In this document: positions 1 through 64,000 of the stretch, in pieces
How positions within the stretch are numbered: position 1 is the stretch's first letter
Layout of the letters: each line of letters starts with the position of its first letter
Assembly: GCA_022710775.1 (NCBI GenBank)
Contig: JAKLGH010000001.1
Coordinates: 134,522 to 198,521 of the forward strand
DNA: 64,000 bases
Source of the DNA: Patescibacteria group bacterium
Lineage (GTDB): Bacteria > Patescibacteriota > Minisyncoccia > Minisyncoccales > UBA5738
Direction of reading: 5' to 3'
Made by a program: the position numbers and the translations under genes
Notes under the pieces: generated by a model
Told to the model about the DNA's origin: nothing
Seen by the model: the letters and a program-made list of their open reading frames with translations, nothing else
The model's database searches: none

Positions 1-1966
1 TTGTTTTGTTCAAAAACACTCGTTTCTTCATATTTCATTATCGCAAGATATTGTTTTCCATGTTCATTTTGCAATATTACGCAAGAATTGTCTTTTTCTT
101 TATTTATATCCCAGCCAGCCGCTAGCGATGAATTTTCAAAATTCAATTTTAATTTTCCCAGTTTGTTTTGCGGCTTTTGAGTTAAATAATTTCTAACGAC
201 ATCATAGTCTTTAACGACTTCAAAAACCTTAACTTTATCGAGGATTTCTGTAAAATTTCCATCAATAGAATATTTCGCTTTAACTCTCCAATATTTCAAA
301 ATTTGCCCCGCAAAAAGCGCGTCGTCAAGCCAAGCCTTGATCGCAATCTTGCTTTCGTCTTTTTGATAATCTCCTTTCTCGATTTTTAGAACTTCGTCCG
401 CCCCCTTAATAAATTTTTTAGATAAATCCTCAATGTCATTGCAGATCATTTTCAACAATGCTTCGTGCGGCGTCTGGGCGTTCTTAATAATGTCTTGCTT
501 TGCCTTGTTATTATCCTTAAAATTTTCACGAAATAAAACGCCTTCTTTGTCCCAATCATCTTGCCCGTCCAAAACTTCAAACAAATCAGAAAGCTGGACT
601 GCCCGCGGAACTTTTGCTTCACCGCTGTTTTTATCTTCATTGAAAATTTTTGCTTTTATCAATTTTTCTTTTAAATTGCCGAAATTACCAAAATATTTTC
701 CGGAGATTGTGTTAATTGCCTTGTCCGACCAATAGATATTTTCAAAATTATCCAAATTCAAAAGATAATCTGTAAAGGCTTTGACGGTTTCTTTATCTTT
801 TCCACCCGTAAAATATTTGTCGCCAAGATTTTTTGCTTTTGTTAAAACATCATTAAGTTCATCGTTATCTTTTATGGTTTTTAAAAAATCTTTTTTTTCT
901 CCGCAACCAATTTGCTTGAATAAGCTTTTAAATTTGGGAAGGTTATTTTTGGTTTGCTGATAATACAGATTAACCAAATAATTCAGGTTGCCAACTTTTG
1001 AATTGTAGGAATCAATCTCTGATTGAGACAAACAATTTACAAAATTTGCTAAGGCAAAGCTAGCTTTATCATTCTTAATATCATAAGCCGAAATAAATTC
1101 GGTTTTTTTATCCGTTCCATCCCATTTTGGATTTCTTAATCTTAATTCTTTGCCGGCATTTTGAAGTTCTGTAAAAACTTTATCATATTCATCTTTATTT
1201 TTTTATAAGATAATAGATTGTCAACAAATTTAGGCAAATTTTCATCCACAATACGGCTCGCCACCGCAGTCGCTTTTTCTTCGGTAGAATAGTAGTTCTC
1301 TCTATTTTTATTAAATCCGCCAAAATAGGTAAAAAAGCTCCTCATTTTTTCCAGTGCCTTTTCTATTTTTTCCTTATTGGCTTCATTATTTTTCACCAAA
1401 ACCTTTACTTCCGGAATTTTTAAATTATCAAAATAAGCCGGATCAACCGATAATTTATTTTTTACATAAGCTAAAATACCCGCTTCTGTTAAAACTTTAT
1501 AACCGTTTTCTTTCAAGAAATCATTGTTTTTATCGTTTTTTCCTGCGACACTTTTAAACTTTTTTCCTGCGACTATATAAAGTTTATCGAATTCTTTTCG
1601 CAGTTTCTTTTCTTCATCTTGGAGCGGTTTATCTATTTTTTTTCGTATTTCTTTGTCCTGTTCGGCTTTTTGTTTTTCGTATAACTTAAAATATTCAGAA
1701 AAATCAATTTCTTTTGCCTTATCACTTTCAAGAGCTTCGGTAATAAATTCCCCGTGTATTTTATCAAAAACCGGCTTTAAAATCTGGTAAGCATCCTCTA
1801 TTTCCTGGTCTGCAAAAAAAGTGCGTAAATTTTCATCATATCTTAAATTAGCAGCCATATTTTCCCTTGTTTTTCCAATCGGCTTGAGCTCGAACCTCAA
1901 AGTTTTTGCCAGCGAATATTGATGCGTAAAATTATCATAAATTGTTTTTGTTTTTTTGTTTTCCAT
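1..1966 (-). CDS. cas12a: Cas12a (Cpf1) type V-A CRISPR effector, N-terminal ~655 codons; the gene continues past the window start; apparent 1-bp deletion frameshift in an A-run (coding strand) near 1197-1204
   Basis: ORF 1142..1966 starts MENKKTKTIYDNFTHQYSLAKTLRFELKPIGKT.. and contains ..RIVDENLPKF.., matching the conserved Cas12a N-terminus (FnCas12a ..KYSLSKTLRFELIPQGKT.., RIVDDNLPKF). After a frame change in the A7 tract the minus strand stays open to position 1 and encodes ..RNYLTQKPQNKLGKLKLNFENSSLAAGWDINKEKDNSCVILQNEHGKQYLAIMKYEE.. (cf. Fn ..[56 protein letters not shown]..). Confidence 0.85.
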
Positions 1967-2425
1967 GTTTGATCTGTTAATTTATTTGCCAAAAAGGGAC
2001 GACGGTTGTCGCCCAATGAAAACGCTTACCAAACGGTTAAGCAAATTGGAACCGTCGCCCCTCTTTATCAAAAAACCACCCGGTTTTTTACAAAAAAGAA
2101 GCGAATTAACGCTTTTGAAAGCATTTTCATTGGCTGCGACTTATTTATGTTCCCATGTTGATAAAAAAAAGTCAAATTTTATCGCTCTCTCTCATAAAAG
2201 CCAACCAACCAATTTTTTCCTTCCCCGAAAGAACAGCCTCTTAAAAAACCGGCAGAAGATTTACTTTTATTGGATTTTTGGTACAGGGGTCTAACCCCTG
2301 TACCACTAAAAATAATCTTTGGCCTCTCCATCTCCTCTTTCTTTACCCTGTTCGTCATCCCCGCCCTCTTCGCCCAGTTCTTAAAAGAGGAAAAGTAGCA
2401 AACTGGCCGTTGTTCCAGCCAAAAC

Positions 2426-2455
2426 AAAACCGCCCTTATCGGGCGGTTTTGTTTT
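2426..2455. terminator. bidirectional rho-independent terminator (ccgccc-ttat-gggcgg flanked by A-run and T-run)
   Basis: aaaacaaaaccgcccttatcgggcggttttgtttt; lies just downstream of the CAP-domain gene on the minus strand. Confidence 0.7.
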
Positions 2456-2499
2456 CCAGAGACCGGGACTCTGTTGGCTAGGCCCGTTCTTGGCGGCAG

Positions 2500-3681
2500 C
2501 TATAGGTCGTCGAGACATTCATTATATTCGCGAACCTGGGCGTTGTATTCGTCCGCGCTTTCGCGGTATCGGGCGTAGATATTTTTTTGATCCGCCACTT
2601 TTTGGTTGTAATTCTTCACTTCTTCGTTTATTTGGTCGATCAAAATGTTCAGAGCCTCATTTACCTCCGCGGCTTCGCTGTACCGTCCGTAACCCTGAAG
2701 CTCTTCGATCCGGACCTTTAATTCTCCGGCCTCTTGTTTCATCGAGTCGATCGCCTGCGACATCAGCGCCAGACCAGCCTCTATGTCCTCCAGCTCGGCT
2801 TTCAGGCTATCGACCCTGTTGGCAAGATCCTCGTTTGGAGCAAAGCACGCCGATGAAGGCGTGCCGAAAAATTGAACCGCCAGCCAGGTATTATGGCCCT
2901 CAAACATCCCGTAGCCGACAGCCGCGCCGATCTCCTGAAAATTATCGCTCAAAATATTGTTGCGGTGACCCGGACTTTTCATCCAGCCGGAAACCAGATC
3001 GGCATCGCCGATAAAATTTCCTTGGGCGAGATTTTCCCCGGAAACCAGGCTGTCATAACCGGCTTCGTCCAAAAAGTGGTTCATCTTCAACCCTTCCGGT
3101 GATTCGTGGGCGAAATACTGCTTTGAGAACATATCCCGCACGCGGTATTCCGCCGCACGATCCAGCTTGGCGCTTTCTTTAAGCTCGCTGCCGGCGCCCA
3201 GAAACGAGATCCGCTCACGGTTGGTAAGCTCGATAACGCCAGCCGAACTAAGTCCGGCGCCTTCTTCTGTTTCCTGGTTTCCGCCGTCTGTCTGTTTAAA
3301 ACCGCCATCGCCGGTTTTTACCGGTGAACCTTCCGTTATAATTTCTGGCTTTAATGCTGTTTCCGGATTTTTCCTTTCGGTTTCCGGCTCCGCTTTTATC
3401 GCGCCTCGCTGGGCATCCGCGATCTTTTTTTCGACCTCAATTTTGAGCGCGGGAACCGCTTCGTCCAGATTAAGATCAATGGGGTTAAGTTCTTTGAACT
3501 TTTCAACGGAATGTTTGGTTTCAGCAATTTTCCTTTCAAGCGCGTCTTTCTTTTTTTCAAAAAACCCCGCGATAAGACCCGGGTCGGTTATGCCGGAAAA
3601 ATGGCCGCGTTCCAAATAGATCCCGCAAACCAAAATCGCGATCGCGGAATAAAATAAAAAGATTTTTCGATACGATAACAT
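2500..3681 (-). CDS. secreted/membrane-anchored CAP (SCP/PR1, YkwD-like) domain protein with C-terminal coiled coil; start chosen at internal Met (MLSYRKIFLF.. signal anchor), ORF track extends to 3846
   Basis: CAP-domain motifs ..GHRNNILSDNFQEIGAAVGYG.. and ..GYDSLVSGENLAQGNF..; N-terminal hydrophobic segment; C-terminal heptad-like ELKVRIEELQ region. Confidence 0.75.
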   Translation of the reverse strand: MLSYRKIFLFYSAIAILVCGIYLERGHFSGITDPGLIAGFFEKKKDALERKIAETKHSVEKFKELNPIDLNLDEAVPALKIEVEKKIADAQRGAIKAEPETERKNPETALKPEIITEGSPVKTGDGGFKQTDGGNQETEEGAGLSSAGVIELTNRERISFLGAGSELKESAKLDRAAEYRVRDMFSKQYFAHESPEGLKMNHFLDEAGYDSLVSGENLAQGNFIGDADLVSGWMKSPGHRNNILSDNFQEIGAAVGYGMFEGHNTWLAVQFFGTPSSACFAPNEDLANRVDSLKAELEDIEAGLALMSQAIDSMKQEAGELKVRIEELQGYGRYSEAAEVNEALNILIDQINEEVKNYNQKVADQKNIYARYRESADEYNAQVREYNECLDDL

Positions 3682-3888
3682 GCGATGCGAACAGCTTATT
3701 TTTATTAATCTGGAAGAATACCCCGCTGGCTTTGCCGCGCAGGATGAATGCCAGCCCGGAGCGGTTTGCCTGGGTCCCGCAAAATGCGGGAATAGCGGGG
3801 GATTAACAAAATACTTCGGGGCTCTGCCCCGAAGCAGTTTATTCAAAAAAGAAAATCATTTTTGGCCAAAAAATATTCCGGCCGGCAA

Positions 3889-4650
3889 TCAGCGGATCTG
3901 GCGGCAATTGTTTTCGCATGAGAACATTTTTTCGCTTTCTTGGGCAAAATCGTTTTCGCATTTTTCAACGCAGGCTTTGCATTCATCGAACAGCTTCGAC
4001 TGCTCCGGCTGGCATTTACCGTCGACAACGGCGCATTTAGCAAATTGGCGGCAGTAATCGCCAAGCTCGTAAATCTCGGTGCAGGCATCAGGCTTTTTTG
4101 GTCCGCAAACAATATCCAGTCCGTGGCAGTCTTCGATAACGCACAATCCAGGTTCGTCAGGTTCCTCGGTGCCGGCTTCCTTGATACCCGGCCTGTCTCT
4201 AACGATATAAACCACCTTCATTTGGTCGATAAACGCCGGCATCTTGCTTTTCAAATCGGGTGAATTCTCTTTTAGATAGATCTGCACGCACATCGTATTC
4301 TCGCATTCGCCGATAACCATATGGTCATAGGCCGGATATTGCTTTAACGCTGGTTCGTACGCCTCCTTGATTGCCACAATCGGATCCGGCAGCGGCTGGT
4401 GCGTCCTGATCTGTTCGAATTTCTCATCGTAAAATCCGCTGTCTTTGCAATCCTGTATGGGCCGGCAAGCCAGCTTGCAATTTCGGCAGGATTGGCAAAT
4501 AGCGCACCGGGCCGGGCAATCGTTGATTGAATGAGAACCGCAATCGACAGGCTTCAAATAATTTTCGTAATAAAATCCGTAAATTAACACGCTTATCAAA
4601 ACCACGGTCAAAAAAATAACCGAATATAAGCCTTTAGGCAATTTTTTCAT
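3889..4650 (-). CDS. cysteine-rich secreted/membrane-anchored hypothetical protein
   Basis: 253-aa ORF with N-terminal TM (LYSVIFLTVVLISVLIYGF) and >25 Cys in CxxC/CxxxC spacings. Confidence 0.6.
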   Translation of the reverse strand: MKKLPKGLYSVIFLTVVLISVLIYGFYYENYLKPVDCGSHSINDCPARCAICQSCRNCKLACRPIQDCKDSGFYDEKFEQIRTHQPLPDPIVAIKEAYEPALKQYPAYDHMVIGECENTMCVQIYLKENSPDLKSKMPAFIDQMKVVYIVRDRPGIKEAGTEEPDEPGLCVIEDCHGLDIVCGPKKPDACTEIYELGDYCRQFAKCAVVDGKCQPEQSKLFDECKACVEKCENDFAQESEKMFSCENNCRQIR

Positions 4651-4810
4651 AAATATTGGGTTTGATTCGCCAGTTTAAAACTTGGCTGGCGAGTCTTGAA
4701 TTACTGATTCCTTTGTTTGATTTTATACCATTCCAAGCCTGGTTTGAATACTAACCAGCCGATAAACGTTCATTTTATCAAAAAAGCGGATTAATACCGC
4801 TTATTTTTTA

Positions 4811-5062
4811 TTATAGGCCGCGAAATCTGCAGGCAAACTCAATGCCTTCGATCTGCTTCAAAAAGAACTGCGAATCTTTGACCAATGTTACAATCAAGCA
4901 TTTTCTGGCAGACAAGCTTGATTTAAGAGCTCTATCCAATTCTTTTCCGGAACCATTAGGCGGTTTGCCCAACAGGCTGTCGATCTCATCGATCATCCGG
5001 GAAAGATCATCGATCTGGCGCATAACCATCGTCCTCTCTTCGTCCAGTGTTATCATAATCAC
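4811..5062 (-). CDS. hypothetical small protein
   Basis: 83-aa ORF only; no recognisable motif. Confidence 0.3.
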   Translation of the reverse strand: MIMITLDEERTMVMRQIDDLSRMIDEIDSLLGKPPNGSGKELDRALKSSLSARKCLIVTLVKDSQFFLKQIEGIEFACRFRGL

Positions 5063-5154
5063 CCTCCTTTGAACCGGTTTAATCTGTTATCGATATTTTA
5101 ACTGTTCGGCTGTTTTTTTCAAAGTTCTAATCGTTTTAATCCCCGGAGATATAA

Positions 5155-5182
5155 AAAGAAAAAAGGTTTAAAAACCTTTTTT
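5155..5182. terminator. rho-independent terminator (aaaaaggttt-aa-aaacctttttt)
   Basis: perfect A/T-flanked hairpin immediately 3' of the 5181..5462 gene. Confidence 0.6.
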
Positions 5183-5462
5183 AATACTGGGCGCGGACGT
5201 GATCCCGGATGGCGCCTTTAGCCAATTCCATGAAGCCGTCCGGATTAACGTCGGGGTCGCACTCCTTGGCAAGGTCGAACATTTCCAGCCCAATGGCGAC
5301 AAACATTGACGAACCCCGTTCTAGGCCTAATAGCTTGGATAGATTCAGCCAGGCTTGGTCATTATCTTCAATCGTTCCCAAGCGCTGAATGCCATAAACC
5401 ATGATCCCGGCTGCCACCGTGCTTACGCTTATATTCCTGCCGCTTTCGTCTTTCATTGTCAT
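5181..5462 (-). CDS. hypothetical protein
   Basis: 93-aa ORF followed by a terminator hairpin. Confidence 0.4.
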   Translation of the reverse strand: MTMKDESGRNISVSTVAAGIMVYGIQRLGTIEDNDQAWLNLSKLLGLERGSSMFVAIGLEMFDLAKECDPDVNPDGFMELAKGAIRDHVRAQY

Positions 5463-5570
5463 GCTCCTGCCTTTTAAGCAATCGTAAATATAATTTTTTT
5501 CCGCCGGTTTGTCAAGGCTGCGGGCTAAAGGACAAAGAAAAAACGGGCATGTTCCCGTTTTATAATACGG

Positions 5571-6467
5571 CTATCTTAATTCGCCGTAAAACTTCATCTT
5601 AACCATCGCGTCTCCCCGGATATCGATAATGCGGTTCGAAAAATAATCGATTCCCCAAGGACCAAAACGGAAATACAAAAGCAATATACCCGCTATCAAG
5701 GGAAAAATACCGATCTCAGCCAACCGCAGTCTGGTGGCTATGGTCAGAACCAGGCCCATGGCAGTGAGAAGAACTCCCAGGACCGAAAATACGTCTTCGG
5801 CATGGGGTATCTTGATCCCTTTTCGAACCTCTATGATGGAATTTTCCATTCCGTCGGCGTATGCGGAGAACCGGTTTGCCGAGATGATCATTTTCTTTTC
5901 GGTCCGCCCGTCCGTAATGGCTACGCCGCCGTCGCTCGAAAATTCAAAGCTCGCTTCTTGAGCTTCGACTATAAAGGGAAACTGGATCGACCGCAATGGT
6001 TCGCCGCTCGTATGCAGGCCGTCTTCCACGAACTCTCCGACCAGTCTGATCGGATCAAGACCTTGCAAAACCACCGCGGCATTCTCTTTAACGGACCGGA
6101 TGACAATATGCGCCCGTTTCAGATCGGTTTCCATTTCATCGGTCTTAAACCTTGACAGCGCGGCCAGCGGCGCGGAATCACCTTTATCTATCACTTCCAG
6201 CGCTATGCTGGCAAAATTATTGTTGCCCGAGTTATAGCGCTGCTGCAAAGTTTTGATCAGCTGCGGCACTGTCAGAAGGTAGACTTTCCCGATCACAGAA
6301 ATGGTTTTCCTTTCGGTATAGAAAGCCGGGTCGACAAGCTCGATAACTTCCGACAGAACATCCCTGCCTGCCGCTTCCGGAACGTGAGGAGAGGTTCTTT
6401 TCGGGTCGTCCATAACCCGTTTTATCTCCTCCTCCAGTCCGGACCGGATATCCGCGAATTCTTTCAT
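5571..6467 (-). CDS. hypothetical protein with two C-terminal TM helices
   Basis: 298-aa ORF; C-terminal hydrophobic helices VFSVLGVLLTAMGLVLTIA / IGIFPLIAGILLLYF; abuts the upstream 6481..6951 ORF (operon-like). Confidence 0.5.
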   Translation of the reverse strand: MKEFADIRSGLEEEIKRVMDDPKRTSPHVPEAAGRDVLSEVIELVDPAFYTERKTISVIGKVYLLTVPQLIKTLQQRYNSGNNNFASIALEVIDKGDSAPLAALSRFKTDEMETDLKRAHIVIRSVKENAAVVLQGLDPIRLVGEFVEDGLHTSGEPLRSIQFPFIVEAQEASFEFSSDGGVAITDGRTEKKMIISANRFSAYADGMENSIIEVRKGIKIPHAEDVFSVLGVLLTAMGLVLTIATRLRLAEIGIFPLIAGILLLYFRFGPWGIDYFSNRIIDIRGDAMVKMKFYGELR

Positions 6468-6480
6468 GCTGCCCCCGTCT

Positions 6481-6942
6481 TTACAGGAGGCGGATAAAAG
6501 CGCCGCTGGATACCGTTATTGTGAGGGTCGGCGTCTGTTTGAAGACCTGGCCGTCAATTGTAACCTTGTCCGGATCCTGGACCGGGAGCGGCTTTATCTC
6601 CAGTTCTTTTTTGGATTTAAGCTGCTCTCCCGGAATAAATTTCCTGACTCCGGTTACAGTAACAATTCCCTTGGCCAAATAAAGATCGCCTTCTTTCCCG
6701 GACTTCAACTCTCCGTTCGCGGCTTCGATCTTGATATCCAGAGCGAGGGGATTTTCAATGTTCTCGGCCCTGATCTCGTTGGCGGTCAAAATATCCGGTT
6801 TGCCGACAATTCTTACCTCGGCGGTCTCGGGAGCCACGATCTCAATGCACCGGGCGGAAAATATCCGATCCCTGATAGCTATGTACTCTTCGGGCGTTAC
6901 GATCGTTCTCTGTTCCTGAATTAATTTCTGTTCCTGTTTCAT
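6481..6942 (-). CDS. hypothetical protein (probable first gene of a two-gene operon with 5571..6467)
   Basis: 153-aa ORF (MKQEQKLIQEQ..), no recognisable motif. Confidence 0.45.
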   Translation of the reverse strand: MKQEQKLIQEQRTIVTPEEYIAIRDRIFSARCIEIVAPETAEVRIVGKPDILTANEIRAENIENPLALDIKIEAANGELKSGKEGDLYLAKGIVTVTGVRKFIPGEQLKSKKELEIKPLPVQDPDKVTIDGQVFKQTPTLTITVSSGAFIRLL

Positions 6943-7030
6943 ACAATGCACCCCTTTTTAAGGTTCTGATATAGTTTTTAATATTATTTAATTAATTTGT
7001 CAACTAGCTTACCGTTTTAAACCAAAGAAA

Positions 7031-7053
7031 AAAGGGATGCTGTTCATCCCTTT
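7031..7053. terminator. rho-independent terminator (aaagggatg-ctgtt-catcccttt)
   Basis: hairpin plus T-run on the minus strand directly after the out-of-frame PGF-CTERM stop at 7052-7054. Confidence 0.6.
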
Positions 7054-7224
7054 ATTGCCGGCGGCGAAACGCGATTAGCGCAACCGCCAAAAGTCCCGAA
7101 ATTGCGAAGACGGCTTCAAATCCCGGCTCCGATGGCACATCTTCCTCGCCTGCCTTATTAGCAGCAGGCGCGGCCGCCGGGGCAGAATGCTCTTGGGCAG
7201 TCTGCGCTGGAGCGGCTCCGCTTA
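7052..7224 (-). other. out-of-frame C-terminal extension encoding a linker plus PGF-CTERM-like sorting signal (..PSEPGFEAVFAISGLLAVALIAFRRRQ*); joins the SPFH gene if one A is added to the A6 run (T-run 7229-7234 on the plus strand)
   Basis: Minus-strand frame with codons at 7052..7222 is open. It reads ..KKRVSGAAPAQTAQEHSAPAAAPAANKAGEEDVPSEPGFEAVFAISGLLAVALIAFRRRQ and ends in a PGF motif + hydrophobic helix + RRR, the archaeosortase-type PGF-CTERM architecture. Inserting one A gives ..AAELLKKRVSGAAP.. continuous with the SPFH ORF. Confidence 0.55.
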
Positions 7225-8037
7225 CCCGTTTTTTAGGAGCTCTGCCGCATTCAGCATCATCCCGTTGCCGCCGCCGCCAATGATCACGGTGTTCGGATTG
7301 GAAGCAATGGCCTCTACATACTTGTACTGGACCAACGTCGGGGTGATAGAATTGGCAACCATCTGATTAGCCTTTGCCTGAGCCTCGGCAGCGGATAGTA
7401 TCTTCAAATTCTCCTGTTGCTGAACTAGGACAGAGAACTTCATTGTCTCGACTTCCTGGCCTCTCTTAATCTTGGCCTCAATAGCCTTAACAACTTCATC
7501 CGGCAAGACAACTCCGCGGATCAAGACCTGGTCAAGTATAATACCTTCTTTGACCAAAGTTGGATACTCCTGCAGCCGCTTCTGCACATCGGCTTGGATT
7601 TCGGAAGCCTTTCCGGTATAGATATCTTCCGCCGTCCAACGCTTGATCTCGTCGCGCAACACATACATGAAGATCGGCGTGATCAATGTGTCAAAGTAGC
7701 TACCCGACACATTCTTGTATATCCCAACCGAAGACCCAGGTTTGATCCGATATATAATGGATACATCAGGCGTGACCGAAAGCCCTTCCTTGGTCAGGGT
7801 ACCTTCAATCTTTGTATATTCATGCGAAAGCTGTTTTAGCTCGAACGGTATCACATGACCCCAGGGTGCAATGTAATTCCAGCCTGACGGTAAAGGCTTG
7901 TCTTCCACCGTTCCCAGTTTGTAATATACACCCTCGTAACCGGGTTCGATGATCTCGACCGTCGCCATCACCACAAAAGCACCCAGTATTACTAGTATAC
8001 CTAGCAAACTGGCTGTTCCTCTTCCTCCAAGTGACAT
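7222..8037 (-). CDS. SPFH/band-7 (prohibitin/HflC-like) family protein; annotated stop probably caused by a homopolymer indel
   Basis: N-terminal TM (LLGILVILGAFVVMA) followed by an SPFH domain (..VSIIYRIKPGS.., ..AEAQAKANQMVA.., coiled region). Confidence 0.85.
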   Translation of the reverse strand: MSLGGRGTASLLGILVILGAFVVMATVEIIEPGYEGVYYKLGTVEDKPLPSGWNYIAPWGHVIPFELKQLSHEYTKIEGTLTKEGLSVTPDVSIIYRIKPGSSVGIYKNVSGSYFDTLITPIFMYVLRDEIKRWTAEDIYTGKASEIQADVQKRLQEYPTLVKEGIILDQVLIRGVVLPDEVVKAIEAKIKRGQEVETMKFSVLVQQQENLKILSAAEAQAKANQMVANSITPTLVQYKYVEAIASNPNTVIIGGGGNGMMLNAAELLKNG

Positions 8038-8273
8038 ATTTACTACCTCTCTTTCTCAATTTCTTTCAGTCTTTCCGTTGAATTAAACTTGCGCTGCAAA
8101 TTTGCGCAGCGCTTGATAGCCGGATTTTCAGCCGCCAAGCGCTAAGCAAACCTGCTTTCTTTATTAAAGTTCCCGGAAGGCATGTTCTTAGCATTGATTA
8201 AAATATTTGTCAAGGGAACAAAAAAAGCGCGGCCGCGCCTTGTTGCCAAAAACAGCTGTTGAATCTTTACCGG

Positions 8274-8744
8274 TTATTTGGCATACAAAATCAGTTTTGC
8301 TTTATCGCCATACCGCAACCCGATCTTTTTTACGGTTCCGGCGCCGGCTTCGAAAACATATTGCGATTCGATCACGGGCGTAACTACCGGACATCGCTCG
8401 TCTTTGCAGGGTTGCGCGTTCTCGTTGATAAATACCACCCGGCGGTCCTGGTCCAGCCAAACCATATCAAGCGGAATTAAGGTATTCTTCATCCAGAAAG
8501 AATAATAACCGGGCTTATCGTAAATAAAAAGCATCCCTTTGTCGGCATCGAGGCTCTGGCGCTCCATCAGGCCTTTCTCGCGCTCCGCGGCCGTTGCCGC
8601 GATTTCAACGGCGAAACAATCGCTGTCAAAACAAACGCGGGACACATCGCCAACGCCGCCATATTTTTTTTGGTAAACAAAATAGCCAAAAAAAATATCA
8701 ACGGCAAAAAGAATTAAGATCGCAAAAAAAATTTTTTTATCCAT
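8274..8744 (-). CDS. DUF192 (COG1430) family protein
   Basis: ..ERQSLDADKGMLFIYDKPGYYSFWMKNTLIPLDMVWLDQDRRVVFI.. is typical of DUF192; N-terminal TM. Confidence 0.75.
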   Translation of the reverse strand: MDKKIFFAILILFAVDIFFGYFVYQKKYGGVGDVSRVCFDSDCFAVEIAATAAEREKGLMERQSLDADKGMLFIYDKPGYYSFWMKNTLIPLDMVWLDQDRRVVFINENAQPCKDERCPVVTPVIESQYVFEAGAGTVKKIGLRYGDKAKLILYAK

Positions 8745-8842
8745 AGCGTTTAAGCCTACCTGGTTCTATTATTTTCCGGCCGGCTCGCGATGTCAACAAA
8801 AAAACGGGCCTTCCCGTTTTTTTTGCAGACAAGGCAATAATA

Positions 8843-9493
8843 TTATTGCCAGACTTCCTTTACGCGCGCCTCCTGGCTGGACTTTATCACCGGTTTTCCG
8901 CCCTCGATAACAAATATCGCCTTGGTTGCCGTCCAGATCTTGCCGGTTTTCAACTCGCCCAGCAAAACTATATTTTGCGAAGCATCAGCCGAAACGCAGC
9001 CAAACGCCGCAACTTGACCCTCAAGCATCGGAGTAGTGCCGGTAAACGGGGAACAGACTGTTTGGTCCTCGAGCAGTATCAGCCAGCCCCAATTATCCTT
9101 TGCCGGAACAGTTGCGGCCGGCATTGGCAAAACCTCGGCAGTTCGCAGCCTGAAACCCGCGGTCGTGGAATACGGATTGGTATCGCAAACCACAGCGTCT
9201 TTGGACGGCAGATAGAAGCAGGGGTCTTTGATTTCATTTCCGGCGAGACAGCGCCAGGCATCGTCGCGGTAAGGCTGGGCGATCGAATTGACAAAACACT
9301 GGCCTTCGCGCTCGCCTAAAGGCAATTCTTCTTGAGGCACGTATTTGGCTACTTTCGTTTCAAAAAGCTCATTCTTGGCGGATTGTCCTGGCCGGTAGAA
9401 TTGCCACCAACTTAAAAAACCGCTGATCAGAATAAGGACGGAAATTGTAATTATTTTTTTATGTCCGGTAATATTTTTGTTCATTTTAATCAT
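8843..9493 (-). CDS. secreted hypothetical protein (N-terminal signal anchor)
   Basis: 216-aa ORF, hydrophobic N-terminus IITISVLILISGFLSWW, several Cys. Confidence 0.55.
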   Translation of the reverse strand: MIKMNKNITGHKKIITISVLILISGFLSWWQFYRPGQSAKNELFETKVAKYVPQEELPLGEREGQCFVNSIAQPYRDDAWRCLAGNEIKDPCFYLPSKDAVVCDTNPYSTTAGFRLRTAEVLPMPAATVPAKDNWGWLILLEDQTVCSPFTGTTPMLEGQVAAFGCVSADASQNIVLLGELKTGKIWTATKAIFVIEGGKPVIKSSQEARVKEVWQ

Positions 9494-9581
9494 TGCCGTT
9501 TTCGTTTGCGATGTTTAATAGGTTAAAGCAGTTTTTCTTTTTTTTCAAGCCTTGATCCATTGGCAACTCCGCTCGATGTTT

Positions 9582-10997
9582 CTACTTTTTTATAAGCTCC
9601 TGGCGGTAGACGGCGCTTCTTCCTCCGTTTCCCGATACCAATTTCTCGTAGGGCGGAACCGAAAAAATTTCAATTCTTGAATCCAGAAAGTCGGAAAACG
9701 CCAGCTTTGATCCATCGGGAGAAATGCTCAAAGCTGTCGGCTGGTTCCCCGCCACTATCGCGTCGATCATTTTCGAATTTTCTGTATCAAACATCAAGAC
9801 CGATCCCCATTCCGGTCCGGGCACCGAATAATCGTCATCGGCGGCATTCCGGCCTCGGCAGGAAACAAAAAGAATTTTTTTATCAGGGCTTAATGCGATC
9901 GTGTTCGGATTATGATCGGTATCGGCGAATTTCTTTACGCTGTCGGTCTTAAGGTCGACTTCGTAGATCGCATCCTTAGCCATGTCGGAAACATAAAGCA
10001 CTCCCTTTTGCTCGTCCGCCGCGATATGCCTCATAGCGCCCCCGGTTCTATAAATAACCGCGCCTGTTTTCGAACCAAGATCGATCTTTTCCAGTTCTCC
10101 CGAAGCAAAACCGGCGACGTACAGGCTTTTTGCGTCCGAAGTCGCATACAGGCCCCGCGGCGTTTTAACGGTTGCGATCTTTGCCACCGCCCCGTTAGCC
10201 AGATCAATGATCGAAACATCATTGCCGGACCAGTTGGCCGCGTAAAGATATTTTCCGTCTAAAGAAAGAGCGACAACTTTGGTCCATGCGCTTTGAGTAT
10301 CGAAAGTCCGCAAAACGGTCTTGCTTGACGCATCGATCTCGTAAATCCGGGCGGTTTCCATCTGGCTGGCATACACTCTTGATCCGTCAGGCGAAAAAAC
10401 CAGCTCCACTCCGCCTCCTCCGTCCAGATCGATATCGGCAATATGCGTTCCGTCGCTGGAACTGTAAACGCCCAGTCCCCGTTTCTTGTTCAAAAGCATG
10501 GTGCTCCATAATTCCGAACCGTTGACTGAAAAAGCCAAAGCTTTCGGCGAAGGCACGGATTCGATATCCAGCAAATGGTGAACCAGCTGGCCGGAGCGGT
10601 CCAAATGATAGAATTTTTGGGTAGCTTCCCTCAAGGTAAGCGTTTCGCTCAAGGTTTCGTATCCGGGATATTTAATATCCAGCCTGATCCGCCCAGGCGG
10701 CAAAGCTTCCCTGAAAGGCGCGATTCCCGTTTTTTGCAATCCATCATGGAAAGTTATCGAAAATTCGGCATTTGCCGGAGAGGTGTTGAAAGTAAAATCA
10801 AAAAACGCCTCGCCGCCTTCACGGCATGAACCCGACGCGCAATAAGGATCTGGCCCGCCGGTAATCTCCGGCAAAGGAAGACTGGCCCGCGACGCCGGGC
10901 GTAAAATATTAAGAAAATTTTTAACTGCCCAAAAAAGACAATAAAAACACGCCAAGCCAGCCAAAAGATATTTTATTCGCCGGTCAATTTGTAGCAT
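9582..10997 (-). CDS. YVTN-family beta-propeller repeat protein with N-terminal TM and PEGA-like segment
   Basis: repeated ..G..LY.S/A...... YVTN/SGL-like blades (YASQMETARIYEID, LYAANWSGNDVSIIDL, LYVSDMAKDAIYEVDL, LAFSDFLDSRIEIF). Confidence 0.7.
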   Translation of the reverse strand: MLQIDRRIKYLLAGLACFYCLFWAVKNFLNILRPASRASLPLPEITGGPDPYCASGSCREGGEAFFDFTFNTSPANAEFSITFHDGLQKTGIAPFREALPPGRIRLDIKYPGYETLSETLTLREATQKFYHLDRSGQLVHHLLDIESVPSPKALAFSVNGSELWSTMLLNKKRGLGVYSSSDGTHIADIDLDGGGGVELVFSPDGSRVYASQMETARIYEIDASSKTVLRTFDTQSAWTKVVALSLDGKYLYAANWSGNDVSIIDLANGAVAKIATVKTPRGLYATSDAKSLYVAGFASGELEKIDLGSKTGAVIYRTGGAMRHIAADEQKGVLYVSDMAKDAIYEVDLKTDSVKKFADTDHNPNTIALSPDKKILFVSCRGRNAADDDYSVPGPEWGSVLMFDTENSKMIDAIVAGNQPTALSISPDGSKLAFSDFLDSRIEIFSVPPYEKLVSGNGGRSAVYRQELIKK

Positions 10998-11082
10998 AAT
11001 CGTATATTATACCGCAAACATGTTTTAGCAAAACATTTTTAGAAGTTCAAAATGCCGATTAAGGCTATCATCGTAAACTCAA

Positions 11083-11108
11083 GAGCCGTCCGCGAACGGA
11101 CGGCCCTT
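11083..11108. terminator. rho-independent terminator (gccgtccg-cgaa-cggacggc)
   Basis: GC hairpin 3' of the 11134..13431 gene. Confidence 0.55.
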
Positions 11109-11133
11109 GCCTATAACGGCGGAAATCCATATT

Positions 11134-13431
11134 TCATTCAACCAGCGTTCCCTGCTGGCATTCTTTAAAGGTTGCCGGAGCGGTTTCGCGCAAGAAATTA
11201 CCGTATGGGGAAGCGGTAAAAAACGAACCGTCGGACATTTTTGCGTAATAGCAAAAGCTTTTGGGATTTTTTGAATTATCCAAGCCGCAATAGACAAAAT
11301 CCTGGCCGCAAACCATACCAGTTGCTTCAGGATCGCTGGGAGTGCTGACAAGAAAGTTCCCTATCGAAGCCGGATAATTTAAAGATTGCCCTCCGCAATC
11401 TCCGGCTGCGGCCGAACAAGAATAGAAACGCTTATTCGCAAGATACCACGATTTCTGGGCTTCAAAAAGCAGCTTCATGTCGCTTTTCCTTGAACCGTCG
11501 TTTTGCTCCGCTAAATTATTCCTGGCCAAGGCTTCTTTTTTAGCCGCAACTTCGTTAAATATCTCGGTTCCCAGCCTGTATTGATCAGGAACCGCGACCA
11601 ATATATCGCCGTTATAACCGAAAACCTCGATATTCAAATCAATTTTCGCCGGGGATTCTCCTGAACCGTCATATGACACCGAATACGCGGTTTTTTTGAT
11701 CGAGAAATCCTGTTCTCCGATCCATATTTCACCCGACACCGCCGCCTTATCGATAATCCGGCTGTAATTATCAACTTCCGCAGGATCGGCATTCGCTAAA
11801 ACCGCCGCTATTTCTTCCTTCAGCTTGTCTTTATCGACATCAATGCTGTAATGCCGGCAATCGGAGCCGTTTATCTGCTCTTCTTGGAGCTTGTCTTTTA
11901 ATTTGACAACATCAGGCTTTCCGGCCGAAATCAAAATTCCAACAAGCTGAGATAGATCCACATCGCCAATTTCGGCTGCCCGCTTTATTTTGCCATAGAT
12001 CGGGAAAACCGATTCAAATTCTTCGGGAATTTTTGTACCATCGATTTTCAGCCATTGACCTTCGTAAGAAATTATTTCTCCAGCCGAACTGCCGGAAAAA
12101 TCTCCGGCTTTCAAATATACTGCGTTTCCGCCGCTCACCGTTTCAAATTTTACGCTGTTTGAGGCCGACATTTCGTTATCGGTTTCCGCGATATTCATTG
12201 AAATAACCGGATCCGCGCCATTAGCGCCGTCAAAAACGCCGGTAATGCTTAAAGCCACTTCCAAAGGGCCGGTTTCGCCCGATTCCGCGGCCGCCGGAAC
12301 GCTTATCGCCGCATTCCCGGAAAATTCCGCGGTCCTGACCGAGCCGGTCGCTTCCGCCATCTTTTTTCCTATCGAAGCCGAACCGGGTTCAAGATAGAAG
12401 AAATACGCATACGCCGCTCCTCCGATCAGCGCAAGTCCGATCAATCCAAATATCAAAAAAACAAAAATACTTTTTTTTCCGGGTTTGCCTCCGGCTTCAT
12501 CCAGTAATTCATCCATTTCCTTTTCGTCTGATTTTTTTGATGTTTTCACCGGAACAGCGGCGGATTGGCCGGAGAGATCAGGAGCAGAGCGGCCATTAAG
12601 CGCGGCAGCTTGAGCAATTCCGTCATTGGAACCTATGCTCGGCAGAGATGCCGCCTGATCGGAAGGTTGGACAAAAGCTGTTTCTTTTTTGCCATCAACT
12701 CCCGCCGGTAAATCAACATTCGCGGCCGGGAGATCAAGATTAATTTTTGGGTCAGCGGGCAAATTAGCCTGGCTCGGCGTGATGCCGAATGTTTGCCCAA
12801 ACGCTTTGTCAAGCTCGCTTACTTGCGGAACCTGCCTGTCAAAAGCCGAATCGGAATCTGTTTTTACCGGTTCGGCCGTTTTTAGCATGCCGCCTGGCCC
12901 GGGAACATCGTTCTTTTCAGCCGGAGGGTCAGCCGGATCCTGAAGCTGTCCGGCTGGAGTTGCCGGTAAAGCGCCGGCCGCAACTACGGATGGCACAGGT
13001 TGGACTTTGAAAGGCAGCATGTCTTCCGCATCTTGCGAACCCTTGGCCGCCTCTTTCGCCGCTGCTTGAGGCGCCGGTTGCTGCACGGGCAGCTGTTGCG
13101 CGATCGGCTGTGGCTGGACTTGCGCCGGCTGAACTTGCTCGGCGGCTTGCGACGGTGCTAATACTTTGGCGTCCGGAATCGGAACAGCAATTTTTTTTCC
13201 AATCGCGGCGAAAGCTTCGTCAATGAAAGATTGCTGCCATCCGACATCAGCTAAGGCTTTTTTAACGCCTTCCTCGGACGCGCCGTTCTTCAACTGTTGA
13301 TTGATATAATCCAATAATTTTTGATCGGGCATAGTTTTTTCTTGTTTATATATTATAACACTATATTGATATTTTTTATCCACAGTATCTGAAAAAACCA
13401 AGCAGTCGCGCGGCTTTTTAAAACTGTTCAA
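11134..13431 (-). CDS. large membrane-anchored surface protein with Pro/Gln/Ala-rich low-complexity linker and Cys-containing C-terminal domain; true start probably the internal Met at 13332 (MPDQKLL..)
   Basis: 765-aa ORF; low-complexity AEQVQPAQVQPQPIAQQLPVQQPAPQAAA; TM FVFLIFGLIGLALIGGAAYAYFFY; C-terminal Cys-rich ~130 aa. Confidence 0.6.
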   Translation of the reverse strand: MNSFKKPRDCLVFSDTVDKKYQYSVIIYKQEKTMPDQKLLDYINQQLKNGASEEGVKKALADVGWQQSFIDEAFAAIGKKIAVPIPDAKVLAPSQAAEQVQPAQVQPQPIAQQLPVQQPAPQAAAKEAAKGSQDAEDMLPFKVQPVPSVVAAGALPATPAGQLQDPADPPAEKNDVPGPGGMLKTAEPVKTDSDSAFDRQVPQVSELDKAFGQTFGITPSQANLPADPKINLDLPAANVDLPAGVDGKKETAFVQPSDQAASLPSIGSNDGIAQAAALNGRSAPDLSGQSAAVPVKTSKKSDEKEMDELLDEAGGKPGKKSIFVFLIFGLIGLALIGGAAYAYFFYLEPGSASIGKKMAEATGSVRTAEFSGNAAISVPAAAESGETGPLEVALSITGVFDGANGADPVISMNIAETDNEMSASNSVKFETVSGGNAVYLKAGDFSGSSAGEIISYEGQWLKIDGTKIPEEFESVFPIYGKIKRAAEIGDVDLSQLVGILISAGKPDVVKLKDKLQEEQINGSDCRHYSIDVDKDKLKEEIAAVLANADPAEVDNYSRIIDKAAVSGEIWIGEQDFSIKKTAYSVSYDGSGESPAKIDLNIEVFGYNGDILVAVPDQYRLGTEIFNEVAAKKEALARNNLAEQNDGSRKSDMKLLFEAQKSWYLANKRFYSCSAAAGDCGGQSLNYPASIGNFLVSTPSDPEATGMVCGQDFVYCGLDNSKNPKSFCYYAKMSDGSFFTASPYGNFLRETAPATFKECQQGTLVE

Positions 13432-13560
13432 ATCCGGAATTGCGCATTGCTCAACGATTATGACGTTATCTTTGATTTTTTTCGATAGACAGCCAGCGGA
13501 AAAATCGATATTTACTGAATTCCGTTTCGCTGATAGTATATTTTAAAGAATAATTCTTTT

Positions 13561-14637
13561 ATGAATTTCTTATCCGACACGATCAAACCGGCGGTAAATA
13601 AAAGCTACCTAAGGGCAAAGACGCTTGTTTTTCGGCTTAGATCGCGGTTTTGTTATTTTAACCGGCCGGCATTTTATCTAGCCGCCGCGGTTATCATATT
13701 TCTATCCGGATATTGTTGCGGCGGAAAAAAAATTGCCGATAGTTACGATACAGGGCAAATTAGGGAAGGAGGATACGAATACATCAATCCTCTTCTTGAA
13801 TGCGATGTTGCAAAGGAATCAATACCCAAATACATCTCATTCGAAGAGGAAACAAAAAAACAGATTAACAAAATCAAAAACGACCACCCAAACGTAACGA
13901 TAGCCGTATATTTCAGAAATTTGAACAACGGTCCGTGGTTTGGAATAAATGAAAATGAGAACTTCATACCGGCCAGCCTCCTCAAGGTTCCCGTTATGAT
14001 GGCTTATTTGAAACAAACCGAAACCGATCCCTTAATCCTGGAAAAGCGGCTTACCGTAATTAAAGATGATAACTTTAACTATAAGCAGAGGGTCGTTCCC
14101 ACCTCTCAAGTTGAAATAGGCAAATCATATCCTGTTGCGGAATTGCTCCATTACTCGATCGCATACTCCGATAATTTAGCGACCATAACTTTAATCAACG
14201 GACTGCCCTCCGAAAAGATCAATAAAGTTTATTCCGACCTTGGCCTCCCCTTGCCTACGGCATCCTATGAAACTGACGCGGTAATATCAACCAAAAATTA
14301 TGCTTCTTTTTTCCGGATTTTATATAACGCTTCTTATCTTAACGAGCAGATGTCGGAATACGCCCTTAAGCTCCTGACAGAGGTTGATTTCAGGAACGGT
14401 ATTGTTGCCAAAATCCCTCCGGATATCAAAGTGGCCCACAAGTTCGGGGAAAGAAATTTTGAAAATCTGACCCAGATCCATGATTGCGGCATCGTTTACG
14501 CTCCGCATTATCCTTACTTGATATGCGTCATGACCCGGGGCAGCAACATGGATGAAAACGAAGAATTGATCGCGGAAACATCGCGCATTGTTTTCAACAA
14601 AGTATTTGAAAACAGGGAAAATTTCAAACGGGAATAA
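13561..14637 (+). CDS. class A beta-lactamase-fold serine hydrolase (PenP/COG2367-like), membrane anchored
   Basis: SxxK (ASLLK), SDN (YSDNLA) and KxG (HKFGE) motifs in the class A beta-lactamase order; N-terminal TM. Confidence 0.65.
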   Translation: MNFLSDTIKPAVNKSYLRAKTLVFRLRSRFCYFNRPAFYLAAAVIIFLSGYCCGGKKIADSYDTGQIREGGYEYINPLLECDVAKESIPKYISFEEETKKQINKIKNDHPNVTIAVYFRNLNNGPWFGINENENFIPASLLKVPVMMAYLKQTETDPLILEKRLTVIKDDNFNYKQRVVPTSQVEIGKSYPVAELLHYSIAYSDNLATITLINGLPSEKINKVYSDLGLPLPTASYETDAVISTKNYASFFRILYNASYLNEQMSEYALKLLTEVDFRNGIVAKIPPDIKVAHKFGERNFENLTQIHDCGIVYAPHYPYLICVMTRGSNMDENEELIAETSRIVFNKVFENRENFKRE

Positions 14638-14642
14638 ACTGC

Positions 14643-14666
14643 CCCGGGGCAAAGCCCCGGATTTTC
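14643..14666. terminator. rho-independent terminator (ccgggg-caaag-ccccgg + T-run)
   Basis: hairpin immediately after the 13561..14637 stop. Confidence 0.6.
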
Positions 14667-14785
14667 CCTTCCGCTGCGCTTCCCTTCAAGAAAGAAAAAG
14701 AAAGAACAACCTTGAATAAATCTATAGTTTCCTGATTGAAAAAATCCGGTGAAAAATGCCGGTTTTCTGTTACGCCGCTTAACGA

Positions 14786-14815
14786 TTGACAAGTGAACAA
14801 TCGTTCACCTATAAT
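14786..14815 (+). promoter_or_regulatory. lexA promoter (-35 TTGACA 14786-14791, -10 TATAAT 14810-14815, 18-bp spacer) with embedded LexA operator palindrome GTGAACAATCGTTCAC (14793-14808)
   Basis: perfect 16-bp inverted repeat with a GAAC-N4-GTTC core (Gram-positive/Cheo-type SOS box) between consensus -35 and -10 hexamers, upstream of the lexA ORF (autoregulation). Confidence 0.7.
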
Positions 14816-14843
14816 GGATAAAAGCGCTAAAAACTTAAAAATT

Positions 14844-15410
14844 ATGCCAAAAAACGCTGCAATTTTGATCAGAAGATTTTATGAAACAAACAAACGAATG
14901 CCGGTTTATTCCGAAATCATGAAACTATTGCGCTTTAAATCGAAAAACTCGGTTTTTAAACTGGTAAAAAAATTGGAAACGACCGGTTTTCTGGAGAAAG
15001 ATAAAACCGGAAAGCTTATCCCCGCTAGCCTCTACAGGCAAACCAGGATTCTTGGCTATGTCCAAGCCGGATTTCCCACCCCGGCCGAAGAAGAACTGGT
15101 TGATACGATTTCCCTGGACGAATACCTCATTTCAAACAGAGACGCTACCTTTATTTTAAAGATTGGCGGCGACTCGATGGCCGATGCCGGAATTCTCGAA
15201 GGGGATATGGTGATCGTCGACCGCTCGATCACGCCCAAAAACGGCGACATCGTCATTGCCGAAGTAGACAGCGAATGGACGATAAAATACCTGGTTAAAA
15301 CAAAAACCCGGGTTTATTTGAAACCCGGAAACAAAAAATATCCGCCGATCTATCCGAAGAACGAATTAAAGATTGCCGCCGTGGTAAAAGCAGTGATACG
15401 GAAATACTGA
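14844..15410 (+). CDS. lexA: LexA repressor (wHTH + S24 peptidase); start placed at ATG 14844, downstream of the predicted TSS; the ORF track's GTG at 14793 lies inside the operator
   Basis: N-terminal wHTH (..VYSEIMKLLRFKSKNSVFKLVKKLETTGFLEK..); AG cleavage site (..VQAGFPTPA..); S24 catalytic Ser/Lys motifs (GDSMADAGILEGDMVIV, EWTIKYL). Confidence 0.85.
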   Translation: MPKNAAILIRRFYETNKRMPVYSEIMKLLRFKSKNSVFKLVKKLETTGFLEKDKTGKLIPASLYRQTRILGYVQAGFPTPAEEELVDTISLDEYLISNRDATFILKIGGDSMADAGILEGDMVIVDRSITPKNGDIVIAEVDSEWTIKYLVKTKTRVYLKPGNKKYPPIYPKNELKIAAVVKAVIRKY

Positions 15411-15544
15411 ATATTCGAAACAATTTTCAAACGATCAAAATTTAAATGTTAAAAATGGAATTTTAAATTTGTTTTGCCAATTTGATCATTTTAGAATTGG
15501 AGCATTGTTTCTGTTTTCGAATATTCGGATATTAGGATATTTAA

Positions 15545-15724
15545 AACGCAAAAGTCCGAAACTTATTCGGACAATTCCACGGCTGGCTTGGCGATCCGCT
15601 CAATGATTTTCGGCCGCGGAGGTGAATACGCGGTTCAAAACCGCGGATCGGCACTCTTTGGGCAATGACGTCCCAAACCGTCTGAAGCCCGTGCCGTCGC
15701 CACAACCAAACCAGCCCGTGATAT
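15545..15724 (-). ncRNA. candidate ~180-nt structured sRNA transcribed divergently from the Y-family polymerase gene (function unknown)
   Basis: Minus-strand sigma70-like promoter (TTGACA-17-TAATAT). GC-rich region whose ends pair (5' GGCUGGUUUGG ... CCAAGCCAGCC 3'). Internal hairpin ccgcgguuuugaaccgcg. Terminated by hairpin GUCCGAAUAAGUUUCGGAC + UUUUGCGUUUU (15554-15572 and downstream). Confidence 0.4.
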
Positions 15725-15730
15725 GTTTTT

Positions 15731-15759
15731 ATATTAACATATATTAAATAAATTGTCAA
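15731..15759 (-). promoter_or_regulatory. sigma70-like promoter on the minus strand (-35 TTGACA at 15754-15759, -10 TAATAT at 15731-15736, 17-bp spacer)
   Basis: reverse complement of 15731-15759 reads ttgacaatttatttaatatatgttaatat. Confidence 0.5.
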
Positions 15760-17078
15760 TAGCGGCTTGCCAACCTTTGAATTTGACCAATTACCCTAGG
15801 GCAATTCTCCATATCGACGGAGATTGTTTTTTCGCTTCCTGCGAGATCGCGCTCAACCCCCGGTTCAAAGGCTTGCCGGTCGTCACCGGCAAGGAACGAG
15901 GCATCGCTTCTTCGATGAGCTACGAAGCAAAAGCGGCGGGAGTTACGAGGGGTATGCGCTTATCCGATATTAAAAAGATCTGCCCCCAAGCCGTGATCCT
16001 CCCTTCCGATTACGAAACCTATTCCTTGTTCTCCGTTCGGATGTTCGATATTGTCCGCCGCTACACCCCGATAGTCGAAGAATACAGCATAGACGAATGT
16101 TTTGCCGATCTTACCGGTTTGCAACGTCCGCTCAATATGGACTACGCTGCCATGGCCGAAAGAATCAAAAATGATCTGGACAAGGAACTGGGCATGACTT
16201 TTTCCGCCGGCCTGGCGCCCACCAAAGTCCTGGCCAAAGTCGGATCAAAATGGAAGAAACCATCGGGTTTAACGATCATACCGGGCCATAATATCCATTT
16301 GTATCTTGCCAAGCTTAATGTGGAAAAAATCTGGGGCGTAGGGCCAGCTACCGCCGCTTACCTGAACAAATGCGGAGTGAATACCGCTTACGATTTCGCG
16401 TCAAAAGACAAAGAATGGGTTATGGCCCGCCTCACCAAGCCCCACTATGAGATCTGGCAGGAATTGCGCGGACAAACAGTTTATCCGGTAACAACCAAAC
16501 AAAAAGACGATTATAAATCCATAAGCAAAACGCGCACTTTCACGCCGGCATCCAGCGATAAAAATTTTGTTTTTTCCCAACTGTCCAAAAACATCGAAAA
16601 CGCCTGCATTAAAGCGCGGCGGCACAGCCTTTGTGCTAAAAAATTCGCTTTCTTCTTAAAAACCCGGGATTTCCGCTATTCCGGCGCCGAAATAAATCTG
16701 GACCGGCCGGCAAATGTTCCCCAAGAGATTATTGGCTTGGCCAAAAAATACTTTAACTCAATATACGAGCCAAAAACCCTTTACCGTGCCACCGGGATCA
16801 TTTTGCTCGATCTTTCCTGTGAAACCGGCGGCCAGCTCGACCTTTTTCGTAAAACTATAAAAGCGGAAAAATTTTCCAAAATTTACGAACAGGTCGACGC
16901 GCTCTCGAAAAAGTTTGGCAAGCACACGGTATTTCTCGGATCCAGCCTGCGCGCGATGGCCGGCCAACAACACGAAAACGGCCGGGGCGATATTCCCCGG
17001 CGCGCCAAAAATTTATTTAGGGGCGAGACCAAAAGAAAGCGGATCGGCCTGCCGATGCTAAAGCTAAAAATTAATTGA
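15753..17078 (+). CDS. dinB: Y-family translesion DNA polymerase (DinB/UmuC-like, Pol IV/V family); ORF-track TTG start, true start more likely TTG 15777/15783
   Basis: ..AILHIDGDCFFASCEIALNP.. (DinB HVDMDCFFAAVE motif), ..YSIDECFADLTG.., polymerase-associated C-terminal domain; sits next to lexA (SOS cassette). Confidence 0.85.
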   Translation: MSIAACQPLNLTNYPRAILHIDGDCFFASCEIALNPRFKGLPVVTGKERGIASSMSYEAKAAGVTRGMRLSDIKKICPQAVILPSDYETYSLFSVRMFDIVRRYTPIVEEYSIDECFADLTGLQRPLNMDYAAMAERIKNDLDKELGMTFSAGLAPTKVLAKVGSKWKKPSGLTIIPGHNIHLYLAKLNVEKIWGVGPATAAYLNKCGVNTAYDFASKDKEWVMARLTKPHYEIWQELRGQTVYPVTTKQKDDYKSISKTRTFTPASSDKNFVFSQLSKNIENACIKARRHSLCAKKFAFFLKTRDFRYSGAEINLDRPANVPQEIIGLAKKYFNSIYEPKTLYRATGIILLDLSCETGGQLDLFRKTIKAEKFSKIYEQVDALSKKFGKHTVFLGSSLRAMAGQQHENGRGDIPRRAKNLFRGETKRKRIGLPMLKLKIN

Positions 17079-17118
17079 CAATTATGATATATTATGATAT
17101 AATTATTTAAGTGATTCT

Positions 17119-17439
17119 ATGAAAGATTTCGTCGCCGCCGCCCTGATAGCGATCTGTTTGATCGCCATTTCAGCCCAAGCAGAGACTAAAGGAATAGAGG
17201 AAGATGAATTCATAATGTTCCTGTTCGTGAATCAAACAGGGACATTTATCAAGTACTGGGACGGCCCCTGCGAAACCGCCTGGTATGAAGTGATCCCCCA
17301 GCGCAATGTAAGTTGTTTGCGCTGGCTGGTGAACGTTTCCTGCGGCACAGGAAAAAACGCCAGCTTCATCAGCGATCCGGTTGCGATAAATAAAATCGGG
17401 CCAGAATTGCGGCTGGTGCCGCTGTATAGAAATGGCTGA
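17119..17439 (+). CDS. small secreted Cys-containing hypothetical protein
   Basis: signal peptide MKDFVAAALIAICLIAISAQA; 106 aa. Confidence 0.5.
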   Translation: MKDFVAAALIAICLIAISAQAETKGIEEDEFIMFLFVNQTGTFIKYWDGPCETAWYEVIPQRNVSCLRWLVNVSCGTGKNASFISDPVAINKIGPELRLVPLYRNG

Positions 17440-17489
17440 AAGCCATTTCATTTTTTTTCGTAACATTAAAAAAACGCGGGATTCCGCGC

Positions 17490-17873
17490 CTATGATAAAC
17501 TCTTTAGATGGCTCTTAACAGCCTTAAGTAATTTACCCTCGATCATTAAACCGCGTTTTTCCAGTTCTTCGATCACGTCAAGATGGGCCCAGCAAACCGC
17601 AATGATGCCGGGACCCGGACTTGGAACGCCCGAAACGATCCGGGATTCGTAAACATGGCCGTAAAAACAGTTGCCGCGGACAGTAGTTAAAAAATTTTCG
17701 ATTTCTTTGTGTATTTCCACCACGACCCCTGCTTCTTCAAAAGCCTCGCGGATAGCGCAATCAGCCGGCGATTCTTTAGGGCCGCACCTGCCGCCCGGAA
17801 CGCTGTAAAGCCCTTGATTGGTCGCGCCATCGCCTTCCAGGATCAGCAAGACTTCTTTATTTTGAATGATCAC
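17490..17873 (-). CDS. NUDIX hydrolase
   Basis: Nudix box GGRCGPKESPADCAIREAFEEAGV (GX5EX7REUXEEXGU). Confidence 0.85.
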   Translation of the reverse strand: MIIQNKEVLLILEGDGATNQGLYSVPGGRCGPKESPADCAIREAFEEAGVVVEIHKEIENFLTTVRGNCFYGHVYESRIVSGVPSPGPGIIAVCWAHLDVIEELEKRGLMIEGKLLKAVKSHLKSLS

Positions 17874-17974
17874 ATTGGACGCGGTTTCTATCGCTGCCGA
17901 TTTTCTTAGCGTATTGATTGCCTCCCGCCGTAATGTACTGATATTTAATTAGCATTTAAATCCTAAAAACAAAA

Positions 17975-17992
17975 GCAGCCGATATCGGCTGC
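17975..17992. terminator. terminator hairpin gcagccgatatcggctgc
   Basis: perfect palindrome 3' of the 18005..18232 minus-strand gene, T-rich on the minus strand. Confidence 0.5.
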
Positions 17993-18004
17993 ATTAATAA
18001 GCGC

Positions 18005-18232
18005 TTAAAGCAGAAAATGAACAACTAGTCCGAGAAGAGCCAGCAATACTCCGAGAAGTACCCCTAAAAATGTGAATCCGTAGCCCAGTAAAACTTTTTT
18101 TGCTCCGCTTCTCAAACTTTGTTTTCCCTCAAATGTTGATTTTCCTTGCAGGTAAAAATTCACTGCCCATACTATGGCAGAACCAAAGCCCAAGATTAGG
18201 CCTAAGATTATTACCATTACCGACAATTCCAT
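18005..18232 (-). CDS. small two-TM membrane protein
   Basis: 75 aa, two hydrophobic helices. Confidence 0.45.
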   Translation of the reverse strand: MELSVMVIILGLILGFGSAIVWAVNFYLQGKSTFEGKQSLRSGAKKVLLGYGFTFLGVLLGVLLALLGLVVHFLL

Positions 18233-18299
18233 TTCTCTACCCTCTTTTTTTTAATTTTTTATTATAGGACCTATGGATAATTTTGTCAAGATTAGAACA

Positions 18300-18328
18300 A
18301 AAGGGCGCAATCCGATCGCGCCCCTTTC
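18300..18328. terminator. rho-independent terminator (gggcgc-aatccgatc-gcgccc)
   Basis: GC hairpin 3' of the GerMN gene on the minus strand. Confidence 0.55.
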
Positions 18329-18351
18329 AGATACAATCTCCGAGAAAGAAT

Positions 18352-19476
18352 CTAGGGCTGGAAAAGGGTTTCGGGCTTGGGTTTGACGATCTTTACGCCT
18401 TCAAACTGCTTGGCTGTGGCTTCAATCTGATACCACAAAACCGCCGCGCGGCAGCTTCCCCCGCTGGTCAAATTGTTCGGATCGGCTAAATCCAGAACAA
18501 GCACGCCGTTCTTCAACGACGCGCCTTTAAGCTCCAATCCGGATAACGGATATTCGGTCGTCAATCCGGCTTGTCGGTCAGCCATAGTCAATTCCCCTTT
18601 GATCAACAGCTTGACCGCGTCCTGAATGGGCGTAATGGTGGCCGGAAGCGTCCTTTCAACCGCTACCAAGCCCTGGCGGGAGCATAAAACATTGCCAGAC
18701 GCGTCCTTGTCAAGTTCGGGATCATAATAATAAAGATTAATTCTTTTTTCTTTTCCGGTTTCCGGTTCAAGAAAGTTCAGAGCGGAAACCAGAACCGTGT
18801 CGCCAGCTTTCTTTCCGATAACTTCGACCCGCCGTCCGGCCTCGAATTTCCCGGAATCGCAAACAGCCGTAACTTCCCCGCTTACGCATTGGCTCTCTTC
18901 ACCGATGATCAGCGGTATCTTAATTCCGGGTTGGCCCGGCTCTTCATACAGTAAAGACCAGAAAACATCTCCGGGTCCGGGCTGGATCAAATTCCCGGTT
19001 TCGGAAAAATCATCTTCCAAAGACGGAAGCAGCACTATGGGCACCCGAAACTCTTTGGAATTCTCTAAAAGGCCCGACGGATTATCGTTTTGCAAAACCA
19101 GCACCGCTTTTTTCTTTTCCGCTGCCTTGAAATTGAGGCTTGCATGAAAAATCACCAAATCCTCGGTCATCCAGTCTCCCGCCGCCTGCGCCGTTCCCTC
19201 AGAAATCGTTTCTCCGTTTTCATCGATGATTTTAACCGGAAAAGATGCTTCAAAGAACCAGGAGCCCCGCGCCCGGCCCGAGATATTCAACGGACTGGAT
19301 ACTTCCTGGTTTTGAGCGGGCAAATCAACCTTGATATCGAATTGCGCAGCCGGTTCTTTGACGACGTCATCCTCGCTAAAACGCGTAGTATAAAAAACGC
19401 AGCCTAGCACAGCCAAGGCGATAAACAACAATACAATCGTCGCGCGGTCGGAAATTTTTTTGGGACCTGTTTCCAT
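18352..19476 (-). CDS. Gmad2 Ig-like + GerMN domain protein (spore-germination-type lipoprotein architecture), membrane anchored
   Basis: N-terminal TM; Gmad2-like ..ISGRARGSWFFEASFPVKIIDENGETISEG..; GerMN-like ..INLYYYDPELD..GLVAVERTLP..PIQDAVKLLIKGELT..GVLVLDL.. Confidence 0.7.
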   Translation of the reverse strand: METGPKKISDRATIVLLFIALAVLGCVFYTTRFSEDDVVKEPAAQFDIKVDLPAQNQEVSSPLNISGRARGSWFFEASFPVKIIDENGETISEGTAQAAGDWMTEDLVIFHASLNFKAAEKKKAVLVLQNDNPSGLLENSKEFRVPIVLLPSLEDDFSETGNLIQPGPGDVFWSLLYEEPGQPGIKIPLIIGEESQCVSGEVTAVCDSGKFEAGRRVEVIGKKAGDTVLVSALNFLEPETGKEKRINLYYYDPELDKDASGNVLCSRQGLVAVERTLPATITPIQDAVKLLIKGELTMADRQAGLTTEYPLSGLELKGASLKNGVLVLDLADPNNLTSGGSCRAAVLWYQIEATAKQFEGVKIVKPKPETLFQP

Positions 19477-19690
19477 AAAATGCTGTTATCTGGTTTAATT
19501 TTATTACTAATCTTATCTATTTTCCATATTGCCGTCAGTTTGAAACGGTTAAACATCGATCGCGATTGTCATATTTTTCAGTTCTCAAATTTTATCCTCT
19601 TTGGGTTTTTGAGCCTTTGGCAGACGGCCAAACAATATTATCTTAAATTTATCTTAAAATCCTCATTAACTTTATTCCTAAGATCCGTCA

Positions 19691-20233
19691 TCATGGCGAA
19701 GGCGGCAACTTCCTGTCCAAGCTATTTCTAAACAAACCGTATAGACCCACCGCCAGCGCCAAGCAATAGACAAGCATGCCCAGCGAATAGAATGCTCCCG
19801 CGATCTGCGGAGCATAATAAAGAAGCCTGGTTTCTCCAAGCATATAGTTCCAATCATGCATTCCTCCGCCCAATAAAGGCAAAACCATATCATTCGCGTC
19901 CGCGGCATAAATTGATACATTGACCAGATTCTCCCCAAACCAAAACATAACGGCTGACGCCGAAACAAACTGCCTCTTAAGGAGGAAATATAGAACAAAA
20001 GATAAAGGCAACGCGAGCTGGGCTACCGTTCCTCCGGCAAACGACGCGAATTCTCCGAAAAACATGAACATCACATGCCCGGCTTCATGAATAACCAGAT
20101 TAACATTATCCAAAAAGAACCAATGCCCGCGCTTCAGCGAATACCCGACAAAAAAAATGAATACGATCGCCAAAGCCACGGCACCAGCTAAAAACTGCCG
20201 GTCAAAATATTTTTTTTCTCCGTATACAACCAT
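19691..20233 (-). CDS. polytopic membrane protein with HEAGH zinc-metalloprotease-like motif
   Basis: HEAGH within a TM segment plus 4-5 further hydrophobic helices; family not resolved. Confidence 0.5.
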   Translation of the reverse strand: MVVYGEKKYFDRQFLAGAVALAIVFIFFVGYSLKRGHWFFLDNVNLVIHEAGHVMFMFFGEFASFAGGTVAQLALPLSFVLYFLLKRQFVSASAVMFWFGENLVNVSIYAADANDMVLPLLGGGMHDWNYMLGETRLLYYAPQIAGAFYSLGMLVYCLALAVGLYGLFRNSLDRKLPPSP

Positions 20234-20244
20234 AAGTAACGCAT

Positions 20245-20272
20245 GAAAAAAAGGCCGCTACGGCCTTTTTTT
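20245..20272. terminator. bidirectional rho-independent terminator (aaaaaaaggccg-cta-cggccttttttt)
   Basis: A-run/hairpin/T-run 3' of the pilB-like gene. Confidence 0.7.
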
Positions 20273-20284
20273 AATGTTGCTGAT

Positions 20285-21487
20285 TTAATGAAGCGGCGTC
20301 ATCCGGATGACTTCATCCAGAGATGTTACCCCGTTTAAAGCTAGAGAAATTGCCACGTCTTTCAATGTCCTCATGCCGTTTCTTTTTGCTTGAAGCTCCA
20401 GATCGGTAAAAGGAGCTTCCTCGATGATCATCCGCTGCAAATCTTCATTGACAAACATTACTTCAAAAATTCCGGTCCTGCCTTTGTATCCCGTGCCGTC
20501 ACATTCGCTGCATCCTTTCCCCTGGACGAATTTCGACTGGTAATCCTTGGGAATGCGGCAAAACTGGACGATTTTTTCCGATGGAGAAATCCTTTCCTTG
20601 CAATGAGGGCAGACATTCCTGATCAAACGCTGCGTGATTACCACCCGCAAAGCCGCCGCCACCATCGAACGCGGTATGCCGAGTTCGATGAACCTGATAA
20701 TCGCCCCGACCGAGTTGGTTGTATGGATTGAAGCAAAAAAAAGGATTCCGGTTAAAGCCGCTCGAACCGAAATTTCCGCCGTTTCATCATCCCGTATTTC
20801 ACCCACCATCACAACATTTGCGTCCTGCCTTAAAATTGAACGCAACCCATGAGAAAAATCATAGCCAAGCTCGGGATGGATCTGCGATTGCCGGACTCCG
20901 GCCAAACGGAGCTCTACCGGGTCTTCAAGCGACACGATATTTCGCTGTGATGAAGCCAAAGCGTTTAAAATAGTATAGAGTGTCGTTGTTTTTCCGCTTC
21001 CGCCCGGACCTGTCACTAATATCATTCCTTCCGACTGCCTTAGAACGAATTGCAGTTTTTCCAGATCATAGGGCTCAATTCCAAGCTTATCCAATTTGTC
21101 GAAAATCAGATCTCTTCTGTTCTGTATGCGTAAAACCGCCGCTTCGCCGAAAACGGTTGGAAATATGGAAAGGCGGATATCGACTGATTCGGTCGGAGCC
21201 AAGGTTTGAGGTTTGAAAACGATATGGCCGTCCTGGGGACGGCGGGTTTCGGCAATATTTAAGCCCGACATGACTTTAAGACAGGAAATGACTTGGTTCA
21301 AGTATGTGAGGTGCAGCTGATCGATCACCCTCAATATGCCGTCTATGCGGAAACGCACGTTTAAACGCAGCTGCTCGGGCTCGATATGGATATCCGAAGC
21401 TCCCATGCTCACAGCCTTGGTGATTGTTACCTGGAGCCAGTCTTGCGGTGCGACTTCAGAGTAATCGGTTTCCTTGTCTTTTGCCAT
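20285..21487 (-). CDS. type II/IV secretion system ATPase, GspE/PilB family (short form with C-terminal tetracysteine zinc motif)
   Basis: Walker A VTGPGGSGKTTTLYTIL; GspE signature ..DPVE..; C-terminal CPHCKE...CSECDGTGYKGRTGIFEV. Confidence 0.85.
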   Translation of the reverse strand: MAKDKETDYSEVAPQDWLQVTITKAVSMGASDIHIEPEQLRLNVRFRIDGILRVIDQLHLTYLNQVISCLKVMSGLNIAETRRPQDGHIVFKPQTLAPTESVDIRLSIFPTVFGEAAVLRIQNRRDLIFDKLDKLGIEPYDLEKLQFVLRQSEGMILVTGPGGSGKTTTLYTILNALASSQRNIVSLEDPVELRLAGVRQSQIHPELGYDFSHGLRSILRQDANVVMVGEIRDDETAEISVRAALTGILFFASIHTTNSVGAIIRFIELGIPRSMVAAALRVVITQRLIRNVCPHCKERISPSEKIVQFCRIPKDYQSKFVQGKGCSECDGTGYKGRTGIFEVMFVNEDLQRMIIEEAPFTDLELQAKRNGMRTLKDVAISLALNGVTSLDEVIRMTPLH

Positions 21488-21596
21488 AATATTATGCTTG
21501 TTTACGCAAATTGGGAAGCAACGTCAGGATTTTGTTATTATTTATTATAACTCCATTTTAAAAAAACAAAAGAAATTTCTTTGAAGTTTTCCCCAG

Positions 21597-24185
21597 CTAC
21601 TCAAGAAATTTAAAATACCGGCGGTAAAAAATTCTTTTCATGGCTTCAACGATCGCCAAATACACCATAACGATCAAAATAATTGCGGTAATTATTTGAA
21701 ACGACAAAGCTTCGAAATGGAAATACCGACCCAATGGAGTTATCGGGATCAGCCAACCGACCGCTACGCAAAAAACCGTGCTGGCCAAAAGCAACTTGCT
21801 CGGCATGCTTTGCAAAAAAGGCACCTGCTTGGTCCTTATCACATGGATCACCAGCACCTGCGTGGCCAATGATTCCATGAACCATCCGGTCTGGAACATC
21901 GATTCGCCCGCCGAAAAAATTTTCAGCAAAACAAAAAAAGTAAGAAAGTCGAATAAAGAGCTCACAGGCCCGAAAAAATACATGAACTTCTTGATAAAAT
22001 GAAGATTCCAGCGGTGCGGCTTTTGAACCCATTCTTTATCCACCCTGTCCAGCGGTATGGCGATCTGCGAAAGATCATAAAGAAAATTATTCAAAAGTAT
22101 CTGCGCCGGAAGCATCGGAAGAAACGGCAAAAAAATGACCGCGCCGGCCGCGGAAAACATATTGCCGAAATTAGAGCTCAACCCCATCATTATGTATTTC
22201 ATCGTGTTGCCGAATACCCTCCTGCCCTCCAAGACACCGTCCTTTAAAACGCAAAGATCTTTTTTTGTGAGCACAATATCGGCCGCCTCTTTGGCAACAT
22301 CGACAGCGTTATTAACCGAAATGCCGACATCCGCTCCCTTAAGGGAAGGAGCATCGTTGATCCCGTCCCCTAAATAGCTTACTACGCGCTTCCGCGCCTT
22401 CAAAGCTCTGATGACCCGGTTTTTTTGAATCGGGGTACAGCGGGCAAATATCGTCGTTCTTTCCACCTGGGCCTGCAAAGCGCTATCCAGCATTTTGTCG
22501 ATTTCCCGTCCAAGCAGCATCCCCTTCACCTTTAAGCCCACGTCTCCGCAGATCTTTTCGGTTACCAGTTCGTTGTCTCCGGTGATGATCTTGACCTCGA
22601 TCCCGATTTCCTCCAGCTTATCAAGAGCCTTGCCAACTCCGGCTTTAGGCGGATCAAAAAAGGAAACAAAGCCCAGAAATTCAAGGCCGCATTCGTCTTT
22701 TTTAGTGAATACTTTTTTGGTTTTTTTAATCGTCTTTGCCGCCACCGCCAATACGCGGTTTCCGTTCCGGCTTAATAATTCATACTGATCTTTCGCCGAA
22801 CCATGCGCCTTCAAACCAAAGGAATTTTTTTTTCCCGAACCCCGGTAATGGGTACAGCATTCGAAAACCGCCTCCGGGCTTCCCTTGGTTATCAATATCT
22901 GCTCCCGGCCAGATTGCAGGATGACGCTCATCATTTTCCGGTTGAAATCGAAAGGAAGCTCATCGATCTTTTCATATCCGTCAACCGGGATCTTTTTAAA
23001 ATCGAGCAAAGCTTCATCCAAAGGATTTTCGATCCCCAATTCGTAATAGCTGTTCAAATAGGCATGGGTTAAAACCGCCTGAGAAACCTTTCCCTCTATA
23101 TCCGTGTAAGTAACAAGCTTTATTTTGTTTTCGGTCAGGGTTCCGGTCTTATCCGTACAGAGAACGTCCATGCTGCCAAAACTCGGAATCGCGCTTAATT
23201 TTTTAATAATCACGCCTTTCTTGGACATTTTCAAAGATCCCCTGGCCATTGTCACCGACATGATCATCGGCAGAAGTTCGGGCGTAAGCCCAACGGCAAT
23301 GGCTACCGCGAACAGGAAAGACTGGATGAGGCTGTAATTCAAATTTCCGGAAGTAACATAGTAACTCTTCACCGCGTTAAAAAAGAAAATAAAAAGCACA
23401 AGATAGAAAATTATCTTGGCCACGAATATGCCAAATTTCGCCACCCCGATTTCGAATTCGCTTTTCTCCTCCCGGCTGGCCAGATTTTCGGCCAATTTGC
23501 CGAATTCCGTCGTCTTGCCGGTCTTAACTACCACGGCGTTCGCTTCGCCGCTTACCACGCTCGTGCCGAAAAATAAAAAGTTATCTTGCCCGCCTTTTTC
23601 GCGGGGAAAAGATTCCCCGGTAAAAGACGACTGATCCACGAACAAGTCTTTGGAAAAAATGATGCGGCAGTCGGCTGGAATAAGATCGCCGGCGTTGAGG
23701 ATAACAACATCGCCGGGGCATATTTCACACATTCTTACTTCTTTAGCTGAACCGGATCTTAAAACTGTCGCCGTTGACTTGACCGTTTCTTTCAGCTTCT
23801 TCGCGGCTTGGCTGGCGCTGTGCTCCTCGATAAAGTCAAGAATGACGCTGAACAAAACCAGCACGATTATGATCAGCGTGTTAATATGCTCGCCCAGGAA
23901 AAAAGAAACGCCGGCCGCAATAAGCAGTATGACGATCAGCGGATTTTTAAAGTAAGCCAGGAATTCCAAAAAAACGTTGGTTTTATTTCCATCGGCAACG
24001 ACATTCAATCCGTGCTTCTCAAGCCGGTTTCGCGCTTCGGCATCGGATAGGCCGTTTTTTGACGTTTCAAGCCTTTTAAAAATATCCTCGATCGGGGATT
24101 CGGAATAATATTTTTCGTCTTCGGGCTTGATGATGTTCATCTGTTTATTGGTTGATATTCGCTTCTCATTGATCCATTTTATCAA
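21597..24185 (-). CDS. P-type ATPase, MgtA-like Mg2+/cation transporter (start probably at an internal Met)
   Basis: phosphorylation motif CTDKTGTLT; TGES (FTGESFP); hinge GDGINDAPSL; ~10 TM helices. Confidence 0.9.
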   Translation of the reverse strand: MIKWINEKRISTNKQMNIIKPEDEKYYSESPIEDIFKRLETSKNGLSDAEARNRLEKHGLNVVADGNKTNVFLEFLAYFKNPLIVILLIAAGVSFFLGEHINTLIIIVLVLFSVILDFIEEHSASQAAKKLKETVKSTATVLRSGSAKEVRMCEICPGDVVILNAGDLIPADCRIIFSKDLFVDQSSFTGESFPREKGGQDNFLFFGTSVVSGEANAVVVKTGKTTEFGKLAENLASREEKSEFEIGVAKFGIFVAKIIFYLVLFIFFFNAVKSYYVTSGNLNYSLIQSFLFAVAIAVGLTPELLPMIMSVTMARGSLKMSKKGVIIKKLSAIPSFGSMDVLCTDKTGTLTENKIKLVTYTDIEGKVSQAVLTHAYLNSYYELGIENPLDEALLDFKKIPVDGYEKIDELPFDFNRKMMSVILQSGREQILITKGSPEAVFECCTHYRGSGKKNSFGLKAHGSAKDQYELLSRNGNRVLAVAAKTIKKTKKVFTKKDECGLEFLGFVSFFDPPKAGVGKALDKLEEIGIEVKIITGDNELVTEKICGDVGLKVKGMLLGREIDKMLDSALQAQVERTTIFARCTPIQKNRVIRALKARKRVVSYLGDGINDAPSLKGADVGISVNNAVDVAKEAADIVLTKKDLCVLKDGVLEGRRVFGNTMKYIMMGLSSNFGNMFSAAGAVIFLPFLPMLPAQILLNNFLYDLSQIAIPLDRVDKEWVQKPHRWNLHFIKKFMYFFGPVSSLFDFLTFFVLLKIFSAGESMFQTGWFMESLATQVLVIHVIRTKQVPFLQSMPSKLLLASTVFCVAVGWLIPITPLGRYFHFEALSFQIITAIILIVMVYLAIVEAMKRIFYRRYFKFLE

Positions 24186-24222
24186 AAAAAAGCCGGAGCG
24201 GGAAATTTAGGCCGCTCCGGCC
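24184..24222. terminator. rho-independent terminator (gccggagcgg-gaaatttag-gccgctccggc, T-run on minus strand)
   Basis: 10-bp GC stem 3' of nadK. Confidence 0.7.
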
Positions 24223-24254
24223 TCACCGAAAAACCATCGGTTAATTCGCGTAAA

Positions 24255-25031
24255 TCACCAATCGACGTCGGAAAATTCTATGAACCGGGTTGGAATTTTC
24301 GATTTGCCGATTTCAATGGTATCCCCCGCCGAGAGAATCATTATCTCCTTATCGTCGCAAACCAGCCGCGGCGCGCTTCCGGTGAAGCTAGAGAATATAA
24401 CGCTGTCGTTTTCCGAGATTATCCAGGCGTTCCTATCATCAACCTCGGTCGGACCCATAACCTTGAACACAAAGTTCTTTTCCTTGATCAGGATCGGCCC
24501 TCCCAAAGTCCGGTTATAAGCCGTAGATCCGGTTCGGGTCGCAACGAGGCCGCCGTCGGCCCGGCGCGCGATATACGGGGCTCCGGCTATCGATACCTTG
24601 TATCGGACGGTTTTAACCGTAGTCCGTTCAAAATAAATATCGTTCAAAGCGTGGGCGTAAACGGGCGGGCCAAAGATATTCTTGGACTTTATCTGAAGAC
24701 GGTTTCTTTCGCTTACTCCGTAATTACCGTTCAGCAAGTCCTCCATCCGACGGCCTAATTCATCGGGCTCTATCCTGTTCAAATAGCCCAGGGTGCCGAA
24801 GTTGACTCCGGCAATCGGAATTTTTAAACCCTTGTCCGCCACCAGGTTCGCGATATCAACAAAAAAACCATCTCCTCCGAAAGTCAATACAACGTCCATC
24901 TCTTCCATTTCATTTTCGCTTAAAACCTCGATGTTCATCTGGCGGCACCAACAACAAACACTACGAGACATTTTGACCGCATCCGATTTTTCCGGATGAG
25001 CAAAGATCGCCAGCTTCTGGACTTTTCTCAT
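24255..25031 (-). CDS. nadK: NAD+ kinase
   Basis: GGDGFF (GGDGT-type) motif, NE/D short motif ..HALNDIYFER.., typical ~260 aa length. Confidence 0.8.
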   Translation of the reverse strand: MRKVQKLAIFAHPEKSDAVKMSRSVCCWCRQMNIEVLSENEMEEMDVVLTFGGDGFFVDIANLVADKGLKIPIAGVNFGTLGYLNRIEPDELGRRMEDLLNGNYGVSERNRLQIKSKNIFGPPVYAHALNDIYFERTTVKTVRYKVSIAGAPYIARRADGGLVATRTGSTAYNRTLGGPILIKEKNFVFKVMGPTEVDDRNAWIISENDSVIFSSFTGSAPRLVCDDKEIMILSAGDTIEIGKSKIPTRFIEFSDVDW

Positions 25032-25174
25032 TTTTGCCTCCTTGTTAATGAACGGTTATAGAGAGTTTTAGTTTTAACACCGCTGGTTTTTCTTGTCAAA
25101 AAAAATATTTGACATTTATTAAAATTATGATATGAAATTAACAGCTGTTTTACATATGGTCAGGATGGTTAACT

Positions 25175-26068
25175 ATGAAATTCCAAACGTGCAGTATTGT
25201 GGTTGGAGGATTAAGATGCAACGGCAAATGCCCTTATTGCGTATCGCTTATGACCCCGCTGATGGAACCGTTCGCTGTTAAGCCCGCGGACATTGATAAG
25301 AGAAATTTTGCGATTGCCTGTGAATTGGCAAAAATGAGCCAAGTAACAACCGTAGTTTTTACCGGCAAGGGAGAACCGACTTTATATCCGAAATTGATAT
25401 CGGCATATCTACGCCTGATAGATGAAAACGGTTATAGGATCCCGATCCGCGAACTCCAAACTAACGGTATCGCCATTTATCAGGATTGGGGAAAGTACAG
25501 AAAATTCCTGGCAACCTGGAAAAAACGCTGGCTTTCAACCATTGCCATTTCCTGCGCCCATTATGAAGATGAGAAAAACCGGAGAATATTCCAACCCGAC
25601 GGCGATTACCTGAACCTGACGGAACTGATAGAAATTCTCCATGGCGCAGGTTATTCCGTGCGCCTGTCGGCAATAATGGTTAAAGGCCTGCTGGACAATC
25701 TTGATGAAATCAAAAACCTGGTAAATTTTGCCAAGGAAAATCGCGTTGAACAGCTCACGATCCGGCCGCTTGGAAAGCCAGCCAATAGCCGAAACCCGGA
25801 AGCCTGCGAATGGATCGATAAACATATTACCAGCCCCAGCCTCGTTGAAGAAATTTTTGCTTTTTTGAATGCCGAAGTCGCGGCAAAAAGGGCAAAATTA
25901 TTGCTAAACCTGGTCCATGGGGCGGTCGTATACGATCTATGGGGACAGAATTTCTGCCTTACCAATTGTCTGACTTCCAGCCCGAATCCCGACGAGGTTC
26001 GACAGCTGATTTTCTCCGGACGCAATCTGTATTTCGACTGGTCGAGCCTGGCAGCTAAGATATTTTAA
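25175..26068 (+). CDS. radical SAM domain protein (function unresolved)
   Basis: CX3CX2C cluster CNGKCPYC near N-terminus; ..VFTGKGEPTLYP.. SAM-binding glycine-rich motif. Confidence 0.65.
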   Translation: MKFQTCSIVVGGLRCNGKCPYCVSLMTPLMEPFAVKPADIDKRNFAIACELAKMSQVTTVVFTGKGEPTLYPKLISAYLRLIDENGYRIPIRELQTNGIAIYQDWGKYRKFLATWKKRWLSTIAISCAHYEDEKNRRIFQPDGDYLNLTELIEILHGAGYSVRLSAIMVKGLLDNLDEIKNLVNFAKENRVEQLTIRPLGKPANSRNPEACEWIDKHITSPSLVEEIFAFLNAEVAAKRAKLLLNLVHGAVVYDLWGQNFCLTNCLTSSPNPDEVRQLIFSGRNLYFDWSSLAAKIF

Positions 26069-26095
26069 AAAGGCGCTAAAAACGCCTTTTTTTTG
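26067..26095. terminator. bidirectional terminator (aaaaaggcg-ctaaaaa-cgccttttttttg)
   Basis: hairpin between convergent genes 25175..26068(+) and 26123..26974(-). Confidence 0.65.
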
Positions 26096-26122
26096 TTTTT
26101 AGAAACGGCTTCTCTGCAAAAA

Positions 26123-26974
26123 TCAGTTGCCCGGAGACATCGTACCTTTAAGATCTGGATCTTCGTTTTTATCATCCGGAAAAAAATCGCTTGGCTTTGC
26201 GCTCTGCGGCCGGTCTTCCCCTGAGATCTCAGGCAGCTTTGGCCTAATCTGAATCAATTTGGCCGAAATACTCCCGTCGGAATTGGCCGGACCTGCAACC
26301 ATCGCGAACTTCCCTGATGCCAAGCTATCGGATAAACTGTCGGTAATTCTTGAATATTTGGTTTTATCCGATACCTCAATGTTTTTTTCCTCCCCATCGC
26401 TATTCTTTAGAGAAATCTTTCCATTTCCTACCGAAGTGATTTCCCCGGTGAAAAATATAGTCTTTTGATCTTTAGAATCCCTAGAATCCCCATTATCACC
26501 CGTACCGGCGTTTTTAACATCCTCTTGGCGGGCGCTTTGCCGGTTTGCCATGCCAGCCATGGCTGATGGCGAACCTACTTGAACGGATATGGCCGTTAAT
26601 GTTCCGCTCTCGCTTTCGTATCCGGCAACAACCGCTTTATCGCCAACAGCCAAACCGGTATCGGCAATATCCTGGTAAACCGATATTTTCGTTTCGTTTG
26701 AATAAAAAATTATTTTAGACCCTCCTTTCGAAAGCTTCAGCGTAAAATTATCGGCTTCTATTGAAAAAATCTCTCCGGCCGCCATGCCGTCGGATCGGGA
26801 ACCCCTGGATAATCCATTATTAACTCCGGATACCGGCGGTTTATTTCTTTGAAAATCCTGGACGTTTTTAGTACCGGAGTCCATATCCTTTTCCTGAATG
26901 TAACGATAACCTCCGTAGGCTCCGCCCGCTGCCAGTAAAGCGCAGACAATAAAAAACAAAATTGCCTTTTTCAT
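26123..26974 (-). CDS. secreted hypothetical protein (signal peptide; Gly/Asp/Ser-rich)
   Basis: MKKAILFFIVCALLAAGGAYG signal sequence; no recognised domain. Confidence 0.5.
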   Translation of the reverse strand: MKKAILFFIVCALLAAGGAYGGYRYIQEKDMDSGTKNVQDFQRNKPPVSGVNNGLSRGSRSDGMAAGEIFSIEADNFTLKLSKGGSKIIFYSNETKISVYQDIADTGLAVGDKAVVAGYESESGTLTAISVQVGSPSAMAGMANRQSARQEDVKNAGTGDNGDSRDSKDQKTIFFTGEITSVGNGKISLKNSDGEEKNIEVSDKTKYSRITDSLSDSLASGKFAMVAGPANSDGSISAKLIQIRPKLPEISGEDRPQSAKPSDFFPDDKNEDPDLKGTMSPGN

Positions 26975-27064
26975 TTTTTTTTAATCATTTATAGGTTTAG
27001 GAATTTATCCTCTCAAAGCGTAAAACCCCGGGCGGAAACTGGAAAATAATTCATTTTTTTAATT

Positions 27065-28360
27065 TTACTCGTAGCGTAACGCATCTATCGGATTTAATTT
27101 TGCCGCTCGGCGCGCCGGGTAATATCCAAAAATTATACCGATAGCCGCGGAAACGCCGAACGCGGTCAATACGGCCGGAATTGACACGGTTGTCGCGATT
27201 CCGCCGAATTTAGCGACAGCCAGCGATGCCAGCCAGCCAAGCGCTACTCCCGCAATCCCTCCGACAAAAGTCAGCGCAACCGCTTCGGAAAGGAATTGCA
27301 CGCTGATATCTTTTTTTTTGGCTCCGATCGCTTTCCGCAAACCGATCTCTTTCGTACGTTCCGTAACAGTGGTAAGCATCATATTCATGATACCGATCCC
27401 TCCCACCAGCAGGGATATCCCGGCGATGGAGGCTAAAAGAATCGTTAAAGTGCCGGCAATGCTCGAAGCGCTGGCCGCGATGTCGGCCTGGTTCATAATC
27501 ATAAAATCAATTTTCTCTTCATCGGTTATTTTATGCCGGGTCATCAGCAAAGCTGTTACGTCCGCTTCCAGCTGTTCCAGCGCTTCCTGGCTTTCTCCCT
27601 GGATGCTTATCGTACTCACCCTGGTATTTCCGGCTATATATTGTTGGGCGGTTGACAGCGGAACGTAAACCGCATCATCGGCATTGGACATGCCTGATCC
27701 GCCCTTTTTAACCGTTACTCCGATTACCTTGAAATCCAGGCCCTTGATTCGAATCGTTTGGCCAACCGGATCAACACCCTCCCCAAAAAGATCTTCCGCG
27801 GTAGTCGGACCGAGAACCGCAACCTTGGCTTTAGAGCTGTTATGCAACGCCGTTATAAATGTGCCGTTTAAAACCTGGACGCTGCGGACGGTTGCGTATG
27901 ATTCGGTTACGCCGTTTATCTGGGTGTTCGTATTGGTTCCTTTAGCCGTAATTTGCGCTTGGTTGAAATTTTGGGGCGCCACGTCTACCACCTTTAATAA
28001 GCCTTTGATTGCTTTGGCATCCTCGAGCGTAAGCGTCTGCGCGTTTCCCCGGCCGGTAGAAACTTGCTGGCCTACGCCCCGCTGGAAACCCGGCATTACC
28101 ATCAATAGATTCGAACCCAAGGACTCGATGCTGGAAGTGATCGATCCGGCCGTACCTTGGCCGATCGACACCATGGCAATCACCGAACCAATACCGATAA
28201 CAATTCCCAGAATTGTTAAGCCGGAGCGGGCTTTATTGGCCATCAGGGCGAAATAGGTTTCTTGCATGAGATCGGTTAAAAGCATACAGTCGTTGTTTAT
28301 GGTTATTGTTTTACTTATAAAAACCGCTCCGCCGTTTATTGTTTTGCGAATCTTCAACAA
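27065..28360 (-). CDS. ABC transporter permease, FtsX/MacB family (start likely internal, ~28285)
   Basis: N-terminal TM, large periplasmic domain, C-terminal FtsX-type 3-TM bundle. Confidence 0.8.
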   Translation of the reverse strand: MLKIRKTINGGAVFISKTITINNDCMLLTDLMQETYFALMANKARSGLTILGIVIGIGSVIAMVSIGQGTAGSITSSIESLGSNLLMVMPGFQRGVGQQVSTGRGNAQTLTLEDAKAIKGLLKVVDVAPQNFNQAQITAKGTNTNTQINGVTESYATVRSVQVLNGTFITALHNSSKAKVAVLGPTTAEDLFGEGVDPVGQTIRIKGLDFKVIGVTVKKGGSGMSNADDAVYVPLSTAQQYIAGNTRVSTISIQGESQEALEQLEADVTALLMTRHKITDEEKIDFMIMNQADIAASASSIAGTLTILLASIAGISLLVGGIGIMNMMLTTVTERTKEIGLRKAIGAKKKDISVQFLSEAVALTFVGGIAGVALGWLASLAVAKFGGIATTVSIPAVLTAFGVSAAIGIIFGYYPARRAAKLNPIDALRYE

Positions 28361-29072
28361 TCAAGCCGTCCCGGATGGTTATTATCCGTCCGGCGTATTC
28401 GGCAACTTCCCGTTCGTGCGTAATCAGAATAATGGTCCGGTTTTGATTTTCGTTAAGTTTCTGAAAGGTATTTAATACGACCTCGCCGGTTTTGGTATCG
28501 AGATTTCCCGTTGGTTCGTCGGCCAGTATCAAGGAAGGATTATTTACCAAAGCGCGGGCTATCGCCACCCGCTGGATCTGGCCGCCGGAAAGCTGATTGG
28601 CAAAATAATTATAATATTGCTTGTCCAATCCCGCGTGTTCCAATGACTTCATCGCTATCATTTCCCTTTCGCCGGACCGGATGCCGGCATAAACCAGCGG
28701 CAGCATTACGTTCCGCAGAACCGTAGTTCGCTTCAATAGATTGAAAGATTGGAACACAAAACCGATTTTGTTCTTCCTGATATCCGCCAGTTCGTCGTCA
28801 TTCAATTTGGACACGTCTTTTTGGTCAAGCCGATATTCTCCGCTCGTGGGAATGTCGAGCAGGCCGACAATATGCATCAAAGTCGATTTGCCCGAACCCG
28901 ACGGCCCCATAATGGCGACAAATTCCCCGTTTTCAACCGTAAAAGACACTCCTTTCAAAACCGAAGCCGATATCAGACCGGTCTGGTAGGTTTTTACGAT
29001 ATTTTTGCATTCGATCATGTTTTTAACGACCCCGGATACCGCCGCCGAAAATATTGAATCCGCCGGCATCAT
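28311..29072 (-). CDS. ABC transporter ATP-binding protein (MacB/LolD-type)
   Basis: Walker [10 protein letters not shown], signature [15 protein letters not shown], Walker [12 protein letters not shown]. Confidence 0.9.
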
Positions 29073-30759
29073 TTTTAGATGATGGCTTAAAAGACGAAAC
29101 TGACGATCCGGTCACAACCACATCTCCTTCATTCACGCCGCTTATAATCTCGGTATACTCGTCGTTTGAAAGGCCGGTTTCAACCGTCTGGCGCGTCGGA
29201 GTAAGAGATCCGTTTAGCATAAATTCAACGTAGTTGCCGATTCCGCTACTCGATTTGACCGCAGTATTGGGCACCATAACTACATTTTGCTTGGCTTGGA
29301 TAATGATTGCGGCCGTTACGCTCATGCCGGGTTTCACCTGCTCATTCTGCCCATCCAGGCCGATCTTAACTCCGTAAGAAACTACTCCCGCGGAAACGGT
29401 TCCCACCGTATCGATCTCAACTACCTTGCCCGTTAAGCTTAAATCTTCAATGGCATCGAACGTAAGAGTAGCCTTCTGGCCGTTCCGGACTTTCGCAATA
29501 TCAACTTCATTCAGAGCGATATTTGCCACTTGGCTGTCCGTGATAATGGAAGCAACTGCTCCGTTCAAAGACAGGGTGTCTCCGGCCGAAACGCTGACGC
29601 TGGATATTTTTCCGTCAAACGGAGCACGGATCGTGCAATTTTCCAGCTCCTTCATAGCTTCGTCAAGCGCTGTTTCTTTCTGCTCGACGACAATCCTTTG
29701 GGCCCGGATATCCAACTCGTCGGCACCAGCCATTATATCGTTTAACGCAAGGGTTTTTTCTTTGACCATGCGATCCGAACCGGATATTTCGGTTATGGCA
29801 TCGCCTATCTCATTTTTGTCGGAAAGCAACGTCGCCAGATGGCTATTGGCCTTGCTTGAATAAGAAGACAAGTTCGCGATATGCGTTTCGGAAAAACTTT
29901 GGGCCGCCATATTGTTCGCGGACATTTCGTCTTGGTAAAATTGGATCATACTGGCGATGTTTTTCGCAGCATCGGAAATCAGCTTCGTCGTATCGTAGGT
30001 TTCATTAATAAGAGACTTGATGGTATCCTTGTCGGAAAACCGGTTTGCCGTTTTATAATGAATCATGTTTTGATCGTACGCTTGCCTTGCCTTGGCGTAG
30101 GCGTTTGACGCGTTATGGTAATAAGACGGCGCCTCTTTGTAAGTTCTTACCGCGTTATAATAATATTCCAAATAATTGGCGCTGGATTGGACGACGGTCG
30201 AGTCGGAGCCTTGTATTATATTCTGCAATCCGATCATTATGTCGGGTAGATCGAGAAAAACATTGCCAACATCGTTGAATCCGTCCTCATAGGCCCGTTC
30301 CAGAGCGTCTTCCGCGTCGCCTTTCGCTTCCTTGGCGGTCGTAAGCGCGTCTTCCGCTTGCATCACGGTAAGCTCGTCGGCCGATTCAAGCATCTCCTCC
30401 AGAGAAAGCTTGGCTGTTTCAAGCGCGGTTTTAGCGTCTTTTAAAGACTGCCTGGCATCAGCATCATCGATAACAGCTATCGCGTCGCCCTTTTTTACAA
30501 TCGCCCCGGTAGCAACATTGACCGACACAACATCTCCCGCAACTTTGCTTTTAAGATCTACTTGGCTCAAAGCATTGATCTGCCCGGTGCCGGAAACCGA
30601 CTGCACAAGCGTTCCGGTTTCGGCAACGGCCGTAGCATAACTCACCGATGCAGCCTGCGGATTAAAGGCTTTATAAATATAATAAGCGCCTACAGCCAAT
30701 ATTATGAAGAAAAAAATTAATTTATTCCGGCTGAATAGCTTTTTTATCGGATTTGGCAT
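29023..30759 (-). CDS. HlyD/MacA-family periplasmic adaptor (membrane fusion protein) with long coiled coil
   Basis: N-terminal TM, extended alpha-helical hairpin region, C-terminal beta-barrel/lipoyl-like segments; gene overlaps the ABC ATPase gene. Confidence 0.75.
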   Translation of the reverse strand: MPNPIKKLFSRNKLIFFFIILAVGAYYIYKAFNPQAASVSYATAVAETGTLVQSVSGTGQINALSQVDLKSKVAGDVVSVNVATGAIVKKGDAIAVIDDADARQSLKDAKTALETAKLSLEEMLESADELTVMQAEDALTTAKEAKGDAEDALERAYEDGFNDVGNVFLDLPDIMIGLQNIIQGSDSTVVQSSANYLEYYYNAVRTYKEAPSYYHNASNAYAKARQAYDQNMIHYKTANRFSDKDTIKSLINETYDTTKLISDAAKNIASMIQFYQDEMSANNMAAQSFSETHIANLSSYSSKANSHLATLLSDKNEIGDAITEISGSDRMVKEKTLALNDIMAGADELDIRAQRIVVEQKETALDEAMKELENCTIRAPFDGKISSVSVSAGDTLSLNGAVASIITDSQVANIALNEVDIAKVRNGQKATLTFDAIEDLSLTGKVVEIDTVGTVSAGVVSYGVKIGLDGQNEQVKPGMSVTAAIIIQAKQNVVMVPNTAVKSSSGIGNYVEFMLNGSLTPTRQTVETGLSNDEYTEIISGVNEGDVVVTGSSVSSFKPSSKNDAGGFNIFGGGIRGR

Positions 30760-31096
30760 AATTTATGATTTATTGGCTTCTGCCTGTTTTTTAAAGTGAT
30801 CTCGATATTGGTAAATTATAGCTTAGAAAAAAATTTTTTTAATAAACTACCCCGAGGCAGAGCCACGAAGTATTCTTCCAGTTGAATAAGCTTTTTAAAA
30901 CAGCTTTTTGAATAAGCTTTTTGAAAAACTTCGCTATGCCGGCCAAAAAACAAAAAGGCTGTCCAGCCTGCGGCCTTCCAGCTGTTTAGCTGACAGCCGC
31001 AAGCTTTAGCCCCTAAGGCCGAACCGCTTTCCTCCTGTTTTGACCTAAGCGTTCCGGCCTCTCATCTTATTACTACAAAACCGGCCGGTAAAAATT

Positions 31097-31888
31097 TCAT
31101 CGACCGGTTTTTGGTAGCAGAGCCGGAGGCTGTCGGGACGGACCAGCCGGAAACGGTCCCATATCATCGATCCGGCGGATGCCCAGCGCTTCAACGGTAT
31201 CGCCGTGGCGGGGTCCGAAAACAACAACGACATCGTCAACGGAAAAATCGGCGCCGTAAGGCATTTTTGTCCGTTTGGCTAAAACGGTCAATAAGGTCTC
31301 TCCGGCGCGGTTGCGGATCGTAAATCCCTCCTGGGTAAATCCTAAAATTTTTCCGACATGGATATCGTTGAACCGCGGCCGGTCCAGCTCGCGGTACATG
31401 CCGGCACAGCACAAACGGCCATTATATTTTTCGTAATTGCTAAGGTTGTTATGGATCGGCGTTTTAGCTACAGCGAACCCTCCGATCAAAACAACCAAGA
31501 CAATGGCCAGGGCCGAATAAAGAAGAGGCCGGCGGTAAGCGAAGGAATAACGGCGGACCAGGATTTCCAGAACAACCAGGAAAAGAGCAGTCAGCAGAAT
31601 CAGAAGCCAAGGCAATGAAAAAAGGAACACGAACATTCCGTGAAAACCAAAAGCCGGAATAAACCAGGCTCCGTTTCTTTGAAGGGTAAAAACAATCAAA
31701 CTTGCGAAATAAAGCGCGAACAACCCAAGAACGATCGACCCGATCACGGCTAAAACCGCTCGCAGGATAAATTGCCATTTTGGCCGCATCTTGATCATAC
31801 CGCTTCGCACTGCTTGCATCACGCTTTCATTGATCGGCAGCTGGTTTTTTTGGCTATTTTGATTGTTCATAGGTTGGATCGATTTCAT
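31097..31888 (-). CDS. membrane protein, putative anti-sigma factor cotranscribed with the ECF sigma gene
   Basis: overlaps the sigma factor gene by ~35 nt; three TM helices. Confidence 0.5.
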   Translation of the reverse strand: MKSIQPMNNQNSQKNQLPINESVMQAVRSGMIKMRPKWQFILRAVLAVIGSIVLGLFALYFASLIVFTLQRNGAWFIPAFGFHGMFVFLFSLPWLLILLTALFLVVLEILVRRYSFAYRRPLLYSALAIVLVVLIGGFAVAKTPIHNNLSNYEKYNGRLCCAGMYRELDRPRFNDIHVGKILGFTQEGFTIRNRAGETLLTVLAKRTKMPYGADFSVDDVVVVFGPRHGDTVEALGIRRIDDMGPFPAGPSRQPPALLPKTGR

Positions 31889-32423
31889 TGACCTTTTTTT
31901 TAAGAATTGCTTTGCCTCGCGCCAATCTCACTCCTACCGTCGAAGGCGGAATGTGGAGAATCTCGGATATCTCCGCGTAATTCAGATTTTCAAAATAATA
32001 AAGGACGAGAGGTTCGCGATATTTTGCGCCGATCTTATCCAAACATTTTTCGAGCATGACGCGAAGGCTATTATTGATCGCCTCGCTATCGGCGGAATCC
32101 TTGGCAGCCGGATGCGGAAAAAGCAGATCAAAATCAAAGAATAAGATCTTTTCCGTCTTTTTTTTCTTGATCGCGTTGATGAATTCATTATGCGCGATCC
32201 GGTATATCCAGGAAGAGAATTTTTTTTGGGCATCAAAACTTTTTATATTAATATAAGCCTTGATGAAAACTTCTTGGACAATATCGTCGGCATCATCTTT
32301 AAAAAGAAATCTTGCGGCATAGCGTTTGAGTTTCTTTTCGTATCTTTCGATAAGGATGTCAAACGATTTTATATCTCCGTCCTGTACGCGCGCGGCAACC
32401 TCTTCATCTGTAGCTTCATCCAT
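31854..32423 (-). CDS. ECF-type sigma-70 family RNA polymerase sigma factor
   Basis: region 2 (..FIKAYINIKSFD..FSSWIYRIAHNEFIN..) and region 4 HTH (..NLNYAEISEILHIPPSTVGVRLARGK..). Confidence 0.85.
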   Translation of the reverse strand: MDEATDEEVAARVQDGDIKSFDILIERYEKKLKRYAARFLFKDDADDIVQEVFIKAYINIKSFDAQKKFSSWIYRIAHNEFINAIKKKKTEKILFFDFDLLFPHPAAKDSADSEAINNSLRVMLEKCLDKIGAKYREPLVLYYFENLNYAEISEILHIPPSTVGVRLARGKAILKKKVNEIDPTYEQSK

Positions 32424-32555
32424 AAACGTATGTGTGTTTGATCAATATTAATACAAAAATTGATGCCCTTGTATTTCAAGAATCATTAACTCCCTTTAAA
32501 CAGGCGGCTCCGGGGCCATTAATGGATTCTTGCATCATTTGTTGCCGTTGTCGAT

Positions 32556-32590
32556 AAAAAGAAAACCGCCCGAAACGAGGCGGATTTCCT
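32556..32590. terminator. terminator (ccgcc-cgaaacga-ggcgg, T-run on minus strand)
   Basis: 3' of SIMPL gene 32611..33423. Confidence 0.55.
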
Positions 32591-32610
32591 TCATTTGGCG
32601 GCTTTTCCTC

Positions 32611-33423
32611 TTAATAGATCTCGTAAGCGATGTTCACCGTCACTTGCACCTTGTTTTGTCCGGGCTCAATGGAAGGAACGGCATTTGCCGCGCCTTCCGC
32701 GCTATCCATCATTTTCGAGGCATAGGAATAATCCTGATTGGAATGATTATTTTCGCTAAATCCCGTGATCTTGACCAGGCTCACGCCCAATTCTCCGGCA
32801 AGCTGGCTGGCCTTGGCCTTGGCTTTTTCAATCGCCTTGGCCCGCGCCTCCGCAACCAGAGAATCTTCGTCTTCGATGGTAAATCTCAAGTCTCCGGATT
32901 CATTAGCGCCAGCCGCTGTCGCAGCATCGATGATAGTTCCAATTTTGGAGAGATCCCTGATCTTTACCATAAGGGTCTGGCTCGCTTCGTAGCCGCTCAA
33001 AACACGCTTTCCCCCGCGATACGATATCTCGTCTTCGTAAGCATCGATGTAGTCGTAGGTTGGAACGATATTGTAGGAAACCGTAACAACGTCTTTATCC
33101 TCAACGCCTTGCCCCTTGACCGCCCCAATAACGGAATTCATTTTGCCGGTATTGCCGGCTGTGGCTTCTTCAACGGTCTTAGCGCTGCTGATCACTGAAA
33201 AAGACATTGTAGCCAAGTCCGGTTTGGAATAAACTTCGCCGACGCCCGTAACATTAATGGTATTCCTGTTTTCTGATCCCTGGCCGATATATTTTCCGCT
33301 CTTAATGCCGTTCTGGATTTGAACCGCAAAAAAAATAATAACGATGATAAGAAAAAGTCCGAATATAACAATAGTTGAAGAAGTTAAAACTTCGTATTTT
33401 GGTTTTATTTCCATTTTATCCAT
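32611..33423 (-). CDS. SIMPL (DUF541) family periplasmic/secreted protein
   Basis: N-terminal TM; ..NTINVTGVGEVYSKPDLATMSFSV..VQVTVNIAYEI.. matches the SIMPL/26-kDa periplasmic immunogenic protein family. Confidence 0.8.
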   Translation of the reverse strand: MDKMEIKPKYEVLTSSTIVIFGLFLIIVIIFFAVQIQNGIKSGKYIGQGSENRNTINVTGVGEVYSKPDLATMSFSVISSAKTVEEATAGNTGKMNSVIGAVKGQGVEDKDVVTVSYNIVPTYDYIDAYEDEISYRGGKRVLSGYEASQTLMVKIRDLSKIGTIIDAATAAGANESGDLRFTIEDEDSLVAEARAKAIEKAKAKASQLAGELGVSLVKITGFSENNHSNQDYSYASKMMDSAEGAANAVPSIEPGQNKVQVTVNIAYEIY

Positions 33424-33647
33424 AATAATTCACTTATTATTTCGACCTTTTTAATATCCTTGAATTAACGGGAATATTACAGCCTCCGTTTCTTCCAATT
33501 TAGCAAATTCCGGCCGAATTTCACATAGAGACAGATTAGTTAAAGCTGCGGACAATAGATAAAAATGGAAAAATGGCGGTAATTGATGACATCATGTAAT
33601 TATGGTAATTTTAATGAATCGATACCGCATCCAACCCTCGACCTGGT

Positions 33648-35180
33648 ATGAAACGGAAATCACGGCCAATTCTTTTTTTAATCCTTGGCATCATCATGAT
33701 TGCGGCAGCCGCCGGTTTTTTTTATGTCACTTTTATCGGCGACGAAAATCAATTTCAACTGTATTCGGACGGCGGAATAATTCATAGGAAGAAATCGATC
33801 TCAAAATCCCCGGAAACGGAAAGCAGCTCCGGATACTCGGTTTCTCCGATGGCTTACGAATCCGGACTTGAAGGTACCCGGATAACGCTGCGATTCGACC
33901 TTGACGGGAACATACAAGACGCGCTGCCCTCCTATCGGATAGAGGAATTTCCCGACCAGGGAAAAACCATGATCATATTTGACGGTGTTAGCGCTATTGG
34001 CAAAGAATTCGATTATAAAGACGTTGTTTCTGATCCTCAAATCGATTCAATCGATTATTATATCGAAAGAAACAAATTTTTCATCAGTCTCGCTCGGAAA
34101 GGAGCCTACCTTCCCGTTGAGATAATAAAAGATGGTTCTTACGCGGTGATTTATCTTAAACCCGGGGATGAGAATTACCCAAAAATATCAAACCAGAGGC
34201 CGGCCGACAATTCGGCCGCGTTTCCGGCCGTACGAACAATCAGCTTCCAGGCGGAAACAAGCGCACCTTTGAAAAAATCCGTCATTTATTATCAAAACAA
34301 TCCCGTTGACACTGCCGCCACATCAACCGCCCCCAGCGTCTATCAATTTGAATTCAACGAAATTGTCGACATAGACAAGGAATACCGCGTCAAAGCCATC
34401 ATCACCGATGTTAGCGACCGGACCACTGTTGCGGTTTGGACGTTTAAAGGAGAAATCCCGGTTCAAGGAATTTTAGGCCGCGACCGCTTCAAATATCTCG
34501 GCTGGTGGGGAGAAATCAACACCAACGGCATAGCCGTGAGAAAAGCCCCGGATTCAGCCTCGCCCAAAACCGGAACGCTTTCCTCGATGAACCGGGTTAA
34601 AGTTCTGAAAGAAGTTTTCGGCGAAATGATCGGAGAAAACAACCTTTGGTACGAGATCGACGGAGGAAAATATCCGCATTCCTACGTTTTTTCGGAATTG
34701 GTAACTCCAATGGTCCAGCCTGAACCGCCCGCGGAATTTACCGTTCCCGAAACCGTGAAAAGCGGAGAAAAATGGATCGATGTAGACCTCGAAAAAAAAA
34801 TCCTAACGCTTTTTGATTACGACAAGCCGGTGTTTGCCACCTACATCGCCCCCGGGCGCGCCGAGAATCCCACCGAGAAAGGCACCTTTTCGGTCTGGTA
34901 CAAGCTCACTAAGGATGAAATGAACGGCGGTCCTCCTTTGCATAGCTATCGCTACGATCTGAAGGACATACCCTGGGTAATGTATTACAATTACGATTAC
35001 GCCATCCACGGAACCTACTGGCATGATAATTTCGGCACTCCGCAAAGCGCCGGCTGCACCAATATGACCCAGGGCGACGCCAAATATATCTTCGACAATA
35101 CTTTGCCGCAGATTCCCAAAGATAGGATCGGAGGATTCGCCAAAGACCTCGGCCCGGGCACGGTAATCCACAACCATTAG
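33648..35180 (+). CDS. L,D-transpeptidase (YkuD) with SH3b-like domain, membrane anchored
   Basis: catalytic ..HGTYWHDNFGTPQSAGCTNM.. (His...S-x-G-C); SH3b-like GWWGEINTNGIAVRKAPDSASPKTGTL; N-terminal TM. Confidence 0.8.
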   Translation: MKRKSRPILFLILGIIMIAAAAGFFYVTFIGDENQFQLYSDGGIIHRKKSISKSPETESSSGYSVSPMAYESGLEGTRITLRFDLDGNIQDALPSYRIEEFPDQGKTMIIFDGVSAIGKEFDYKDVVSDPQIDSIDYYIERNKFFISLARKGAYLPVEIIKDGSYAVIYLKPGDENYPKISNQRPADNSAAFPAVRTISFQAETSAPLKKSVIYYQNNPVDTAATSTAPSVYQFEFNEIVDIDKEYRVKAIITDVSDRTTVAVWTFKGEIPVQGILGRDRFKYLGWWGEINTNGIAVRKAPDSASPKTGTLSSMNRVKVLKEVFGEMIGENNLWYEIDGGKYPHSYVFSELVTPMVQPEPPAEFTVPETVKSGEKWIDVDLEKKILTLFDYDKPVFATYIAPGRAENPTEKGTFSVWYKLTKDEMNGGPPLHSYRYDLKDIPWVMYYNYDYAIHGTYWHDNFGTPQSAGCTNMTQGDAKYIFDNTLPQIPKDRIGGFAKDLGPGTVIHNH

Positions 35181-35203
35181 AATTATTTTAGCCTATTTAC
35201 GAT

Positions 35204-35232
35204 AAAAAAATCCCGGGAAATCAACCGGGATT
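35204..35232. terminator. bidirectional terminator (atcccggg-aaatcaa-cccgggat)
   Basis: between convergent 33648..35180(+) and 35221..35859(-). Confidence 0.6.
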
Positions 35233-35859
35233 CTGTTTAACAATGAATTTAATACTTTCTTCGCCGTTTTGGAAACTGAAGACGACAACGCCTTCTTTAC
35301 CTTCGGAAACAAGCTTCATTAAGGCTTGCCGGTCGCGGTAAGAGGTCATAAATACGATCTGGAAACCGCATCTTTGGCAGTTAATATGCATCTCCCGGGA
35401 GATGTCATTTAATCTGCCCGACAAACCAATGGTGGCTGTACCGCCGCCGCAGTCATCATGCCGAGCCATCAATTCTTCGATATCCCCGTCTTTATCAGCC
35501 AAGGGAAAGAATGTTCCAAGGCAATCTTTAGCGGCTCCGCCCGTCATGACAATTTCCTCGCTTTCTTCAGTTAATAGCGCGCTTAAGGCGCCAACCGCGG
35601 CGTCGCAGCCAAATCTATCGCGCAAAACTTTGGCAATGGCAAAAGATAGCTTAAAATCGGTGTCGAAAACCAGAAGAAAGGGCTTCTTTTTTCCATCCTC
35701 ACCCAAAGCATAGCGGCGGGCGGACGGCCAAAAGGTAATGTTACAACCCTTCTTGGCATTGCCAGGCAAACGATCCAAACATTTGCCGATTTCTTCGATC
35801 ATTTCTTCTTCATACTCGGTATTGGCAAAACCCCAGCCGATCGCGAAAATCTCAACCAT
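35221..35859 (-). CDS. paralog A of a tandem ~215-aa family with H-x-D-C-G-G-G and C-x-x-C putative zinc site (unknown function)
   Basis: shares with 35948..36595 and 36727..37383 an N-terminal M-x-E/N-I/V-x-x-x-G, a central ..AKVLRDRF.. block, H(D/E)(D/N)C and (I/V)(N/E)C-x-x-C. Confidence 0.6.
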   Translation of the reverse strand: MVEIFAIGWGFANTEYEEEMIEEIGKCLDRLPGNAKKGCNITFWPSARRYALGEDGKKKPFLLVFDTDFKLSFAIAKVLRDRFGCDAAVGALSALLTEESEEIVMTGGAAKDCLGTFFPLADKDGDIEELMARHDDCGGGTATIGLSGRLNDISREMHINCQRCGFQIVFMTSYRDRQALMKLVSEGKEGVVVFSFQNGEESIKFIVKQNPG

Positions 35860-35947
35860 ATTTATTGCCTCCTTTTTGTACTGGCCGAATAATAACGTTT
35901 TTAAAAATATTAGTCAAACAAATGGAGTGTAAAAAAAACGGCCTTTT

Positions 35948-36595
35948 TCAGGCCAAGTTTTTAAATATTATGCACTTTTTTGAAAAGATACCAAACCCTA
36001 AAATTGCTTCTTCTAACTTTCCTTTAACAACCAAGGCAAGCTCTTGCCTCATTTCCGGGTTTGTCAGTATGGTCTGTCGGAAACGGCAATTCCGGCATTC
36101 TATCACTAAATTTGCCATCTCTTCCGACTTGGCTTCCACCAATTCACGGTATTCTGCCGTGGCCTGCCCGCCGCCGCAGTCTTCATGGATTAAGTTTATC
36201 GGCTCCGGCCCATTGCCGTCTTTAAGAATCGATCTTGTCAGCGCCGACCCGGATTTAACAATAAACGTTCCCTTAACTTCGTATCGGCCTCTATCAATCG
36301 GACCGTCATGGCTTCCATAACAAGCTTCCATTCTTCCAACTTCGACATCCATGCGAAGCTTTTCCTGGAGCCGTTGTCCAATAAGCTTTGCTTTGGCCAC
36401 ATCGCTACCTCTGACAAGTAAAAAAGGCCCGGCGGCGGTCAAATCAGCCGCATTAACACAGAAACTGCCGGGGAATCCGCTGATCACGCTATCCGATTCG
36501 TACCCTTTTTTCATTTCGAAAATAATTCTTTGAATTTGCTTTTTCAGTTCTTCGATCTTGTCGGGTGGTCCTCCGATGATCATTACGTTTATCAC
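35948..36595 (-). CDS. paralog B of the tandem ~215-aa HxxC...CxxC family
   Basis: HEDCGGGQATAEY ... IECRNCRF; own terminator downstream (35900-35935). Confidence 0.6.
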   Translation of the reverse strand: MINVMIIGGPPDKIEELKKQIQRIIFEMKKGYESDSVISGFPGSFCVNAADLTAAGPFLLVRGSDVAKAKLIGQRLQEKLRMDVEVGRMEACYGSHDGPIDRGRYEVKGTFIVKSGSALTRSILKDGNGPEPINLIHEDCGGGQATAEYRELVEAKSEEMANLVIECRNCRFRQTILTNPEMRQELALVVKGKLEEAILGFGIFSKKCIIFKNLA

Positions 36596-36703
36596 GCTCT
36601 TTGCCTCCGTTTTTCATTGTTTTGTGCTGTCCGTAATTTACGCTAAAATACGTTACCTGTCAAACAAAAATCCCCGGTTTTCCAAGGAATAGCGCTTCCA
36701 AAA

Positions 36704-36727
36704 AGAAAATCCCGGTTATCCGGGATT
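36704..36727. terminator. terminator (atcccgg-ttat-ccgggat)
   Basis: 3' of paralog C. Confidence 0.5.
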
Positions 36728-37383
36728 CAGTAAAATTGTATTAATTTAATATACCTTGGCAATACGTTTTTGTTAACGTAAAGCAATAAGCTATTTGGCT
36801 TGGCATTGACAACGAATTTAGCGATTGCGTTGCGCGAATTGGGACCCATAACTAACACTTCCCGGAAACCGCACGCGCATTCGATTACCGCGTTGATATC
36901 GTCCAACAAAACCATTGCGGTTTCCTTTTGGGGACAGTTTTCATGAAGCAGATCAAGTCCGTCAATTTCTCTTTGTCCCGGCTTAACCTTAAAAGTTCCC
37001 TCCGGCTTATTCGCATGAACAATTTTATTGTCCAATTCCGGCCAGACACACTCGCGATTTGGATCCGGGGCGCTTAACGCCGGCCAATTTTCATTCGCGC
37101 ACAAGACCTGGCACGAATCTTTGGGCAAAAAAGCGTCGAGCCTTCCCAGCATTACATCGACGGATAAAGACTCGCGCAACACTTTAGCAACCTTAAACCC
37201 TCGCTTCGTATCGGAATCGGCTACTAAGCAAAAGCGAAATTGGTTTTGCAAGCCTGTCGCGAGACTCAAAAATGAAATCTTCAAGCCATCAGTTAACACG
37301 GTCTCATCCAGCAATTTTTTAATTTGCCGCGCCATTTCCGCCTGCTCGTTAGCCAGGCAACCCATTACATATATTTCGAACAT
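36727..37383 (-). CDS. paralog C of the tandem ~215-aa HxxC...CxC family
   Basis: HENCPQKETAMV ... IECACGF; ..KVAKVLRESL.. Confidence 0.6.
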   Translation of the reverse strand: MFEIYVMGCLANEQAEMARQIKKLLDETVLTDGLKISFLSLATGLQNQFRFCLVADSDTKRGFKVAKVLRESLSVDVMLGRLDAFLPKDSCQVLCANENWPALSAPDPNRECVWPELDNKIVHANKPEGTFKVKPGQREIDGLDLLHENCPQKETAMVLLDDINAVIECACGFREVLVMGPNSRNAIAKFVVNAKPNSLLLYVNKNVLPRYIKLIQFY

Positions 37384-37430
37384 CTACGGTCTCTCCTGAA
37401 AACTGGCTGGATAATAATATATAAACGTTA

Positions 37431-38894
37431 TTATGTCAAACAAAAATCCCCGGTTTTCTCCAAGGGATTATGCAAAAACTTTTGGCCGCTTCGTTCTCCG
37501 ACCGAGACGACCGAAACCGGAACATCCAAGCCTTCTGTTGATTCAAGGAAGGAAACGTAATTTCTGGCCTCCATCGGCAGATCTTTGAACTCTTTTGCCG
37601 CTCCGATCGGTTTTTTCCAGCCCGGAAATAGGCGGTACTCCAGGGGCCGGCACCCAAACAAAACTTCGGCTAAACCAGCGCGATCTTCCCCTTTTTTGCA
37701 AGGCTTAAACGCTTCCAAGCGCGCGCCGCCGGAACATGGCTGCCATTCAAAGAACCGGTCGACCAGATCCATCCGCTCTCCTTGGTAACAATACGCCACG
37801 CATATTTTTACCCTATTCAGTTCTGACAAGCGGTCCAGATTGGTAAGAGCCAAAGAATCGATTCCGCGGTTCGCGGCTATGCCATAGCGCGCAGCCACCA
37901 AATCTAGCCAGCCGGCTCTGAATTTTCCCTGCCAGGGCCTTGATGAGCCATGAGCGTCAAGCAAGTTTTGCGGCAAGCCGGATTCCTCGGTGACGAACGG
38001 CCCAAACCCGTGCCGCGTGGCATATGCCCGCAATATCCCGATTGTAATCATCTTTCTGCTTGGCATGTGCTCCAAAACCATTTTACGGGCGGTTTTGGCG
38101 GTCGTGCATGTCTTGGTGACATGGGGCAAAAAACCCCAGACCGGATCAAGCAACGCCCCCTGGGTTCCCTCAAAAAGCACGTATTCTGCCTGCTTTATGC
38201 TCAGAAAATAATCCCTGGCTGGTTCTAGCAGATGGCCATATTCCACCCGGAATCGCTGGCACTGTTCCAATATCCGTTTTTTGGGCATCCAGCGCCGGTA
38301 TTCGGCCAGGATGGCGGCAATTCTCCGGTCCTGTTTATTGGCATCGGCAATTGCCTGGGCCGCGGCTAATTTCTGTTCGTAGTGCCAATCCAGCTTCTGG
38401 CGCAATACTTCTTCGTTCAAGCAATCAATAGCGCGTAAAGCTTGGTCGGCAAAATTTTCCCGGTCGATAACCGCTTCGCCAACTCCCATTCCCACGGATC
38501 CGGGCCGGCTGGCTTTATTGATGGCCAGCGCTTTGACCCGGTTTAGCAGCGTATGCATCGGGGTAACCAGATAGCAGGCGGGATCAATTTTTACGCGCTC
38601 GGCAGCACCAATGACGCCCTTATGTTCGAGTTTTCGCGCCTCGATCACAAAATTCGGGATCTTAAACATCATGCCGCCCGACAAATAGCTATTAACGCCG
38701 GCCTGAAAAGTTGCCGACGAAAACTGGCTGAACGTATGTTCCCGCCCCGATCCATCGATAACCCGATGGCCGCCTTGCGGACCGCCGCTGTCCCTGATTA
38801 CGGTTTTTGCGCCCAATTCGTGGGCCAAATACGCCGTTATCGTACCTTTGCCCTCATCACCGAAACCCAAACCTCTTAATATGATCGCGTACAT
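37431..38894 (-). CDS. adenylosuccinate synthetase (PurA) family protein, divergent
   Basis: P-loop GDEGKGT (PurA QWGDEGKGK); ..GGHRVIDGSG.. (GGHNAGH); ..FEGTQGALLD.. (FEGAQGTLLD); ..ILRAYATRHGFGPFVTEE.. (ILKAYSTRVGAGPFPTEL); ~490 aa. Confidence 0.75.
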   Translation of the reverse strand: MYAIILRGLGFGDEGKGTITAYLAHELGAKTVIRDSGGPQGGHRVIDGSGREHTFSQFSSATFQAGVNSYLSGGMMFKIPNFVIEARKLEHKGVIGAAERVKIDPACYLVTPMHTLLNRVKALAINKASRPGSVGMGVGEAVIDRENFADQALRAIDCLNEEVLRQKLDWHYEQKLAAAQAIADANKQDRRIAAILAEYRRWMPKKRILEQCQRFRVEYGHLLEPARDYFLSIKQAEYVLFEGTQGALLDPVWGFLPHVTKTCTTAKTARKMVLEHMPSRKMITIGILRAYATRHGFGPFVTEESGLPQNLLDAHGSSRPWQGKFRAGWLDLVAARYGIAANRGIDSLALTNLDRLSELNRVKICVAYCYQGERMDLVDRFFEWQPCSGGARLEAFKPCKKGEDRAGLAEVLFGCRPLEYRLFPGWKKPIGAAKEFKDLPMEARNYVSFLESTEGLDVPVSVVSVGERSGQKFLHNPLEKTGDFCLT

Positions 38895-39825
38895 CGTTCC
38901 ACCAGCATTGTTTTCTTTCCCCCTTGTCCGATTTTTTCAGCCATTCGGCAACCCGTAAAAAGGCCGGGCCGCGAGCGCAAAGACTGTCGGAGAGCATGAA
39001 AGACTTATATCCCATCGCCTGAAGCAGGCGGTAATGGCTCAAGTCGCTCAATGCCGGCCTGTCCTGGTATTGCAGCGACATAAACAAGCGCGACGCGGCG
39101 ATCGCTTTCGGATCCGCATCGACGATCCGGTAAAGAGCATCGAGCATTTCGTCCTCTTGCCCGATGTTGATATAAAGGTCGTCGCATGCCGCCAGCAGCC
39201 TTACTTCTCGATTGTATGAAGGATAGATTTCGCGGACAAAATCCAGGCCCTTAGGCGTTTCGATCTTAGCCGCGATTATGGCTTTCGGATCAAGGTCAAA
39301 AACCGACGCGATGTCGCTTTCCTTTTCGACGTACGAAAGCATGAACCGGTGGATTCCCATAGCATTTCCGGCTTCAATGAATTCAGTATCAGCTTTTGTA
39401 AGATAACTATCTAAAATCAGCTCCTCGGTTCTGATATTGGCCGCCTGGCCCTGGCCGATCACTTTGCCCGGCACCGGGTCAACGAAAATCTCGTTGCCGT
39501 CGTAAGCCGCGATATCAAGCCATTCGTCTTCGTGGCGAAACAAAATTTTTGCCGGTAAACCCAATTTGATTATTTTGTGATTCAAAATGATCTGGCCGGC
39601 GGGCGGGAGCGACCAGCGCTCAACGCGCAATTGGCCGCCTTTCAGGTCAAGCCACAATTCTTTGGAACCCGCGGCCGCCAGAACCCGCTTGACGGTTTCT
39701 TGCGGACTCCAGGGCGTGTGGCATCCGATGTTATAGCGAAGCCCACCGATAACCGGCTCTTCAGCCACTGCCTTTATCTGTCTGGCAAAAGGCGCCGGCA
39801 AAGTGGCGTACCACAAATCCATCAC
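38857..39825 (-). CDS. pyruvate kinase-like (PK/HpcH TIM-barrel) protein without the PK C-terminal domain; overlaps the purA-like gene by 38 nt
   Basis: ..RYNIGCHT.. (PK NFSHG); ..WLDLKGGQLRV.. (PK LDTKGPEIRTG); ..IIAAKIETPKGLDFVREI.. (IISKIEN.EGV.N.DEI); ..LLAACDDLYINIG.. (MVARGDLGIEIP). Confidence 0.6.
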   Translation of the reverse strand: MMDLWYATLPAPFARQIKAVAEEPVIGGLRYNIGCHTPWSPQETVKRVLAAAGSKELWLDLKGGQLRVERWSLPPAGQIILNHKIIKLGLPAKILFRHEDEWLDIAAYDGNEIFVDPVPGKVIGQGQAANIRTEELILDSYLTKADTEFIEAGNAMGIHRFMLSYVEKESDIASVFDLDPKAIIAAKIETPKGLDFVREIYPSYNREVRLLAACDDLYINIGQEDEMLDALYRIVDADPKAIAASRLFMSLQYQDRPALSDLSHYRLLQAMGYKSFMLSDSLCARGPAFLRVAEWLKKSDKGERKQCWWNDVRDHIKRFGFR

Positions 39826-39863
39826 CTCCCGTTAATGAAAAAAGAAGCCTCATGGCTTCTTTG

Positions 39864-40829
39864 TTACAGCCTTTGGCCGGGACTGCTCCTTTGCTTTGCT
39901 TCTTTGTGTCCGTCGTCTGAAGGCACGCTTGCCGCTTCTCGAACCAGGATCTTGCTCAAATTTTGAAGCGCCAGGCATACTTCCGCTCGCCGCTCCGGAT
40001 CCTGGTCGCGATCTTTCATCTCCTGATCGTACTGCTCCAGCGTCCGCCCCGAATGCAGGGCAACCACTCCCAAAATGTAGTCAACCACGGCGTTGGGAGT
40101 TTCAAGCCGTAGCACATGTTCATCTCCAAGCGCGGCAGACCATAGGGCAACGATCTCGGCGTCGATGTCGCTGTCGCCATAACGGCGGTGAACCAGATAG
40201 GTATTAAACTTTTCCGAAAGCTGGCGGAAAACCTCCATGGAATCGGTTTCTTTTGCCTTGCCGCCGATATATTGCGCTACCTGCGTTGGCGATACTTGCG
40301 GATAGAATCCTTCGTCGGCGAAAAAGAACACGAATGATCTTTTTGGCTCCCTTGTTTCGACGTTATTCACCAGATAATGAGCCGCCAACTCGTAGGACTC
40401 CTGCCAGCCGCCGCCGCCGCTTCTCGGCTGGCGATACAACTTGAGTAATTCGCCTATGCCCGCTCCACCCCGAGCCAAACCGGCCACTTGCAACGGATAC
40501 TTGTCGCTATGGGCATCGTTCACGCTGCCCACGCAAACCAGCACGCTGCCAAGATACATCTCAAGCTCCCGCCAAAGCACAGCCCATTTATCGCGAATGA
40601 TATAGGCATCGTTACCCATCGAGCCGGTGTAATCGATGATGATAATAACAACGGTCTCGCCGATTTCGATCACTATTATCCGGTTCTTAGGAATAACGCT
40701 TACATCCGGCTCCATGCGTTCGCTCATTTCCCTTTGGGACTCTGCCGAAAATGCGCGGCCGGTATCATCTCTAGTAAAAGGCGTACTGCTTCTGGAACGC
40801 ACGCCTTCTTCACAACCTGGACTGCTCAT
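39864..40829 (-). CDS. von Willebrand factor A (vWA) domain protein (start probably internal, ~40727)
   Basis: MIDAS motif IIIDYTGSMGND (DxTGS), vWA-like beta-alpha pattern. Confidence 0.65.
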   Translation of the reverse strand: MSSPGCEEGVRSRSSTPFTRDDTGRAFSAESQREMSERMEPDVSVIPKNRIIVIEIGETVVIIIIDYTGSMGNDAYIIRDKWAVLWRELEMYLGSVLVCVGSVNDAHSDKYPLQVAGLARGGAGIGELLKLYRQPRSGGGGWQESYELAAHYLVNNVETREPKRSFVFFFADEGFYPQVSPTQVAQYIGGKAKETDSMEVFRQLSEKFNTYLVHRRYGDSDIDAEIVALWSAALGDEHVLRLETPNAVVDYILGVVALHSGRTLEQYDQEMKDRDQDPERRAEVCLALQNLSKILVREAASVPSDDGHKEAKQRSSPGQRL

Positions 40830-40921
40830 TTCTTCACCTTCCTTTTTAAAGTACTTGTGTCGCGATTTTTCGCAACCCGCTGCCCCTAATCCGCTTATGG
40901 CCAGCGGGTTGTTAAAAATTA

Positions 40922-40960
40922 CGCGGGGGAAGTTTTTTCACGAAACTTCCCCCGCGTTTC
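40922..40960. terminator. strong hairpin (13-bp stem cgcgggggaagtt/aacttcccccgcg) 3' of the J-domain/kinase-like gene, preceded by a second stem-loop (caacccgctg...cagcgggttg, ~40870-40915)
   Basis: perfect 13-bp stem, followed by ttt. Confidence 0.55.
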
Positions 40961-40961
40961 C

Positions 40962-42059
40962 CTAATCAACCGCGAAATATTCACAGCTATGCCGGGAGCC
41001 GAATAATTTTAAGCGCAAGTCCGACCAACGGTACCACGCGTCCCAAGCATCGCCTTCCCGCGAATCGGGATTGGTGGATACCAAAGCGGCTAAAAAATCA
41101 ACGATCTCTGGTTTAACCGCCGCCGGCATTTGGCCGGTAGCCGGATCGCCGCCCAAAGCAAAGATCAAACATTTGCCGAAAGCAAAAAGGTCGGTTTTTG
41201 GATCCAAAGGCGCCTCTTTGCTGATTTCAGGCGCGCCGTATATTTCGGATTTGAAACCGTAGCGGCCGCCCGATTTCTTTACGGACCAGCCAAAGCCAAC
41301 CAGATACACGTTATGGCTTTGAGGTTTGACAACCAGGTGCGCCGGCGTAAGATTGCCGTGCAGTCTCCCCAGAGAATGGAGTTCGCCGATCGTGAAAAAT
41401 CCCCGATCCGCGATCCAAGCCACGTGCTCCTGGGGAATGCCGTTTTGGTAACGCGGCATGGCTCGGAGCGAAACCAGGTCAAAACCGTCGATCAACTCCT
41501 CCACCAAGACCACCGATCCCTCTTTGGTCATGAACACGTCGATAAGTTTCGGTAGCTGGTAATGCCTTACGTTTTCCAAAACCTCTCTTTCGACCAGCAA
41601 GCGTTCGTTAGCCTCCGGGCCGTTGGCCACTTTTATGCACGCATTGTCGTCCTCGGCTCCATCCATCCGCGCCGCGTAAACCAACGAATTGTCGCCCCGC
41701 GCCAGCAGTTTGCTGATGGCGTATCTGCGGTTTGAGGTTTCAATCGGCTCAAAATACGGCAGGTCATGGCTTTCCGGATCAGGCAGGCCGTAGGTTCCAA
41801 GCTGGACCTTTTTCTCCGCCTCGGCGTAGAAATAAACGATCATATTGGCAATTTCGGCGGCTACGTCAAGAAATTCCTCGCTTTCCCCGGAATTGGCTTC
41901 CGGGTGGTAAAGATACAAAAGATTCGCGTATGCCTTTTTTAAACTTTCCAGGTTTTTTGCCGTTGTATCGCCCGCCAGTTCGCCGAAAAATTGTTCCGGC
42001 GTTCTGCATTTGACCGCCTTTTGGCGGAAGGCTTTAATTTGCTCCAGGCTGACAGCCAT
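40962..42059 (-). CDS. J-domain-like (HPE) + protein-kinase-fold protein with degenerate catalytic motifs (putative pseudokinase)
   Basis: N-terminal ..LKKAYANLLYLYHPEANSGESEEF.. (J-domain helix II/III, HPD->HPE); kinase fold: gly-rich loop LARGDNSLVY, VAIK-like ACIKV; catalytic loop HGNLTPAHLV (HRD...N: D->N) and DFG->GFG. Confidence 0.6.
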   Translation of the reverse strand: MAVSLEQIKAFRQKAVKCRTPEQFFGELAGDTTAKNLESLKKAYANLLYLYHPEANSGESEEFLDVAAEIANMIVYFYAEAEKKVQLGTYGLPDPESHDLPYFEPIETSNRRYAISKLLARGDNSLVYAARMDGAEDDNACIKVANGPEANERLLVEREVLENVRHYQLPKLIDVFMTKEGSVVLVEELIDGFDLVSLRAMPRYQNGIPQEHVAWIADRGFFTIGELHSLGRLHGNLTPAHLVVKPQSHNVYLVGFGWSVKKSGGRYGFKSEIYGAPEISKEAPLDPKTDLFAFGKCLIFALGGDPATGQMPAAVKPEIVDFLAALVSTNPDSREGDAWDAWYRWSDLRLKLFGSRHSCEYFAVD

Positions 42060-42144
42060 TTTATTCCTCCTTTATATTTAATGAGCTGAAACTTTAGGCT
42101 TCAAAATACCCCATACCCTCGATTTTGTCAATAAAAATCAAGCC

Positions 42145-42177
42145 GCAAAAAAACCGGATTGCTTGTTTCCGGTTTTT
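42145..42177. terminator. bidirectional terminator (aaaccgga-ttgcttgtt-tccggttttt)
   Basis: 3' of small gene 42177..42365. Confidence 0.55.
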
Positions 42178-42365
42178 CAAATTCGAGCTTGGCCGCTATC
42201 CGGCCTGCTTTGTTTTAAAGCATTTATCTTTCTTTTCAAAGTCAACACGTTTCTTCCGGTCTCCTCGCCAAACACATCAGCAAATTCCAAAAGGATCTCG
42301 ATCAATTCATCGCTCGCCCCGTGCTGGTCTTCCAAAGCCTTGACCCTCTCAATAAGATGTTGCAT
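42177..42365 (-). CDS. small hypothetical protein (62 aa)
   Basis: ORF only; lies between the P-array and the kinase-like gene. Confidence 0.35.
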   Translation of the reverse strand: MQHLIERVKALEDQHGASDELIEILLEFADVFGEETGRNVLTLKRKINALKQSRPDSGQARI

Positions 42366-42439
42366 TCAATCTCTCCATCAAAAAATTAAGGAACTGGATT
42401 CAAACTAGTATTGCGAAAACAAAATGTCAATACTTGGAA

Positions 42440-45400
42440 CTATTGTTCTTCCCAATCCGGAATGGACTTTTTTACCATTATGTTTTTCTCCAGCGAACAG
42501 GTATAGCCGCTGGAATCCGTAACCGTGAGCTTGGTCGTATAGTTGCCCTTGACCGGGTAAACAACCGTAAAAGTCTCAGCCACGGAAGTGTTTGGTACCG
42601 CGCCCTGGATAACCCAGGACCGGGAAGCGAACGTTGCTCCGCCGAAAACTTGCGTGTCATCGGTGTATGTCACTATATCATCCACTTTTGGATCGGCAGG
42701 GCTTAAACTGAAATCAACCGACGGATATCCGTGGAGCGGGGTCGTAAAGCCCGTTCCGGTGATCCAGCCGGATTCTTGGCCTTGGCTATCCCAAACCTTA
42801 AGGCGCCAGTAATATGCGGTATCATATTGAAGTTTTGAAGCCAGTGTTGCGTAGCTATTAGATGACGAAATTATTTTTCCCGAATCGTCGGCCGGCGATG
42901 AAAAATCGGGATCGTCGTCAACTTGCACCTGGCAGTGAGCCTGGGGATTGTTTTCAGGATCGGAGTAATTCCAGGAAAAAATAGTAGCCAAGCCGCTGGC
43001 GCAAAAATCGTTTTGAAAAACCAAAGTATCGGCGGCTGGCGGATCATTGCTCACGCTAACAGTAACCGTAGCGCTTTCGCTGGCTGCCAGGCTTTCCCGC
43101 TCAACGATCATTTTCGGAACGTAAAGGCCAGCCGCGGCGTAGGTATGATTAAGCGTTTTTACGGCGGCGCTGGAGCCGTCCTCTTTGTCGTCCCAAGCCC
43201 CGCAGGCAATAAGGCAGCCTGCTACGGTCGAACAGCTGTCGTTGCAATCGAACCAAACGGTGTAATTAATGGTACCGGCGGCAGTGCCGGATACCGTACC
43301 CGTTAAAACTACATTTAACGGAGCTGACCCAGAATCAGGAGCGGCAACAACATCAACCGATAACGTTGCCGGGCCGCCGCCGGAAACAACAGTTACAGTA
43401 TCGGTGTCGGAAGCGGTCAGGCTCGCCCGCTCCACAACGATCTTGGGAGTATAAACTCCGATGGCGGCGTAGGTATGATTAAGCGTTTTTACGGCGGCGC
43501 TGGAGCCGTCCTCTTTGTCGTCCCAAGCTCCGCAGGCAATAAGGCAGTCGGCTACGGTCGAACAGCTGTCGTTGCAATCAAACCAAGCGGTGTAATTAAT
43601 GGTACCGGCGGCAGTGCCGGACACCGTGGCCGCAAGAATAGTGGCAAGCGGAGCGTTGCCGGAAAACGGAGCCGCGGCAATATCAACCAATAACGTTGAA
43701 GCCGGGGAAACGGTAACCGTATCGCTTCCGAAGGCAACCATCGATCCGCGCTCCACGATGATCTTAGGCAGGTAAGTACCGGCGGCTGCGTAAGTATGGA
43801 CATAGCTTTTCACAGTATCGTTGGAACCGTCGTCTTTTGCGTTCCAAACGCCGCAATCAGCCACGCAGCCAACTACCGTCGAACAAGCGCTGTTACAATC
43901 ATACCAGACAGTGTAATTAACGGTTCCCGCGATATTGCCCGAAACCGTAGCGGTAATAGTCGTATCCAATGGCGCATTGCCGTGATCCGGACTAACGGCA
44001 ACCGCCACGTTCAGCGTTTTCGGACAGCTGGAACTCGCTACGCATTGGGATTCCGAAAGGCAGCCGCTGGGAGCGCAAGTCCGGTTTTGGCGCATTTGAT
44101 CCGCGGCGCAACTGCCCAAACCGCAATCGTCGTCGGCCCAAGCGGTGCAAACGCAGCATGTAGGATCGGCTACGCATTGGGTTTCAGCAAGACAAGCGGC
44201 CGGATTGCAAGTCCGGGTCTGCAATTTTTGCAAAAGCGTGCATCCGCCCGTACCGCAAGTTCCGGCGGTGCTCCACGATCCGCAGGAACAGGCAGAAACC
44301 GAAGACCTCGCTTCAGCAGTTAGACCTTCTCGCTCAATGAGGACTTTCGGCGTAGCGCTAGCAGTATATGTCGTCAATATCGAATAAGTCGCCGAAGCGT
44401 TATTGAGCGACTGATGGTCGGGTGCCTGGCAAGCGGCTTGGCAAGCGGATAAAGTGGAACAGGTATCGTTGCAATTCCACCAAAAATAGTAATTCAAAGT
44501 TCCTTGAGCGTTGCCCGAAGCTGTCGCGGTCAGCATGCTGGACAAAGGCGAGTTGCCCGATGAAGGACTAACGCTCAAGGACGCCGATAAATTTATACAG
44601 GAATTATCGGCAACGCATTGGCTCGCCGATTGGCAGCCGGCCGGATTACAAACCCGGGTCTGATTGCGCTGGCGCAAACTGCAAGTTCCTCCGCCGCAAG
44701 CTCCATTGGTCCACGAACCGCAGGAACAGCAGGTAGCGTCATTTACGCACTGGCCTTCGCTTTTACAGCCGGCCGGAGTGCAAGTCCTCGTTTGGTATCT
44801 TTTAGTATCTTGGCACGAACCTCCTCCGCATGCCTGGTTCGTCCAGGCGCCGCAAGTACAGGGTATATAGGATACTGTCGAATAAGCCGCTTGCCACGTA
44901 TAAGCCGATGTGGACGAATTCGGACCGCCGGCAATAATAAGCTTGCCGAAAGGATCCCAGCGCTGCATAATCCCGCGATAATAAACAACGAATCGGGCAT
45001 TCCCGGAAAATGACGCCGTCGGAAGCACAAAAGTCTTGTTATATGAAAATGAATTCACTTTGGAAACGCTTGAAGGACTGTAGGATCCCAGTTTGATTAT
45101 TTTAGTCGCGCCGCCGGTATTCACCGTATCGACTTCGTCGCAATAAGGAATTTTTGAACTGCCGCACCAGTCCTGGATCTTGCCGCAACAGGAAGAACAC
45201 GGGCTCCATTTACAACCTGGCCATTTTAAAGGACAAGGCACGGACGGAGAAAGTGTCGGACAGGATCCGGCCGTCGAGCAGCTGTACATCAAACAGCTTT
45301 CCTGATCGTAATATTCATCGTTGCAAGCATCGATCAAAGGCACTTTGGCGTCTTCCATCATATAAAATTCCATTATACCGCCGCTCCAGCCCGCCGTGTA

Positions 45401-45613
45401 TCCTGAAGCCGCAACGTTTGACTTTACCGTCCCCGAAAAGGTTACTGTCTGTCCGTCGGTATAGGATCCGCTGACCGGACTTGTCGGCACTATCGTAGAA
45501 CCCCAATTACCGCAGCTCATCACGTTTGTCACCGCCGCGAATGACAGATCGGGAGCGACCCAAAAAATAGCAACGAATGCCAAAAATGCGGCAGATATGT
45601 TTTTTTTGGTCAT
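42440..45613 (-). CDS. giant secreted surface-protein paralog P1 (1057 aa): signal peptide, four Cys-rich TSP1-like repeats, three tandem PKD-like modules, FN3-like domain, C-terminal PKD domain ending ..SIPDWEEQ
   Basis: signal peptide MTKKNISAAFLAFVAIFWVAPDLSFA; repeats CxCxxWxxxxCGxGxCxxxQxxQTRxCxPxxCxxxxQCVxDxxC; C-terminal ~95 aa shared with P2-P5. Confidence 0.8.
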   Translation of the reverse strand: MTKKNISAAFLAFVAIFWVAPDLSFAAVTNVMSCGNWGSTIVPTSPVSGSYTDGQTVTFSGTVKSNVAASGYTAGWSGGIMEFYMMEDAKVPLIDACNDEYYDQESCLMYSCSTAGSCPTLSPSVPCPLKWPGCKWSPCSSCCGKIQDWCGSSKIPYCDEVDTVNTGGATKIIKLGSYSPSSVSKVNSFSYNKTFVLPTASFSGNARFVVYYRGIMQRWDPFGKLIIAGGPNSSTSAYTWQAAYSTVSYIPCTCGAWTNQACGGGSCQDTKRYQTRTCTPAGCKSEGQCVNDATCCSCGSWTNGACGGGTCSLRQRNQTRVCNPAGCQSASQCVADNSCINLSASLSVSPSSGNSPLSSMLTATASGNAQGTLNYYFWWNCNDTCSTLSACQAACQAPDHQSLNNASATYSILTTYTASATPKVLIEREGLTAEARSSVSACSCGSWSTAGTCGTGGCTLLQKLQTRTCNPAACLAETQCVADPTCCVCTAWADDDCGLGSCAADQMRQNRTCAPSGCLSESQCVASSSCPKTLNVAVAVSPDHGNAPLDTTITATVSGNIAGTVNYTVWYDCNSACSTVVGCVADCGVWNAKDDGSNDTVKSYVHTYAAAGTYLPKIIVERGSMVAFGSDTVTVSPASTLLVDIAAAPFSGNAPLATILAATVSGTAAGTINYTAWFDCNDSCSTVADCLIACGAWDDKEDGSSAAVKTLNHTYAAIGVYTPKIVVERASLTASDTDTVTVVSGGGPATLSVDVVAAPDSGSAPLNVVLTGTVSGTAAGTINYTVWFDCNDSCSTVAGCLIACGAWDDKEDGSSAAVKTLNHTYAAAGLYVPKMIVERESLAASESATVTVSVSNDPPAADTLVFQNDFCASGLATIFSWNYSDPENNPQAHCQVQVDDDPDFSSPADDSGKIISSSNSYATLASKLQYDTAYYWRLKVWDSQGQESGWITGTGFTTPLHGYPSVDFSLSPADPKVDDIVTYTDDTQVFGGATFASRSWVIQGAVPNTSVAETFTVVYPVKGNYTTKLTVTDSSGYTCSLEKNIMVKKSIPDWEEQ
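43070..44010 (-). repeat. intragenic tandem repeat in P1, period ~330 bp, three PKD-like modules (two copies share an identical ~100-bp core at 43141 and 43471)
   Basis: aggtatgattaagcgtttttacggcggcgctggagccgtcctctttgtcgtcccaagc occurs twice. Confidence 0.7.
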
Positions 45614-45649
45614 AAAAACCTTTCTTTTTCAGCCTCGATTATAGGCATA

Positions 45650-48600
45650 CTACAATTCCTCCCAATCCGGCAGGCTGCTGTTCACGGTAATATCCTTTTG
45701 AAGCGAACAGGTATAGCCGTTGGAATCGGTAACCGTAAGCTTGGTAACGTAATCTCCTTTAACGGCGTAGGTAACGGCCGGAGATTCCGCAACGGAGGTG
45801 TTCGGATTAGCGCCATCGATCTCCCAGGAGCGCGAAACGATCGTTGCCCCGCCGAATACTTGGGTTAGATCGGTATAGGTAATTAGTTCAGTTGCCTTGG
45901 GCGGAGCCGGAGTAGAACTGAAATCAATCGCCGGATAAGCGTGGAGCGGCGTTGAAAAATCAGGACCGTTAACCCAGCCGGAATCATTACCCCAGCTATC
46001 CCAAACTTTAACGCGCCAGTGGTAAACAATATCGTAACCAAGTTTTGAAGCCAAAGTTACGTAGCTCGTAGATGAAGCCGCCGCTTTGCCCGTGTCGTCG
46101 GCCGGAGAGGAAAAATCCGCATTATTATCAACCTGAACTTGGCGGAAAACCTGGGGGTCGTTTTCGGGATCCGAATAGGTCCAGGAAAACATGGTGGAAA
46201 GGCCGCTGCCGCAATAATCGGCCTGCTTCAACAAGGCAGTCGCCGACGGCGGACCGTTAATGGCAGTAACCGCCACTGTGCCGGCGGCGGCAAGGTTATG
46301 GCGCTCCACGATCATTTTGGGATGGAATGTTCCCGCGGCCGCGTAGGTATGGTTAATGGTACGGGTTACGGCGGCCTGGCCGTCGGCCTTGTCATCCCAG
46401 GCTCCGCAGGAGGCCTGGCAGGCGCTAACCGTGGCGCAGGGATCATCGCAATCCCACCAGGTAGTGTAATTGATGGTGCCGACCGCCGTGCCTCCCACCG
46501 TGCCGGTAATGGCTGTGGTTAACGGCGCTTGGGCGGAAACCGGACTGGCGGCCACGGAAACCGTAAGGGTCCGGGGACAAACCGCGCTGGCAACGCATTG
46601 TGATTCAATATTGCATCCGGATACGTTGCAGGTGCGGACCTGGCGCATCTGGTTAGCCGGACAGCCGCCCAATTCGCAATCATCATCGCTCCAAGCTCCG
46701 CAGACGCAACAAGCGATATCATTAACGCATTGGGTTTGGGCAAGGCAGTTGAGCGGGTTGCAAATTCTTGTTTGTTCCCGCTGCAGCGGGCCGCAGCTTC
46801 CCGCCCCGCAGGCCGCATTAGACCAGGCGCCGCAATCGCAATAGTTCACCAAAAAATCGAGGGCGCTATCGCCCGCCAGATCCCATGAGCGCTGGTCGGA
46901 ATACGAACATTTAACGAATTTGTTCTGGCCCGCAACCTGATATTCGTAAGTGGCCGCGTTAGTATGGCAAGTATTGTTTGAAACACCGTGGATGAAATTA
47001 TATCCGGCCGGCAATCCCGAAGATATCCGGACGCAGTAGCTGTCGCCCAAGAAAATCGATTTTGCCCAATTGCCGGATGAATCCGTAGTCGCGGTTCCCG
47101 CGCCGCACAGATCAAGCACGGCATTCGGTATGCCGTTCCCTTTTTCGTCCTTGACGCTGCCGCCGATCGTTACCGGCTGCTTAACCGCAACCAGCACGTT
47201 GGGCGTGTAATCGCCAAACCATTCTTTTCCTTCCTGAATCATGCGCCATCGGAAATTATAATTTCCGGGAGTTACGGGAGCCGTAACATTAAATGAAAAT
47301 GTTTTGGAACTATTGGTCGAGACATCGCTTCCTACGCTTACCCGCGATAGACCCCAAGTGGTATTATCCTGCGGGTTCTGGGATCCTAAATTGTAATTTT
47401 TTGCCGTAGTCCAAGTGGTGTATCCGTTATTCTTCATCGTAATGGATATAGGATAGGTTTGCCCAACCGTCATAGTAGCCGGAACTGTCTGGCTGATATA
47501 TTGAGCATTGTTTCCCAACCGCTGGTAAGCAATAACCCAGCACCGCGAATTTTCCATGTAACTTGCGTCCATTGCGTCTGGATGCCACCTTTTGTATGTT
47601 CCTAGAAGCTCGATCCAAAAACGAACTCCATTGGATGTATCGAATCCGGTCGGTATGTCAAAAGTTTTATTCCATTGCGGGCTGCCTTGCAAACCATAAG
47701 GACCAACTGAGCCTAAAAGCGTAATCGGCTGACTAGCGGTGTTTAAACATCTTCGGCCGCCGCAATTATAAGTTGGAATATCCACATCCGAAGAAATGAA
47801 AAATTTAATGCTGGATATCAAATATCCTCCGCCATAAGGAGTATAGTTATGCCACAATCCTCCTCTAAAATTAACTGTTGGAGCGGATGGGCCAAGCGGA
47901 CTAGACCAAGACATCGAATCAATTGAGTATTCCGTAACGATGGTATAAGCGCTGGCTGATTGAGCGAAAAAAATCCCCGAGAGCGTAAAAAAGATTGGAA
48001 AAAATATCCAAACCATATTCCTGGAACGGTACTTCCAAACCAGAAACAAAATAAGGATAATTGCGATAAATATCGTTATCCATAAAAATACGGATTCATC
48101 CTTTTTTTCCTCAACCTCCTCGAACGCAATCGGATCCGTTTTAACATCTGCCGCTATCTCTGCCGGTTTTCCCGCTTCGTACTCGGAAAGCGTAACTCCG
48201 CCTTTGGCAATTTTAACTGAGACCAGCGGCGATGCAAAGTCTTTGTTTACGGATATGCTCCGTTCAAAAACATCGTCCTCCAGCGAACCCGAACCGTTTT
48301 CCGTTGCTATAATTTCTCCATCATCGATTATCTTGGCAGATATATCGATATCGATACCGTCTTGCACATATGTTTTCGAACCCTCCAAAGCAACCCGCAA
48401 AATAGCTGTTTCTCCGGCTAAATAGCTGGATTTATCAAGGCTTACGTCAAGAATATCCATAAAAGACGCCCCAATTTTTTCTTTGGCGATATAGCGGCCG
48501 GTTATAATATTTGACGCCGGACTTAAAGTCTTCGAATCAAAGAGCTGAATTGTGGCATTGTATATTCCCGGTTCTTTGATTTCTGGAAGTAGCAGTTCCA

Positions 48601-49294
48601 GATCCTTGCTCTCGCCCTTGATAAGCGAAATCGCGCTTCCGTCGACAGACTCATCCGCGCCGCCGCCGATAAGTTTTGTTTTTACCTTGAAGAATACATC
48701 CCTGTTCAAAACCGCAGTGTTGCCAACTTTCACCGATACCCGAGGCTGTTTTCCGACATAATGGTTTAAAAGCATCTCGATTAAAGCATCTTTTGGGTTT
48801 GGCGGATTCCAGCTTTCCAGCAACCATTTCGCTTCAGACAGCACTACTGGCGAACCGGCTCCTTTAACGGATACGGGAAATTCCCTGTAATCGAATTGAT
48901 AACCCTTTTCATTAGCCAGTATTAACTTCAATGTGGCGTTAGCTTCGGGAAGCGTATCAGGCAGAAAACACTCCGCTTCTTGGCTGATCGATCCTTCTGC
49001 CGGAAGGGTGAAAATTCCGCTAATGTCGCGCATCCACAGTTGTTTCGTTCCACTCTTATCCACGACCCACAGTTCGCAGGAAAGTGAGGTAAGCTTGTCG
49101 ATTGTTCCTCCCGAGACCGAAGCCTTAACTACTGCCCGTTCTCCGGCCTCCAACTCGCTTTCGTCAAAATAGGCTTCAAATATGCGGGGCTGGTTTTCCG
49201 AAGCCCATTCTTCAGCGTATGCCGGATAGATGGCCGCCATGCAAAATCCCATTAAAGAAAACGCGTAGATTGATATAAGTGATTTTTTTTTCAT
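45650..49294 (-). CDS. paralog P2 (1214 aa), apparently an in-frame fusion: an upstream ~425-aa secreted protein ending in a TM anchor + KYRSRN, directly followed by a new signal peptide (MVWIFFPIFFTLSGIFFAQSASA) and a ~790-aa P-type module ending ..SLPDWEEL
   Basis: no stop between ..LVWKYRSRN and MVWIFF.. (around 48020); downstream part contains two TSP1-like repeats, PKD, FN3-like and C-terminal PKD domains. Confidence 0.75.
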   Translation of the reverse strand: MKKKSLISIYAFSLMGFCMAAIYPAYAEEWASENQPRIFEAYFDESELEAGERAVVKASVSGGTIDKLTSLSCELWVVDKSGTKQLWMRDISGIFTLPAEGSISQEAECFLPDTLPEANATLKLILANEKGYQFDYREFPVSVKGAGSPVVLSEAKWLLESWNPPNPKDALIEMLLNHYVGKQPRVSVKVGNTAVLNRDVFFKVKTKLIGGGADESVDGSAISLIKGESKDLELLLPEIKEPGIYNATIQLFDSKTLSPASNIITGRYIAKEKIGASFMDILDVSLDKSSYLAGETAILRVALEGSKTYVQDGIDIDISAKIIDDGEIIATENGSGSLEDDVFERSISVNKDFASPLVSVKIAKGGVTLSEYEAGKPAEIAADVKTDPIAFEEVEEKKDESVFLWITIFIAIILILFLVWKYRSRNMVWIFFPIFFTLSGIFFAQSASAYTIVTEYSIDSMSWSSPLGPSAPTVNFRGGLWHNYTPYGGGYLISSIKFFISSDVDIPTYNCGGRRCLNTASQPITLLGSVGPYGLQGSPQWNKTFDIPTGFDTSNGVRFWIELLGTYKRWHPDAMDASYMENSRCWVIAYQRLGNNAQYISQTVPATMTVGQTYPISITMKNNGYTTWTTAKNYNLGSQNPQDNTTWGLSRVSVGSDVSTNSSKTFSFNVTAPVTPGNYNFRWRMIQEGKEWFGDYTPNVLVAVKQPVTIGGSVKDEKGNGIPNAVLDLCGAGTATTDSSGNWAKSIFLGDSYCVRISSGLPAGYNFIHGVSNNTCHTNAATYEYQVAGQNKFVKCSYSDQRSWDLAGDSALDFLVNYCDCGAWSNAACGAGSCGPLQREQTRICNPLNCLAQTQCVNDIACCVCGAWSDDDCELGGCPANQMRQVRTCNVSGCNIESQCVASAVCPRTLTVSVAASPVSAQAPLTTAITGTVGGTAVGTINYTTWWDCDDPCATVSACQASCGAWDDKADGQAAVTRTINHTYAAAGTFHPKMIVERHNLAAAGTVAVTAINGPPSATALLKQADYCGSGLSTMFSWTYSDPENDPQVFRQVQVDNNADFSSPADDTGKAAASSTSYVTLASKLGYDIVYHWRVKVWDSWGNDSGWVNGPDFSTPLHAYPAIDFSSTPAPPKATELITYTDLTQVFGGATIVSRSWEIDGANPNTSVAESPAVTYAVKGDYVTKLTVTDSNGYTCSLQKDITVNSSLPDWEEL

Positions 49295-49470
49295 TTACCG
49301 TTAAGTTAAGTTATTTCTTACGTCTATCTTATATTTTATATTTTAATGCTTATTATCGGTAACGTAAACTCTTATCAAAGGATATCTTTTAACCGCAATT
49401 TACAAACTCTTATACCTAGGTAGCCGTACGCAAAAAAGCCGTTATGGTTTTTTTAAAAGACTATCCTGGC

Positions 49471-51720
49471 CTAACCCTCCTCCCAGTCCGGAATGCTCTT
49501 CTTGACCGTAATGTTCTTTGTGGCCGAGCAGGTATAGCCTTGGGAATCGGTGACCGTAAGTTTGGTGGAATAGTCGCCTTTTGCCGCGTAGGTAACGGCC
49601 GGAGATTCCGCAACGGAGATGTTCGGATCAGCGCCATCGATCTCCCAGGAGCGCGAAACGATCGTTGATCCGCCGAATATCTGGGTTAGATCGGTATAGG
49701 TGATCAGTTCCGCCGCTTTCGGGGTCGAAGGCGTCCAGCTGAAATCGATCGCGGGATAGCCGTGGAGCGGGGTCGTGAAGCTGGGACCGCTCACCCAGCC
49801 GGAATTATTGCCCGCGCTGTCCCAAACCTTGATGCGCCAGTAGTAAGTGGTGTTGTAGGCAAGCTTGGAAGACAGAACGGTGTAGCTGGTCGATGACGCG
49901 GCCGCTTTGCCCGTGTCGTCAACCGCTGAAGAGAAATTGGAATTATCGTCCACCTGCACCTGGCGGAAAGCCTGGGGATCGTTCTCGGGATCCGAATAGG
50001 TCCAGGAAAACATGGTGGAAAGGCCGCTGCCGCAATAATCGGTCTGATTCACCAAAGCGCTCACCGACGGCGGACCGTTGATAACAGTTACCGCGACGGA
50101 ACCGGAAGCCGAAAGGCTGTGGCGTTCCACGATCATTTTAGGATGGAAAATTCCCGCGGCCGAATAGGTGTGGTTAAGAGCGCGAACCATAGCGGCCTGG
50201 CCGTCGGCCTTGTCATCCCAGGCTCCGCAGGCAGCCTGGCAGTCGCTAACCGTGGCGCAGGGGTCATCGCAATCCCACCAGGTGGTGTAATTGATGGTGC
50301 CGACCGCCGTGCCTCCCACCGTTCCGGTAATGGTCGTGGCCAGGGGGGCGTTGCCCGTGTTCGGATTAGCTGTCAGGGATAAAGTAAGGGTGCGGGGGCA
50401 GGAAGCGGAAGCCGCGCATTGGGATTCAACGTCGCAAGCGGCCGGATTGCAGGTCCGGGTCTGGCGCATCTGGTTAGCCCCGCAGGTCCCCAGGCCGCAA
50501 TCATCGTCGGCCCAGGCGGTGCAAACACAGCAGGTGGCGTCGGCTACGCACTGGCTTTGGGTCAGGCAATTGACCGGATTGCAGGTCCGGGTCTGCTGGC
50601 GCTGGAGCGTGGTGCAGCTTCCGGCGGCGCAAGCCCCATTGGCCCAGGGAGTGCAGGCGCAGGCCGGGCCGGTCACAGTAAAGGATTTCACTGGCGTTTG
50701 GTTAACGTTCCCGGCACGGTCCGTCGCTTTAAGATAATAAGTATGGGAACTGCCGGACGAGTAAGGCCCGGCGGTAAAAACGCATTGCTGTAAAGAGGTT
50801 TGGCCGGCAAAAGGACATGATTTTGCGAGAACCCCGTCAACGTAAATTGAAATATTCGTTAAACCGCTAAGAGCATCCTGGCCATTCGCGGTATAAGTTA
50901 CTGAATCCGTGTTTGCGACCGAAACCGGCGAATGGTTAATGCTCGCCGTTGGTTTTGCGCGATCAAGGCCGAACCCTATAATATCGGACTTGCCGCTTGA
51001 AGGCGAACCGATATTAAAAGGATCCACTTGTCCGTTTAACATGATATAAAAAGACCAAGTATGCCACCCATCCTGAATTCCGGTTTTTTTCACATTATAC
51101 GTACCCGCTCCACCCGATATTAGCTCATAAAACATATTGCCTTTCCCGTTCAACACGTCGTCAATCCAAATAACTCTGGTTCCGGTGGTACCATATAACG
51201 GCGTAAATTTATCGAGTTTGATCTGGTAAGTGGGATCGGTATTGATCCAGATATTTTTTGGGCCAACCGGTTCGTAATCAATCCCCTTGCCGGTTGATTC
51301 AAGATGCACATGAAGATCGGAAGTCCTGCCGGTTATGTCGTTGAAATTTGAGTAGTAGTAACAAGCGTTGAACGAACGGTAGCTGCCGCCGCCATCGATG
51401 TCCATTACGAACCTATCGTTCTTTTTCAGGCAAACAGACGCCGATGATCCGTTGGAAACGATTGCCGAATCCGTCACTTGTCCGGTTGACATCGATTCAG
51501 CGGTAAGCTTTATTTTAGCCACCTTCACTATTGCTTGGCTTGAATAGGCCCGGGTCGTTACGCGTATCTCTGCCATGCCGGAACCGCAGCTGTTGCCCTT
51601 AACCCAATCATATTGATACAGCCAGCCAGAGGTCGATCCGGCAATAGCCTGGCCGGAAAAACAAAATACCGCCAAAAAAAAAGTCGTAGCCGCAACTGTT
51701 GCAATTTGTTTTTTGGTCAT
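49471..51720 (-). CDS. paralog P3 (749 aa): signal peptide, N-terminal beta-rich domain, two TSP1-like repeats, PKD, FN3-like, C-terminal PKD ending ..SIPDWEEG
   Basis: 3' ~1.2 kb near-identical to P4 and closely similar to P2. Confidence 0.8.
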   Translation of the reverse strand: MTKKQIATVAATTFFLAVFCFSGQAIAGSTSGWLYQYDWVKGNSCGSGMAEIRVTTRAYSSQAIVKVAKIKLTAESMSTGQVTDSAIVSNGSSASVCLKKNDRFVMDIDGGGSYRSFNACYYYSNFNDITGRTSDLHVHLESTGKGIDYEPVGPKNIWINTDPTYQIKLDKFTPLYGTTGTRVIWIDDVLNGKGNMFYELISGGAGTYNVKKTGIQDGWHTWSFYIMLNGQVDPFNIGSPSSGKSDIIGFGLDRAKPTASINHSPVSVANTDSVTYTANGQDALSGLTNISIYVDGVLAKSCPFAGQTSLQQCVFTAGPYSSGSSHTYYLKATDRAGNVNQTPVKSFTVTGPACACTPWANGACAAGSCTTLQRQQTRTCNPVNCLTQSQCVADATCCVCTAWADDDCGLGTCGANQMRQTRTCNPAACDVESQCAASASCPRTLTLSLTANPNTGNAPLATTITGTVGGTAVGTINYTTWWDCDDPCATVSDCQAACGAWDDKADGQAAMVRALNHTYSAAGIFHPKMIVERHSLSASGSVAVTVINGPPSVSALVNQTDYCGSGLSTMFSWTYSDPENDPQAFRQVQVDDNSNFSSAVDDTGKAAASSTSYTVLSSKLAYNTTYYWRIKVWDSAGNNSGWVSGPSFTTPLHGYPAIDFSWTPSTPKAAELITYTDLTQIFGGSTIVSRSWEIDGADPNISVAESPAVTYAAKGDYSTKLTVTDSQGYTCSATKNITVKKSIPDWEEG

Positions 51721-51774
51721 GTTAAAGCCTATTAGCGTATTAACTTTTTTATCTGTAAAAAAATCCGGCTTAGG

Positions 51775-52242
51775 TTAATCTTTATTTGCTCCCAATACAA
51801 TGCCAAAATCCGTATCTTTTGACAAATAGACCGTATCGGCGATAAATTCCGGGGTACCGACATTTCCGCCTCTTCCAATTACGCTGATAATATCTCCCGG
51901 AATGATGTCGCTTCGCTCAACCCTTGTTCCGTCCCTAAAAATTTCCGTCGATTCCCCAATCGAAAAAGTTATCGATTCCCCGTCCTGTTCAAAAGTAAGG
52001 GCAGATGAAACCGGATCAAAAGATCCGATTTTTCCCGTCGCGCCGCTTTCGGTCTGAGACAACAAAACATTATCCGGTTTGGCGGCAGCCTCTTTCGCCT
52101 CGGAATCCTCCGGGATGATTGGCGCGATTTCGGCAGCTTCTTTCTTTTGAATTTGACGAACCGAAAAATAAACAAATATAAAGATCGTAAGAATAAATAA
52201 AAAAAGAGCAAAAATTATTATGGCGGTTTTGGCTTTATTCAT
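51775..52242 (-). CDS. small single-TM protein S1 (155 aa), partner family of the P paralogs
   Basis: N-terminal TM; C-terminal ..GDIISVIGRGGNVGTPEFIADTVYLSKD.. shared with S2 and S3. Confidence 0.6.
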   Translation of the reverse strand: MNKAKTAIIIFALFLFILTIFIFVYFSVRQIQKKEAAEIAPIIPEDSEAKEAAAKPDNVLLSQTESGATGKIGSFDPVSSALTFEQDGESITFSIGESTEIFRDGTRVERSDIIPGDIISVIGRGGNVGTPEFIADTVYLSKDTDFGIVLGANKD

Positions 52243-52278
52243 TTTAATATTGATGCTTGGATTTATAAGATATCCATC

Positions 52279-54531
52279 CTATCCCTCCTCCCAGTCCGGA
52301 ATGCTCTTCTTGACCGTAATGTTCTTTTCTAGCGAGCAGGTATAGCCGTTGGAATCGGTAACCGTGAGCTTGGTAGCGTAATCGCCCTTTGCCGCATAGG
52401 TAACGGCCGGGGATTCCGCAGCGGAAGTATTCGGATTCGCGCCTTCGATCTCCCAGGAGCGCGAAACGATCGTTGATCCGCCGAATACCTGGGTTAGATC
52501 GGTATAGGTGATCAGTTCCGTTGCTTTCGGGGTCGAAGGCGTCCAGCTGAAATCGATCGCGGGATAGCCGTGGAGCGGGGTCGTGAAGCTGGGACCATTC
52601 ACCCAGCCGGAATTATTGCCCGCGCTGTCCCAAACCTTGATACGCCAGTAGTAAGTGGTGTTGTAGGCAAGCTTGGAAGACAGAACGGTGTAGCTGGTCG
52701 ATGACGCGGCCACTTTGCCCGTGTCGTCAACCGCGGAAGAGAAATTGGAATTATCGTCCACCTGGATCTGGCGGAAGGTCTGGGGATCGTTCTCGGGATC
52801 CGAATAGGTCCAGGAAAACATGGTGGAAAGGCCGCTGCTACAATAATCGGCCTGCTTCACCAAAGCGCTCACCGACGGCGGACCGTTGATAACAGTTACC
52901 GCGACGGAACCGGAAGCCGAAAGGTTGTGGCGTTCCACGATCATTTTAGGATGGAAAGTTCCCGCGGCCGAATAGGTGTGGTTAAGAGCGCGAACCGCAG
53001 CGGCCTGGCCGTCGGCCTTGTCATCCCAGGCTCCGCAGGCGGCCTGGCAGGCGCTCACCGTGGAGCAGGGATCATCGCAATCCCACCAGGTGGTGTAATT
53101 GATGGTGCCGACCGCCGTGCCTCCCACCGTTCCGGTAATGGTCGTGGCCAGGGGGGCGTTGCCCGTGTTCGGATTAGCTGTCAGGGATAAAGTAAGGGTG
53201 CGGGGGCAGGAAGCGGAAGCCGCGCATTGGGATTCAACGTCGCAAGCGGCCGGATTGCAGGTCCGGGTCTGGCGCATCTGGTTAGCCCCGCAGGTCCCCA
53301 GGCCGCAATCGTCATCGGCCCAGGCGGTGCAAACGCAGCAGGTGGCGTCGGCCACGCACTGGCTTTGGGCGTCGCAGGCCACCGGATTGCAGGTCCGGGT
53401 CTGCTGGCGCTGGAGCGTGGTGCAGCTTCCGCCGGCGCAAGCCCCATTGGCCCAGGGAGTGCAGGCGCAGGCCGGTGCGGTAACATTAAAAGATTTCGTC
53501 GATGTTGTGGTCTTGTTCCCTGCCAGGTCAGTGGCAACCGCGTAATAATTATGGCTGCTGTTGGCGGCATACGGTCCGCCTGCGTATTGGCAGGTTTGGG
53601 CGCTGACCGCGCCGGAAAAATTACAGGTTTTCTTTACCGAACCGTCGACGTAAATGCTCACGGTATCCAAACCGCTCAACGCGTCTTGCGCGTTTGCCGT
53701 GATCGTTACCGTGGACGTACTGTCCGGCGATGCCGGACTGTGGCTTACGCTGGCAGTCGGTTTGGCTCGGTCGATGCCGTAGCCTACCCAGGGAGCAACC
53801 CCGCTATATAACGGATTGGGCTGATTATTAAAACCAAGCTTGAAGAACCATTGGTGCCAACCATCGGATAAGCCAAGCTTTGGCAAATTGTATTTTCCAA
53901 CCCCGCCGGAAACGTTGACCGTGCTGTATTTCTTATTGCCATTGAACGAATCGGCCATCATAATTACTGAAAGTGAAGTGGCGCTATGAACGCCCGGCAT
54001 TGAAGCTAATTGGACCGTAAACTGAGGATCGTAATTCACCCAAACATTATTTGGAAAAGCCGAAAAATAAGCCATTCCTTGGCTGATCGGCGTTAAATGG
54101 ACATGCGAATCCCATTTTGCTCCAACTGATTGTGCGGGACTGGTTGGATAATAAGATGTGTAAAAATCGTGGTAAGAAGAAGTTTCATCAACGATCGTCT
54201 CAACAGACTCATTGTAAACATCAAGGCAAATATATGATGTTGTGCCGGTACCCGAAACCGACCTGACTATCTTGTTGTCAGATTGCCGTCTTATGTTGAG
54301 CGTAATATTGCTGCTAGCTATATTTTCCGTAGTTCCCTTTAAAGCAAGAACTCTTATCAGCGCCCCGTTAGAACCGCAAGCTGAAGAATTACCGGCTTCA
54401 ACTTTAACTTGCCAGCCATAATTGGCTTGCGCAGAATCAATACTGCAAAAACCGCCAAAGAAAAGCAAGCAGCAGATAAAAAAATTTTTAAAATATTTAT
54501 AATAATTTGAAGCCATGTAAATTATTAACAA
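52279..54531 (-). CDS. paralog P4 (750 aa), same architecture as P3, ending ..SIPDWEEG
   Basis: see P3. Confidence 0.8.
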   Translation of the reverse strand: MLIIYMASNYYKYFKNFFICCLLFFGGFCSIDSAQANYGWQVKVEAGNSSACGSNGALIRVLALKGTTENIASSNITLNIRRQSDNKIVRSVSGTGTTSYICLDVYNESVETIVDETSSYHDFYTSYYPTSPAQSVGAKWDSHVHLTPISQGMAYFSAFPNNVWVNYDPQFTVQLASMPGVHSATSLSVIMMADSFNGNKKYSTVNVSGGVGKYNLPKLGLSDGWHQWFFKLGFNNQPNPLYSGVAPWVGYGIDRAKPTASVSHSPASPDSTSTVTITANAQDALSGLDTVSIYVDGSVKKTCNFSGAVSAQTCQYAGGPYAANSSHNYYAVATDLAGNKTTTSTKSFNVTAPACACTPWANGACAGGSCTTLQRQQTRTCNPVACDAQSQCVADATCCVCTAWADDDCGLGTCGANQMRQTRTCNPAACDVESQCAASASCPRTLTLSLTANPNTGNAPLATTITGTVGGTAVGTINYTTWWDCDDPCSTVSACQAACGAWDDKADGQAAAVRALNHTYSAAGTFHPKMIVERHNLSASGSVAVTVINGPPSVSALVKQADYCSSGLSTMFSWTYSDPENDPQTFRQIQVDDNSNFSSAVDDTGKVAASSTSYTVLSSKLAYNTTYYWRIKVWDSAGNNSGWVNGPSFTTPLHGYPAIDFSWTPSTPKATELITYTDLTQVFGGSTIVSRSWEIEGANPNTSAAESPAVTYAAKGDYATKLTVTDSNGYTCSLEKNITVKKSIPDWEEG

Positions 54532-54532
54532 G

Positions 54533-55018
54533 TTATAAAACCAAAAAAGGCTCGTTAAAAGGCTCGTTATCTATTTCAGTCGCATAAATCGAATCGGCTT
54601 TGATATCGGTCGAAGATTCCGTTTCTCCGCGGCCGATAACGCTGATCAAATCCCCTTCGATCAAAGAAGCGGATTTAACTTGTAAATTATCTTTAAAGAT
54701 CACTGTGTTTTCAGTAAGGCTTACGTTATATGTCTTTTCGGGCGCGGCAACCGTCAATGATCCTGATTCAAGATCGATCTTTTCCAAAATGCCGGTAAAA
54801 GAAATCTTAACCGCAGCACCAGTACTGTTTTCGGTCTCGACCACGCTGGCGGCTTCTTGATCCCGTTCATCGGAATTCTTTGAAAACGCACTTTCGTTTT
54901 TTTCGTTTTTCTTTCCATCTTTCTCGGTATTTTCTGCGTTCAATAACAATAGAAGAGCAGCAATGAAAATAATTGCCAAGGTAAAGAATATTACAGACGT
55001 TTTAGTTGATATTTTCAT
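54533..55018 (-). CDS. small single-TM protein S2 (161 aa); its stop abuts the P4 start
   Basis: ..IEGDLISVIGRGETESSTDIKADSIYATEID.. Confidence 0.6.
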   Translation of the reverse strand: MKISTKTSVIFFTLAIIFIAALLLLLNAENTEKDGKKNEKNESAFSKNSDERDQEAASVVETENSTGAAVKISFTGILEKIDLESGSLTVAAPEKTYNVSLTENTVIFKDNLQVKSASLIEGDLISVIGRGETESSTDIKADSIYATEIDNEPFNEPFLVL

Positions 55019-55080
55019 ATGTTAAAAAATTTTAATCAATGATTATTATATTATAGCCCTAATCTGCTGTTTCAATAAGC

Positions 55081-57957
55081 CTATATCTCTTCCCAATCCG
55101 GAATACTGCTCTTAACGGTAACTTCTTCTTCCAGCGAGCAGGTATAGCCGTTAGAATCGGTAACCGTAAGCTTGGTCGTGTAGTCCCCTTTGACGTTATA
55201 TAAAACAACCGGAGATTCCGCGACAGAGGTGCTCGGATTCGCGCCTTCGATCTCCCAGGAGCGCGCGACAATTGTAGCTCCGCCAAATACCTGGGTTTGG
55301 TCGTCGTAAGTAATCGCCTCCCACACTTTTATCCGGCCCGGAACAAAGTCAAAATCCACCGCCGGATAACTGTGCAGCGGGGTCGTAAAATCTGATCCGT
55401 TGATCCAACCCGAATCGTTTCCTTTATCGTCCCAAACCTTAAGCCGCCAATGGTAAGTAGTATTGTAGGCAAGGCTGCTGGCTAAAGTTACATAACTTGT
55501 AGAAGAAGTCGCAATTTTACCGGTATCGTCGGCCGGCGAGGAAAAATCGGAATCGTCGTCCACCTGGATCTGGCGGAAGGTCTGGGGATCGTTCTCGGGA
55601 TCGGAATAGTTCCAAGAGAATATCGTCGATAAACCGATGGCGCAGAAATCGTTTTGTTTAACAAGAGTATCGGCGGACGGAGGGGCGTTGAGAGCAATGA
55701 CGTCAGCGATGTCGGAAGCAACCAGGCCTTGGCGTTCCACGATCATTTTAGGATGGAATGTCCCGGAAGAAGAATAGGTATGGTCAAGAATTCGGGTAGA
55801 CACGCCAACCCCGTCGGCCTTGTCATCCCAGGCTCCGCAGGCAGCCTGGCAGCCGCTCACCGTAACGCAGGGATCATCGCAATCCCACCAGGTGGTGTAA
55901 TTGATGGTGCCGACCGCCGTGCCTCCCACCGTTCCGGTAATGGTCGTGGCCAGGGGGGCGTTGCCGATATCCGGAGCTGCCGCCAGGGATGCCGTGAGAG
56001 TTCTGGGACAGCTCGCGCTGGCCGCGCACTGGCTTTCGGCAAGGCAGGCAGCCGGAGTGCAGGTCCGGGTCTGGCGCATCTGGCTGGCACCGCAGGTTCC
56101 CAAGCCGCAATCGTCGTCGGCCCAGGCGCCGCAGGAACAAACTGGCGCGTTAACAGTGACGGTCACGCGCCCGCCGTTGAACAAACCTTGCCGCTCGACC
56201 ACGGTTTTAGCATAGTACGTTCCCGCAACGGTATAAGTATGGTTTGCGGCATAAGTAGCGCTGGCTTGGTTCAATGACGTGATATCCTGAACTCCGCAAG
56301 CGGTTTGGCAGGCAGCCAGACTGGTACACGTACTGTTGCAATTCCACCAAACATAGTAATTGATGTTTCCGGAGGCGGTTCCGCCGACGGTCGCGTTCAG
56401 CGTCGACGCGAGCGGAGCGTCTCCCTGCCAGGGATTCATGGTCATTAATAGCGACAAACTCGGAGGCGGGGTGCCGCAGGCCGCGTGGTTAGCGCATTGC
56501 CAATCCGCGGCACAACCCCAAGGCATACAATTTCGAGTTTGGGTCATTTGGGTGATAGGGCAAGGGCCGCCGCACGCGATATTTGACCATGCGGTGCAGG
56601 AACAGCTTGAACAAGCGGCATCGGCAACGCACAAATTATTAATGTCGCACCCTACCGGATTGCAGGTCCGGGTCCGCAAACGCTGGGCGGCGGTACAGCC
56701 TCCGGCGGCGCAGGAACCATTAACCCAAGCCGTGCAGGAGCAGGATCCGCCGCAGGCGGCGTCGGCTACGCACTGGCTTTCGGCGTCGCAGGCGGCCGGA
56801 GTGCAGGTCCGGGTCTGCTGGCGCTGGGCGGCGGTACAGCCTCCGGCGGCGCAGGAGCCGTTAACCCAAGCCGTGCAGGAACAGGATCCGCCGGAAATGG
56901 TAAAGTTGGCGGTCGCCAAAGTCTGGATATTCCCCGCGCGATCCCTTGCTACCGCGTAATAGGAGTGGCTGGATCCGGCGGCGTAGGGGCCGACGACTAC
57001 CGAACAGGTTTGCTGGGTAGTTTCTCCGGCGAAATTACAAGTCTTTACGGATGTTCCGTCAACAAAAATTTGAGCGGTATCCATTCCGCTTAATACGTCT
57101 CTCACAGGCGCCGTTATGGTAATTTGATCGTCGCTGTCAGGAGCGGCGGGAGATTTTGAAGCCGAAGCAACCGGTTTGACCCGATCGATCCCATATGCGG
57201 TATCTACGCCGCGGCTGCTAACCGGTTTCCCGTTTTCAACTGATGACCCGTTTAAAAAAAGATAATACGACCACATACGCCAGCCATCCGACAAACCCTT
57301 GGGACCGATCGTTTTTAAACCGGTTCCCGAAGGATAATTTTGCAGCCATTGCGTCACAACACTGTTAAAATTGTCCATCAATATAATGTTCAACAAACCG
57401 GTAATATTGTGAATGCTCGGATAGGATATCAGGTTTATCTTAAATTGAGGATCATAGTTTATCCATCCGGAAACTGGTTCAACGGCCTGGTAGTTAGGCC
57501 CCTGGGCCGTTGCGGCCAAATGAACGTGATGAGTAACGGTAGTACCGCTCAACAAAGGCGTTCTATCGCCGAAATGAACGTAAAAGTCCCAATAATTAGA
57601 TCCGCCGACAATCGTAATTACGTAAGCGTATGCGAAGTTCGAGGAAACGCAAAAAGCCATGCTCGATGAGTTGTAAACGGTGTTTGACTGAACAACAACG
57701 TTATTTCGGGAAATCGTAACGCTAAATTGGCTGGGATTCGCCGCCGTTTCGTTATTCCATTGCCTTGTGTAAAAATTAACTTTTGTTTGGCCGGCCGGAC
57801 AACCGGCTACTCCGGTTGTATCTCCATACCATAAATAGCCGGCTTGCTGGGCAAAGGCTTTCCCGCCAGGCATTGCCAACGCAAATAAAAACGCCGCCAA
57901 AAAAAATATTTCTGACGCTATCTTAAAAAATCTTCTTTTTGCAAACATTCTCGGCAT
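55081..57957 (-). CDS. paralog P5 (958 aa): signal peptide, N-terminal domain, five Cys-rich TSP1-like repeats (two from a recent 141-bp tandem duplication), PKD, FN3-like, C-terminal PKD ending ..SIPDWEEI
   Basis: as described. Confidence 0.8.
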   Translation of the reverse strand: MPRMFAKRRFFKIASEIFFLAAFLFALAMPGGKAFAQQAGYLWYGDTTGVAGCPAGQTKVNFYTRQWNNETAANPSQFSVTISRNNVVVQSNTVYNSSSMAFCVSSNFAYAYVITIVGGSNYWDFYVHFGDRTPLLSGTTVTHHVHLAATAQGPNYQAVEPVSGWINYDPQFKINLISYPSIHNITGLLNIILMDNFNSVVTQWLQNYPSGTGLKTIGPKGLSDGWRMWSYYLFLNGSSVENGKPVSSRGVDTAYGIDRVKPVASASKSPAAPDSDDQITITAPVRDVLSGMDTAQIFVDGTSVKTCNFAGETTQQTCSVVVGPYAAGSSHSYYAVARDRAGNIQTLATANFTISGGSCSCTAWVNGSCAAGGCTAAQRQQTRTCTPAACDAESQCVADAACGGSCSCTAWVNGSCAAGGCTAAQRLRTRTCNPVGCDINNLCVADAACSSCSCTAWSNIACGGPCPITQMTQTRNCMPWGCAADWQCANHAACGTPPPSLSLLMTMNPWQGDAPLASTLNATVGGTASGNINYYVWWNCNSTCTSLAACQTACGVQDITSLNQASATYAANHTYTVAGTYYAKTVVERQGLFNGGRVTVTVNAPVCSCGAWADDDCGLGTCGASQMRQTRTCTPAACLAESQCAASASCPRTLTASLAAAPDIGNAPLATTITGTVGGTAVGTINYTTWWDCDDPCVTVSGCQAACGAWDDKADGVGVSTRILDHTYSSSGTFHPKMIVERQGLVASDIADVIALNAPPSADTLVKQNDFCAIGLSTIFSWNYSDPENDPQTFRQIQVDDDSDFSSPADDTGKIATSSTSYVTLASSLAYNTTYHWRLKVWDDKGNDSGWINGSDFTTPLHSYPAVDFDFVPGRIKVWEAITYDDQTQVFGGATIVARSWEIEGANPSTSVAESPVVLYNVKGDYTTKLTVTDSNGYTCSLEEEVTVKSSIPDWEEI
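56540..56900 (-). repeat. intragenic tandem repeat in P5, period 141 bp (~2.5 copies) encoding duplicated Cys-rich module (..CSCTAWVNGSCAAGGCTAAQR..TRTC..P..CD...CVADAAC)
   Basis: gctgggcggcggtacagcctccggcggcgcagga.. recurs at 56682 and 56823. Confidence 0.7.
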
Positions 57958-57994
57958 TTTGTCATTTACGTTAGATTTTTAAAAATTGTTTCGC

Positions 57995-58235
57995 CTATAT
58001 CTCCTCCCAATCGGGTATGCTGCTTTTCACATTAATATTCTTTTCCAGCGAGCAGGCATTGATCGGTTTCAAAAATATAATACGCGCCGCTCGGACCGCA
58101 GGAAAAATCAGGCCCTAAAAAATCCATACCCCAATAATATCCCGCTTCGGATGCCTTAACATTTTTCGGAAAAACCAGGATAACCGCCAGGAATAAAATG
58201 ATTGGAACAACTCTTAATTTCATTAAAATTTGCAA
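57995..58235 (-). pseudogene. deletion remnant/mini-paralog: P-family signal peptide (MQILMKLRVVPIILFLAVILVFPKNVKASEAG..) joined, out of frame, to the last ~20 codons of a P gene (..INACSLEKNINVKSSIPDWEEI*)
   Basis: ORF 58032..58235 ends early; an adjacent frame through 57995 encodes the conserved C-terminal CSLEKNI.VK.SIPDWEE tail; a 1-nt change in a T5 run would fuse them. Confidence 0.6.
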
Positions 58236-58240
58236 AAATG

Positions 58241-58684
58241 CTATTTTATCTTGTCTCCAATTGCCGGAAACTGGATCGGCTCCGAAATATACAGGGTGTC
58301 AACGACAAAACCAGGATCATTGATAGTCTTGCCGCGGCCCAGAATCGATACGCTTGCCCCCGCTTTTATTTTTTCTTCGTCCGCCCTTTTTCCTTCGTAA
58401 AAAATTTCAACTGTCTTGGAAAGCGAAACCGGAATTTCTTTTCCGGCGCCGTCGCTGATCAATAATTTTTTATCCGGCGCGCTGAATGAAACGATATATC
58501 CCGTCAATCCCGAATGCTGCTGGCCCGGAATATAGACCTGCTGGCCGGTATTCTTTGGCGTCAAAGCTCCGGCCTTATCCGCTTTTGGCGAATTTATGGA
58601 TTTTTCTTTCCGGTATTGTAAAAACAAGCCGATTAAAACGCTCATTGTCGCTAAAAGTAAAACAATGATTATTTTCTTTTTCAT
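58241..58684 (-). CDS. small single-TM protein S3 (147 aa)
   Basis: ..KAGASVSILGRGKTINDPGFVVDTLYISEP.. Confidence 0.6.
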   Translation of the reverse strand: MKKKIIIVLLLATMSVLIGLFLQYRKEKSINSPKADKAGALTPKNTGQQVYIPGQQHSGLTGYIVSFSAPDKKLLISDGAGKEIPVSLSKTVEIFYEGKRADEEKIKAGASVSILGRGKTINDPGFVVDTLYISEPIQFPAIGDKIK

Positions 58685-58902
58685 ATGGCGCTTTTAAATT
58701 GATGAAAAATATCCTTACAACTCAATAAAAATCAGACATCGTTTCGAATAGATGCTGGCATAAAACGGCAGAAAAGAAACGCTTTCCTCAATACTCATCG
58801 ATTAATATATTATAATGTTTTATCCCGATTTCTCAAACTGGTTCTTTGGCTATCTTTTTTGAATTTCGCGCCGGTAGTCCGAACAAACTGAAAAACATCA
58901 GT

Positions 58903-58935
58903 TCTTACAATTCCTCCCAATCCGGCCGGCTGTTG
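58903..58935 (-). pseudogene. ~30-bp relic of a P2-like 3' end (..RPDWEEL*; ttacaattcctcccaatccggccggctg vs P2 ctacaattcctcccaatccggcaggctg)
   Basis: sequence identity to the extreme 3' end of P2 followed by unrelated sequence. Confidence 0.5.
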
Positions 58936-58989
58936 TTACCCTTAAATATTTTACCATTATTAAGGGCTTTGCGAACTCTGAACGTCTAA

Positions 58990-59015
58990 ACAAAAATGCC
59001 CTCTAGGGCATTTCT
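58990..59015. terminator. terminator (atgccc-tcta-gggcat + ttt)
   Basis: 3' of SIMPL gene 59035..59826. Confidence 0.5.
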
Positions 59016-59034
59016 GGCTTGATTTTTCAAAGGT

Positions 59035-59826
59035 TTATTTGATCGAAAATGAAACGCGGACAACTCCTGTTACTTTCTTTTCCAGCGACGCGGTGTCATA
59101 TACGCCGTAGTCGGAAACTTCCACCGAATTCTTCGCCGTAACCTGGAATACGCCCATACTTGCCGCCTGGAGCGACTCGATCTGTTTTCCCGTGCTTTCA
59201 ACGATTTTCTCGGCGCGCGCTTTAGCATCGACAGTCGCGCGCGAAAGCAAATCCAAGCGCAGATCGGCAAGCTTGCTGTAGTAATATTCCAAGCTTTGGG
59301 TCGTAAATATCACTCCCTGACCGATAAAATAATCTGATGCCGTTTGGGATATTTTGGTAACTTCGGGAACTTTTTGGGATTCTACCGTTATTACCTGCTG
59401 TAAATTATAACCGGCGGTGCGGCTGCTTCCGCAGCTCTGGTTTCCGAACTTATCGTAATAAATATTGTTCTGGCTTTCGCAAACCGGGCTCACCGTAACC
59501 GGACTGACGGTAATTTCCTGCTCCATTACCCCGGATTCTTTTAGGAATTCGCTGACGATCTTTTGGTCCTTATTCATCAGAGAACTTCCTTCTTTTAAGC
59601 TGGCTGAATCTACCGATCTTGAAATCGCGCTTTGCCATTTAACCGTATCCGAAATTACCATCTGCTCGGCAGAGCCGGTAACCGACAATACGTTGGAAAG
59701 CTGTTTTGCCTTAAGAAAAATTTGGCCGCCGGCCATTGTCGCCACGATCAAGCTCGCGCCCAAAACAACGGAGGGCCAGAAAAACTCGCTTGAATGCCAC
59801 GATTTTTCAATATTTTCGGTATCCAT
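59035..59826 (-). CDS. SIMPL (DUF541) family secreted protein, second copy
   Basis: N-terminal TM; ..VLSVTGSAEQMVISDTVKWQ.. and ..GVFQVTAKNSVEVSDYGVYD..VRVSFSI.. SIMPL-like. Confidence 0.7.
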   Translation of the reverse strand: MDTENIEKSWHSSEFFWPSVVLGASLIVATMAGGQIFLKAKQLSNVLSVTGSAEQMVISDTVKWQSAISRSVDSASLKEGSSLMNKDQKIVSEFLKESGVMEQEITVSPVTVSPVCESQNNIYYDKFGNQSCGSSRTAGYNLQQVITVESQKVPEVTKISQTASDYFIGQGVIFTTQSLEYYYSKLADLRLDLLSRATVDAKARAEKIVESTGKQIESLQAASMGVFQVTAKNSVEVSDYGVYDTASLEKKVTGVVRVSFSIK

Positions 59827-60019
59827 GTTTTTAGTTAATTTTATTACCCTTATTAAAAGATTATTACAAATCGCAGAATAATCAACATTCTCGTTTTTTT
59901 ACTTATGGACATGCGGCCTAAAAAAGACAAAAGCAGCTTCCGCGAAGCTGCTGTAAAATGGAACAACGGTGTAATGAACTATGAAAAATAATAAAGGGGA
60001 TATGGAAAGAAAAAGTCCT

Positions 60020-60292
60020 TTCAACCCGGCAGCGTTTGCTGCCTCACTTAGCTGATCATTCTTCTTTCCATCTAGCAAGCCGGCGCTTGCCATAGGCTGG
60101 GCCCTGAGTATCCCGAGCAGCTGCCCAAGCTCAGACCGATCGGGTCCGGTTTTTTACGGATATGCCTATCCGTTGGCAGGAACGTCTTCCTGCGGTTGCC
60201 TGTGTCGCGGCAGGTACTTTTCCGCGAGTATTAAATATCTAGCATACCGCTATTATCCCGTCAAGCCCCGCCCGATTTTTTCCTGCTTAAGA
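60020..60292. other. GC-rich, hairpin-dense intergenic region; candidate ncRNA(s) (one plus-strand unit ends with hairpin gaccgatcgggtc + T6 at ~60134-60157)
   Basis: stem-loops ggcagc/gctgcc, caagc/gcttg, acggatatgcctatccgt, gcaggaacgtcttcctgc; composition unlike the flanking AT-rich spacers. Confidence 0.25.
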
Positions 60293-60316
60293 AAAATACC
60301 GGTAATCCGGTATTTA
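60292..60316. terminator. terminator (ataccgg-taa-tccggtat, T-run on minus strand)
   Basis: 3' of 60320..60658. Confidence 0.5.
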
Positions 60317-60319
60317 TGA

Positions 60320-60658
60320 TCAAGACCTGGCTATCGACGCGATCTCGAAATCTCCTCCCATGCCGGAAGCGGCGGCAATTGTGTTATGCTTGGTAATCCA
60401 TAGCCTCTCAAAACCTCTTGCTGCGCCATGGATATCGATACCGCGGGCTGCTGCATAGTCGGGCCACGATCCGAGAATTTCGTTCAGCTCTTCTTCGCTG
60501 TTATGTGTTCCAACAACTCCGGCATTGAGGAATTGCAGCAAAGCCATATGGACCGGATGCGTAACTTTACCGATGAAGGTTTCCTTCAGGTCTTCAGGCA
60601 GTCCGCGGTCCACGCTCTCCTGCAAAAGATTGTCCGGGCGATGATTTATAACTATCAA
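60320..60658 (-). CDS. hypothetical protein
   Basis: 112-aa ORF, no recognisable motif. Confidence 0.4.
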   Translation of the reverse strand: MIVINHRPDNLLQESVDRGLPEDLKETFIGKVTHPVHMALLQFLNAGVVGTHNSEEELNEILGSWPDYAAARGIDIHGAARGFERLWITKHNTIAAASGMGGDFEIASIARS

Positions 60659-60786
60659 ACCGATTCACCCCCTTTTTTTAGCTTGTTATTGGACAGACTA
60701 TACCAATATCCGCCAATGTCAATACCTTTGGCAAACAAAAAACCGTTCCGTGAAATCGGAACGGTTTTTTATCCTTTCCAGAAAAA

Positions 60787-61047
60787 CTAGCCTTTGTTGT
60801 TTCTGTTCCAAAACCAGGCAAAAAGCCAGCCTAAGGCATATCCGGCGAGGCCGGCCACAATGATCAAGATAATTCCGGTGATGAGGTTGAACGGACCGAC
60901 GGTAAAATACGGTTTCGCGAAATGCAAATTAAACACGAAATTCAAAAGCGGCTGGCCCCAGCCAATCCAAACAAGCACGGCCCAAACGGCATTAACCGCG
61001 GCGCAAAATTCGCCCACCGACATCGCTGTTTTTTCTTTATTCAGCAT
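60787..61047 (-). CDS. small two-TM membrane protein
   Basis: 86 aa, two Trp-rich hydrophobic helices. Confidence 0.45.
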   Translation of the reverse strand: MLNKEKTAMSVGEFCAAVNAVWAVLVWIGWGQPLLNFVFNLHFAKPYFTVGPFNLITGIILIIVAGLAGYALGWLFAWFWNRNNKG

Positions 61048-61256
61048 GGAAATTTTTTTGTTGTGTTGTTACCCTCCCGCGACCTTTAGCTAAACTTATT
61101 TACTTATTATACCCAAAAAAAGGAATTTGCGAAGAGATAGGATCGCACAATACCGGTTGTTGACTGTATTGGCTAAAGTGATAAAATATTTCCAGGAAAA
61201 GAACAATAACTCTTTTTTTAAAGGCGCGAGCGCTTTTGTTTGTAAATTAAAACATT

Positions 61257-61946
61257 ATGGAGGAAAAAAAATCCGTTGTCATTTCGCTGGGAGGGTCTTT
61301 GATTGTTCCGGAAGTTTTGGATCTGGAATTCATCCGCCAATTCACCAATCTCATTTTAAAATGGACCAAGAAAAACCGCCGTTTTTTCATCATTACCGGC
61401 GGCGGAAAAACGGCGCGCAACTATCAGTCGGCCGCCGCAAACCTTGGCGTGAACGACAAAAACGATCTTGACCAAATCGGGATTTATACGACTTATGCCA
61501 ACGCCAGCTTGCTAAGATCGGTATTCGGAAAAAACGCCCACCACGAAATTGTCACCAATTATTCGAAAAAGATCGAAACAAAATCAAAAGTGATCATCGG
61601 CGGCGGCTGGAAACCGGGCTGCTCCACGGACGTTGACGCCATGTATGCCGCGAAACTGCTGGGAGCGAAACGCGTGATCAACTTGTCGAATATCGATTGC
61701 CTCTATGACAAAGATCCGCGCGCATATTCGGACGCGAAGCCGATCAAAAAACTTACTTTTGCGGAATTACTGGAAATAACCGGCGAGATCTGGAATCCCG
61801 GCGACAATACTCCCTTCGACCCCATCGCATCGCGGCTGGCCCAAACCGATAAGGTAAACGTAATTATAGCCAACGGGAAAAATTTAAATAATCTGGAAAA
61901 TATTCTTTCCGATAAACCTTTTACCGGAACCCTTGTCAAACCATAA
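61257..61946 (+). CDS. pyrH: UMP kinase (amino-acid kinase family)
   Basis: ..VVISLGGSLIVPE.. N-terminal glycine motif, ..FIITGGGKTARNY.., ..IIGGGWKPGCSTDVDAMYAA.. matches the PyrH pattern. Confidence 0.8.
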   Translation: MEEKKSVVISLGGSLIVPEVLDLEFIRQFTNLILKWTKKNRRFFIITGGGKTARNYQSAAANLGVNDKNDLDQIGIYTTYANASLLRSVFGKNAHHEIVTNYSKKIETKSKVIIGGGWKPGCSTDVDAMYAAKLLGAKRVINLSNIDCLYDKDPRAYSDAKPIKKLTFAELLEITGEIWNPGDNTPFDPIASRLAQTDKVNVIIANGKNLNNLENILSDKPFTGTLVKP

Positions 61947-61987
61947 TTGACGTAAAAAAGACCCGTTTTAAAGGTCTTTTTTTGATA

Positions 61988-63406
61988 CTAATTTTTTTGC
62001 TTGTTCTTTTGTTCCTTAAGCGCCGCCCATTCAACTTTAGCCAACGGAAAGCGAACGGTAAAATGCGATCCGACGCCTTCGATGCTTTCAACCGAAACCT
62101 TTCCCTGCATCCTTTTCACGATCTCAAAAGTTATCCATAAGCCCAGTCCAGTGCCCAGAATATCCCTGGTCTTGTCATTAATGATCCGGGAAAATTTCTT
62201 GAAGAGCTTAGCCTGATCTTCGCTTGAAATCCCGATCCCGGTATCCGCGACCGAAATGACCAGCTCTTCCTTTTTGACCGAAGTTGACACCTCGATCGAT
62301 CCTTTTAGCGTATATTTAATTGCGTTCCCGACAAGATTTACCACTATCTGTTTAAGCCGGTTCGGGTCGGCTTTGATGCTAACGGGTTTGTCGTTCAGTT
62401 TCAAGTTTAAGGCAAGGCCCTTCTCCTGGGCCGGAGACTTCATCTCATCGATAGATTGGGCAACTACCGCATTCGCGTCGAAAACCGAAATCTCCATTGG
62501 CAGGCGGTTGCCTTCGATGCGCGATACTTCCAGGATATCCTCAACCAAGCTGTTCAATCGTTTGGCTGAAACCAGAAGATTGGTGATATAATGGTTGCTT
62601 TCCTCGTCCAAAACCAAATTTTTATTTTCCCTTAAGGCATCTAAATACCACTTGATCGCCGTCAGCGGAGTTCGGAGCTCATGGCTGGCCATCGACATGA
62701 ACATATCCTTCATCCTGTCAACTTCCTGAAGTTTTGTGACCGTAACGGCGTAATCAAGCATCCTTGCTTGGTTGGCGATCAAAAGAACCACGATCAGAAT
62801 AGTTATAACAAGCACCCAATAGGATTCGGAAATAACCCCGTTGATCCGCGCATCGGAATCGTCAAGGGAAAAAGACGCGACGATCAATCCGATTTTCTGG
62901 TTATCGTTATCGAAAAGTTTTTTAATGACTCTCCAGTACCGCTGGCTGCCCGAGCTGTCAAGATAGGCAACCGCCGGTTCGGAACGGTTCCAGATGATCG
63001 AACTTTGGGTCAGCAAAAACCGGTCGTCTTCAATAGGCTGGCCAATTTGGGCCGGATCGGTCGAGTTCACAACGGTAAAATTACCGGAATTTTCCGGACG
63101 CAAAATCGCAAGCTCCAAGATCTCTTCATTCTCTATTTTCACCCGTTCGATCCTGGATTGTATCGTTGCCGAATCGCCAACATGCTCCTGGATCAGATTG
63201 TTGACGATATTCTCAACCAAAAGAGCGTTTTTTCTCGTTATCGCGTCGATCTCTTTCTCGTAATTGGAATTCATCAAATAGTTATTGACGAAAAAAGCTG
63301 CCGGTATGCAAACCAGCAGCATCAAAGAATAAAGAATATTTAAATTTCCTTTTACGAACTCCAGGGCTTTTGAAAATAAATTCCCGACTTTTCCTTTCTT
63401 TTCCAT
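61988..63406 (-). CDS. sensor histidine kinase (2 TM + HisKA + HATPase_c)
   Basis: H-box MASHELRTPLTAI; N/G boxes ..VNLVGNAIKYT.. / ..DTGIGIS.. / GTGLGLWI. Confidence 0.85.
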   Translation of the reverse strand: MEKKGKVGNLFSKALEFVKGNLNILYSLMLLVCIPAAFFVNNYLMNSNYEKEIDAITRKNALLVENIVNNLIQEHVGDSATIQSRIERVKIENEEILELAILRPENSGNFTVVNSTDPAQIGQPIEDDRFLLTQSSIIWNRSEPAVAYLDSSGSQRYWRVIKKLFDNDNQKIGLIVASFSLDDSDARINGVISESYWVLVITILIVVLLIANQARMLDYAVTVTKLQEVDRMKDMFMSMASHELRTPLTAIKWYLDALRENKNLVLDEESNHYITNLLVSAKRLNSLVEDILEVSRIEGNRLPMEISVFDANAVVAQSIDEMKSPAQEKGLALNLKLNDKPVSIKADPNRLKQIVVNLVGNAIKYTLKGSIEVSTSVKKEELVISVADTGIGISSEDQAKLFKKFSRIINDKTRDILGTGLGLWITFEIVKRMQGKVSVESIEGVGSHFTVRFPLAKVEWAALKEQKNKQKN

Positions 63407-63426
63407 TTTTTAATGTGTTTGCCTAA

Positions 63427-64000
63427 TTATTGCTTCCCCCTTCCCCTAAGCATCCCGATGGCCGCCAATGCCAGCAGCAATCCGCCTAATCCCGCTGCGG
63501 CAAAGATCAAATAATTTTCCGTAAGCCTGGCCTTGCTGGGCGCCGCCGTCCTTTCGTTGATTGAAACGCTGGATGGAACAACCGAAGCCGCTTCAGCTGT
63601 TTGGACGAACGTTAACGGACTGCTCTTAGCCGTGATCTTTCCTGCGCCATCCGTAACCGCCACATAAACCTCATGGGTTCCTTCCTCCACAGGATCCTCG
63701 AGAACATAAGACCAGTTGCCGTCTGAATCGGTTTTAACGGTCAAAACAATCGGATCGCTGTAAATATATATAGTAACATAAGTATCCGGCAAAGCCTTGC
63801 CGCTGATCTTTAAGCCTTTATTCTCATCAACGGTTTCAATTGTTTCAACGTTAACCACTTCCAGCAGATCGTCCTTCACTTCGCCGGTTTCTTTCGGGTT
63901 TTCAAAAACAACTTCATCGTCTTTTTCTTCGCTTGGCTTAACCAGCGGATCGGTGCCGACCTCAATCTCTTCGCCGTCAACATGTCCGTCGCTATCGGTA
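63427..64000 (-). CDS. surface protein, partial (runs off window end), with C-terminal membrane anchor + basic tail (..LIFAAAGLGGLLLALAAIGMLRGRGKQ*)
   Basis: open frame continues to 64000; C-terminal hydrophobic helix followed by RGRGKQ is typical of sortase/exosortase-type sorting signals, although no LPXTG/PEP motif is recognisable. Confidence 0.55.
   Translation of the reverse strand, partial: TDSDGHVDGEEIEVGTDPLVKPSEEKDDEVVFENPKETGEVKDDLLEVVNVETIETVDENKGLKISGKALPDTYVTIYIYSDPIVLTVKTDSDGNWSYVLEDPVEEGTHEVYVAVTDGAGKITAKSSPLTFVQTAEAASVVPSSVSINERTAAPSKARLTENYLIFAAAGLGGLLLALAAIGMLRGRGKQ

Follow-up and report, generated by a model that had tools for sequence, protein, structure and literature searches.

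A divergent Cas12a gene on a small Patescibacteria island, probably inactivated by a one-base deletion in an A tract

Introduction

The cas12a gene at the left edge of the DNA analyzed here (a 64-kb stretch, to be referred to as the window) does not read in one frame. Is this gene broken, is it intact and misread, or is the break put to use by the organism? The host belongs to the Patescibacteria (Paceibacteria-type, ~48% GC). The answer depends on the reality of the break, on the sequence around it, and on the condition of the remainder of the CRISPR-Cas locus.

Results

The cas12a reading frame and its break

The first-pass annotation described a cas12a gene at the window edge that is broken in a homopolymer, and profile matches, PDB matches and ORF analysis all agree with this description. 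The 274-aa ORF on the minus strand (Table 1) corresponds to the N-terminus of Cas12a. It matches the Pfam REC1 domain (1.2e-25), the TIGR04330 model matches the same region at 6.7e-62 (model positions 1-600), and the best match among the PDB Cas12a chains is at 6e-43. The final 17 residues of this product (IKMNMIKFLQNFKMPAKN) are out-of-frame read-through. Continuing the protein past the A7 tract requires a -1 shift. As had also been noted, the gene resumes in another frame that is open to position 1, and this is the -1 frame, with 398 open codons counted down from 1196. The chance of such an open frame is ~2e-16 at the composition of the sequence. Beyond the window, the -1 frame runs on for 661 further codons and ends in a stop at position 13950 of a public contig (L001); this part encodes PI, RuvC-I/II/III and Nuc. 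The frameshift is the sole lesion in the gene, and all 1059 further codons are intact. The shift is confined between the A run and the 0-frame stop, because a -1-frame TAA sits at the start of the A run. The run was annotated as an A7 at 1197-1204; its length is correct, but the coding strand has a T at 1197, and that position does not belong to the run. The nucleotide stretch at this putative slippage site is UAUAAAAAAAUAAAG.

Table 1. Positions of features in and around the Cas12a locus (window coordinates, except where contig L001 is given).
Feature	Position	Strand	Description
cas12a continuation, -1 frame	1..1196	-	Rest of REC1, REC2, start of WED-II
cas12a 5' part, frame 0	1142..1966	-	274-aa product, WED-I and part of REC1; stop TAA at 1142-1144
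A7 tract (T7 on + strand), codons 255-257	1198..1204	-	Putative site of single-A deletion, A8 to A7
Island-borne cas12a 5' region	1967..2279	-	Nested inverted repeats I1, I2, I3; three terminator-like hairpins
Hairpin	2279..2305	.	Perfect 12-bp stem, 3-nt loop, six bases inside left island junction
Direct repeat copy A (left)	2312..2479	+	RND/AcrB-type transporter relic and terminator
Transporter relic in copy A	2312-2398	+	Last 28 codons and stop of RND/AcrB-type gene, displaced
Bidirectional terminator in copy A	2421-2455		
CAP-domain gene	2500..3681	-	Native chromosome, left flank of island
cas4-cas1-cas2	L001 13950-15812		Cas_Cas4 4.6e-13, Cas_Cas1 4.2e-47, CRISPR_Cas2 3.9e-16 (Pfam)
CRISPR array	L001 15944-16784	Co-oriented with cas12a	14 identical 36-nt repeats, 13 spacers of 25-28 nt
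Direct repeat copy B	L001 16833-17000		Ends intact transporter gene beyond array

The repaired Cas12a protein

Insertion of one A gives ..LLSYKKNKDEYDKVFTELQ.., which is colinear with the solved Cas12a structures over the junction. The proposal that one added A restores Cas12a is therefore correct: the A8-repaired protein contains 1316 residues, and its WED-RNase, RuvC and Nuc motifs are intact, including the RuvC motifs in the C-terminal part missing from the window, the integrity of which had been in question. The Pfam matches are REC1 (3.8e-25), Cpf1_PI-like (9e-25), RuvC_1 (1.9e-67) and NUC (1.9e-8). Compared with the solved structures by E-value rather than by identity, the repaired protein reaches 2.4e-106 for the best PDB chain and 3e-101 for FnCas12a (5MGA), and FHCPIT, IDRGE, EDLN, SPV..FFDSR and DANGAY are aligned with the latter. 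The catalytic RuvC D/E/D residues and the WED RNase His (in FHCPIT) are present in this alignment, following the usual Cas12a residue numbering.

The nearest database relative is ~44% identical over the N-terminal 655 residues. The homologs in the databases and among the solved structures, none above 44% identity, read in a single frame and are colinear across the break position. The trans-frame peptide around the junction is LLSYKKNKDEYDK, and NKDEYDKVFTELQNAGK is a candidate peptide of the repaired product.

The remainder of the V-A locus

No array or adaptation genes are located on the 5' side of cas12a, as the first-pass annotation had stated. The Cas12a-type repeat AATTTCTACTTTTGTAGAT has 0 matches with up to 3 mismatches in the whole 64-kb window, and TRF finds no arrays in it. 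The annotation placed cas4, cas1, cas2 and the array, if present, beyond the left edge, and they are indeed found there, just past what is the edge of the window and not the end of the contig. The gene order on the same public contigs is cas12a-cas4-cas1-cas2-leader-array. The Pfam matches of Cas4, Cas1 and Cas2 each cover nearly the full model, and the leader is 131 nt long. The repeat is CTCTAATAGGCATATTCAATTTCTACTTTTGTAGAT in all 14 copies, and its 36 nucleotides terminate in AAUUUCUAC-UUUU-GUAGAU, the canonical V-A handle. Rfam gives nothing above threshold for the window, the cas12a upstream region or the array, and no tRNA was found in a tRNA search.

The REC, PI, RuvC and Nuc domains (after in-silico repair), the catalytic residues, cas4-1-2 and the co-oriented array of a type V-A locus are all present. 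The effector reading frame is interrupted, by the -1 frameshift in the A7 tract. Neither the five spacers searched against viral contigs nor the complete array searched against phage and plasmid sequences gave more than chance-level matches, and thus no PAM or target could be derived. Against ~85 kb of host sequence, the sole match of the 13 spacers is the array itself, with no self-targeting.

The island and its empty sites

The locus is located on an island of 7,177 bp, between the CAP-domain gene and an RND transporter gene. The GC content of the island is 34.7%, compared to 48-50% in the flanks, and it contains only cas12a, cas4, cas1, cas2 and the array, with no integrase or transposase. 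It is flanked by 168-bp direct repeats (copies A and B) that are 94% identical. These repeats duplicate the 3' end of the transporter gene and its terminator, and the gene therefore stays intact. In two relatives, L034 (86-94% nucleotide identity) and L011, the CAP gene and the transporter are adjacent, corresponding to the empty site. With an empty site, direct repeats and a deviant composition, the features of a genomic island, the Cas12a locus appears to have been acquired horizontally.

The coding differences between copies A and B are synonymous only. L011 agrees with copy A at 5/5 informative coding sites, and the closer relative L034 is a 4:5 mosaic of the two copies. The lack of a mobility gene, the protein-coding target end, and the 94% repeats with their synonymous differences point to entry by recombination with sister-lineage DNA, rather than by a site-specific integrase.

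The 460-bp region upstream of the start codon had been described as free of Cas12a repeats and followed by the CAP gene. Both points stand, but the island junction with the duplicated 3' end of the RND gene was missed. The island-borne 5' region is unusually structured (fold z-score -7.06), with no Rfam match and no homolog elsewhere. A hairpin with a 10-bp stem had been reported at 2281-2305. The hairpin is there, but it spans 2280-2304, or 2279-2305 when taken as a perfect 12-bp stem. Its sequence is unique in the window and has no matches in the metagenome and viral collections, and hence it is not a widespread repeat.

Comparison with programmed frameshift sites

The cas12a break resembles the programmed sites of dnaX (A_AAA_AAG) and IS1 (A_AAA_AAC) in that the shift is -1 on lysine codons. 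In contrast to those sites, there is no in-frame X_XXY_YYZ slippery heptamer (the 0-frame sequence is UAU AAA AAA AUA). The best heptamer, U_AAA_AAA, is non-canonical and would leave the P-site tRNA mispaired once shifted. There is also no stimulatory structure 5-9 nt 3' of the site (MFE of -10.2 compared to -12.5 +/- 2.7 kcal/mol for shuffles, z = +0.86) and no SD-like element on its 5' side, and no conserved frameshift is seen in the orthologs (up to 44% identity), which are single-frame. The break in cas12a does not appear to be programmed.

An SPFH gene in the same window does have these features: a heptamer, a 5' SD, a stem-loop (-35 kcal/mol for 90 nt of sequence) and a -1 ORF that is conserved. 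Its break had been taken for a parallel sequencing error, but in diverged orthologs the reading frame ends at this very point and the -1 ORF is retained, so a second lesion of the 'one A short' kind was rejected. The SPFH break is instead a conserved candidate -1 programmed frameshift site, and the shift looks like adding a PGF-CTERM-type sorting signal.

Reproducibility of the A7 allele

The exact 274-aa product is found in 18 public contigs (ENA, JGI and Logan) and 3 NCBI MAGs, and the sequences of L001, L002 and L003 match the window at 100% identity. All copies are of one clonal genotype, with 0 differences over 20.8 kb and identical spacers, and therefore the many assemblies speak for reproducibility and not for evolutionary persistence. 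Junction alleles from A5 to A10 have no match in the metagenome and genome contig collections, which lack this organism; the search pattern does match the window.

Origin of the break

Homopolymers are classic sites of indel errors, and all the available sequences are consensus metagenome contigs. The true genome might then have A8 and an intact cas12a, as the first-pass annotation considered in raising a sequencing artefact. However, the same A7 is observed in every public assembly holding the gene, including MEGAHIT (ENA), JGI and per-run Logan assemblies of different runs as well as the three MAGs. The exact A8 protein is absent from a collection of 15 billion protein sequences, where a query spanning the junction returns the truncated fragment only. 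An absence of proteins of more than 1200 residues from this collection was considered and rejected, as a 1214-aa protein from the same genome is present. Moreover, the two other A8 runs in cas12a are read in frame, and its other A7 runs likewise. A scan of the window for ORF-fusing homopolymer indels gave no other genuine case, with the SPFH break being conserved biology. Candidates at 31894 and 38932 were rejected as ordinary overlapping neighboring genes. A sequencing or assembly artefact is very unlikely, and the A7 break appears to be a real one-base deletion. The two ORFs could also be a natural split Cas12a, in which the 274-aa N-terminal fragment and a 1004-aa C-terminal fragment, re-initiated at a TTG at 1031, form an active nuclease. 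Gene callers predict both ORFs, and engineered split Cas12a proteins exist. On the other hand, the two ORFs together would miss REC1 residues 258-311, there is no SD-like sequence before the TTG, and no homologs have the same split, the other broken homologs being cut at unrelated positions by unrelated lesions. A natural split is even less credible than an artefact.

The A tract might instead act as a reversible or leaky switch, mostly OFF (A7), with a minority of full-length Cas12a and low or bet-hedged immunity. Full-length protein would then have one of three sources: phase variation, in which replication slippage restores A8; slippage by RNA polymerase; or a -1 slip of tRNA-Lys on the ribosome at the seven A's, with no stimulatory element. 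Such a switch would look like what is observed, one lesion in a 4-kb A-rich gene without other defects, with all else in the V-A locus intact. The -1 shift on an A run read by tRNA-Lys also matches the conserved SPFH site in direction and in tRNA. In reduced-genome endosymbionts, poly(A)-frameshifted genes are rescued by transcriptional slippage (PMC5009743), and cas12a is similar to these and to homopolymer contingency loci in having an A-run frameshift, corrected by one extra A, in a small genome of the host-dependent type. However, the documented cases of efficient transcriptional slippage involve runs of 9 A/T or long poly(A) tracts (PMC5009743), and the A7 tract is short of ~9. The site also lacks the canonical heptamer, the stimulatory RNA structure and the SD-like element. 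In contrast to contingency loci, there is no tract-length polymorphism in any of the assemblies, as consensus contigs in which minority alleles within a sample would be invisible, and there is no excess of tracts. Based on synonymous-codon shuffles, with the expectation derived from the cas12a protein sequence and codon usage, 9 runs of A>=7 are observed against 8.8 +/- 1.95 expected, and 3 runs of A>=8 against 3.15, such that the A tract is neither longer nor commoner than chance. A switch of this kind is unlikely, and a functional ON/OFF or leaky Cas12a switch for bet-hedged immunity in an ultra-small bacterium is a shade more doubtful. The break is best explained by a spontaneous A8-to-A7 deletion, because there is no canonical heptamer and no 3' stem-loop, and the gene has about nine equally mutable A runs. 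We assign a probability of roughly 75% to a complete, acquired V-A locus in which cas12a was inactivated by such a slippage deletion.

Probable inactivation of the locus

In this spontaneous deletion, replication slippage would have shortened an A8 tract at codon 257 by one A. Due to the lost A, translation would yield 274 residues only and leave out REC2, PI, the WED RNase site, RuvC and Nuc. Cas12a matures its own crRNAs and cuts DNA. As it does both jobs, interference and crRNA processing would be dead in nearly all cells, with the adaptation genes and the array intact, and the locus is most likely switched off. The sequences directly show the frameshift, its recurrence across assemblies, an otherwise undamaged locus, and the island with its empty sites; from them we infer loss of cas12a function, the direction from A8 to A7, and a recent lesion. 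No second lesion has accumulated, which suggests that the lesion is recent or that the island was acquired already broken. The earlier idea of a degenerating locus gains little from exactly one lesion next to intact cas4/1/2, catalytic motifs and 14 repeats.

In three other V-A loci of the same subfamily, cas12a is broken by a frameshift, an in-frame TAA and an in-frame TGA, respectively. Their cas4-1-2 genes are still called at normal length, and arrays are found in two of them. These loci say nothing on frequency, since they were picked for truncated-looking proteins.

Discussion

The locus shares its operon order, domain set, catalytic motifs, repeat end and spacer length (25-28 nt) with known V-A loci such as that of Francisella novicida (FnCas12a, PDB 5MGA/5NFV), and it is of the same V-A kind as the Cpf1 loci from Parcubacteria and Peregrinibacteria in the original Cpf1 survey. 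It differs from known V-A loci in having its effector frameshifted at codon 257 and in being carried by a small island of a CPR genome. Mutants that have lost cas gene function are freed from the cost of CRISPR immunity (Jiang et al. 2013, PMC3784566). As in those mutants, a single, apparently inactivating effector mutation is found here, with the array and the other cas genes retained, and the three related V-A loci with a broken cas12a follow this pattern too. In contrast to them, no self-targeting spacer or beneficial target is found in the ~85 kb checked.

By itself, the cas12a case is ordinary, well documented and a routine result. It concerns a divergent Cas12a ortholog (~44% identity to the closest relative in the databases) that a homopolymer indel has apparently put out of action. 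The public annotation labels its halves "hypothetical protein" and "Cas12a", and the break is unflagged. The repaired 1316-aa protein and the repeat make up a new Cas12a that is ready to test. The most valuable by-product, outside the cas12a finding, is the SPFH candidate -1 frameshift.

With its low-GC insert, its precise empty site in two relatives and its 168-bp repeats, the island is similar to 3'-end-repeat islands. Unlike typical islands of this type, it has no integrase or transposase, and its target is the end of a protein-coding gene. The occupied and empty sites provide an unusually clean view of a CRISPR-Cas cassette entering a CPR genome without a mobility gene, and the cassette could be lost again by recombination between the 168-bp repeats.

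The cas12a reading frame

The 274-codon ORF at the left edge of the window encodes the N-terminus of Cas12a in its first ~257 residues. It matches REC1 (Pfam, 1.2e-25), the NCBIfam model TIGR04330 (cas_Cpf1; 6.7e-62, model positions 1-600) and 26 Cas12a sequences of the PDB (best 6e-43). The first-pass annotation had noted that another frame stays open to position 1 after the break. This is the -1 frame (codons down from 1196), with 398 codons free of stops; the chance of such an open frame is ~2e-16 at the local base composition. A TAA in the -1 frame includes the run's first A's, and the shift is therefore confined to the stretch from the run to the 0-frame stop. With one A added, the junction reads ..LPKFVDNLLSYKKNKDEYDKVFTELQNAGKEL.. 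and aligns without gaps to solved Cas12a proteins, which places the shift inside the run. The break in seven A's (A7) and its repair by one A had both been recognized previously and are confirmed; only the extent of the run is changed here, to 1198-1204 from 1197-1204 (1197 is a T).

The repaired Cas12a has 1316 aa, with the REC1, PI, RuvC and Nuc domains present. Its C-terminal half matches FnCas12a (5MGA) at 3.4e-101. In this alignment FHCPIT, IDRGE, EDLN, SPV..FFDSR and DANGAY are in place, which answers the earlier question about RuvC motif integrity in the missing C-terminal part. In the public annotation the two halves are a 'hypothetical protein' and 'Cas12a', with no pseudogene mark.

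The locus beyond the window edge

The 274-aa product was looked up by exact match and is present on 18 public contigs (ENA, JGI and Logan), with sizes up to 0.2-1 Mb. Two of these contigs, L001 (ENA ERZ27257455) and L002 (JGI 3300009776), match the window at 100 % across 11 kb and one another, likewise at 100 %, across 20.8 kb; L003 (Logan, SRR4244739) shows no difference along its whole 6.3 kb. The cas4, cas1 and cas2 genes and the array, expected beyond the left edge, are located on L001 directly after cas12a (13950-16784). The array repeat is CTCTAATAGGCATATTCAATTTCTACTTTTGTAGAT, and its 3' end is the canonical Cas12a handle UCUAC-UUUU-GUAGA. The region upstream of the cas12a start had been described as free of Cas12a-type repeats, and none is found anywhere within the 64-kb window. 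As the domains, motifs, cas4/1/2 and array are all present, this is a complete type V-A CRISPR-Cas locus with exactly one lesion.

Coordinates of the features (window numbering unless a contig is named)
Feature	Position	Strand	Remarks
cas12a 5' ORF	ATG at 1966, TAA 1142-1144	minus	274 codons
cas12a break	1198-1204	minus	run of seven A's
Hairpin	2279-2305		six bases inside left island junction
Repeat copy A (left)	2312-2479		168 bp, 94 % identical to copy B
Repeat copy B (right)	L001 16833-17000		just past array, end of transporter gene
cas12a -1 ORF end	L001 13950		stop
cas4	L001 13950-14489
cas1	L001 14494-15468
cas2	L001 15501-15812
Leader	between cas2 and array		131 nt, AT-rich
CRISPR array	L001 15944-16784		14 identical 36-nt repeats, 13 spacers of 25-28 nt
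SPFH/Band_7 gene, 0-frame	7222-8037	minus	stop 7222-7224
SPFH heptamer	7228-7234	minus	directly ahead of 0-frame stop
SPFH -1 ORF	down to stop 7052-7054	minus	~57 codons
Other V-A locus, L008	6001-10016		cas12a frameshift, two ORFs in different frames
Other V-A locus, L009	6001-10107		in-frame TAA in cas12a; long canonical array
Other V-A locus, L010	5283-9386		in-frame TGA in cas12a; long canonical array

A putative frameshift site in the SPFH gene

The 0-frame of the SPFH gene ends in ..CTA AAA AAC GGG TAA. The -1 ORF encodes an Ala/Pro linker followed by ..SEPGFEAVFAISGLLAVALIAFRRRQ*, and this tail, scanned alone against the PGF-CTERM model, scores 26.7 bits (curated cutoff 24.5). All 17 SPFH orthologs found are short (269-316 aa). 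Their matches are confined to the query's SPFH portion (67-82 %), and no ortholog has an in-frame PGF-CTERM-like extension. DNA was compared for five orthologs with 58-82 % amino acid identity to the window's gene, including L011, L031, L032 and L033. All five keep the -1 ORF (~57-62 aa) and the motif PGFE..FA..G..A..RR. Right ahead of the 0-frame stop lies a canonical heptamer (A_AAA_AAC in four of the orthologs, C_CCA_AAC in the other), and a strong stem-loop begins ~4-8 nt downstream in each, its stem maintained and its sequence variable. In the window's gene, an intrinsic terminator lies past the -1 stop rather than past the 0-frame stop. Taken together, these sequence features suggest conserved, programmed -1 ribosomal frameshifting at this site. 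A literature search found no paper linking frameshifting to Patescibacteria, or SPFH to PGF-CTERM, and the putative recoding site merits separate study.

An automated scan proposed two other homopolymers of the window as fusable frameshifts, at 31854-31901 (overlap of a sigma factor gene with a downstream membrane protein gene) and 38857-38937 (an adenylosuccinate-synthetase-like gene overlapping its upstream neighbour). Both were rejected as ordinary overlapping genes.

Artefact, recoding or mutation

The first-pass annotation had considered a sequencing artefact at cas12a, with the SPFH gene as a parallel break. This argument falls, as the SPFH gene shows a conserved frameshift architecture. 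The A7 allele, although all copies are one clonal genotype and minority alleles are hidden in consensus contigs, is shared by assemblies that differ in pipeline and in sequencing run, and three NCBI MAGs have it as well (HOX29655.1, HRZ50461.1 and HSA36182.1). The exact protein with eight A's (A8) is absent from a 15-billion-sequence protein collection that does include one 1214-aa protein of the host genome, and the truncated fragment is the sole match there to a 178-aa query across the junction. Moreover, within cas12a two runs of A8 and a further six of A7 read in frame. These results make an artefact very unlikely.

With the SPFH site as an internal positive control for programmed -1 frameshifting, the cas12a site fails the comparison. 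Its 0-frame reads UAU AAA AAA AUA and hence contains no X_XXY_YYZ heptamer, and a 126-nt segment that spans the site and extends downstream folds no more stably than shuffles (z = +0.86). It therefore lacks both the heptamer and the 3' structure of such sites. Efficient slippage of bacterial RNA polymerase occurs on runs of about 9 or more (PMC5009743), and the tract is shorter than this. In cas12a, A makes up 39 % of the bases and lysine 15 % of the residues, mostly as AAA codons, and the gene's nine runs of at least seven A's match the 8.8 +/- 1.95 expected from synonymous-codon shuffles. The A7 tract has thus not specially evolved as hypermutable and is one among many equally slippery runs. 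That it acts as a reversible or leaky switch is unlikely. A spontaneous A8-to-A7 deletion that switched off the effector is the favored reading, with a probability of roughly three in four; crRNA maturation and interference would be lost along with Cas12a. The rest of the locus shows no decay, so the lesion is either of recent origin or only weakly deleterious.

Three further V-A loci with the same Cas12a subfamily (L008, L009 and L010) also have a broken effector, with cas4-1-2 called at normal length. Their lesions are mutually unrelated, a pattern more in line with separate inactivation events than with one mechanism of recoding common to all. These contigs were selected for truncated-looking proteins on long contigs, and they therefore give no frequency of broken effectors.

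The island and its empty sites

The 168-bp repeat consists of the final 28 codons of the transporter gene (RND/AcrB type) together with the bidirectional terminator. The 7,177 bp between the two copies have 34.7 % GC, compared to 48-50 % in the flanks, and hold the cas operon, the array, a structured 5' region and nothing more; no integrase or transposase is found in the island. The 460-bp upstream region had been thought to hold only a hairpin and no Cas12a repeats. The absence of repeats stands, and the hairpin is present (at 2279-2305, not 2281-2305), together with the transporter-end repeat and the island junction. On the minus strand, the 5' region carried by the island (1967-2320) is exceptionally structured, with an MFE of -118.4 kcal/mol versus -82.4 in shuffles (z = -7.06). 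It has imperfect inverted repeats of 26-28 nt and three hairpins that resemble terminators in the sense orientation. An Rfam search of the region upstream of cas12a gave no match, and no similar sequence to 1967-2320 was found elsewhere, including in related loci.

Two relatives have empty sites. In L034 (Logan ERR7850082; 86-94 % nucleotide identity), the CAP and transporter genes are ~100 bp apart, and a single 168-bp copy aligns to both repeats with base-exact breakpoints. In L011 (CAINCQ010000004.1; amino acid identity 82 % for the transporter and 50 % for CAP), the two genes adjoin and there is no array. The six coding differences between copies A and B are all synonymous, each copy encoding IIFGLSISSFFTLFVIPALFAQFLKEEK*, so the copies diverged while both were functional, in different genomes. 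We infer that the cassette came from a sister lineage through recombination anchored in the transporter gene, possibly by homology-facilitated illegitimate recombination or a Campbell-type single crossover. Its arrival would have displaced or duplicated the 3' end of that gene.

The first bases of the repeat occur a third time, as an 11-nt copy (AGCCAACAGAG) at the right end of the island, just before copy B (L001 16816-16826). This short copy may represent the footprint of a recombination event or a core site. Among the spacers (L001 15980-16748), five of the eight leader-proximal ones (1, 4, 5, 7 and 8) have a host-like GC content of 46-56 %, and the five leader-distal ones (9-13) an island-like 20-31 %. 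In this very small sample, the contrast hints that adaptation went on after transfer into the present lineage.

The organism and the state of its system

The transporter homologs are all from Patescibacteria (Moraniibacteriota, Parcubacteria, Wolfebacteria and Paceibacterota), and the window encodes an ECF-type sigma factor. Both observations identify the genome as bacterial. Two of the NCBI MAGs are labeled Candidatus Paceibacterota, and the third label, 'Candidatus Pacearchaeota archaeon', is probably an error.

With a 168-bp repeat at either end, the island could readily be lost by precise recombination. The cas12a locus represents a type V-A system that is new and divergent but otherwise ordinary; it sits on an island acquired recently, and its effector has a genuine single-base frameshift.

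Follow-up and report, generated by a model that had tools for sequence, protein, structure and literature searches.

Where does the SPFH gene on the minus strand of this DNA end? Its zero frame closes at a TAA codon, and an overlapping frame that stays open past this stop encodes a PGF motif, a hydrophobic helix and an arginine cluster, as the original prediction had noticed; coordinates, translation and model scores all agree with that description. We analysed the whole 64-kb stretch (the window, below) together with related loci, and conclude that programmed -1 ribosomal frameshifting near the stop codon quite probably lets this gene make two proteins.

The gene, its N-terminal anchor and its two neighbors lie as follows.

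7222 to 8037, minus strand: SPFH/Band-7 (prohibitin-type) gene, assigned by PF01145, an AlphaFold model and structural matches.
7948 to 8025, minus strand: TM helix at the N-terminus (about residues 5-30), a signal anchor with a predicted N-in/C-out orientation, based on hydropathy, flanking charges and the modelled helix at 5-26.
6951 to 6481, minus strand: companion gene 1 (156 aa), conserved next to the SPFH gene.
6467 to 5571, minus strand: companion gene 2 (298 aa, two C-terminal TM helices), conserved next to the SPFH gene.

In the list of open reading frames the SPFH gene runs from 8037 to 7222 on the minus strand, with a zero-frame product of 271 aa, and its 3' end on that strand reads ...GAG CTC CTA AAA AAC GGG TAA. 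The domain model PF01145 matches this product with 83.4 bits, against a cut-off of 23.6. The AlphaFold2 model of the 271-aa protein (mean pLDDT 79.6) has a TM helix at residues 5-26, the SPFH domain at 27-177 and a long helix at 180-230; its best structural matches in Foldseek were human prohibitin (8rrh, E 3.6e-16), stomatin, HflK/C and erlin, and its sequence matches in the PDB were prohibitin-1/2 and erlin-1/2. The N-terminal helix is flanked by net positive charge on its N side and net negative charge on its C side in most orthologs, and such an N-in/C-out signal anchor is predicted to hold the SPFH domain outside the cytoplasm. By homology to the solved cages, the protein may assemble into a membrane-bound multimer shaped as a ring or cage. 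One or both companion genes were found by local tblastn in most SPFH loci with enough flanking sequence; Pfam and NCBIfam scans of the two gave no match, and Rfam and tRNA scans of the 64-kb window gave no matches.

Past the zero-frame stop, the overlapping frame and its 3' flank contain six features.

7055 to 7234, minus strand: -1-frame extension of 58 added residues, by translation; the open frame is kept in all lineages.
7127 to 7228, minus strand: low-complexity linker rich in Ala, Pro and Glu.
7118 to 7126, minus strand: PGF signature motif, matched by PGF-CTERM models and abutting the hydrophobic helix.
7067 to 7117, minus strand: C-terminal hydrophobic TM helix, EAVFAISGLLAVALIAF.
7052 to 7066, minus strand: basic cluster RRRQ (7066 to 7055) and the -1-frame stop TAA (7054 to 7052).
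7021 to 7053, minus strand: intrinsic terminator-like hairpin AAAGGGATG-aacag-CATCCCTTT with a T-run, directly after the tail stop.

The -1 frame is open from an A6 run (7234 to 7229 on the minus strand, hence T6 at 7229-7234 on the plus strand) to the stop at 7054-7052 and encodes KKRVSGAAPAQTAQEHSAPAAAPAANKAGEEDVPSEPGFEAVFAISGLLAVALIAFRRRQ; down to position 7052 it thus supplies a linker and PGFEAVFAISGLLAVALIAFRRRQ. One extra A in the A6 run was said to make the tail continuous with the SPFH frame, and translation confirms this, giving a protein of 328 aa. With tandem slippage the predicted trans-frame product would read ...ELLKN-RVSGAAP...RRRQ; its tail-specific tryptic peptide is VSGAAPAQTAQEHSAPAAAPAANK, and another tail-related stretch is AGEEDVPSEPGF....

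The view of this tail as a tripartite sorting signal of the PGF-CTERM type, attached to the SPFH protein, is likewise borne out. Pfam PF18204 (PGF-CTERM; cut-off 18.8) gives the fused protein 31.8 bits and the tail alone 36.2 bits, and TIGR04126 (cut-off 24.5) scores 26.5 bits on the tail alone and 21.4 bits in the whole fused protein. The helix is very near the methanogen/ANME flavor of PGF-CTERM, PGFEAVFAIAGLLAVAYLVLRRR. Ortholog tails reach 33.4 (L001), 26.6 (L023) and 19.4 bits (L002) against the PGF-CTERM model, while those of more distant orthologs score 12-16 bits or find no match, that is, they fall under its cut-off. The layout is nevertheless common to 15 lineages, in which PGF, helix, basic cluster and stop follow one another at the extreme C-terminus.

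The transcription unit of the gene takes in the tail as well. No minus-strand terminator separates the SPFH stop from the tail's own stop, and most CPR orthologs likewise have a hairpin with a T-run 3' of the latter. As a separate matter, several CPR orthologs have a TTGACA-like hexamer 3' of the tail terminator.

At the junction of the two frames there is a recoding architecture with three elements.

7228 to 7234, minus strand: slippery heptamer A_AAA_AAC, which the SPFH frame reads in register as cuA AAA AAC; proposed as the site of the -1 shift.
7222 to 7224, minus strand: zero-frame stop TAA, one codon 3' of the heptamer.
7215 to 7223, minus strand: conserved purine-rich block tAAGCGGAG (consensus tAAGCGaAG), at +5 to +13 after the heptamer.

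This architecture is deeply conserved. Among 16 distinct orthologous lineages with DNA, spanning 36-100% protein identity, the slippery site, the stop and the open -1 frame are present in every one, and the zero-frame stop (TAA, TAG or TGA) always falls 0-1 codons past the heptamer. The site is A_AAA_AAC, in register, in 13 of the 16, C_CCA_AAC in one (L023) and A_AAA_AGC in two (L002 and L029); the A-run measures A6 in the window, A7 in L026, A5 in L002 and L029, and only A3 in the CCCAAAC of L023. Eight contigs assembled independently of one another (samples from ENA, JGI, NCBI and Logan) share the identical A6 followed by TAA. Because K-N near the C-terminus is an ancestral motif of the SPFH protein, amino-acid conservation alone is no evidence here and only the codon-level signal counts. 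That signal is strong: only 22% of the Lys codons in the window's SPFH gene are AAA and only 22% of its Asn codons are AAC, and under per-gene codon usage the joint chance of the synonymous heptamer positions over nine deep lineages is P ~1.5e-12, an approximate value as the lineages are not fully independent. In most of the SPFH genes, moreover, the heptamer is the sole in-register X_XXY_YYZ site.

Purifying selection acts on the tail, and only in the -1 frame: pN/pS is 0.40 there, while the two remaining frames give 0.91 and 2.79. The tails of L028 and L001 differ at 14 synonymous and 5 nonsynonymous sites. The search of orthologous SPFH genes for the tail, which had been proposed as a check, found linker, [P/S]GF, TM helix and basic cluster in the -1 frame of 15 of the 16 lineages. 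Across the 15 aligned tails the G and F of the motif are invariant and the P nearly so, and an R/K cluster stands 5' of the -1-frame stop in all 15. The linker keeps its length (~25-37 residues) and its composition but not its sequence; in other lineages it is rich in Pro and Thr, and some linkers carry N-x-S/T sequons. The L029-31 tail is short and degenerate. By our own arithmetic, (61/64)^55, an open frame of 55-60 codons after a stop has a probability of ~0.07 in random sequence; given its recurrence in all 16 lineages, the arrangement is far above chance.

Two distant relatives, P0060 and P0126, carry linker, PGF, TM helix and basic tail in frame, which indicates that the tail belongs to the SPFH protein; P0126 lies in the same three-gene module, and the Pfam scan did not report a PGF-CTERM tail in either. 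In a protein database of 5.8 billion clusters, no in-frame (fused) version of the ortholog group itself was found. A further 27 family proteins, for which we had no DNA, have C-termini such as KN, KNQ and KNG, and 0 of the 27 are fused. One 322-aa protein, P0189, was considered as a fused product and rejected, its extra length being an N-terminal over-call.

The purine-rich block occurs in 16 of 16 lineages, with high information at +7, +9, +11 and +12 in an ungapped heptamer-anchored alignment; it is a candidate 3' stimulator of the shift, although its conservation may instead follow from the S/R-E/G-G/E residues that the -1 frame keeps there. For six close relatives RNAalifold gave no conserved 3' RNA structure (covariation term unfavorable, +1.59); single-sequence folds 3' of the heptamer are no more than modestly stable in the close clade, with z between -2 and -3.6, and unremarkable in distant lineages. 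By eye, the heptamer-anchored alignment contains no conserved upstream SD-like element. A_AAA_AAC is not known as one of the most efficient heptamers in E. coli. The A_AAA_AGC of L002 and L029-31 is unfit for tandem slippage and would need slippage in the P site only.

We infer that the slippage is ribosomal, and build on this the following model of its efficiency, the topology, the processing of the tail and the function of a mixed cage. Most ribosomes would read cuA AAA AAC GGG and stop at TAA, making the 271-aa prohibitin-like protein; this short isoform would have its N-terminal helix in the membrane and its SPFH domain outside the cytoplasm. A fraction would slip back one base with tRNA-Lys and tRNA-Asn on A_AAA_AAC, read AAA AAA CGG GTA... 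and add 58 residues: the flexible Ala/Pro-rich linker, PGF, the TM helix and RRRQ. Because the SPFH domain would already be extracytoplasmic, the tail would insert from out to in, leaving its Arg cluster in the cytoplasm; the predicted N-in/C-out anchor and the modelled prohibitin-type fold are consistent with a tail of this kind. The long isoform would then have a membrane anchor at either end; alternatively, given a PGF-specific sortase, it would be cleaved and lipid-anchored. Since SPFH cages of this type are often built from two paralogues (PHB1/2, HflK/C, erlin1/2), frameshifting could fix the ratio of plain to tail-bearing subunits within one assembly.

Slippage of RNA polymerase could in principle produce the same two proteins, if the enzyme added an A at A6 so that some mRNAs carried the tail in frame. 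The shift site is indeed an A-run in 15 of 16 lineages, and cas12a, broken at an A7 run in three assemblies, hints that slippage of some kind on A-runs may be tolerated in this organism. Appreciable slippage by bacterial polymerases, however, typically takes runs of ~7-9 nt or more, and the A5-A6 found here is shorter than such a long homopolymer. The exact register is conserved together with the 3' C of A_AAA_AAC, a trait of codon-anticodon re-pairing. L023, which is nested inside the A_AAA_AAC clade, is particularly informative: with only A3 in its CCCAAAC it keeps an intact and conserved tail, and its C_CCA_AAC is a canonical X_XXY_YYZ site without a homopolymer, as expected of tandem tRNA slippage rather than of polymerase stuttering or a base-calling error. 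We therefore regard transcriptional slippage as unlikely.

The tail might instead be a relic: an ancestral in-frame SPFH-PGF-CTERM gene would have lost one base, leaving a tail that is untranslated and yet undecayed. The in-frame relatives P0060 and P0126 and the shortened, degenerate tails of L029-31 lend this some color, but the latter clade equally displays what real decay looks like. Elsewhere the tail ORF is intact across lineages whose synonymous sites are saturated, low pN/pS is confined to the tail frame, the PGF, helix and basic cluster are kept in 15 lineages, the heptamer and adjacent stop are conserved at the codon level, and the terminator is located 3' of the tail. Such a relic is very improbable.

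The tail could also be a small gene of its own, with ribosomes starting inside it or resuming past the SPFH stop to make a tail-anchored peptide, but this is harder still to reconcile with the data. Gene callers do annotate stand-alone "PGF-CTERM sorting domain-containing" ORFs of 25-79 aa; our profile search with the tail in the 5.8-billion-cluster database matched only ORFs of this size, among them some from ANME and Methanothrix and two, P0228 (Pacebacteria) and P0253 (Patescibacteria), that come from other CPR MAGs and bear a PGF-CTERM label at NCBI. They are a mix of genuine small secreted proteins and probable fragments, and we did not count them as recoded genes. In the window a GTG lies four codons 5' of PGF, preceded by GAGGAAGAT, and the purine-rich block resembles a Shine-Dalgarno sequence. 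No start codon is conserved in the tails, however, and L021, L028 and L024 are without any between the opening of the -1 ORF and PGF; a peptide lacking a signal sequence could not put its N-terminal linker outside the cell; and the in-register heptamer and the conservation of the adjoining linker (KK[RPL]V/L...) would be left unexplained. The odds of such a gene are very slim.

Finally, a sequencing or assembly artefact masking a true A7 and a plain in-frame gene has next to no chance of being right: one added A does restore the frame, as it does for cas12a in the same window, but the identical A6+TAA in eight independent assemblies from different samples and pipelines, the same frame break in sixteen lineages down to 36-38% identity, one of them with the non-homopolymer site C_CCA_AAC, and the failure to find an in-frame clade member among 5.8 billion clusters overturn the original prediction's suggestion of homopolymer undercalling. 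Its companion observation on cas12a holds in that this gene is split at an A7 run and needs one extra A, but not as undercalling, since the break is identical in three independent assemblies.

Programmed -1 ribosomal frameshifting, the reading we prefer, has a close precedent in E. coli dnaX, whose tau and gamma products arise by -1 frameshifting at A_AAA_AAG (Tsuchihashi and Kornberg, 1990, as cited in PMC8915115). Both are cellular, non-mobile genes with an in-register, A-rich X_XXY_YYZ heptamer, and in both one mRNA would give two isoforms with different C-termini; the dnaX isoforms join one complex at a set ratio. The dnaX shift truncates the protein, whereas the SPFH shift would extend it by 58 residues. 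The dnaX site has an upstream SD-like element and a downstream stem-loop, neither of which was found at the SPFH site; its heptamer ends in G, the SPFH heptamer ends in C, and the SPFH zero-frame stop follows 0-1 codons past the site.

Alpha-carboxysome CsoS2A/CsoS2B and E. coli copA, which yields CopA(Z), are further bacterial cases of -1 frameshifting. There, as proposed for SPFH, the frameshift governs whether a C-terminal region is present (in CsoS2 the shell-anchoring end), and the copA heptamer C_CCA_AAG is nearly that of L023, C_CCA_AAC. In those genes, however, frameshifting removes the C-terminal part, whereas here it would add an anchor, and gene family, organisms and type of anchor differ. 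Phages also use frameshifts near the 3' end, as in the tail chaperone G/GT and in Listeria phage capsid and tail proteins, to extend some of the subunits that build a multimer; those are genes of mobile elements with soluble-domain extensions, whereas the SPFH tail is a membrane-sorting signal. The archaeal gene fucA1 of Saccharolobus solfataricus shifts by -1 at A_AAA_AAT (Cobucci-Ponzano, 2006, as cited in PMC8915115). It shares with the SPFH gene an A_AAA_AAY heptamer, a cellular prokaryotic setting and a downstream frame that is a genuine part of the protein; the fucA1 shift is needed for its sole functional, full-length enzyme, whereas both SPFH products are plausibly functional and the site lies at the extreme 3' end.

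The two-paralogue SPFH cages PHB1/PHB2 (8rrh), HflK/HflC (7vhq, 7wi3) and erlin1/2 (9o9u) share the fold, the order of domains and the N-terminal anchor of the protein studied here. In them the SPFH domain is extracytoplasmic or in the intermembrane space and two related types of subunit are combined, from two paralogues; here the two types would come from one gene by recoding. None of these solved relatives has a C-terminal TM helix or sorting signal. Our literature search found no earlier description of an SPFH frameshift tail; one apparent "prohibitin" match in a review of programmed frameshifting was rejected, as the word was "prohibiting".

The tail resembles the signal of the archaeosortase A system, in which PGF-CTERM substrates (TIGR04126, PF18204) include the S-layer glycoprotein of Haloferax volcanii (bioRxiv 10.1101/2023.06.07.544157). 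The two share PGF abutting a TM helix, a basic cluster, and a preceding low-complexity linker that is possibly glycosylated. The known system belongs to halophiles and methanogens and pairs many substrates with one sortase; the SPFH tail is one signal in 64 kb, has a CPR bacterial host and is reached only by a change of frame. That the carrier is, as first proposed, a bacterium and not an archaeon is evident from the window, which encodes LexA, DinB, an ECF sigma-70 factor, a YkuD L,D-transpeptidase and FtsX/MacB, and from the NCBI source label of the SPFH protein, Candidatus Paceibacterota; an archaeal-type signal is unusual here for that reason. No exosortase or archaeosortase match appeared in Pfam/NCBIfam scans of ~45 window ORFs or in the Pfam tables of the fetched loci, and a six-frame regex scan of the 64-kb window and all loci found no PGF-type C-termini besides the SPFH tails. 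Two related loci are labelled as Methanotrichaceae MAGs, which may reflect mis-binning of an attached episymbiont; the GC content of L002 is 41%, and the genes flanking L002 and L029 point clearly to neither Archaea nor CPR.

Bacteria of this CPR class are found in physical attachment to Methanothrix and Methanospirillum (PMC9600506, PMC9763046, PMC10936435). A far-reaching reading, which we consider a long shot, is that a CPR bacterium of methanogenic reactors puts its frameshift-dosed, methanogen-flavored tail to cross-domain use: the archaeosortase or membrane of the host archaeon, or an archaeosortase acquired from the host, would recognize it, so that a subset of cage subunits is tethered or lipid-anchored at the symbiont-host interface. 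The closeness of the tail to the Methanosarcinales/ANME/Methanothrix consensus, the Methanotrichaceae-labelled MAGs and the lack of a sortase in the examined bacterial DNA are all compatible with it.

To our knowledge, the cellular, non-mobile genes of prokaryotes with a conserved programmed frameshift form a short list, roughly dnaX, prfB, copA, csoS2, cdd, fucA1 and a handful more. The SPFH genes would add a whole family, with at least 16 DNA-backed lineages and ~27 more inferred from their C-termini, and a new logic, in which it depends on recoding whether the product carries a membrane anchor or sorting signal at its C-terminus. Annotation pipelines cut these genes short, and at times the tail may be called as an orphan "PGF-CTERM sorting domain-containing protein" mini-gene. 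The finding suggests that one gene may suffice for two-subunit SPFH cages, which are elsewhere made from pairs of paralogues. It also places an archaeal-type PGF-CTERM signal in CPR bacteria, and so raises the question of whether these episymbionts with reduced genomes own an archaeosortase, borrow that of their host, or use the tail as a second TM anchor.

The 3′ end of the window's SPFH/Band-7 ORF reads ...GAG CTC CTA AAA AAC GGG TAA, and the -1 frame (one base 5′) contains no stop from the A-run to 7054..7052 (minus strand), encoding KKRVSGAAPAQTAQEHSAPAAAPAANKAGEEDVPSEPGFEAVFAISGLLAVALIAFRRRQ*. The elements concerned are:

8037 to 7222, minus strand: SPFH/Band-7 ORF, 271 aa (ORF list)
7234..7229, minus strand: A6 run (sequence)
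7053..7031 and following, minus strand: terminator-like hairpin and T-run, directly 3′ of the tail stop (folding)

The tail scores 31.8 bits against Pfam PF18204 (PGF-CTERM; curated cut-off 18.8 bits), and against TIGR04126 (cut-off 24.5 bits) 26.5 bits alone and 21.4 bits within the whole fused protein. The original prediction, an overlapping open frame with a PGF-CTERM-type tail after the SPFH stop, was accurate at the sequence level; the signal passes the PF18204 threshold and, as the tail alone, that of TIGR04126. By score and layout the tail qualifies for the PGF-CTERM family, but its bacterial host falls outside that family's archaeal range.

An exhaustive profile search of 1.84 billion representative proteins recovered a compact family at 260-448 bits, and then generic SPFH proteins. 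We compared DNA from 16 distinct lineages (36-100% protein identity). In all 16 the zero-frame stop lies 0-1 codons past the slippery site and the -1 frame is open; checking these homologs for the tail, we found it encoded in that frame in 15, including the orthologous locus L004, where it is cut by the contig end. Because the zero-frame stop may be TAA, TAG or TGA, stop-codon reassignment was ruled out. An in-register A_AAA_AAC is present in 13 of the 16 lineages, and A_AAA_AGC in two (loci L002 and L029-31). Locus L023 reads agC CCA AAC TAA, where C_CCA_AAC is another canonical X_XXY_YYZ heptamer and not a homopolymer; its protein is nested within the A_AAA_AAC clade in a neighbour-joining tree. 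Most of the genes contain no in-register X_XXY_YYZ site other than the shift-site heptamer. Another 27 family members, available as protein only, end in KN, KNQ, KNG, KNA, KNS or KS, or in one case EKK. The EKK protein, P0011 (276 aa, on a 944-nt contig), ends ...LPSPEKK rather than ...KN, which would fit gaA AAA AAR (dnaX-type A_AAA_AAG), a possible third canonical variant.

K-N also occurs near the C terminus of SPFH outgroups (...FKNI or ...FKNVGQ) and is an ancestral SPFH motif; we therefore tested only the synonymous positions of the heptamer. In the window gene, 22% of Lys codons are AAA, 22% of Asn codons are AAC, and A is the third base of 19% of all codons. An x-K-N there would be encoded as A_AAA_AAC with a probability of ~0.01; the joint probability across nine deep lineages is ~1.5e-12, an approximate value because the nine were treated as independent.

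The best explanation, and in our judgement a probable one, is programmed -1 ribosomal frameshifting at the end of the SPFH gene. tRNA-Lys and tRNA-Asn would slip in tandem by -1 on A_AAA_AAC; the terminated protein would have 271 aa and the trans-frame protein (...ELLKN-RVSGAAP...RRRQ) 328 aa. It is mainly the C_CCA_AAC substitution and the conserved 3′ C that suggest slippage by the ribosome. Slippage during transcription is improbable: the A-runs are short, and the L023 site is not homopolymeric. No 3′ stimulatory structure had covariation support, and the folds were only modest. A purine-rich block, tAAGCGaAG, stands at +5..+13 in all 16 lineages; this block or the ever-adjacent zero-frame stop could act as stimulator, and the block may equally reflect conserved -1-frame residues. 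The sequence data show the site, its register and conservation, selection on the -1 frame, the lack of separate starts and where the terminator lies; that the ribosome slips, how often it does so and what becomes of the tail are inferences.

The tail itself is conserved. In the 15 lineages it consists of KK[R/P/L]..., a Pro/Thr/Ala/Glu-rich linker of 25-37 residues, [P/S]GF, ~17-20 hydrophobic residues, an R/K cluster and a stop. The PGF+TM segment has a pN/pS of 0.40 when read in the tail frame, versus 0.91 and 2.79 in the other two; between L028 and L001 the tail frame has 14 synonymous differences at 16.2 sites and 5 nonsynonymous at 43.8 sites. Several ortholog tails exceed the Pfam PGF-CTERM threshold (L001, 33.4; L023, 26.6; L002, 19.4), and the most distant score below it, at 12-16 bits, or find no match. 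These selection and conservation data contradict the idea that the tail is a decaying relic, which we consider quite unlikely; real decay is exemplified by L029-31, where the tail is short and degenerate. There the shift-site context cuA AAA AGC TAG and the linker start KKLESEE are retained, and the -1 tail has 27 codons (..AICLNLPLWLVVGFRTSLFAS*) without PGF or a full TM helix; it looks like either a decaying tail or a different short appendage. This sister clade (L029, 9001-9990; L030; L031; cluster P0019/P0172) is abundant, with 203 member sequences.

That the tail is an independent mini-gene is very unlikely, since it has neither a conserved start codon nor an export logic; L021, L028 and L024 contain no start at all before PGF. 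In the window, the minus strand has no terminator from the SPFH stop to the tail end. A hairpin and T-run also follow the tail stop in most CPR orthologs folded, in several of which a TTGACA-like hexamer comes after the terminator, ahead of the next gene. In the more distant relatives P0060 and P0126, the linker, PGF, TM and basic cluster are in frame; these tails are called PGF-CTERM-like by alignment only, because the Pfam model reported no match on either whole protein. The tail belongs to the SPFH protein.

Sequencing or assembly error has virtually no chance of explaining the frame break. Gene calls on 23 contigs give the 271-aa form, ctaaaaaacgggTAA is identical in 8/8 independent assemblies read (ENA, four JGI samples, NCBI, two Logan runs), and no in-frame fused member of the ortholog group was found in a protein database of 5.8 billion clusters. 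The reproducibility and the missing fused form thus contradict the homopolymer undercalling first proposed. The same proposal had included cas12a, which is split:

1142-1966, minus strand: 274-aa REC1 fragment of cas12a
about 1-1196, minus strand: -1-frame remainder, junction near 1195-1212

The cas12a break does fall at a homopolymer, an A7 run (agt tat aaa aaa ata aag), but three independent assemblies (L011, ENA; L012, JGI; L013, NCBI) share exactly the same 200-nt junction, so a mistake in one assembly does not explain it. The pieces are called as 274 and 1004 aa in L011 and L012, with a 986-aa second piece in L013; cas4 and cas1 follow. Possible readings of the split are a pseudogene, phase variation and slippage on the A-run.

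An AlphaFold2 model of the SPFH protein (mean pLDDT 79.6) has a poorly defined C terminus and these segments:

residues 5-26: N-terminal TM helix
residues 27-177: SPFH domain
residues 180-230: 50-residue helix

Structurally it best matches full-length human prohibitin, stomatin and the HflK/C and erlin cages; prohibitin and erlin are also hits at the sequence level. In most orthologs the charges on either side of the N-terminal helix favour an N-in/C-out orientation, which predicts the SPFH domain outside the cytoplasm, as in HflK/C and prohibitin. That side is the one required for the C-terminal helix to enter out-to-in, with the Arg cluster inside the cell. The tail would serve as a second TM anchor, or as a cleaved, lipid-linked C terminus if a PGF-specific sortase is present. 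Neither the window nor any fetched ortholog locus yielded an exosortase or archaeosortase gene. Other PGF-type C termini were likewise sought: a regex scan of window and loci returned only SPFH tails, and a tail-profile search of the 5.8-billion-cluster database returned only mini-ORFs.

The SPFH gene belongs to a module:

6481-6951, minus strand: companion 156-aa soluble protein
5571-6467, minus strand: companion 298-aa protein, two C-terminal TM helices
5181-5462, 4811-5062, 3889-4650 and 2500-3846, minus strand: further module genes of the closer clade (93-aa, 83-aa, Cys-rich 253-aa and CAP-domain proteins)

In CPR loci the two companions, which have no Pfam or NCBIfam match, lie downstream of the SPFH gene, and in L002, L029 and L032 they lie upstream of it; P0126 sits in a three-gene module shared with the recoded genes. 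NfeD partners other SPFH proteins, and the companions may be functional partners of the SPFH cage.

The window is bacterial and resembles a CPR genome, encoding LexA, DinB, an ECF sigma factor, YkuD L,D-transpeptidase, FtsX/MacB, a PilB-type ATPase and large PKD-domain surface proteins; tRNA and Rfam scans of it found none. An identical SPFH protein is labelled 'Candidatus Paceibacterota bacterium' at NCBI, and contig DAOOSL010000001.1 of GCA_035389765.1 matches the window. Its surface-protein genes include:

49471-57957, minus strand: three tandem paralogous PKD/Ig surface proteins (749, 750, 958 aa)
51775-52242, 54533-55018 and 58241-58684, minus strand: small genes of the cassette
42440-49294: two further giant PKD proteins
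63427-63879, minus strand: 150-aa protein with C-terminal anchor-like signal ..LTENYLIFAAAGLGGLLLALAAIGMLRGRGKQ* (regex scan)

After each tandem PKD/Ig protein comes a protein of 147-161 aa, anchored at its N terminus and with a similar C-terminal motif (..ISVIGRG..), forming a repeated two-gene cassette. The 63427-63879 protein ends in a hydrophobic helix and basic cluster without a PGF, PEP or LPXTG motif.

The window tail very closely resembles the methanogen/ANME flavour PGFEAVFAIAGLLAVAYLVLRRR, and two related loci come from MAGs labelled Methanotrichaceae: L002 (tail region L002:3780-3950, 'Methanotrichaceae archaeon' MAG JALHSR010000341.1) and cluster P0018, which contains MDD1742545.1. 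Archaeal-labelled members have a non-canonical site, ccA AAA AGC TAG, and an intact PGF tail (..QPGFEAAFAIISIAIISALVWHRI*). The labels may reflect mis-binning, because L002 has 41% GC and its flanking genes are uninformative on host; either Archaea and CPR both have the family, or CPR episymbiont contigs ended up in the bin of their Methanothrix host. Paceibacteria-class CPR cells attach to Methanothrix and Methanospirillum (PMC9600506, PMC9763046, PMC10936435). Together with the tail's flavour and the labelled loci, this attachment makes an archaeal origin of the tail or of the whole module plausible but unproven.

Public annotation holds many stand-alone 25-79-aa 'PGF-CTERM sorting domain-containing protein' ORFs (P0191-P0261), some from CPR MAGs, such as P0228 (58 aa, 'Candidatus Pacebacteria bacterium', 52.9-kb contig) and P0253 (41 aa, 'Patescibacteria group bacterium', 61.7-kb contig). 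Some have a signal peptide and are real mini-proteins. Others start at or just before PGF and, by analogy with the SPFH tail, may be the out-of-frame tails of genes upstream of them, wrongly called.

As in dnaX, an A-rich heptamer would give two isoforms, and the archaeal fucA1 heptamer is of similar type. In CsoS2A/B a frameshift decides whether the C-terminal anchoring region is present, as we propose here. Full-text searches of the literature gave no account of CPR bacteria with PGF-CTERM or an archaeosortase, of SPFH or prohibitin genes that frameshift, or of any sorting signal added by frameshifting. What we propose is a known mechanism and a known signal, combined anew in a new gene family and host group. 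SPFH cages are often made of two paralogous subunits (PHB1/2, HflK/C, erlin1/2); by this analogy, the frameshift would plausibly let one gene of a reduced genome supply plain and tail-bearing subunits in a fixed ratio.

Follow-up and report, generated by a model that had tools for sequence, protein, structure and literature searches.

The question raised by this locus is what occupies the space between two genes of the SOS response in a Patescibacteria genome. In related loci where lexA precedes the gene for a dinB-like Y-family polymerase, the two are mostly separated by about 15–30 nt. In the 64,000-nt stretch of DNA analysed here, referred to as the window, the spacer measures 342 nt and contains an AT-rich palindrome and a candidate RNA element. 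The latter was described in the original prediction as a candidate structured small RNA (sRNA) of about 180 nt, encoded on the minus strand. Sequence signals, a conserved structure, operon geometry and the distribution among strains suggest that it is a genuine antisense regulatory RNA, probably one of narrow distribution.

The upstream gene, lexA (14844–15410, plus strand), is present in the open reading frame (ORF) list and carries Peptidase_S24 and LexA DNA-binding domains (Pfam). Its presumed start, the ATG at 14844, is deduced from the position of the promoter. The downstream gene, dinB (15753–17078, plus strand), encodes the IMS, IMS_HHH and IMS_C domains (Pfam). Its TTG start at 15753 is backed by the motif PLNL..(F/Y)PRAILHIDGD, conserved in the N-termini of 120 homologues, and public records call the same protein with the same start. 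Identical DinB proteins are recorded for ‘Candidatus Paceibacterota’ metagenome-assembled genomes (MAGs) (HOX29669.1, HRZ50447.1 and HSA36168.1), and the DinB relatives recovered by the scan described below all come from Paceibacterota-type MAGs.

The lexA promoter (TTGACA-18-TATAAT, 14786–14815, plus strand, promoter scan) holds a LexA box of the Gram-positive type within its spacer, GAACAATCGTTC (14795–14806). A box of the same form, GAACAGCCGTTC, occupies the same position in the lexA promoter of a distant relative, CAYYEP010000011 (locus L018), and the box was defined for this lineage as GAAC-N4-GTTC, as found in these two promoters. The copy in front of lexA is the only intergenic LexA box of the window. 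Three other exact matches (28718, 38730 and 42437) lie within long ORFs and are for that reason probably due to chance. A DinB-anchored scan with one genome per species yielded 30 loci, and in 27 of them lexA immediately precedes dinB, with both genes on one strand. The two genes look like one LexA-controlled operon.

No plus-strand terminator was found in the spacer between lexA and dinB, and the only plus-strand promoter matches in the scan are that of lexA and one at 15718–15745. The latter, the sole candidate for a promoter of dinB itself, matches at only 9 of 12 positions and would give a leaderless TTG start. As dinB thus has no LexA box of its own, no convincing promoter and no plus-strand terminator in front of it, its expression most likely depends on transcription that starts at the LexA-repressed lexA promoter and reads through, as in the relatives with short spacers. 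A minus-strand RNA from the spacer would then be antisense to the operon. The original prediction had called it divergently transcribed between the two genes; this holds with respect to dinB, to which it lies back-to-back, but the candidate is convergent with lexA. Since lexA and dinB are both on the plus strand, the RNA is better described as antisense within their spacer.

The AT-rich part of the spacer is an imperfect palindrome of 118 nt directly after the lexA stop codon (15409–15526; inverted repeats I3, I9 and I11), and AT-rich inverted repeats also fill the lexA–dinB spacers of relatives. The composition changes sharply in the candidate RNA, from a G+C content of 0.20–0.32 in the flanking spacer to 0.57–0.63 across 15580–15729, in agreement with the contrast noted in the original prediction. 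The near-consensus minus-strand promoter sequence that had been proposed at 15759–15731 is also present. It consists of a −35 hexamer TTGACA (15754–15759), a 17-nt spacer and the hexamer TAATAT (15736–15731), with a TG two bases upstream that completes the extended −10 element TGTTAATAT (15731–15739), and 10 of its 12 positions match. On the opposite strand, this −35 hexamer shares bases with the TTG start codon of dinB and with the codon after it. From the usual distance of 6–8 nt, transcription is predicted to begin near A15724.

At the other end lies an intrinsic terminator (15543–15572, minus strand), in the form of a 7-bp hairpin, GUCCGAA-UAAGU-UUCGGAC, followed by a run of U residues. 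The hairpin GUCCGAAUAAGUUUCGGAC (15572–15554) and the adjoining U-run UUUUGCGUUUU are as originally described. No U-run follows the hairpin on the plus strand, so the terminator is one-directional.

The 181-nt minus-strand RNA has a predicted folding energy of −77.9 kcal/mol (z = −3.97), which none of 200 dinucleotide shuffles reached. It folds as a three-way junction with a closing helix, P1, and two arms, P2 and P3. The long helix that had been proposed to join the ends of the segment is P1. Its 5′ strand (15706–15720) reads CAC, a bulged G and then GGCUGGUUUGG, and its 3′ strand (15578–15591) reads CCAAGCCAGCC and then GUG. The 11-bp core pairs 15716–15706 with 15591–15581, and CAC/GUG (15720–15718 with 15580–15578) lengthens it across the single bulged G, giving 11–14 bp in total. 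The only unpaired strand of the junction is J1/2, UUGUGGCGA (15697–15705). The P2 arm (15649–15696) is built from CGGCA/UGCCG, an asymmetric, purine-rich internal loop AAAGAG, GGGC/GCCC and GACG/CGUC, and is closed by an 8-nt loop. The P3 arm (15593–15648) contains AUCCGC/GCGGAU, GGUUUU/AAAAUC and CCGCG/CGCGG and carries a 10-nt apical loop, UAUUCACCUC (15628–15619). The assignments rest on the predicted fold and on the curated alignment described next. Every sequence feature named in the original prediction was found at the coordinates given there.

The same distant relative, L018, holds the sole homologue of the element among the 30 DinB-anchored loci (nhmmer E = 1e-5). Its DinB and LexA are 71% and 68% identical to those of the window, and the element sits in the same place and orientation, between lexA and dinB. 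Its minus strand folds at −86.0 kcal/mol (z = −6.65) into the same three-way junction of P1, P2 and P3. A promoter-like site, TTGAAA-18-AATAAT (2974–2945), lies on the minus strand just before the dinB ATG at 2980. In both genomes a 10/12 promoter-like site is found 12–20 nt upstream of P1, in AT-rich DNA where 2.9 sites of at least 9/12 are expected per 2 kb. A GC-rich hairpin with a U-run follows 8 nt after P1 in each, giving the predicted RNA a defined 3′ end. The terminator of L018 (2754–2735) is composed of GUCCAGAA-AUAU-UUCUGGAC (hairpin GUCCAGAAAUAUUUCUGGAC) followed by CUUUGUUUUUUU, and its stem differs from that of the window by two double changes.

The two copies were aligned by hand to the structure, helix by helix, and the pair counts rest on these two sequences. 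The alignment contains 51 pairs, of which 11 are changed on both sides and three on one, and standard pairs are formed in all 94 of the 94 cells with letters on both sides. The double changes are spread over six of the seven helices, the terminator included. P1 is kept with two double and two single compensatory changes, while P3 (helices 4–6) has five double changes, a longer P3a in L018 and a different apical loop there, GUGUUCCCA. As a control, the 3′ partners were slid by 1–3 columns, which left 23–49% of the positions paired and 0–1 double changes.

Between the two copies, identity is 71% in paired columns and 41% in unpaired columns. In the same two genomes, sites with four-fold degeneracy in lexA and dinB, the genes on either side, are only 33–50% identical. 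On this comparison, the helices and junction blocks are conserved above the neutral level. The conserved blocks are UUGGUUGU, CGGCA, A-AGA-UGCCG, UCCGCG, GCGGA and CGCCAAG. Within J1/2, UUGU is identical in both genomes, and the base of P2 and its internal loop (A-AGA-UGCCG) are retained; the distal part of P2 differs in length and sequence and still pairs. That this is a real structured element under selection is considered highly likely. The part of the original prediction that gains support is the candidate structured sRNA of about 180 nt, as a unit resembling a promoter, a structured RNA and a terminator recurs in L018 with compensatory changes; the suggested link to SOS control and toxin–antitoxin systems is not supported.

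The element was not recognised as a member of a known RNA family. A covariance search of the 64-kb window against Rfam 15 gave no match at gathering score, and the best match at E ≤ 10 over 15300–15900 was an 18-bit microRNA model. The L018 copy likewise matched nothing relevant in Rfam, and ARAGORN found no tRNA or tmRNA. The signal recognition particle (SRP) RNA, RNase P RNA and tmRNA are rejected, having the wrong structure and no Rfam match. The 6S RNA forms an extended, largely double-stranded rod interrupted by a large central bubble. It is rejected because both copies form a three-way junction with two arms, and no Rfam 6S match was obtained. The by-eye verdict of the original prediction on these four RNAs was thus upheld. 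Its finding of no convincing peptide ORF agrees with the present analysis, in which a peptide gene is rejected: tblastx detects no similarity between the two loci, and most gaps in the alignment have lengths that are not divisible by three.

Folding alone does not identify the functional strand, as the folding of the opposite strand likewise clearly exceeds chance. The plus strand reaches −70.8 kcal/mol (z = −4.6) in the window and −69.6 kcal/mol (z = −5.2) in L018, compared with minus-strand minima of −77.9 and −86.0 kcal/mol. Every Watson–Crick pair is equally valid on either strand. The four G–U wobble pairs of the minus strand all become A–C mismatches on the plus strand, and the alignment yields a stronger consensus fold for the minus strand (−71.5 against −51.9 kcal/mol). 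Promoter-like and terminator-like signals are present on the minus strand in both genomes, with the U-run of the hairpin on that side only. The wobble pairs, the consensus energy and these signals favour the minus strand as the functional one. The assignment is graded as likely and no higher, because the single-sequence z-scores do not discriminate between strands. A minus-strand RNA gene is on these grounds a reasonably probable form of the element.

The plus strand could instead be functional, as a structured intercistronic segment of the lexA–dinB mRNA that sets the amount of DinB made per LexA transcript, through processing or stability, as an attenuator, or as a leader that binds a ligand or protein. 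Read in sense, the element immediately precedes dinB, and it would probably be transcribed in that direction in any case, given that dinB lacks its own promoter and LexA box. Its folding above chance in both genomes and its conserved junction nucleotides with variable peripheral stems, typical of aptamer-like leaders, also fit such a role. The loss of all four wobble pairs, a consensus fold weaker by about 20 kcal/mol, the one-sided U-run of the conserved hairpin and the minus-strand promoter-like site matched in both genomes speak against it. Furthermore, no expression platform, neither a terminator nor a helix sequestering the start codon, was found on the plus strand in the dinB leader, and no Rfam cis-regulatory family was matched. 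This explanation is unlikely, though it fares best among the alternatives.

The reading preferred here is a minus-strand sRNA gene of about 180 nt whose product acts as a cis-antisense brake or threshold on dinB, and its overall probability is put at roughly 0.4. As an independent transcript, the RNA would run from about 15724 to about 15545, end at its own intrinsic terminator and fold into the three-way junction of P1, P2 and P3, the core of which is conserved in sequence. Its gene would lie antisense within the spacer of an operon that is apparently driven only by the LexA-repressed lexA promoter. If that is the only promoter, every transcript that reaches dinB must pass through the complement of the RNA, and a brake or threshold on the error-prone polymerase would then be its most likely role. 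Transcription, strand and effect on dinB are all three inferred from features of the sequence.

Two routes to such an effect can be envisaged. RNA polymerase at the antisense promoter, whose −35 hexamer covers the dinB start codon, may interfere head-on with read-through from lexA. In addition, the RNA would be fully complementary to the intercistronic transcript and could direct its processing, uncoupling the output of DinB from that of LexA. Some 29 nt separate the end of the predicted RNA from the dinB start codon, so that the translation start would not be masked directly. As a specific mechanism, transcriptional interference combined with duplex-directed processing is tentative and rather doubtful. 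The conserved junction core exceeds what simple antisense pairing needs, which hints at another activity such as protein or ligand binding.

The candidate would belong to a known kind of regulator, the cis-antisense bacterial small RNAs, although it matches no Rfam family. GadY of E. coli is a cis-antisense small RNA of the gadX–gadW spacer with its own promoter and terminator. It is complementary to the intercistronic part of the gadX–gadW message and can direct its processing. The likeness lies in the arrangement, an sRNA gene with its own promoter and terminator on the opposite strand in the spacer of two co-transcribed genes, for the candidate as read from sequence alone. The two share no similarity in sequence or structure; GadY is represented in Rfam, yet no match was obtained. 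The candidate also differs in its Candidate Phyla Radiation (CPR) host, its lexA–dinB operon and its predicted three-way junction.

Members of the CPR, or Patescibacteria, combine tiny genomes with a small number of recognisable regulators. In a short check of the full-text literature, no account of regulatory small RNAs from this group was found, nor of an RNA such as the one proposed here. If the proposal is right, a self-contained antisense RNA gene inside an SOS operon, immediately before the error-prone polymerase gene, would add a post-transcriptional layer to the control of SOS mutagenesis in CPR bacteria.

A different reading is that the sRNA acts in trans or binds a protein, pairing with distant mRNAs through a loop or sequestering the protein, and that it lies in the SOS operon only by coincidence. 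Such a role would account for the separate promoter and terminator and for a three-way-junction core more conserved than antisense pairing needs, and both P3 apical loops are rich in C and U (UAUUCACCUC and GUGUUCCCA). The loop sequences differ between the two genomes, and the identical location of both copies points to a local role. The CACCUCC of the P3 loop in the window was considered as an anti-Shine–Dalgarno seed and rejected, as the L018 loop differs and the window has no Shine–Dalgarno enrichment: GGAG or GAGG occurs at 12 of 57 long-ORF starts, against 18 of 57 random internal positions. A housekeeping RNA, moreover, should also be present in the 96%-identical strain and in the roughly 40 relatives that lack this element. 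A role in trans is considered improbable.

A further possibility is a selfish or passively acquired palindromic insert of the miniature inverted-repeat (MITE) or REP type, in which P1 represents terminal inverted repeats and the promoter and terminator are look-alikes supplied by the AT-rich flanks. A sister strain, L031 (Logan ERR7850084), has a DinB 96% identical to that of the window. In blastn comparison, the two are 94% identical over window positions 13724–15432 and 96% identical over 15789–18500. The segment in between, 15433–15788, is replaced in L031 by an unrelated one of 324 nt. This delimits a strain-variable cassette made up of the AT-rich palindrome, the RNA unit and the first 12 codons of dinB. 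The GC-rich core of the L031 segment belongs to a dispersed repeat family, another copy of which lies at 3697–3850 of the window (E = 3e-17).

Other relatives, with DinB identities of 83–68%, have spacers of 20–350 nt holding AT-rich inverted repeats or unrelated GC-rich hairpins. Such hairpin inserts occur in L001, L002, L027, L031, L034, L038 and L111, and the spacer of L014 holds an insert bearing a transposase. Because unrelated palindromic inserts of high G+C content settle in the lexA–dinB spacer, a selfish DNA insert has a higher prior in the window as well.

The element was absent from the contigs of the closest DinB homologues looked up (n = 12; 96%–68% identity, together with the closest relatives of the L018 DinB), and about 40 other relatives are without it. 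Conservation in relatives, which the original prediction had proposed as a check, was thus found in one distant genome, where both sequence and structure are kept. A covariance model, R1, built from the two copies and run against the window and 43 related loci (309 kb in total), recovered only those two copies. Phage and plasmid collections gave no blastn match, and viral contigs, scanned twice by pattern and once by DinB anchoring, yielded nothing relevant. A metagenome scan for the pattern TTGGTTGT N3-8 CGGCAYGGG N25-50 TGCCG returned 68 matches, which are rejected as chance: outside the pattern no match could be aligned to the element, a P1 partner was missing in every case, and five matches inspected over their whole length lie in GC-rich DNA and lack the other helices. 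The scan missed the window's own locus, though JGI contigs with this exact DinB exist, and is a weak negative. The element is an accessory cassette of narrow distribution, present in two genomes, and is dispensable, as close relatives that keep the operon lack it.

Several of these features resemble REP- or MITE-like inserts: a GC-rich hairpin of about 140 bp with inverted ends, placed in an AT-rich spacer and differing between near-identical strains. The size is typical of MITEs, P1 could act as 11-bp inverted ends, and the occupation of the same spacer by other inserts, one with a transposase and one from a dispersed repeat family, adds to the case. The element differs in being single copy as far as searched: blastn, nhmmer and R1 found no second copy in the 64-kb window or the 309 kb of related loci, which cover only a fraction of each genome. 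No direct repeat flanks the P1 ends, as would be expected of a target-site duplication; the whole spacer differs in L031, so that strain offers no clean empty site. A further point against an insert is the retention of a multi-helix junction, its seven helices kept through 11 double changes at a divergence near saturation for silent sites (33–50% identity). The junction sequence, the orientation and the placement of promoter and terminator in register are also kept in both genomes. An insert of this kind is about as improbable as a role in trans, and it would still document a hot spot of recombination or insertion at lexA–dinB.

The N-terminus of the window DinB (..LNLTNYPRAI..) differs from the ..AEFPRAI.. 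or ..NEFPRAI.. of its closest clade-mates, which suggests that the state seen in the window was acquired by recombination. Its use as a marker of the cassette was rejected, as the PLNL motif is general to the family across the 120 homologues. A broader proposal treats the lexA–dinB spacer as a swap site, where alternative structured-RNA cassettes are exchanged by recombination. The cassette of the window would then represent a new class of riboregulator, its junction binding a protein or ligand and its antisense strand setting a threshold on dinB. This proposal is decidedly improbable. If the swap-site reading were true, strains with different cassettes would differ in mutability under stress, and a true riboregulator would be among the first regulatory small RNAs defined in Patescibacteria.

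The original prediction had also noted a resemblance in position to SOS-linked RNAs such as type I antitoxins, a link that is not supported. The antisense RNAs of IstR-1/tisB, SymR/symE and AgrB/dinQ are SOS-linked type I systems, and IstR-1 buffers leaky expression of tisB. The candidate shares with them the proposed threshold logic, a constitutive sRNA beside or opposite a LexA-controlled gene that is harmful if leaky. It differs in that its presumed target is a polymerase gene and not a small membrane toxin, and in having no conserved toxin ORF, no LexA box at its promoter and no family match. Control of the candidate RNA by an SOS box was rejected, as no GAAC-N4-GTTC box with up to one mismatch occurs within 15380–15800, the promoter of the candidate included; a look-alike in the promoter spacer, TTAATATATGTTAA, has three mismatches, and L018 has none there. 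That the RNA is the antitoxin of an SOS-linked type I pair, overlapping the 3′ end of a small plus-strand toxin message, is very improbable: the only overlapping small ORF (15469–15606, plus strand, 45 amino acids) covers the 3′ 60 nt of the RNA in a geometry resembling txpA/RatA or bsrG/SR4 and has a partly hydrophobic N-terminal half and a basic tail, but it starts with TTG inside the AT-rich palindrome, with no plus-strand promoter-like site before it within the spacer and no LexA box nearby, and has no counterpart in L018, where tblastx finds nothing and the plus-strand ORFs are unrelated and not hydrophobic.

The antisense brake on dinB would be open to observation in nature. The window-type and L031-type alleles, with flanks 94–96% identical, constitute natural strains with and without the cassette. 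As such strains exist, an effect on the ratio of dinB to lexA transcripts could be read from metatranscriptomes.

The lexA–dinB spacer contains a long AT-rich inverted repeat that lies immediately 3′ of the lexA stop codon, at 15409-15526 of the window, with the arms GAATATTCGAAA...TTTCGAATATTC. In relatives, this spacer is occupied by an AT-rich inverted repeat of the form AATTTTCAATTTTC.../...GAAAATTGAAAATT. The repeat was seen in the spacers of the window, of the sister strain L031 and of the related loci L001, L036, L038, L039 and L041. Its centre often houses unrelated GC-rich hairpins.

A dispersed family of GC-rich repeats is represented in the window and in L031, where the member at 1755-1945 belongs to the cassette that replaces the candidate small RNA unit. 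The first ~100 nt of the window copy, at 3697-3850 on the plus strand, are ~85% identical to this cassette. Its terminal hairpin, GGGGCTYTGCCCC..CAGTTTATT, occurs at two additional window sites, 14633-14658 and 30841-30866, both on the minus strand. No Rfam family matched the dispersed repeat. Its possible identities are a mobile element, a terminator module used in common, or a further family of small RNAs.

The spacer of the related locus L014 carries an insert of ~800 nt (L014:2211-3010). Read by eye, the ORF within it resembles a Y1 transposase of the REP-associated/IS200 type (..LMPNHFHLL..), and ACAGGGCGCCCCTGTA palindromes are visible on both sides. Gene order in the relatives L032 and L033, whose DinB proteins are 83% identical, is unlike that of the window: the beta-lactamase-fold gene that precedes lexA in the window, at 13561-14637, stands between lexA and dinB in these loci.

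The start codon of dinB is TTG, and no Shine-Dalgarno sequence is visible at lexA or dinB. Among 57 window ORFs of at least 150 aa each, GGAG/GAGG was not enriched 5-18 nt upstream of candidate starts (12/57, versus 18/57 at random internal positions). The sole promoter-placed LexA box of the 64 kb precedes lexA, as the three further exact matches to GAAC-N4-GTTC (28718-28729, 38730-38741 and 42437-42448) each fall inside a long ORF.
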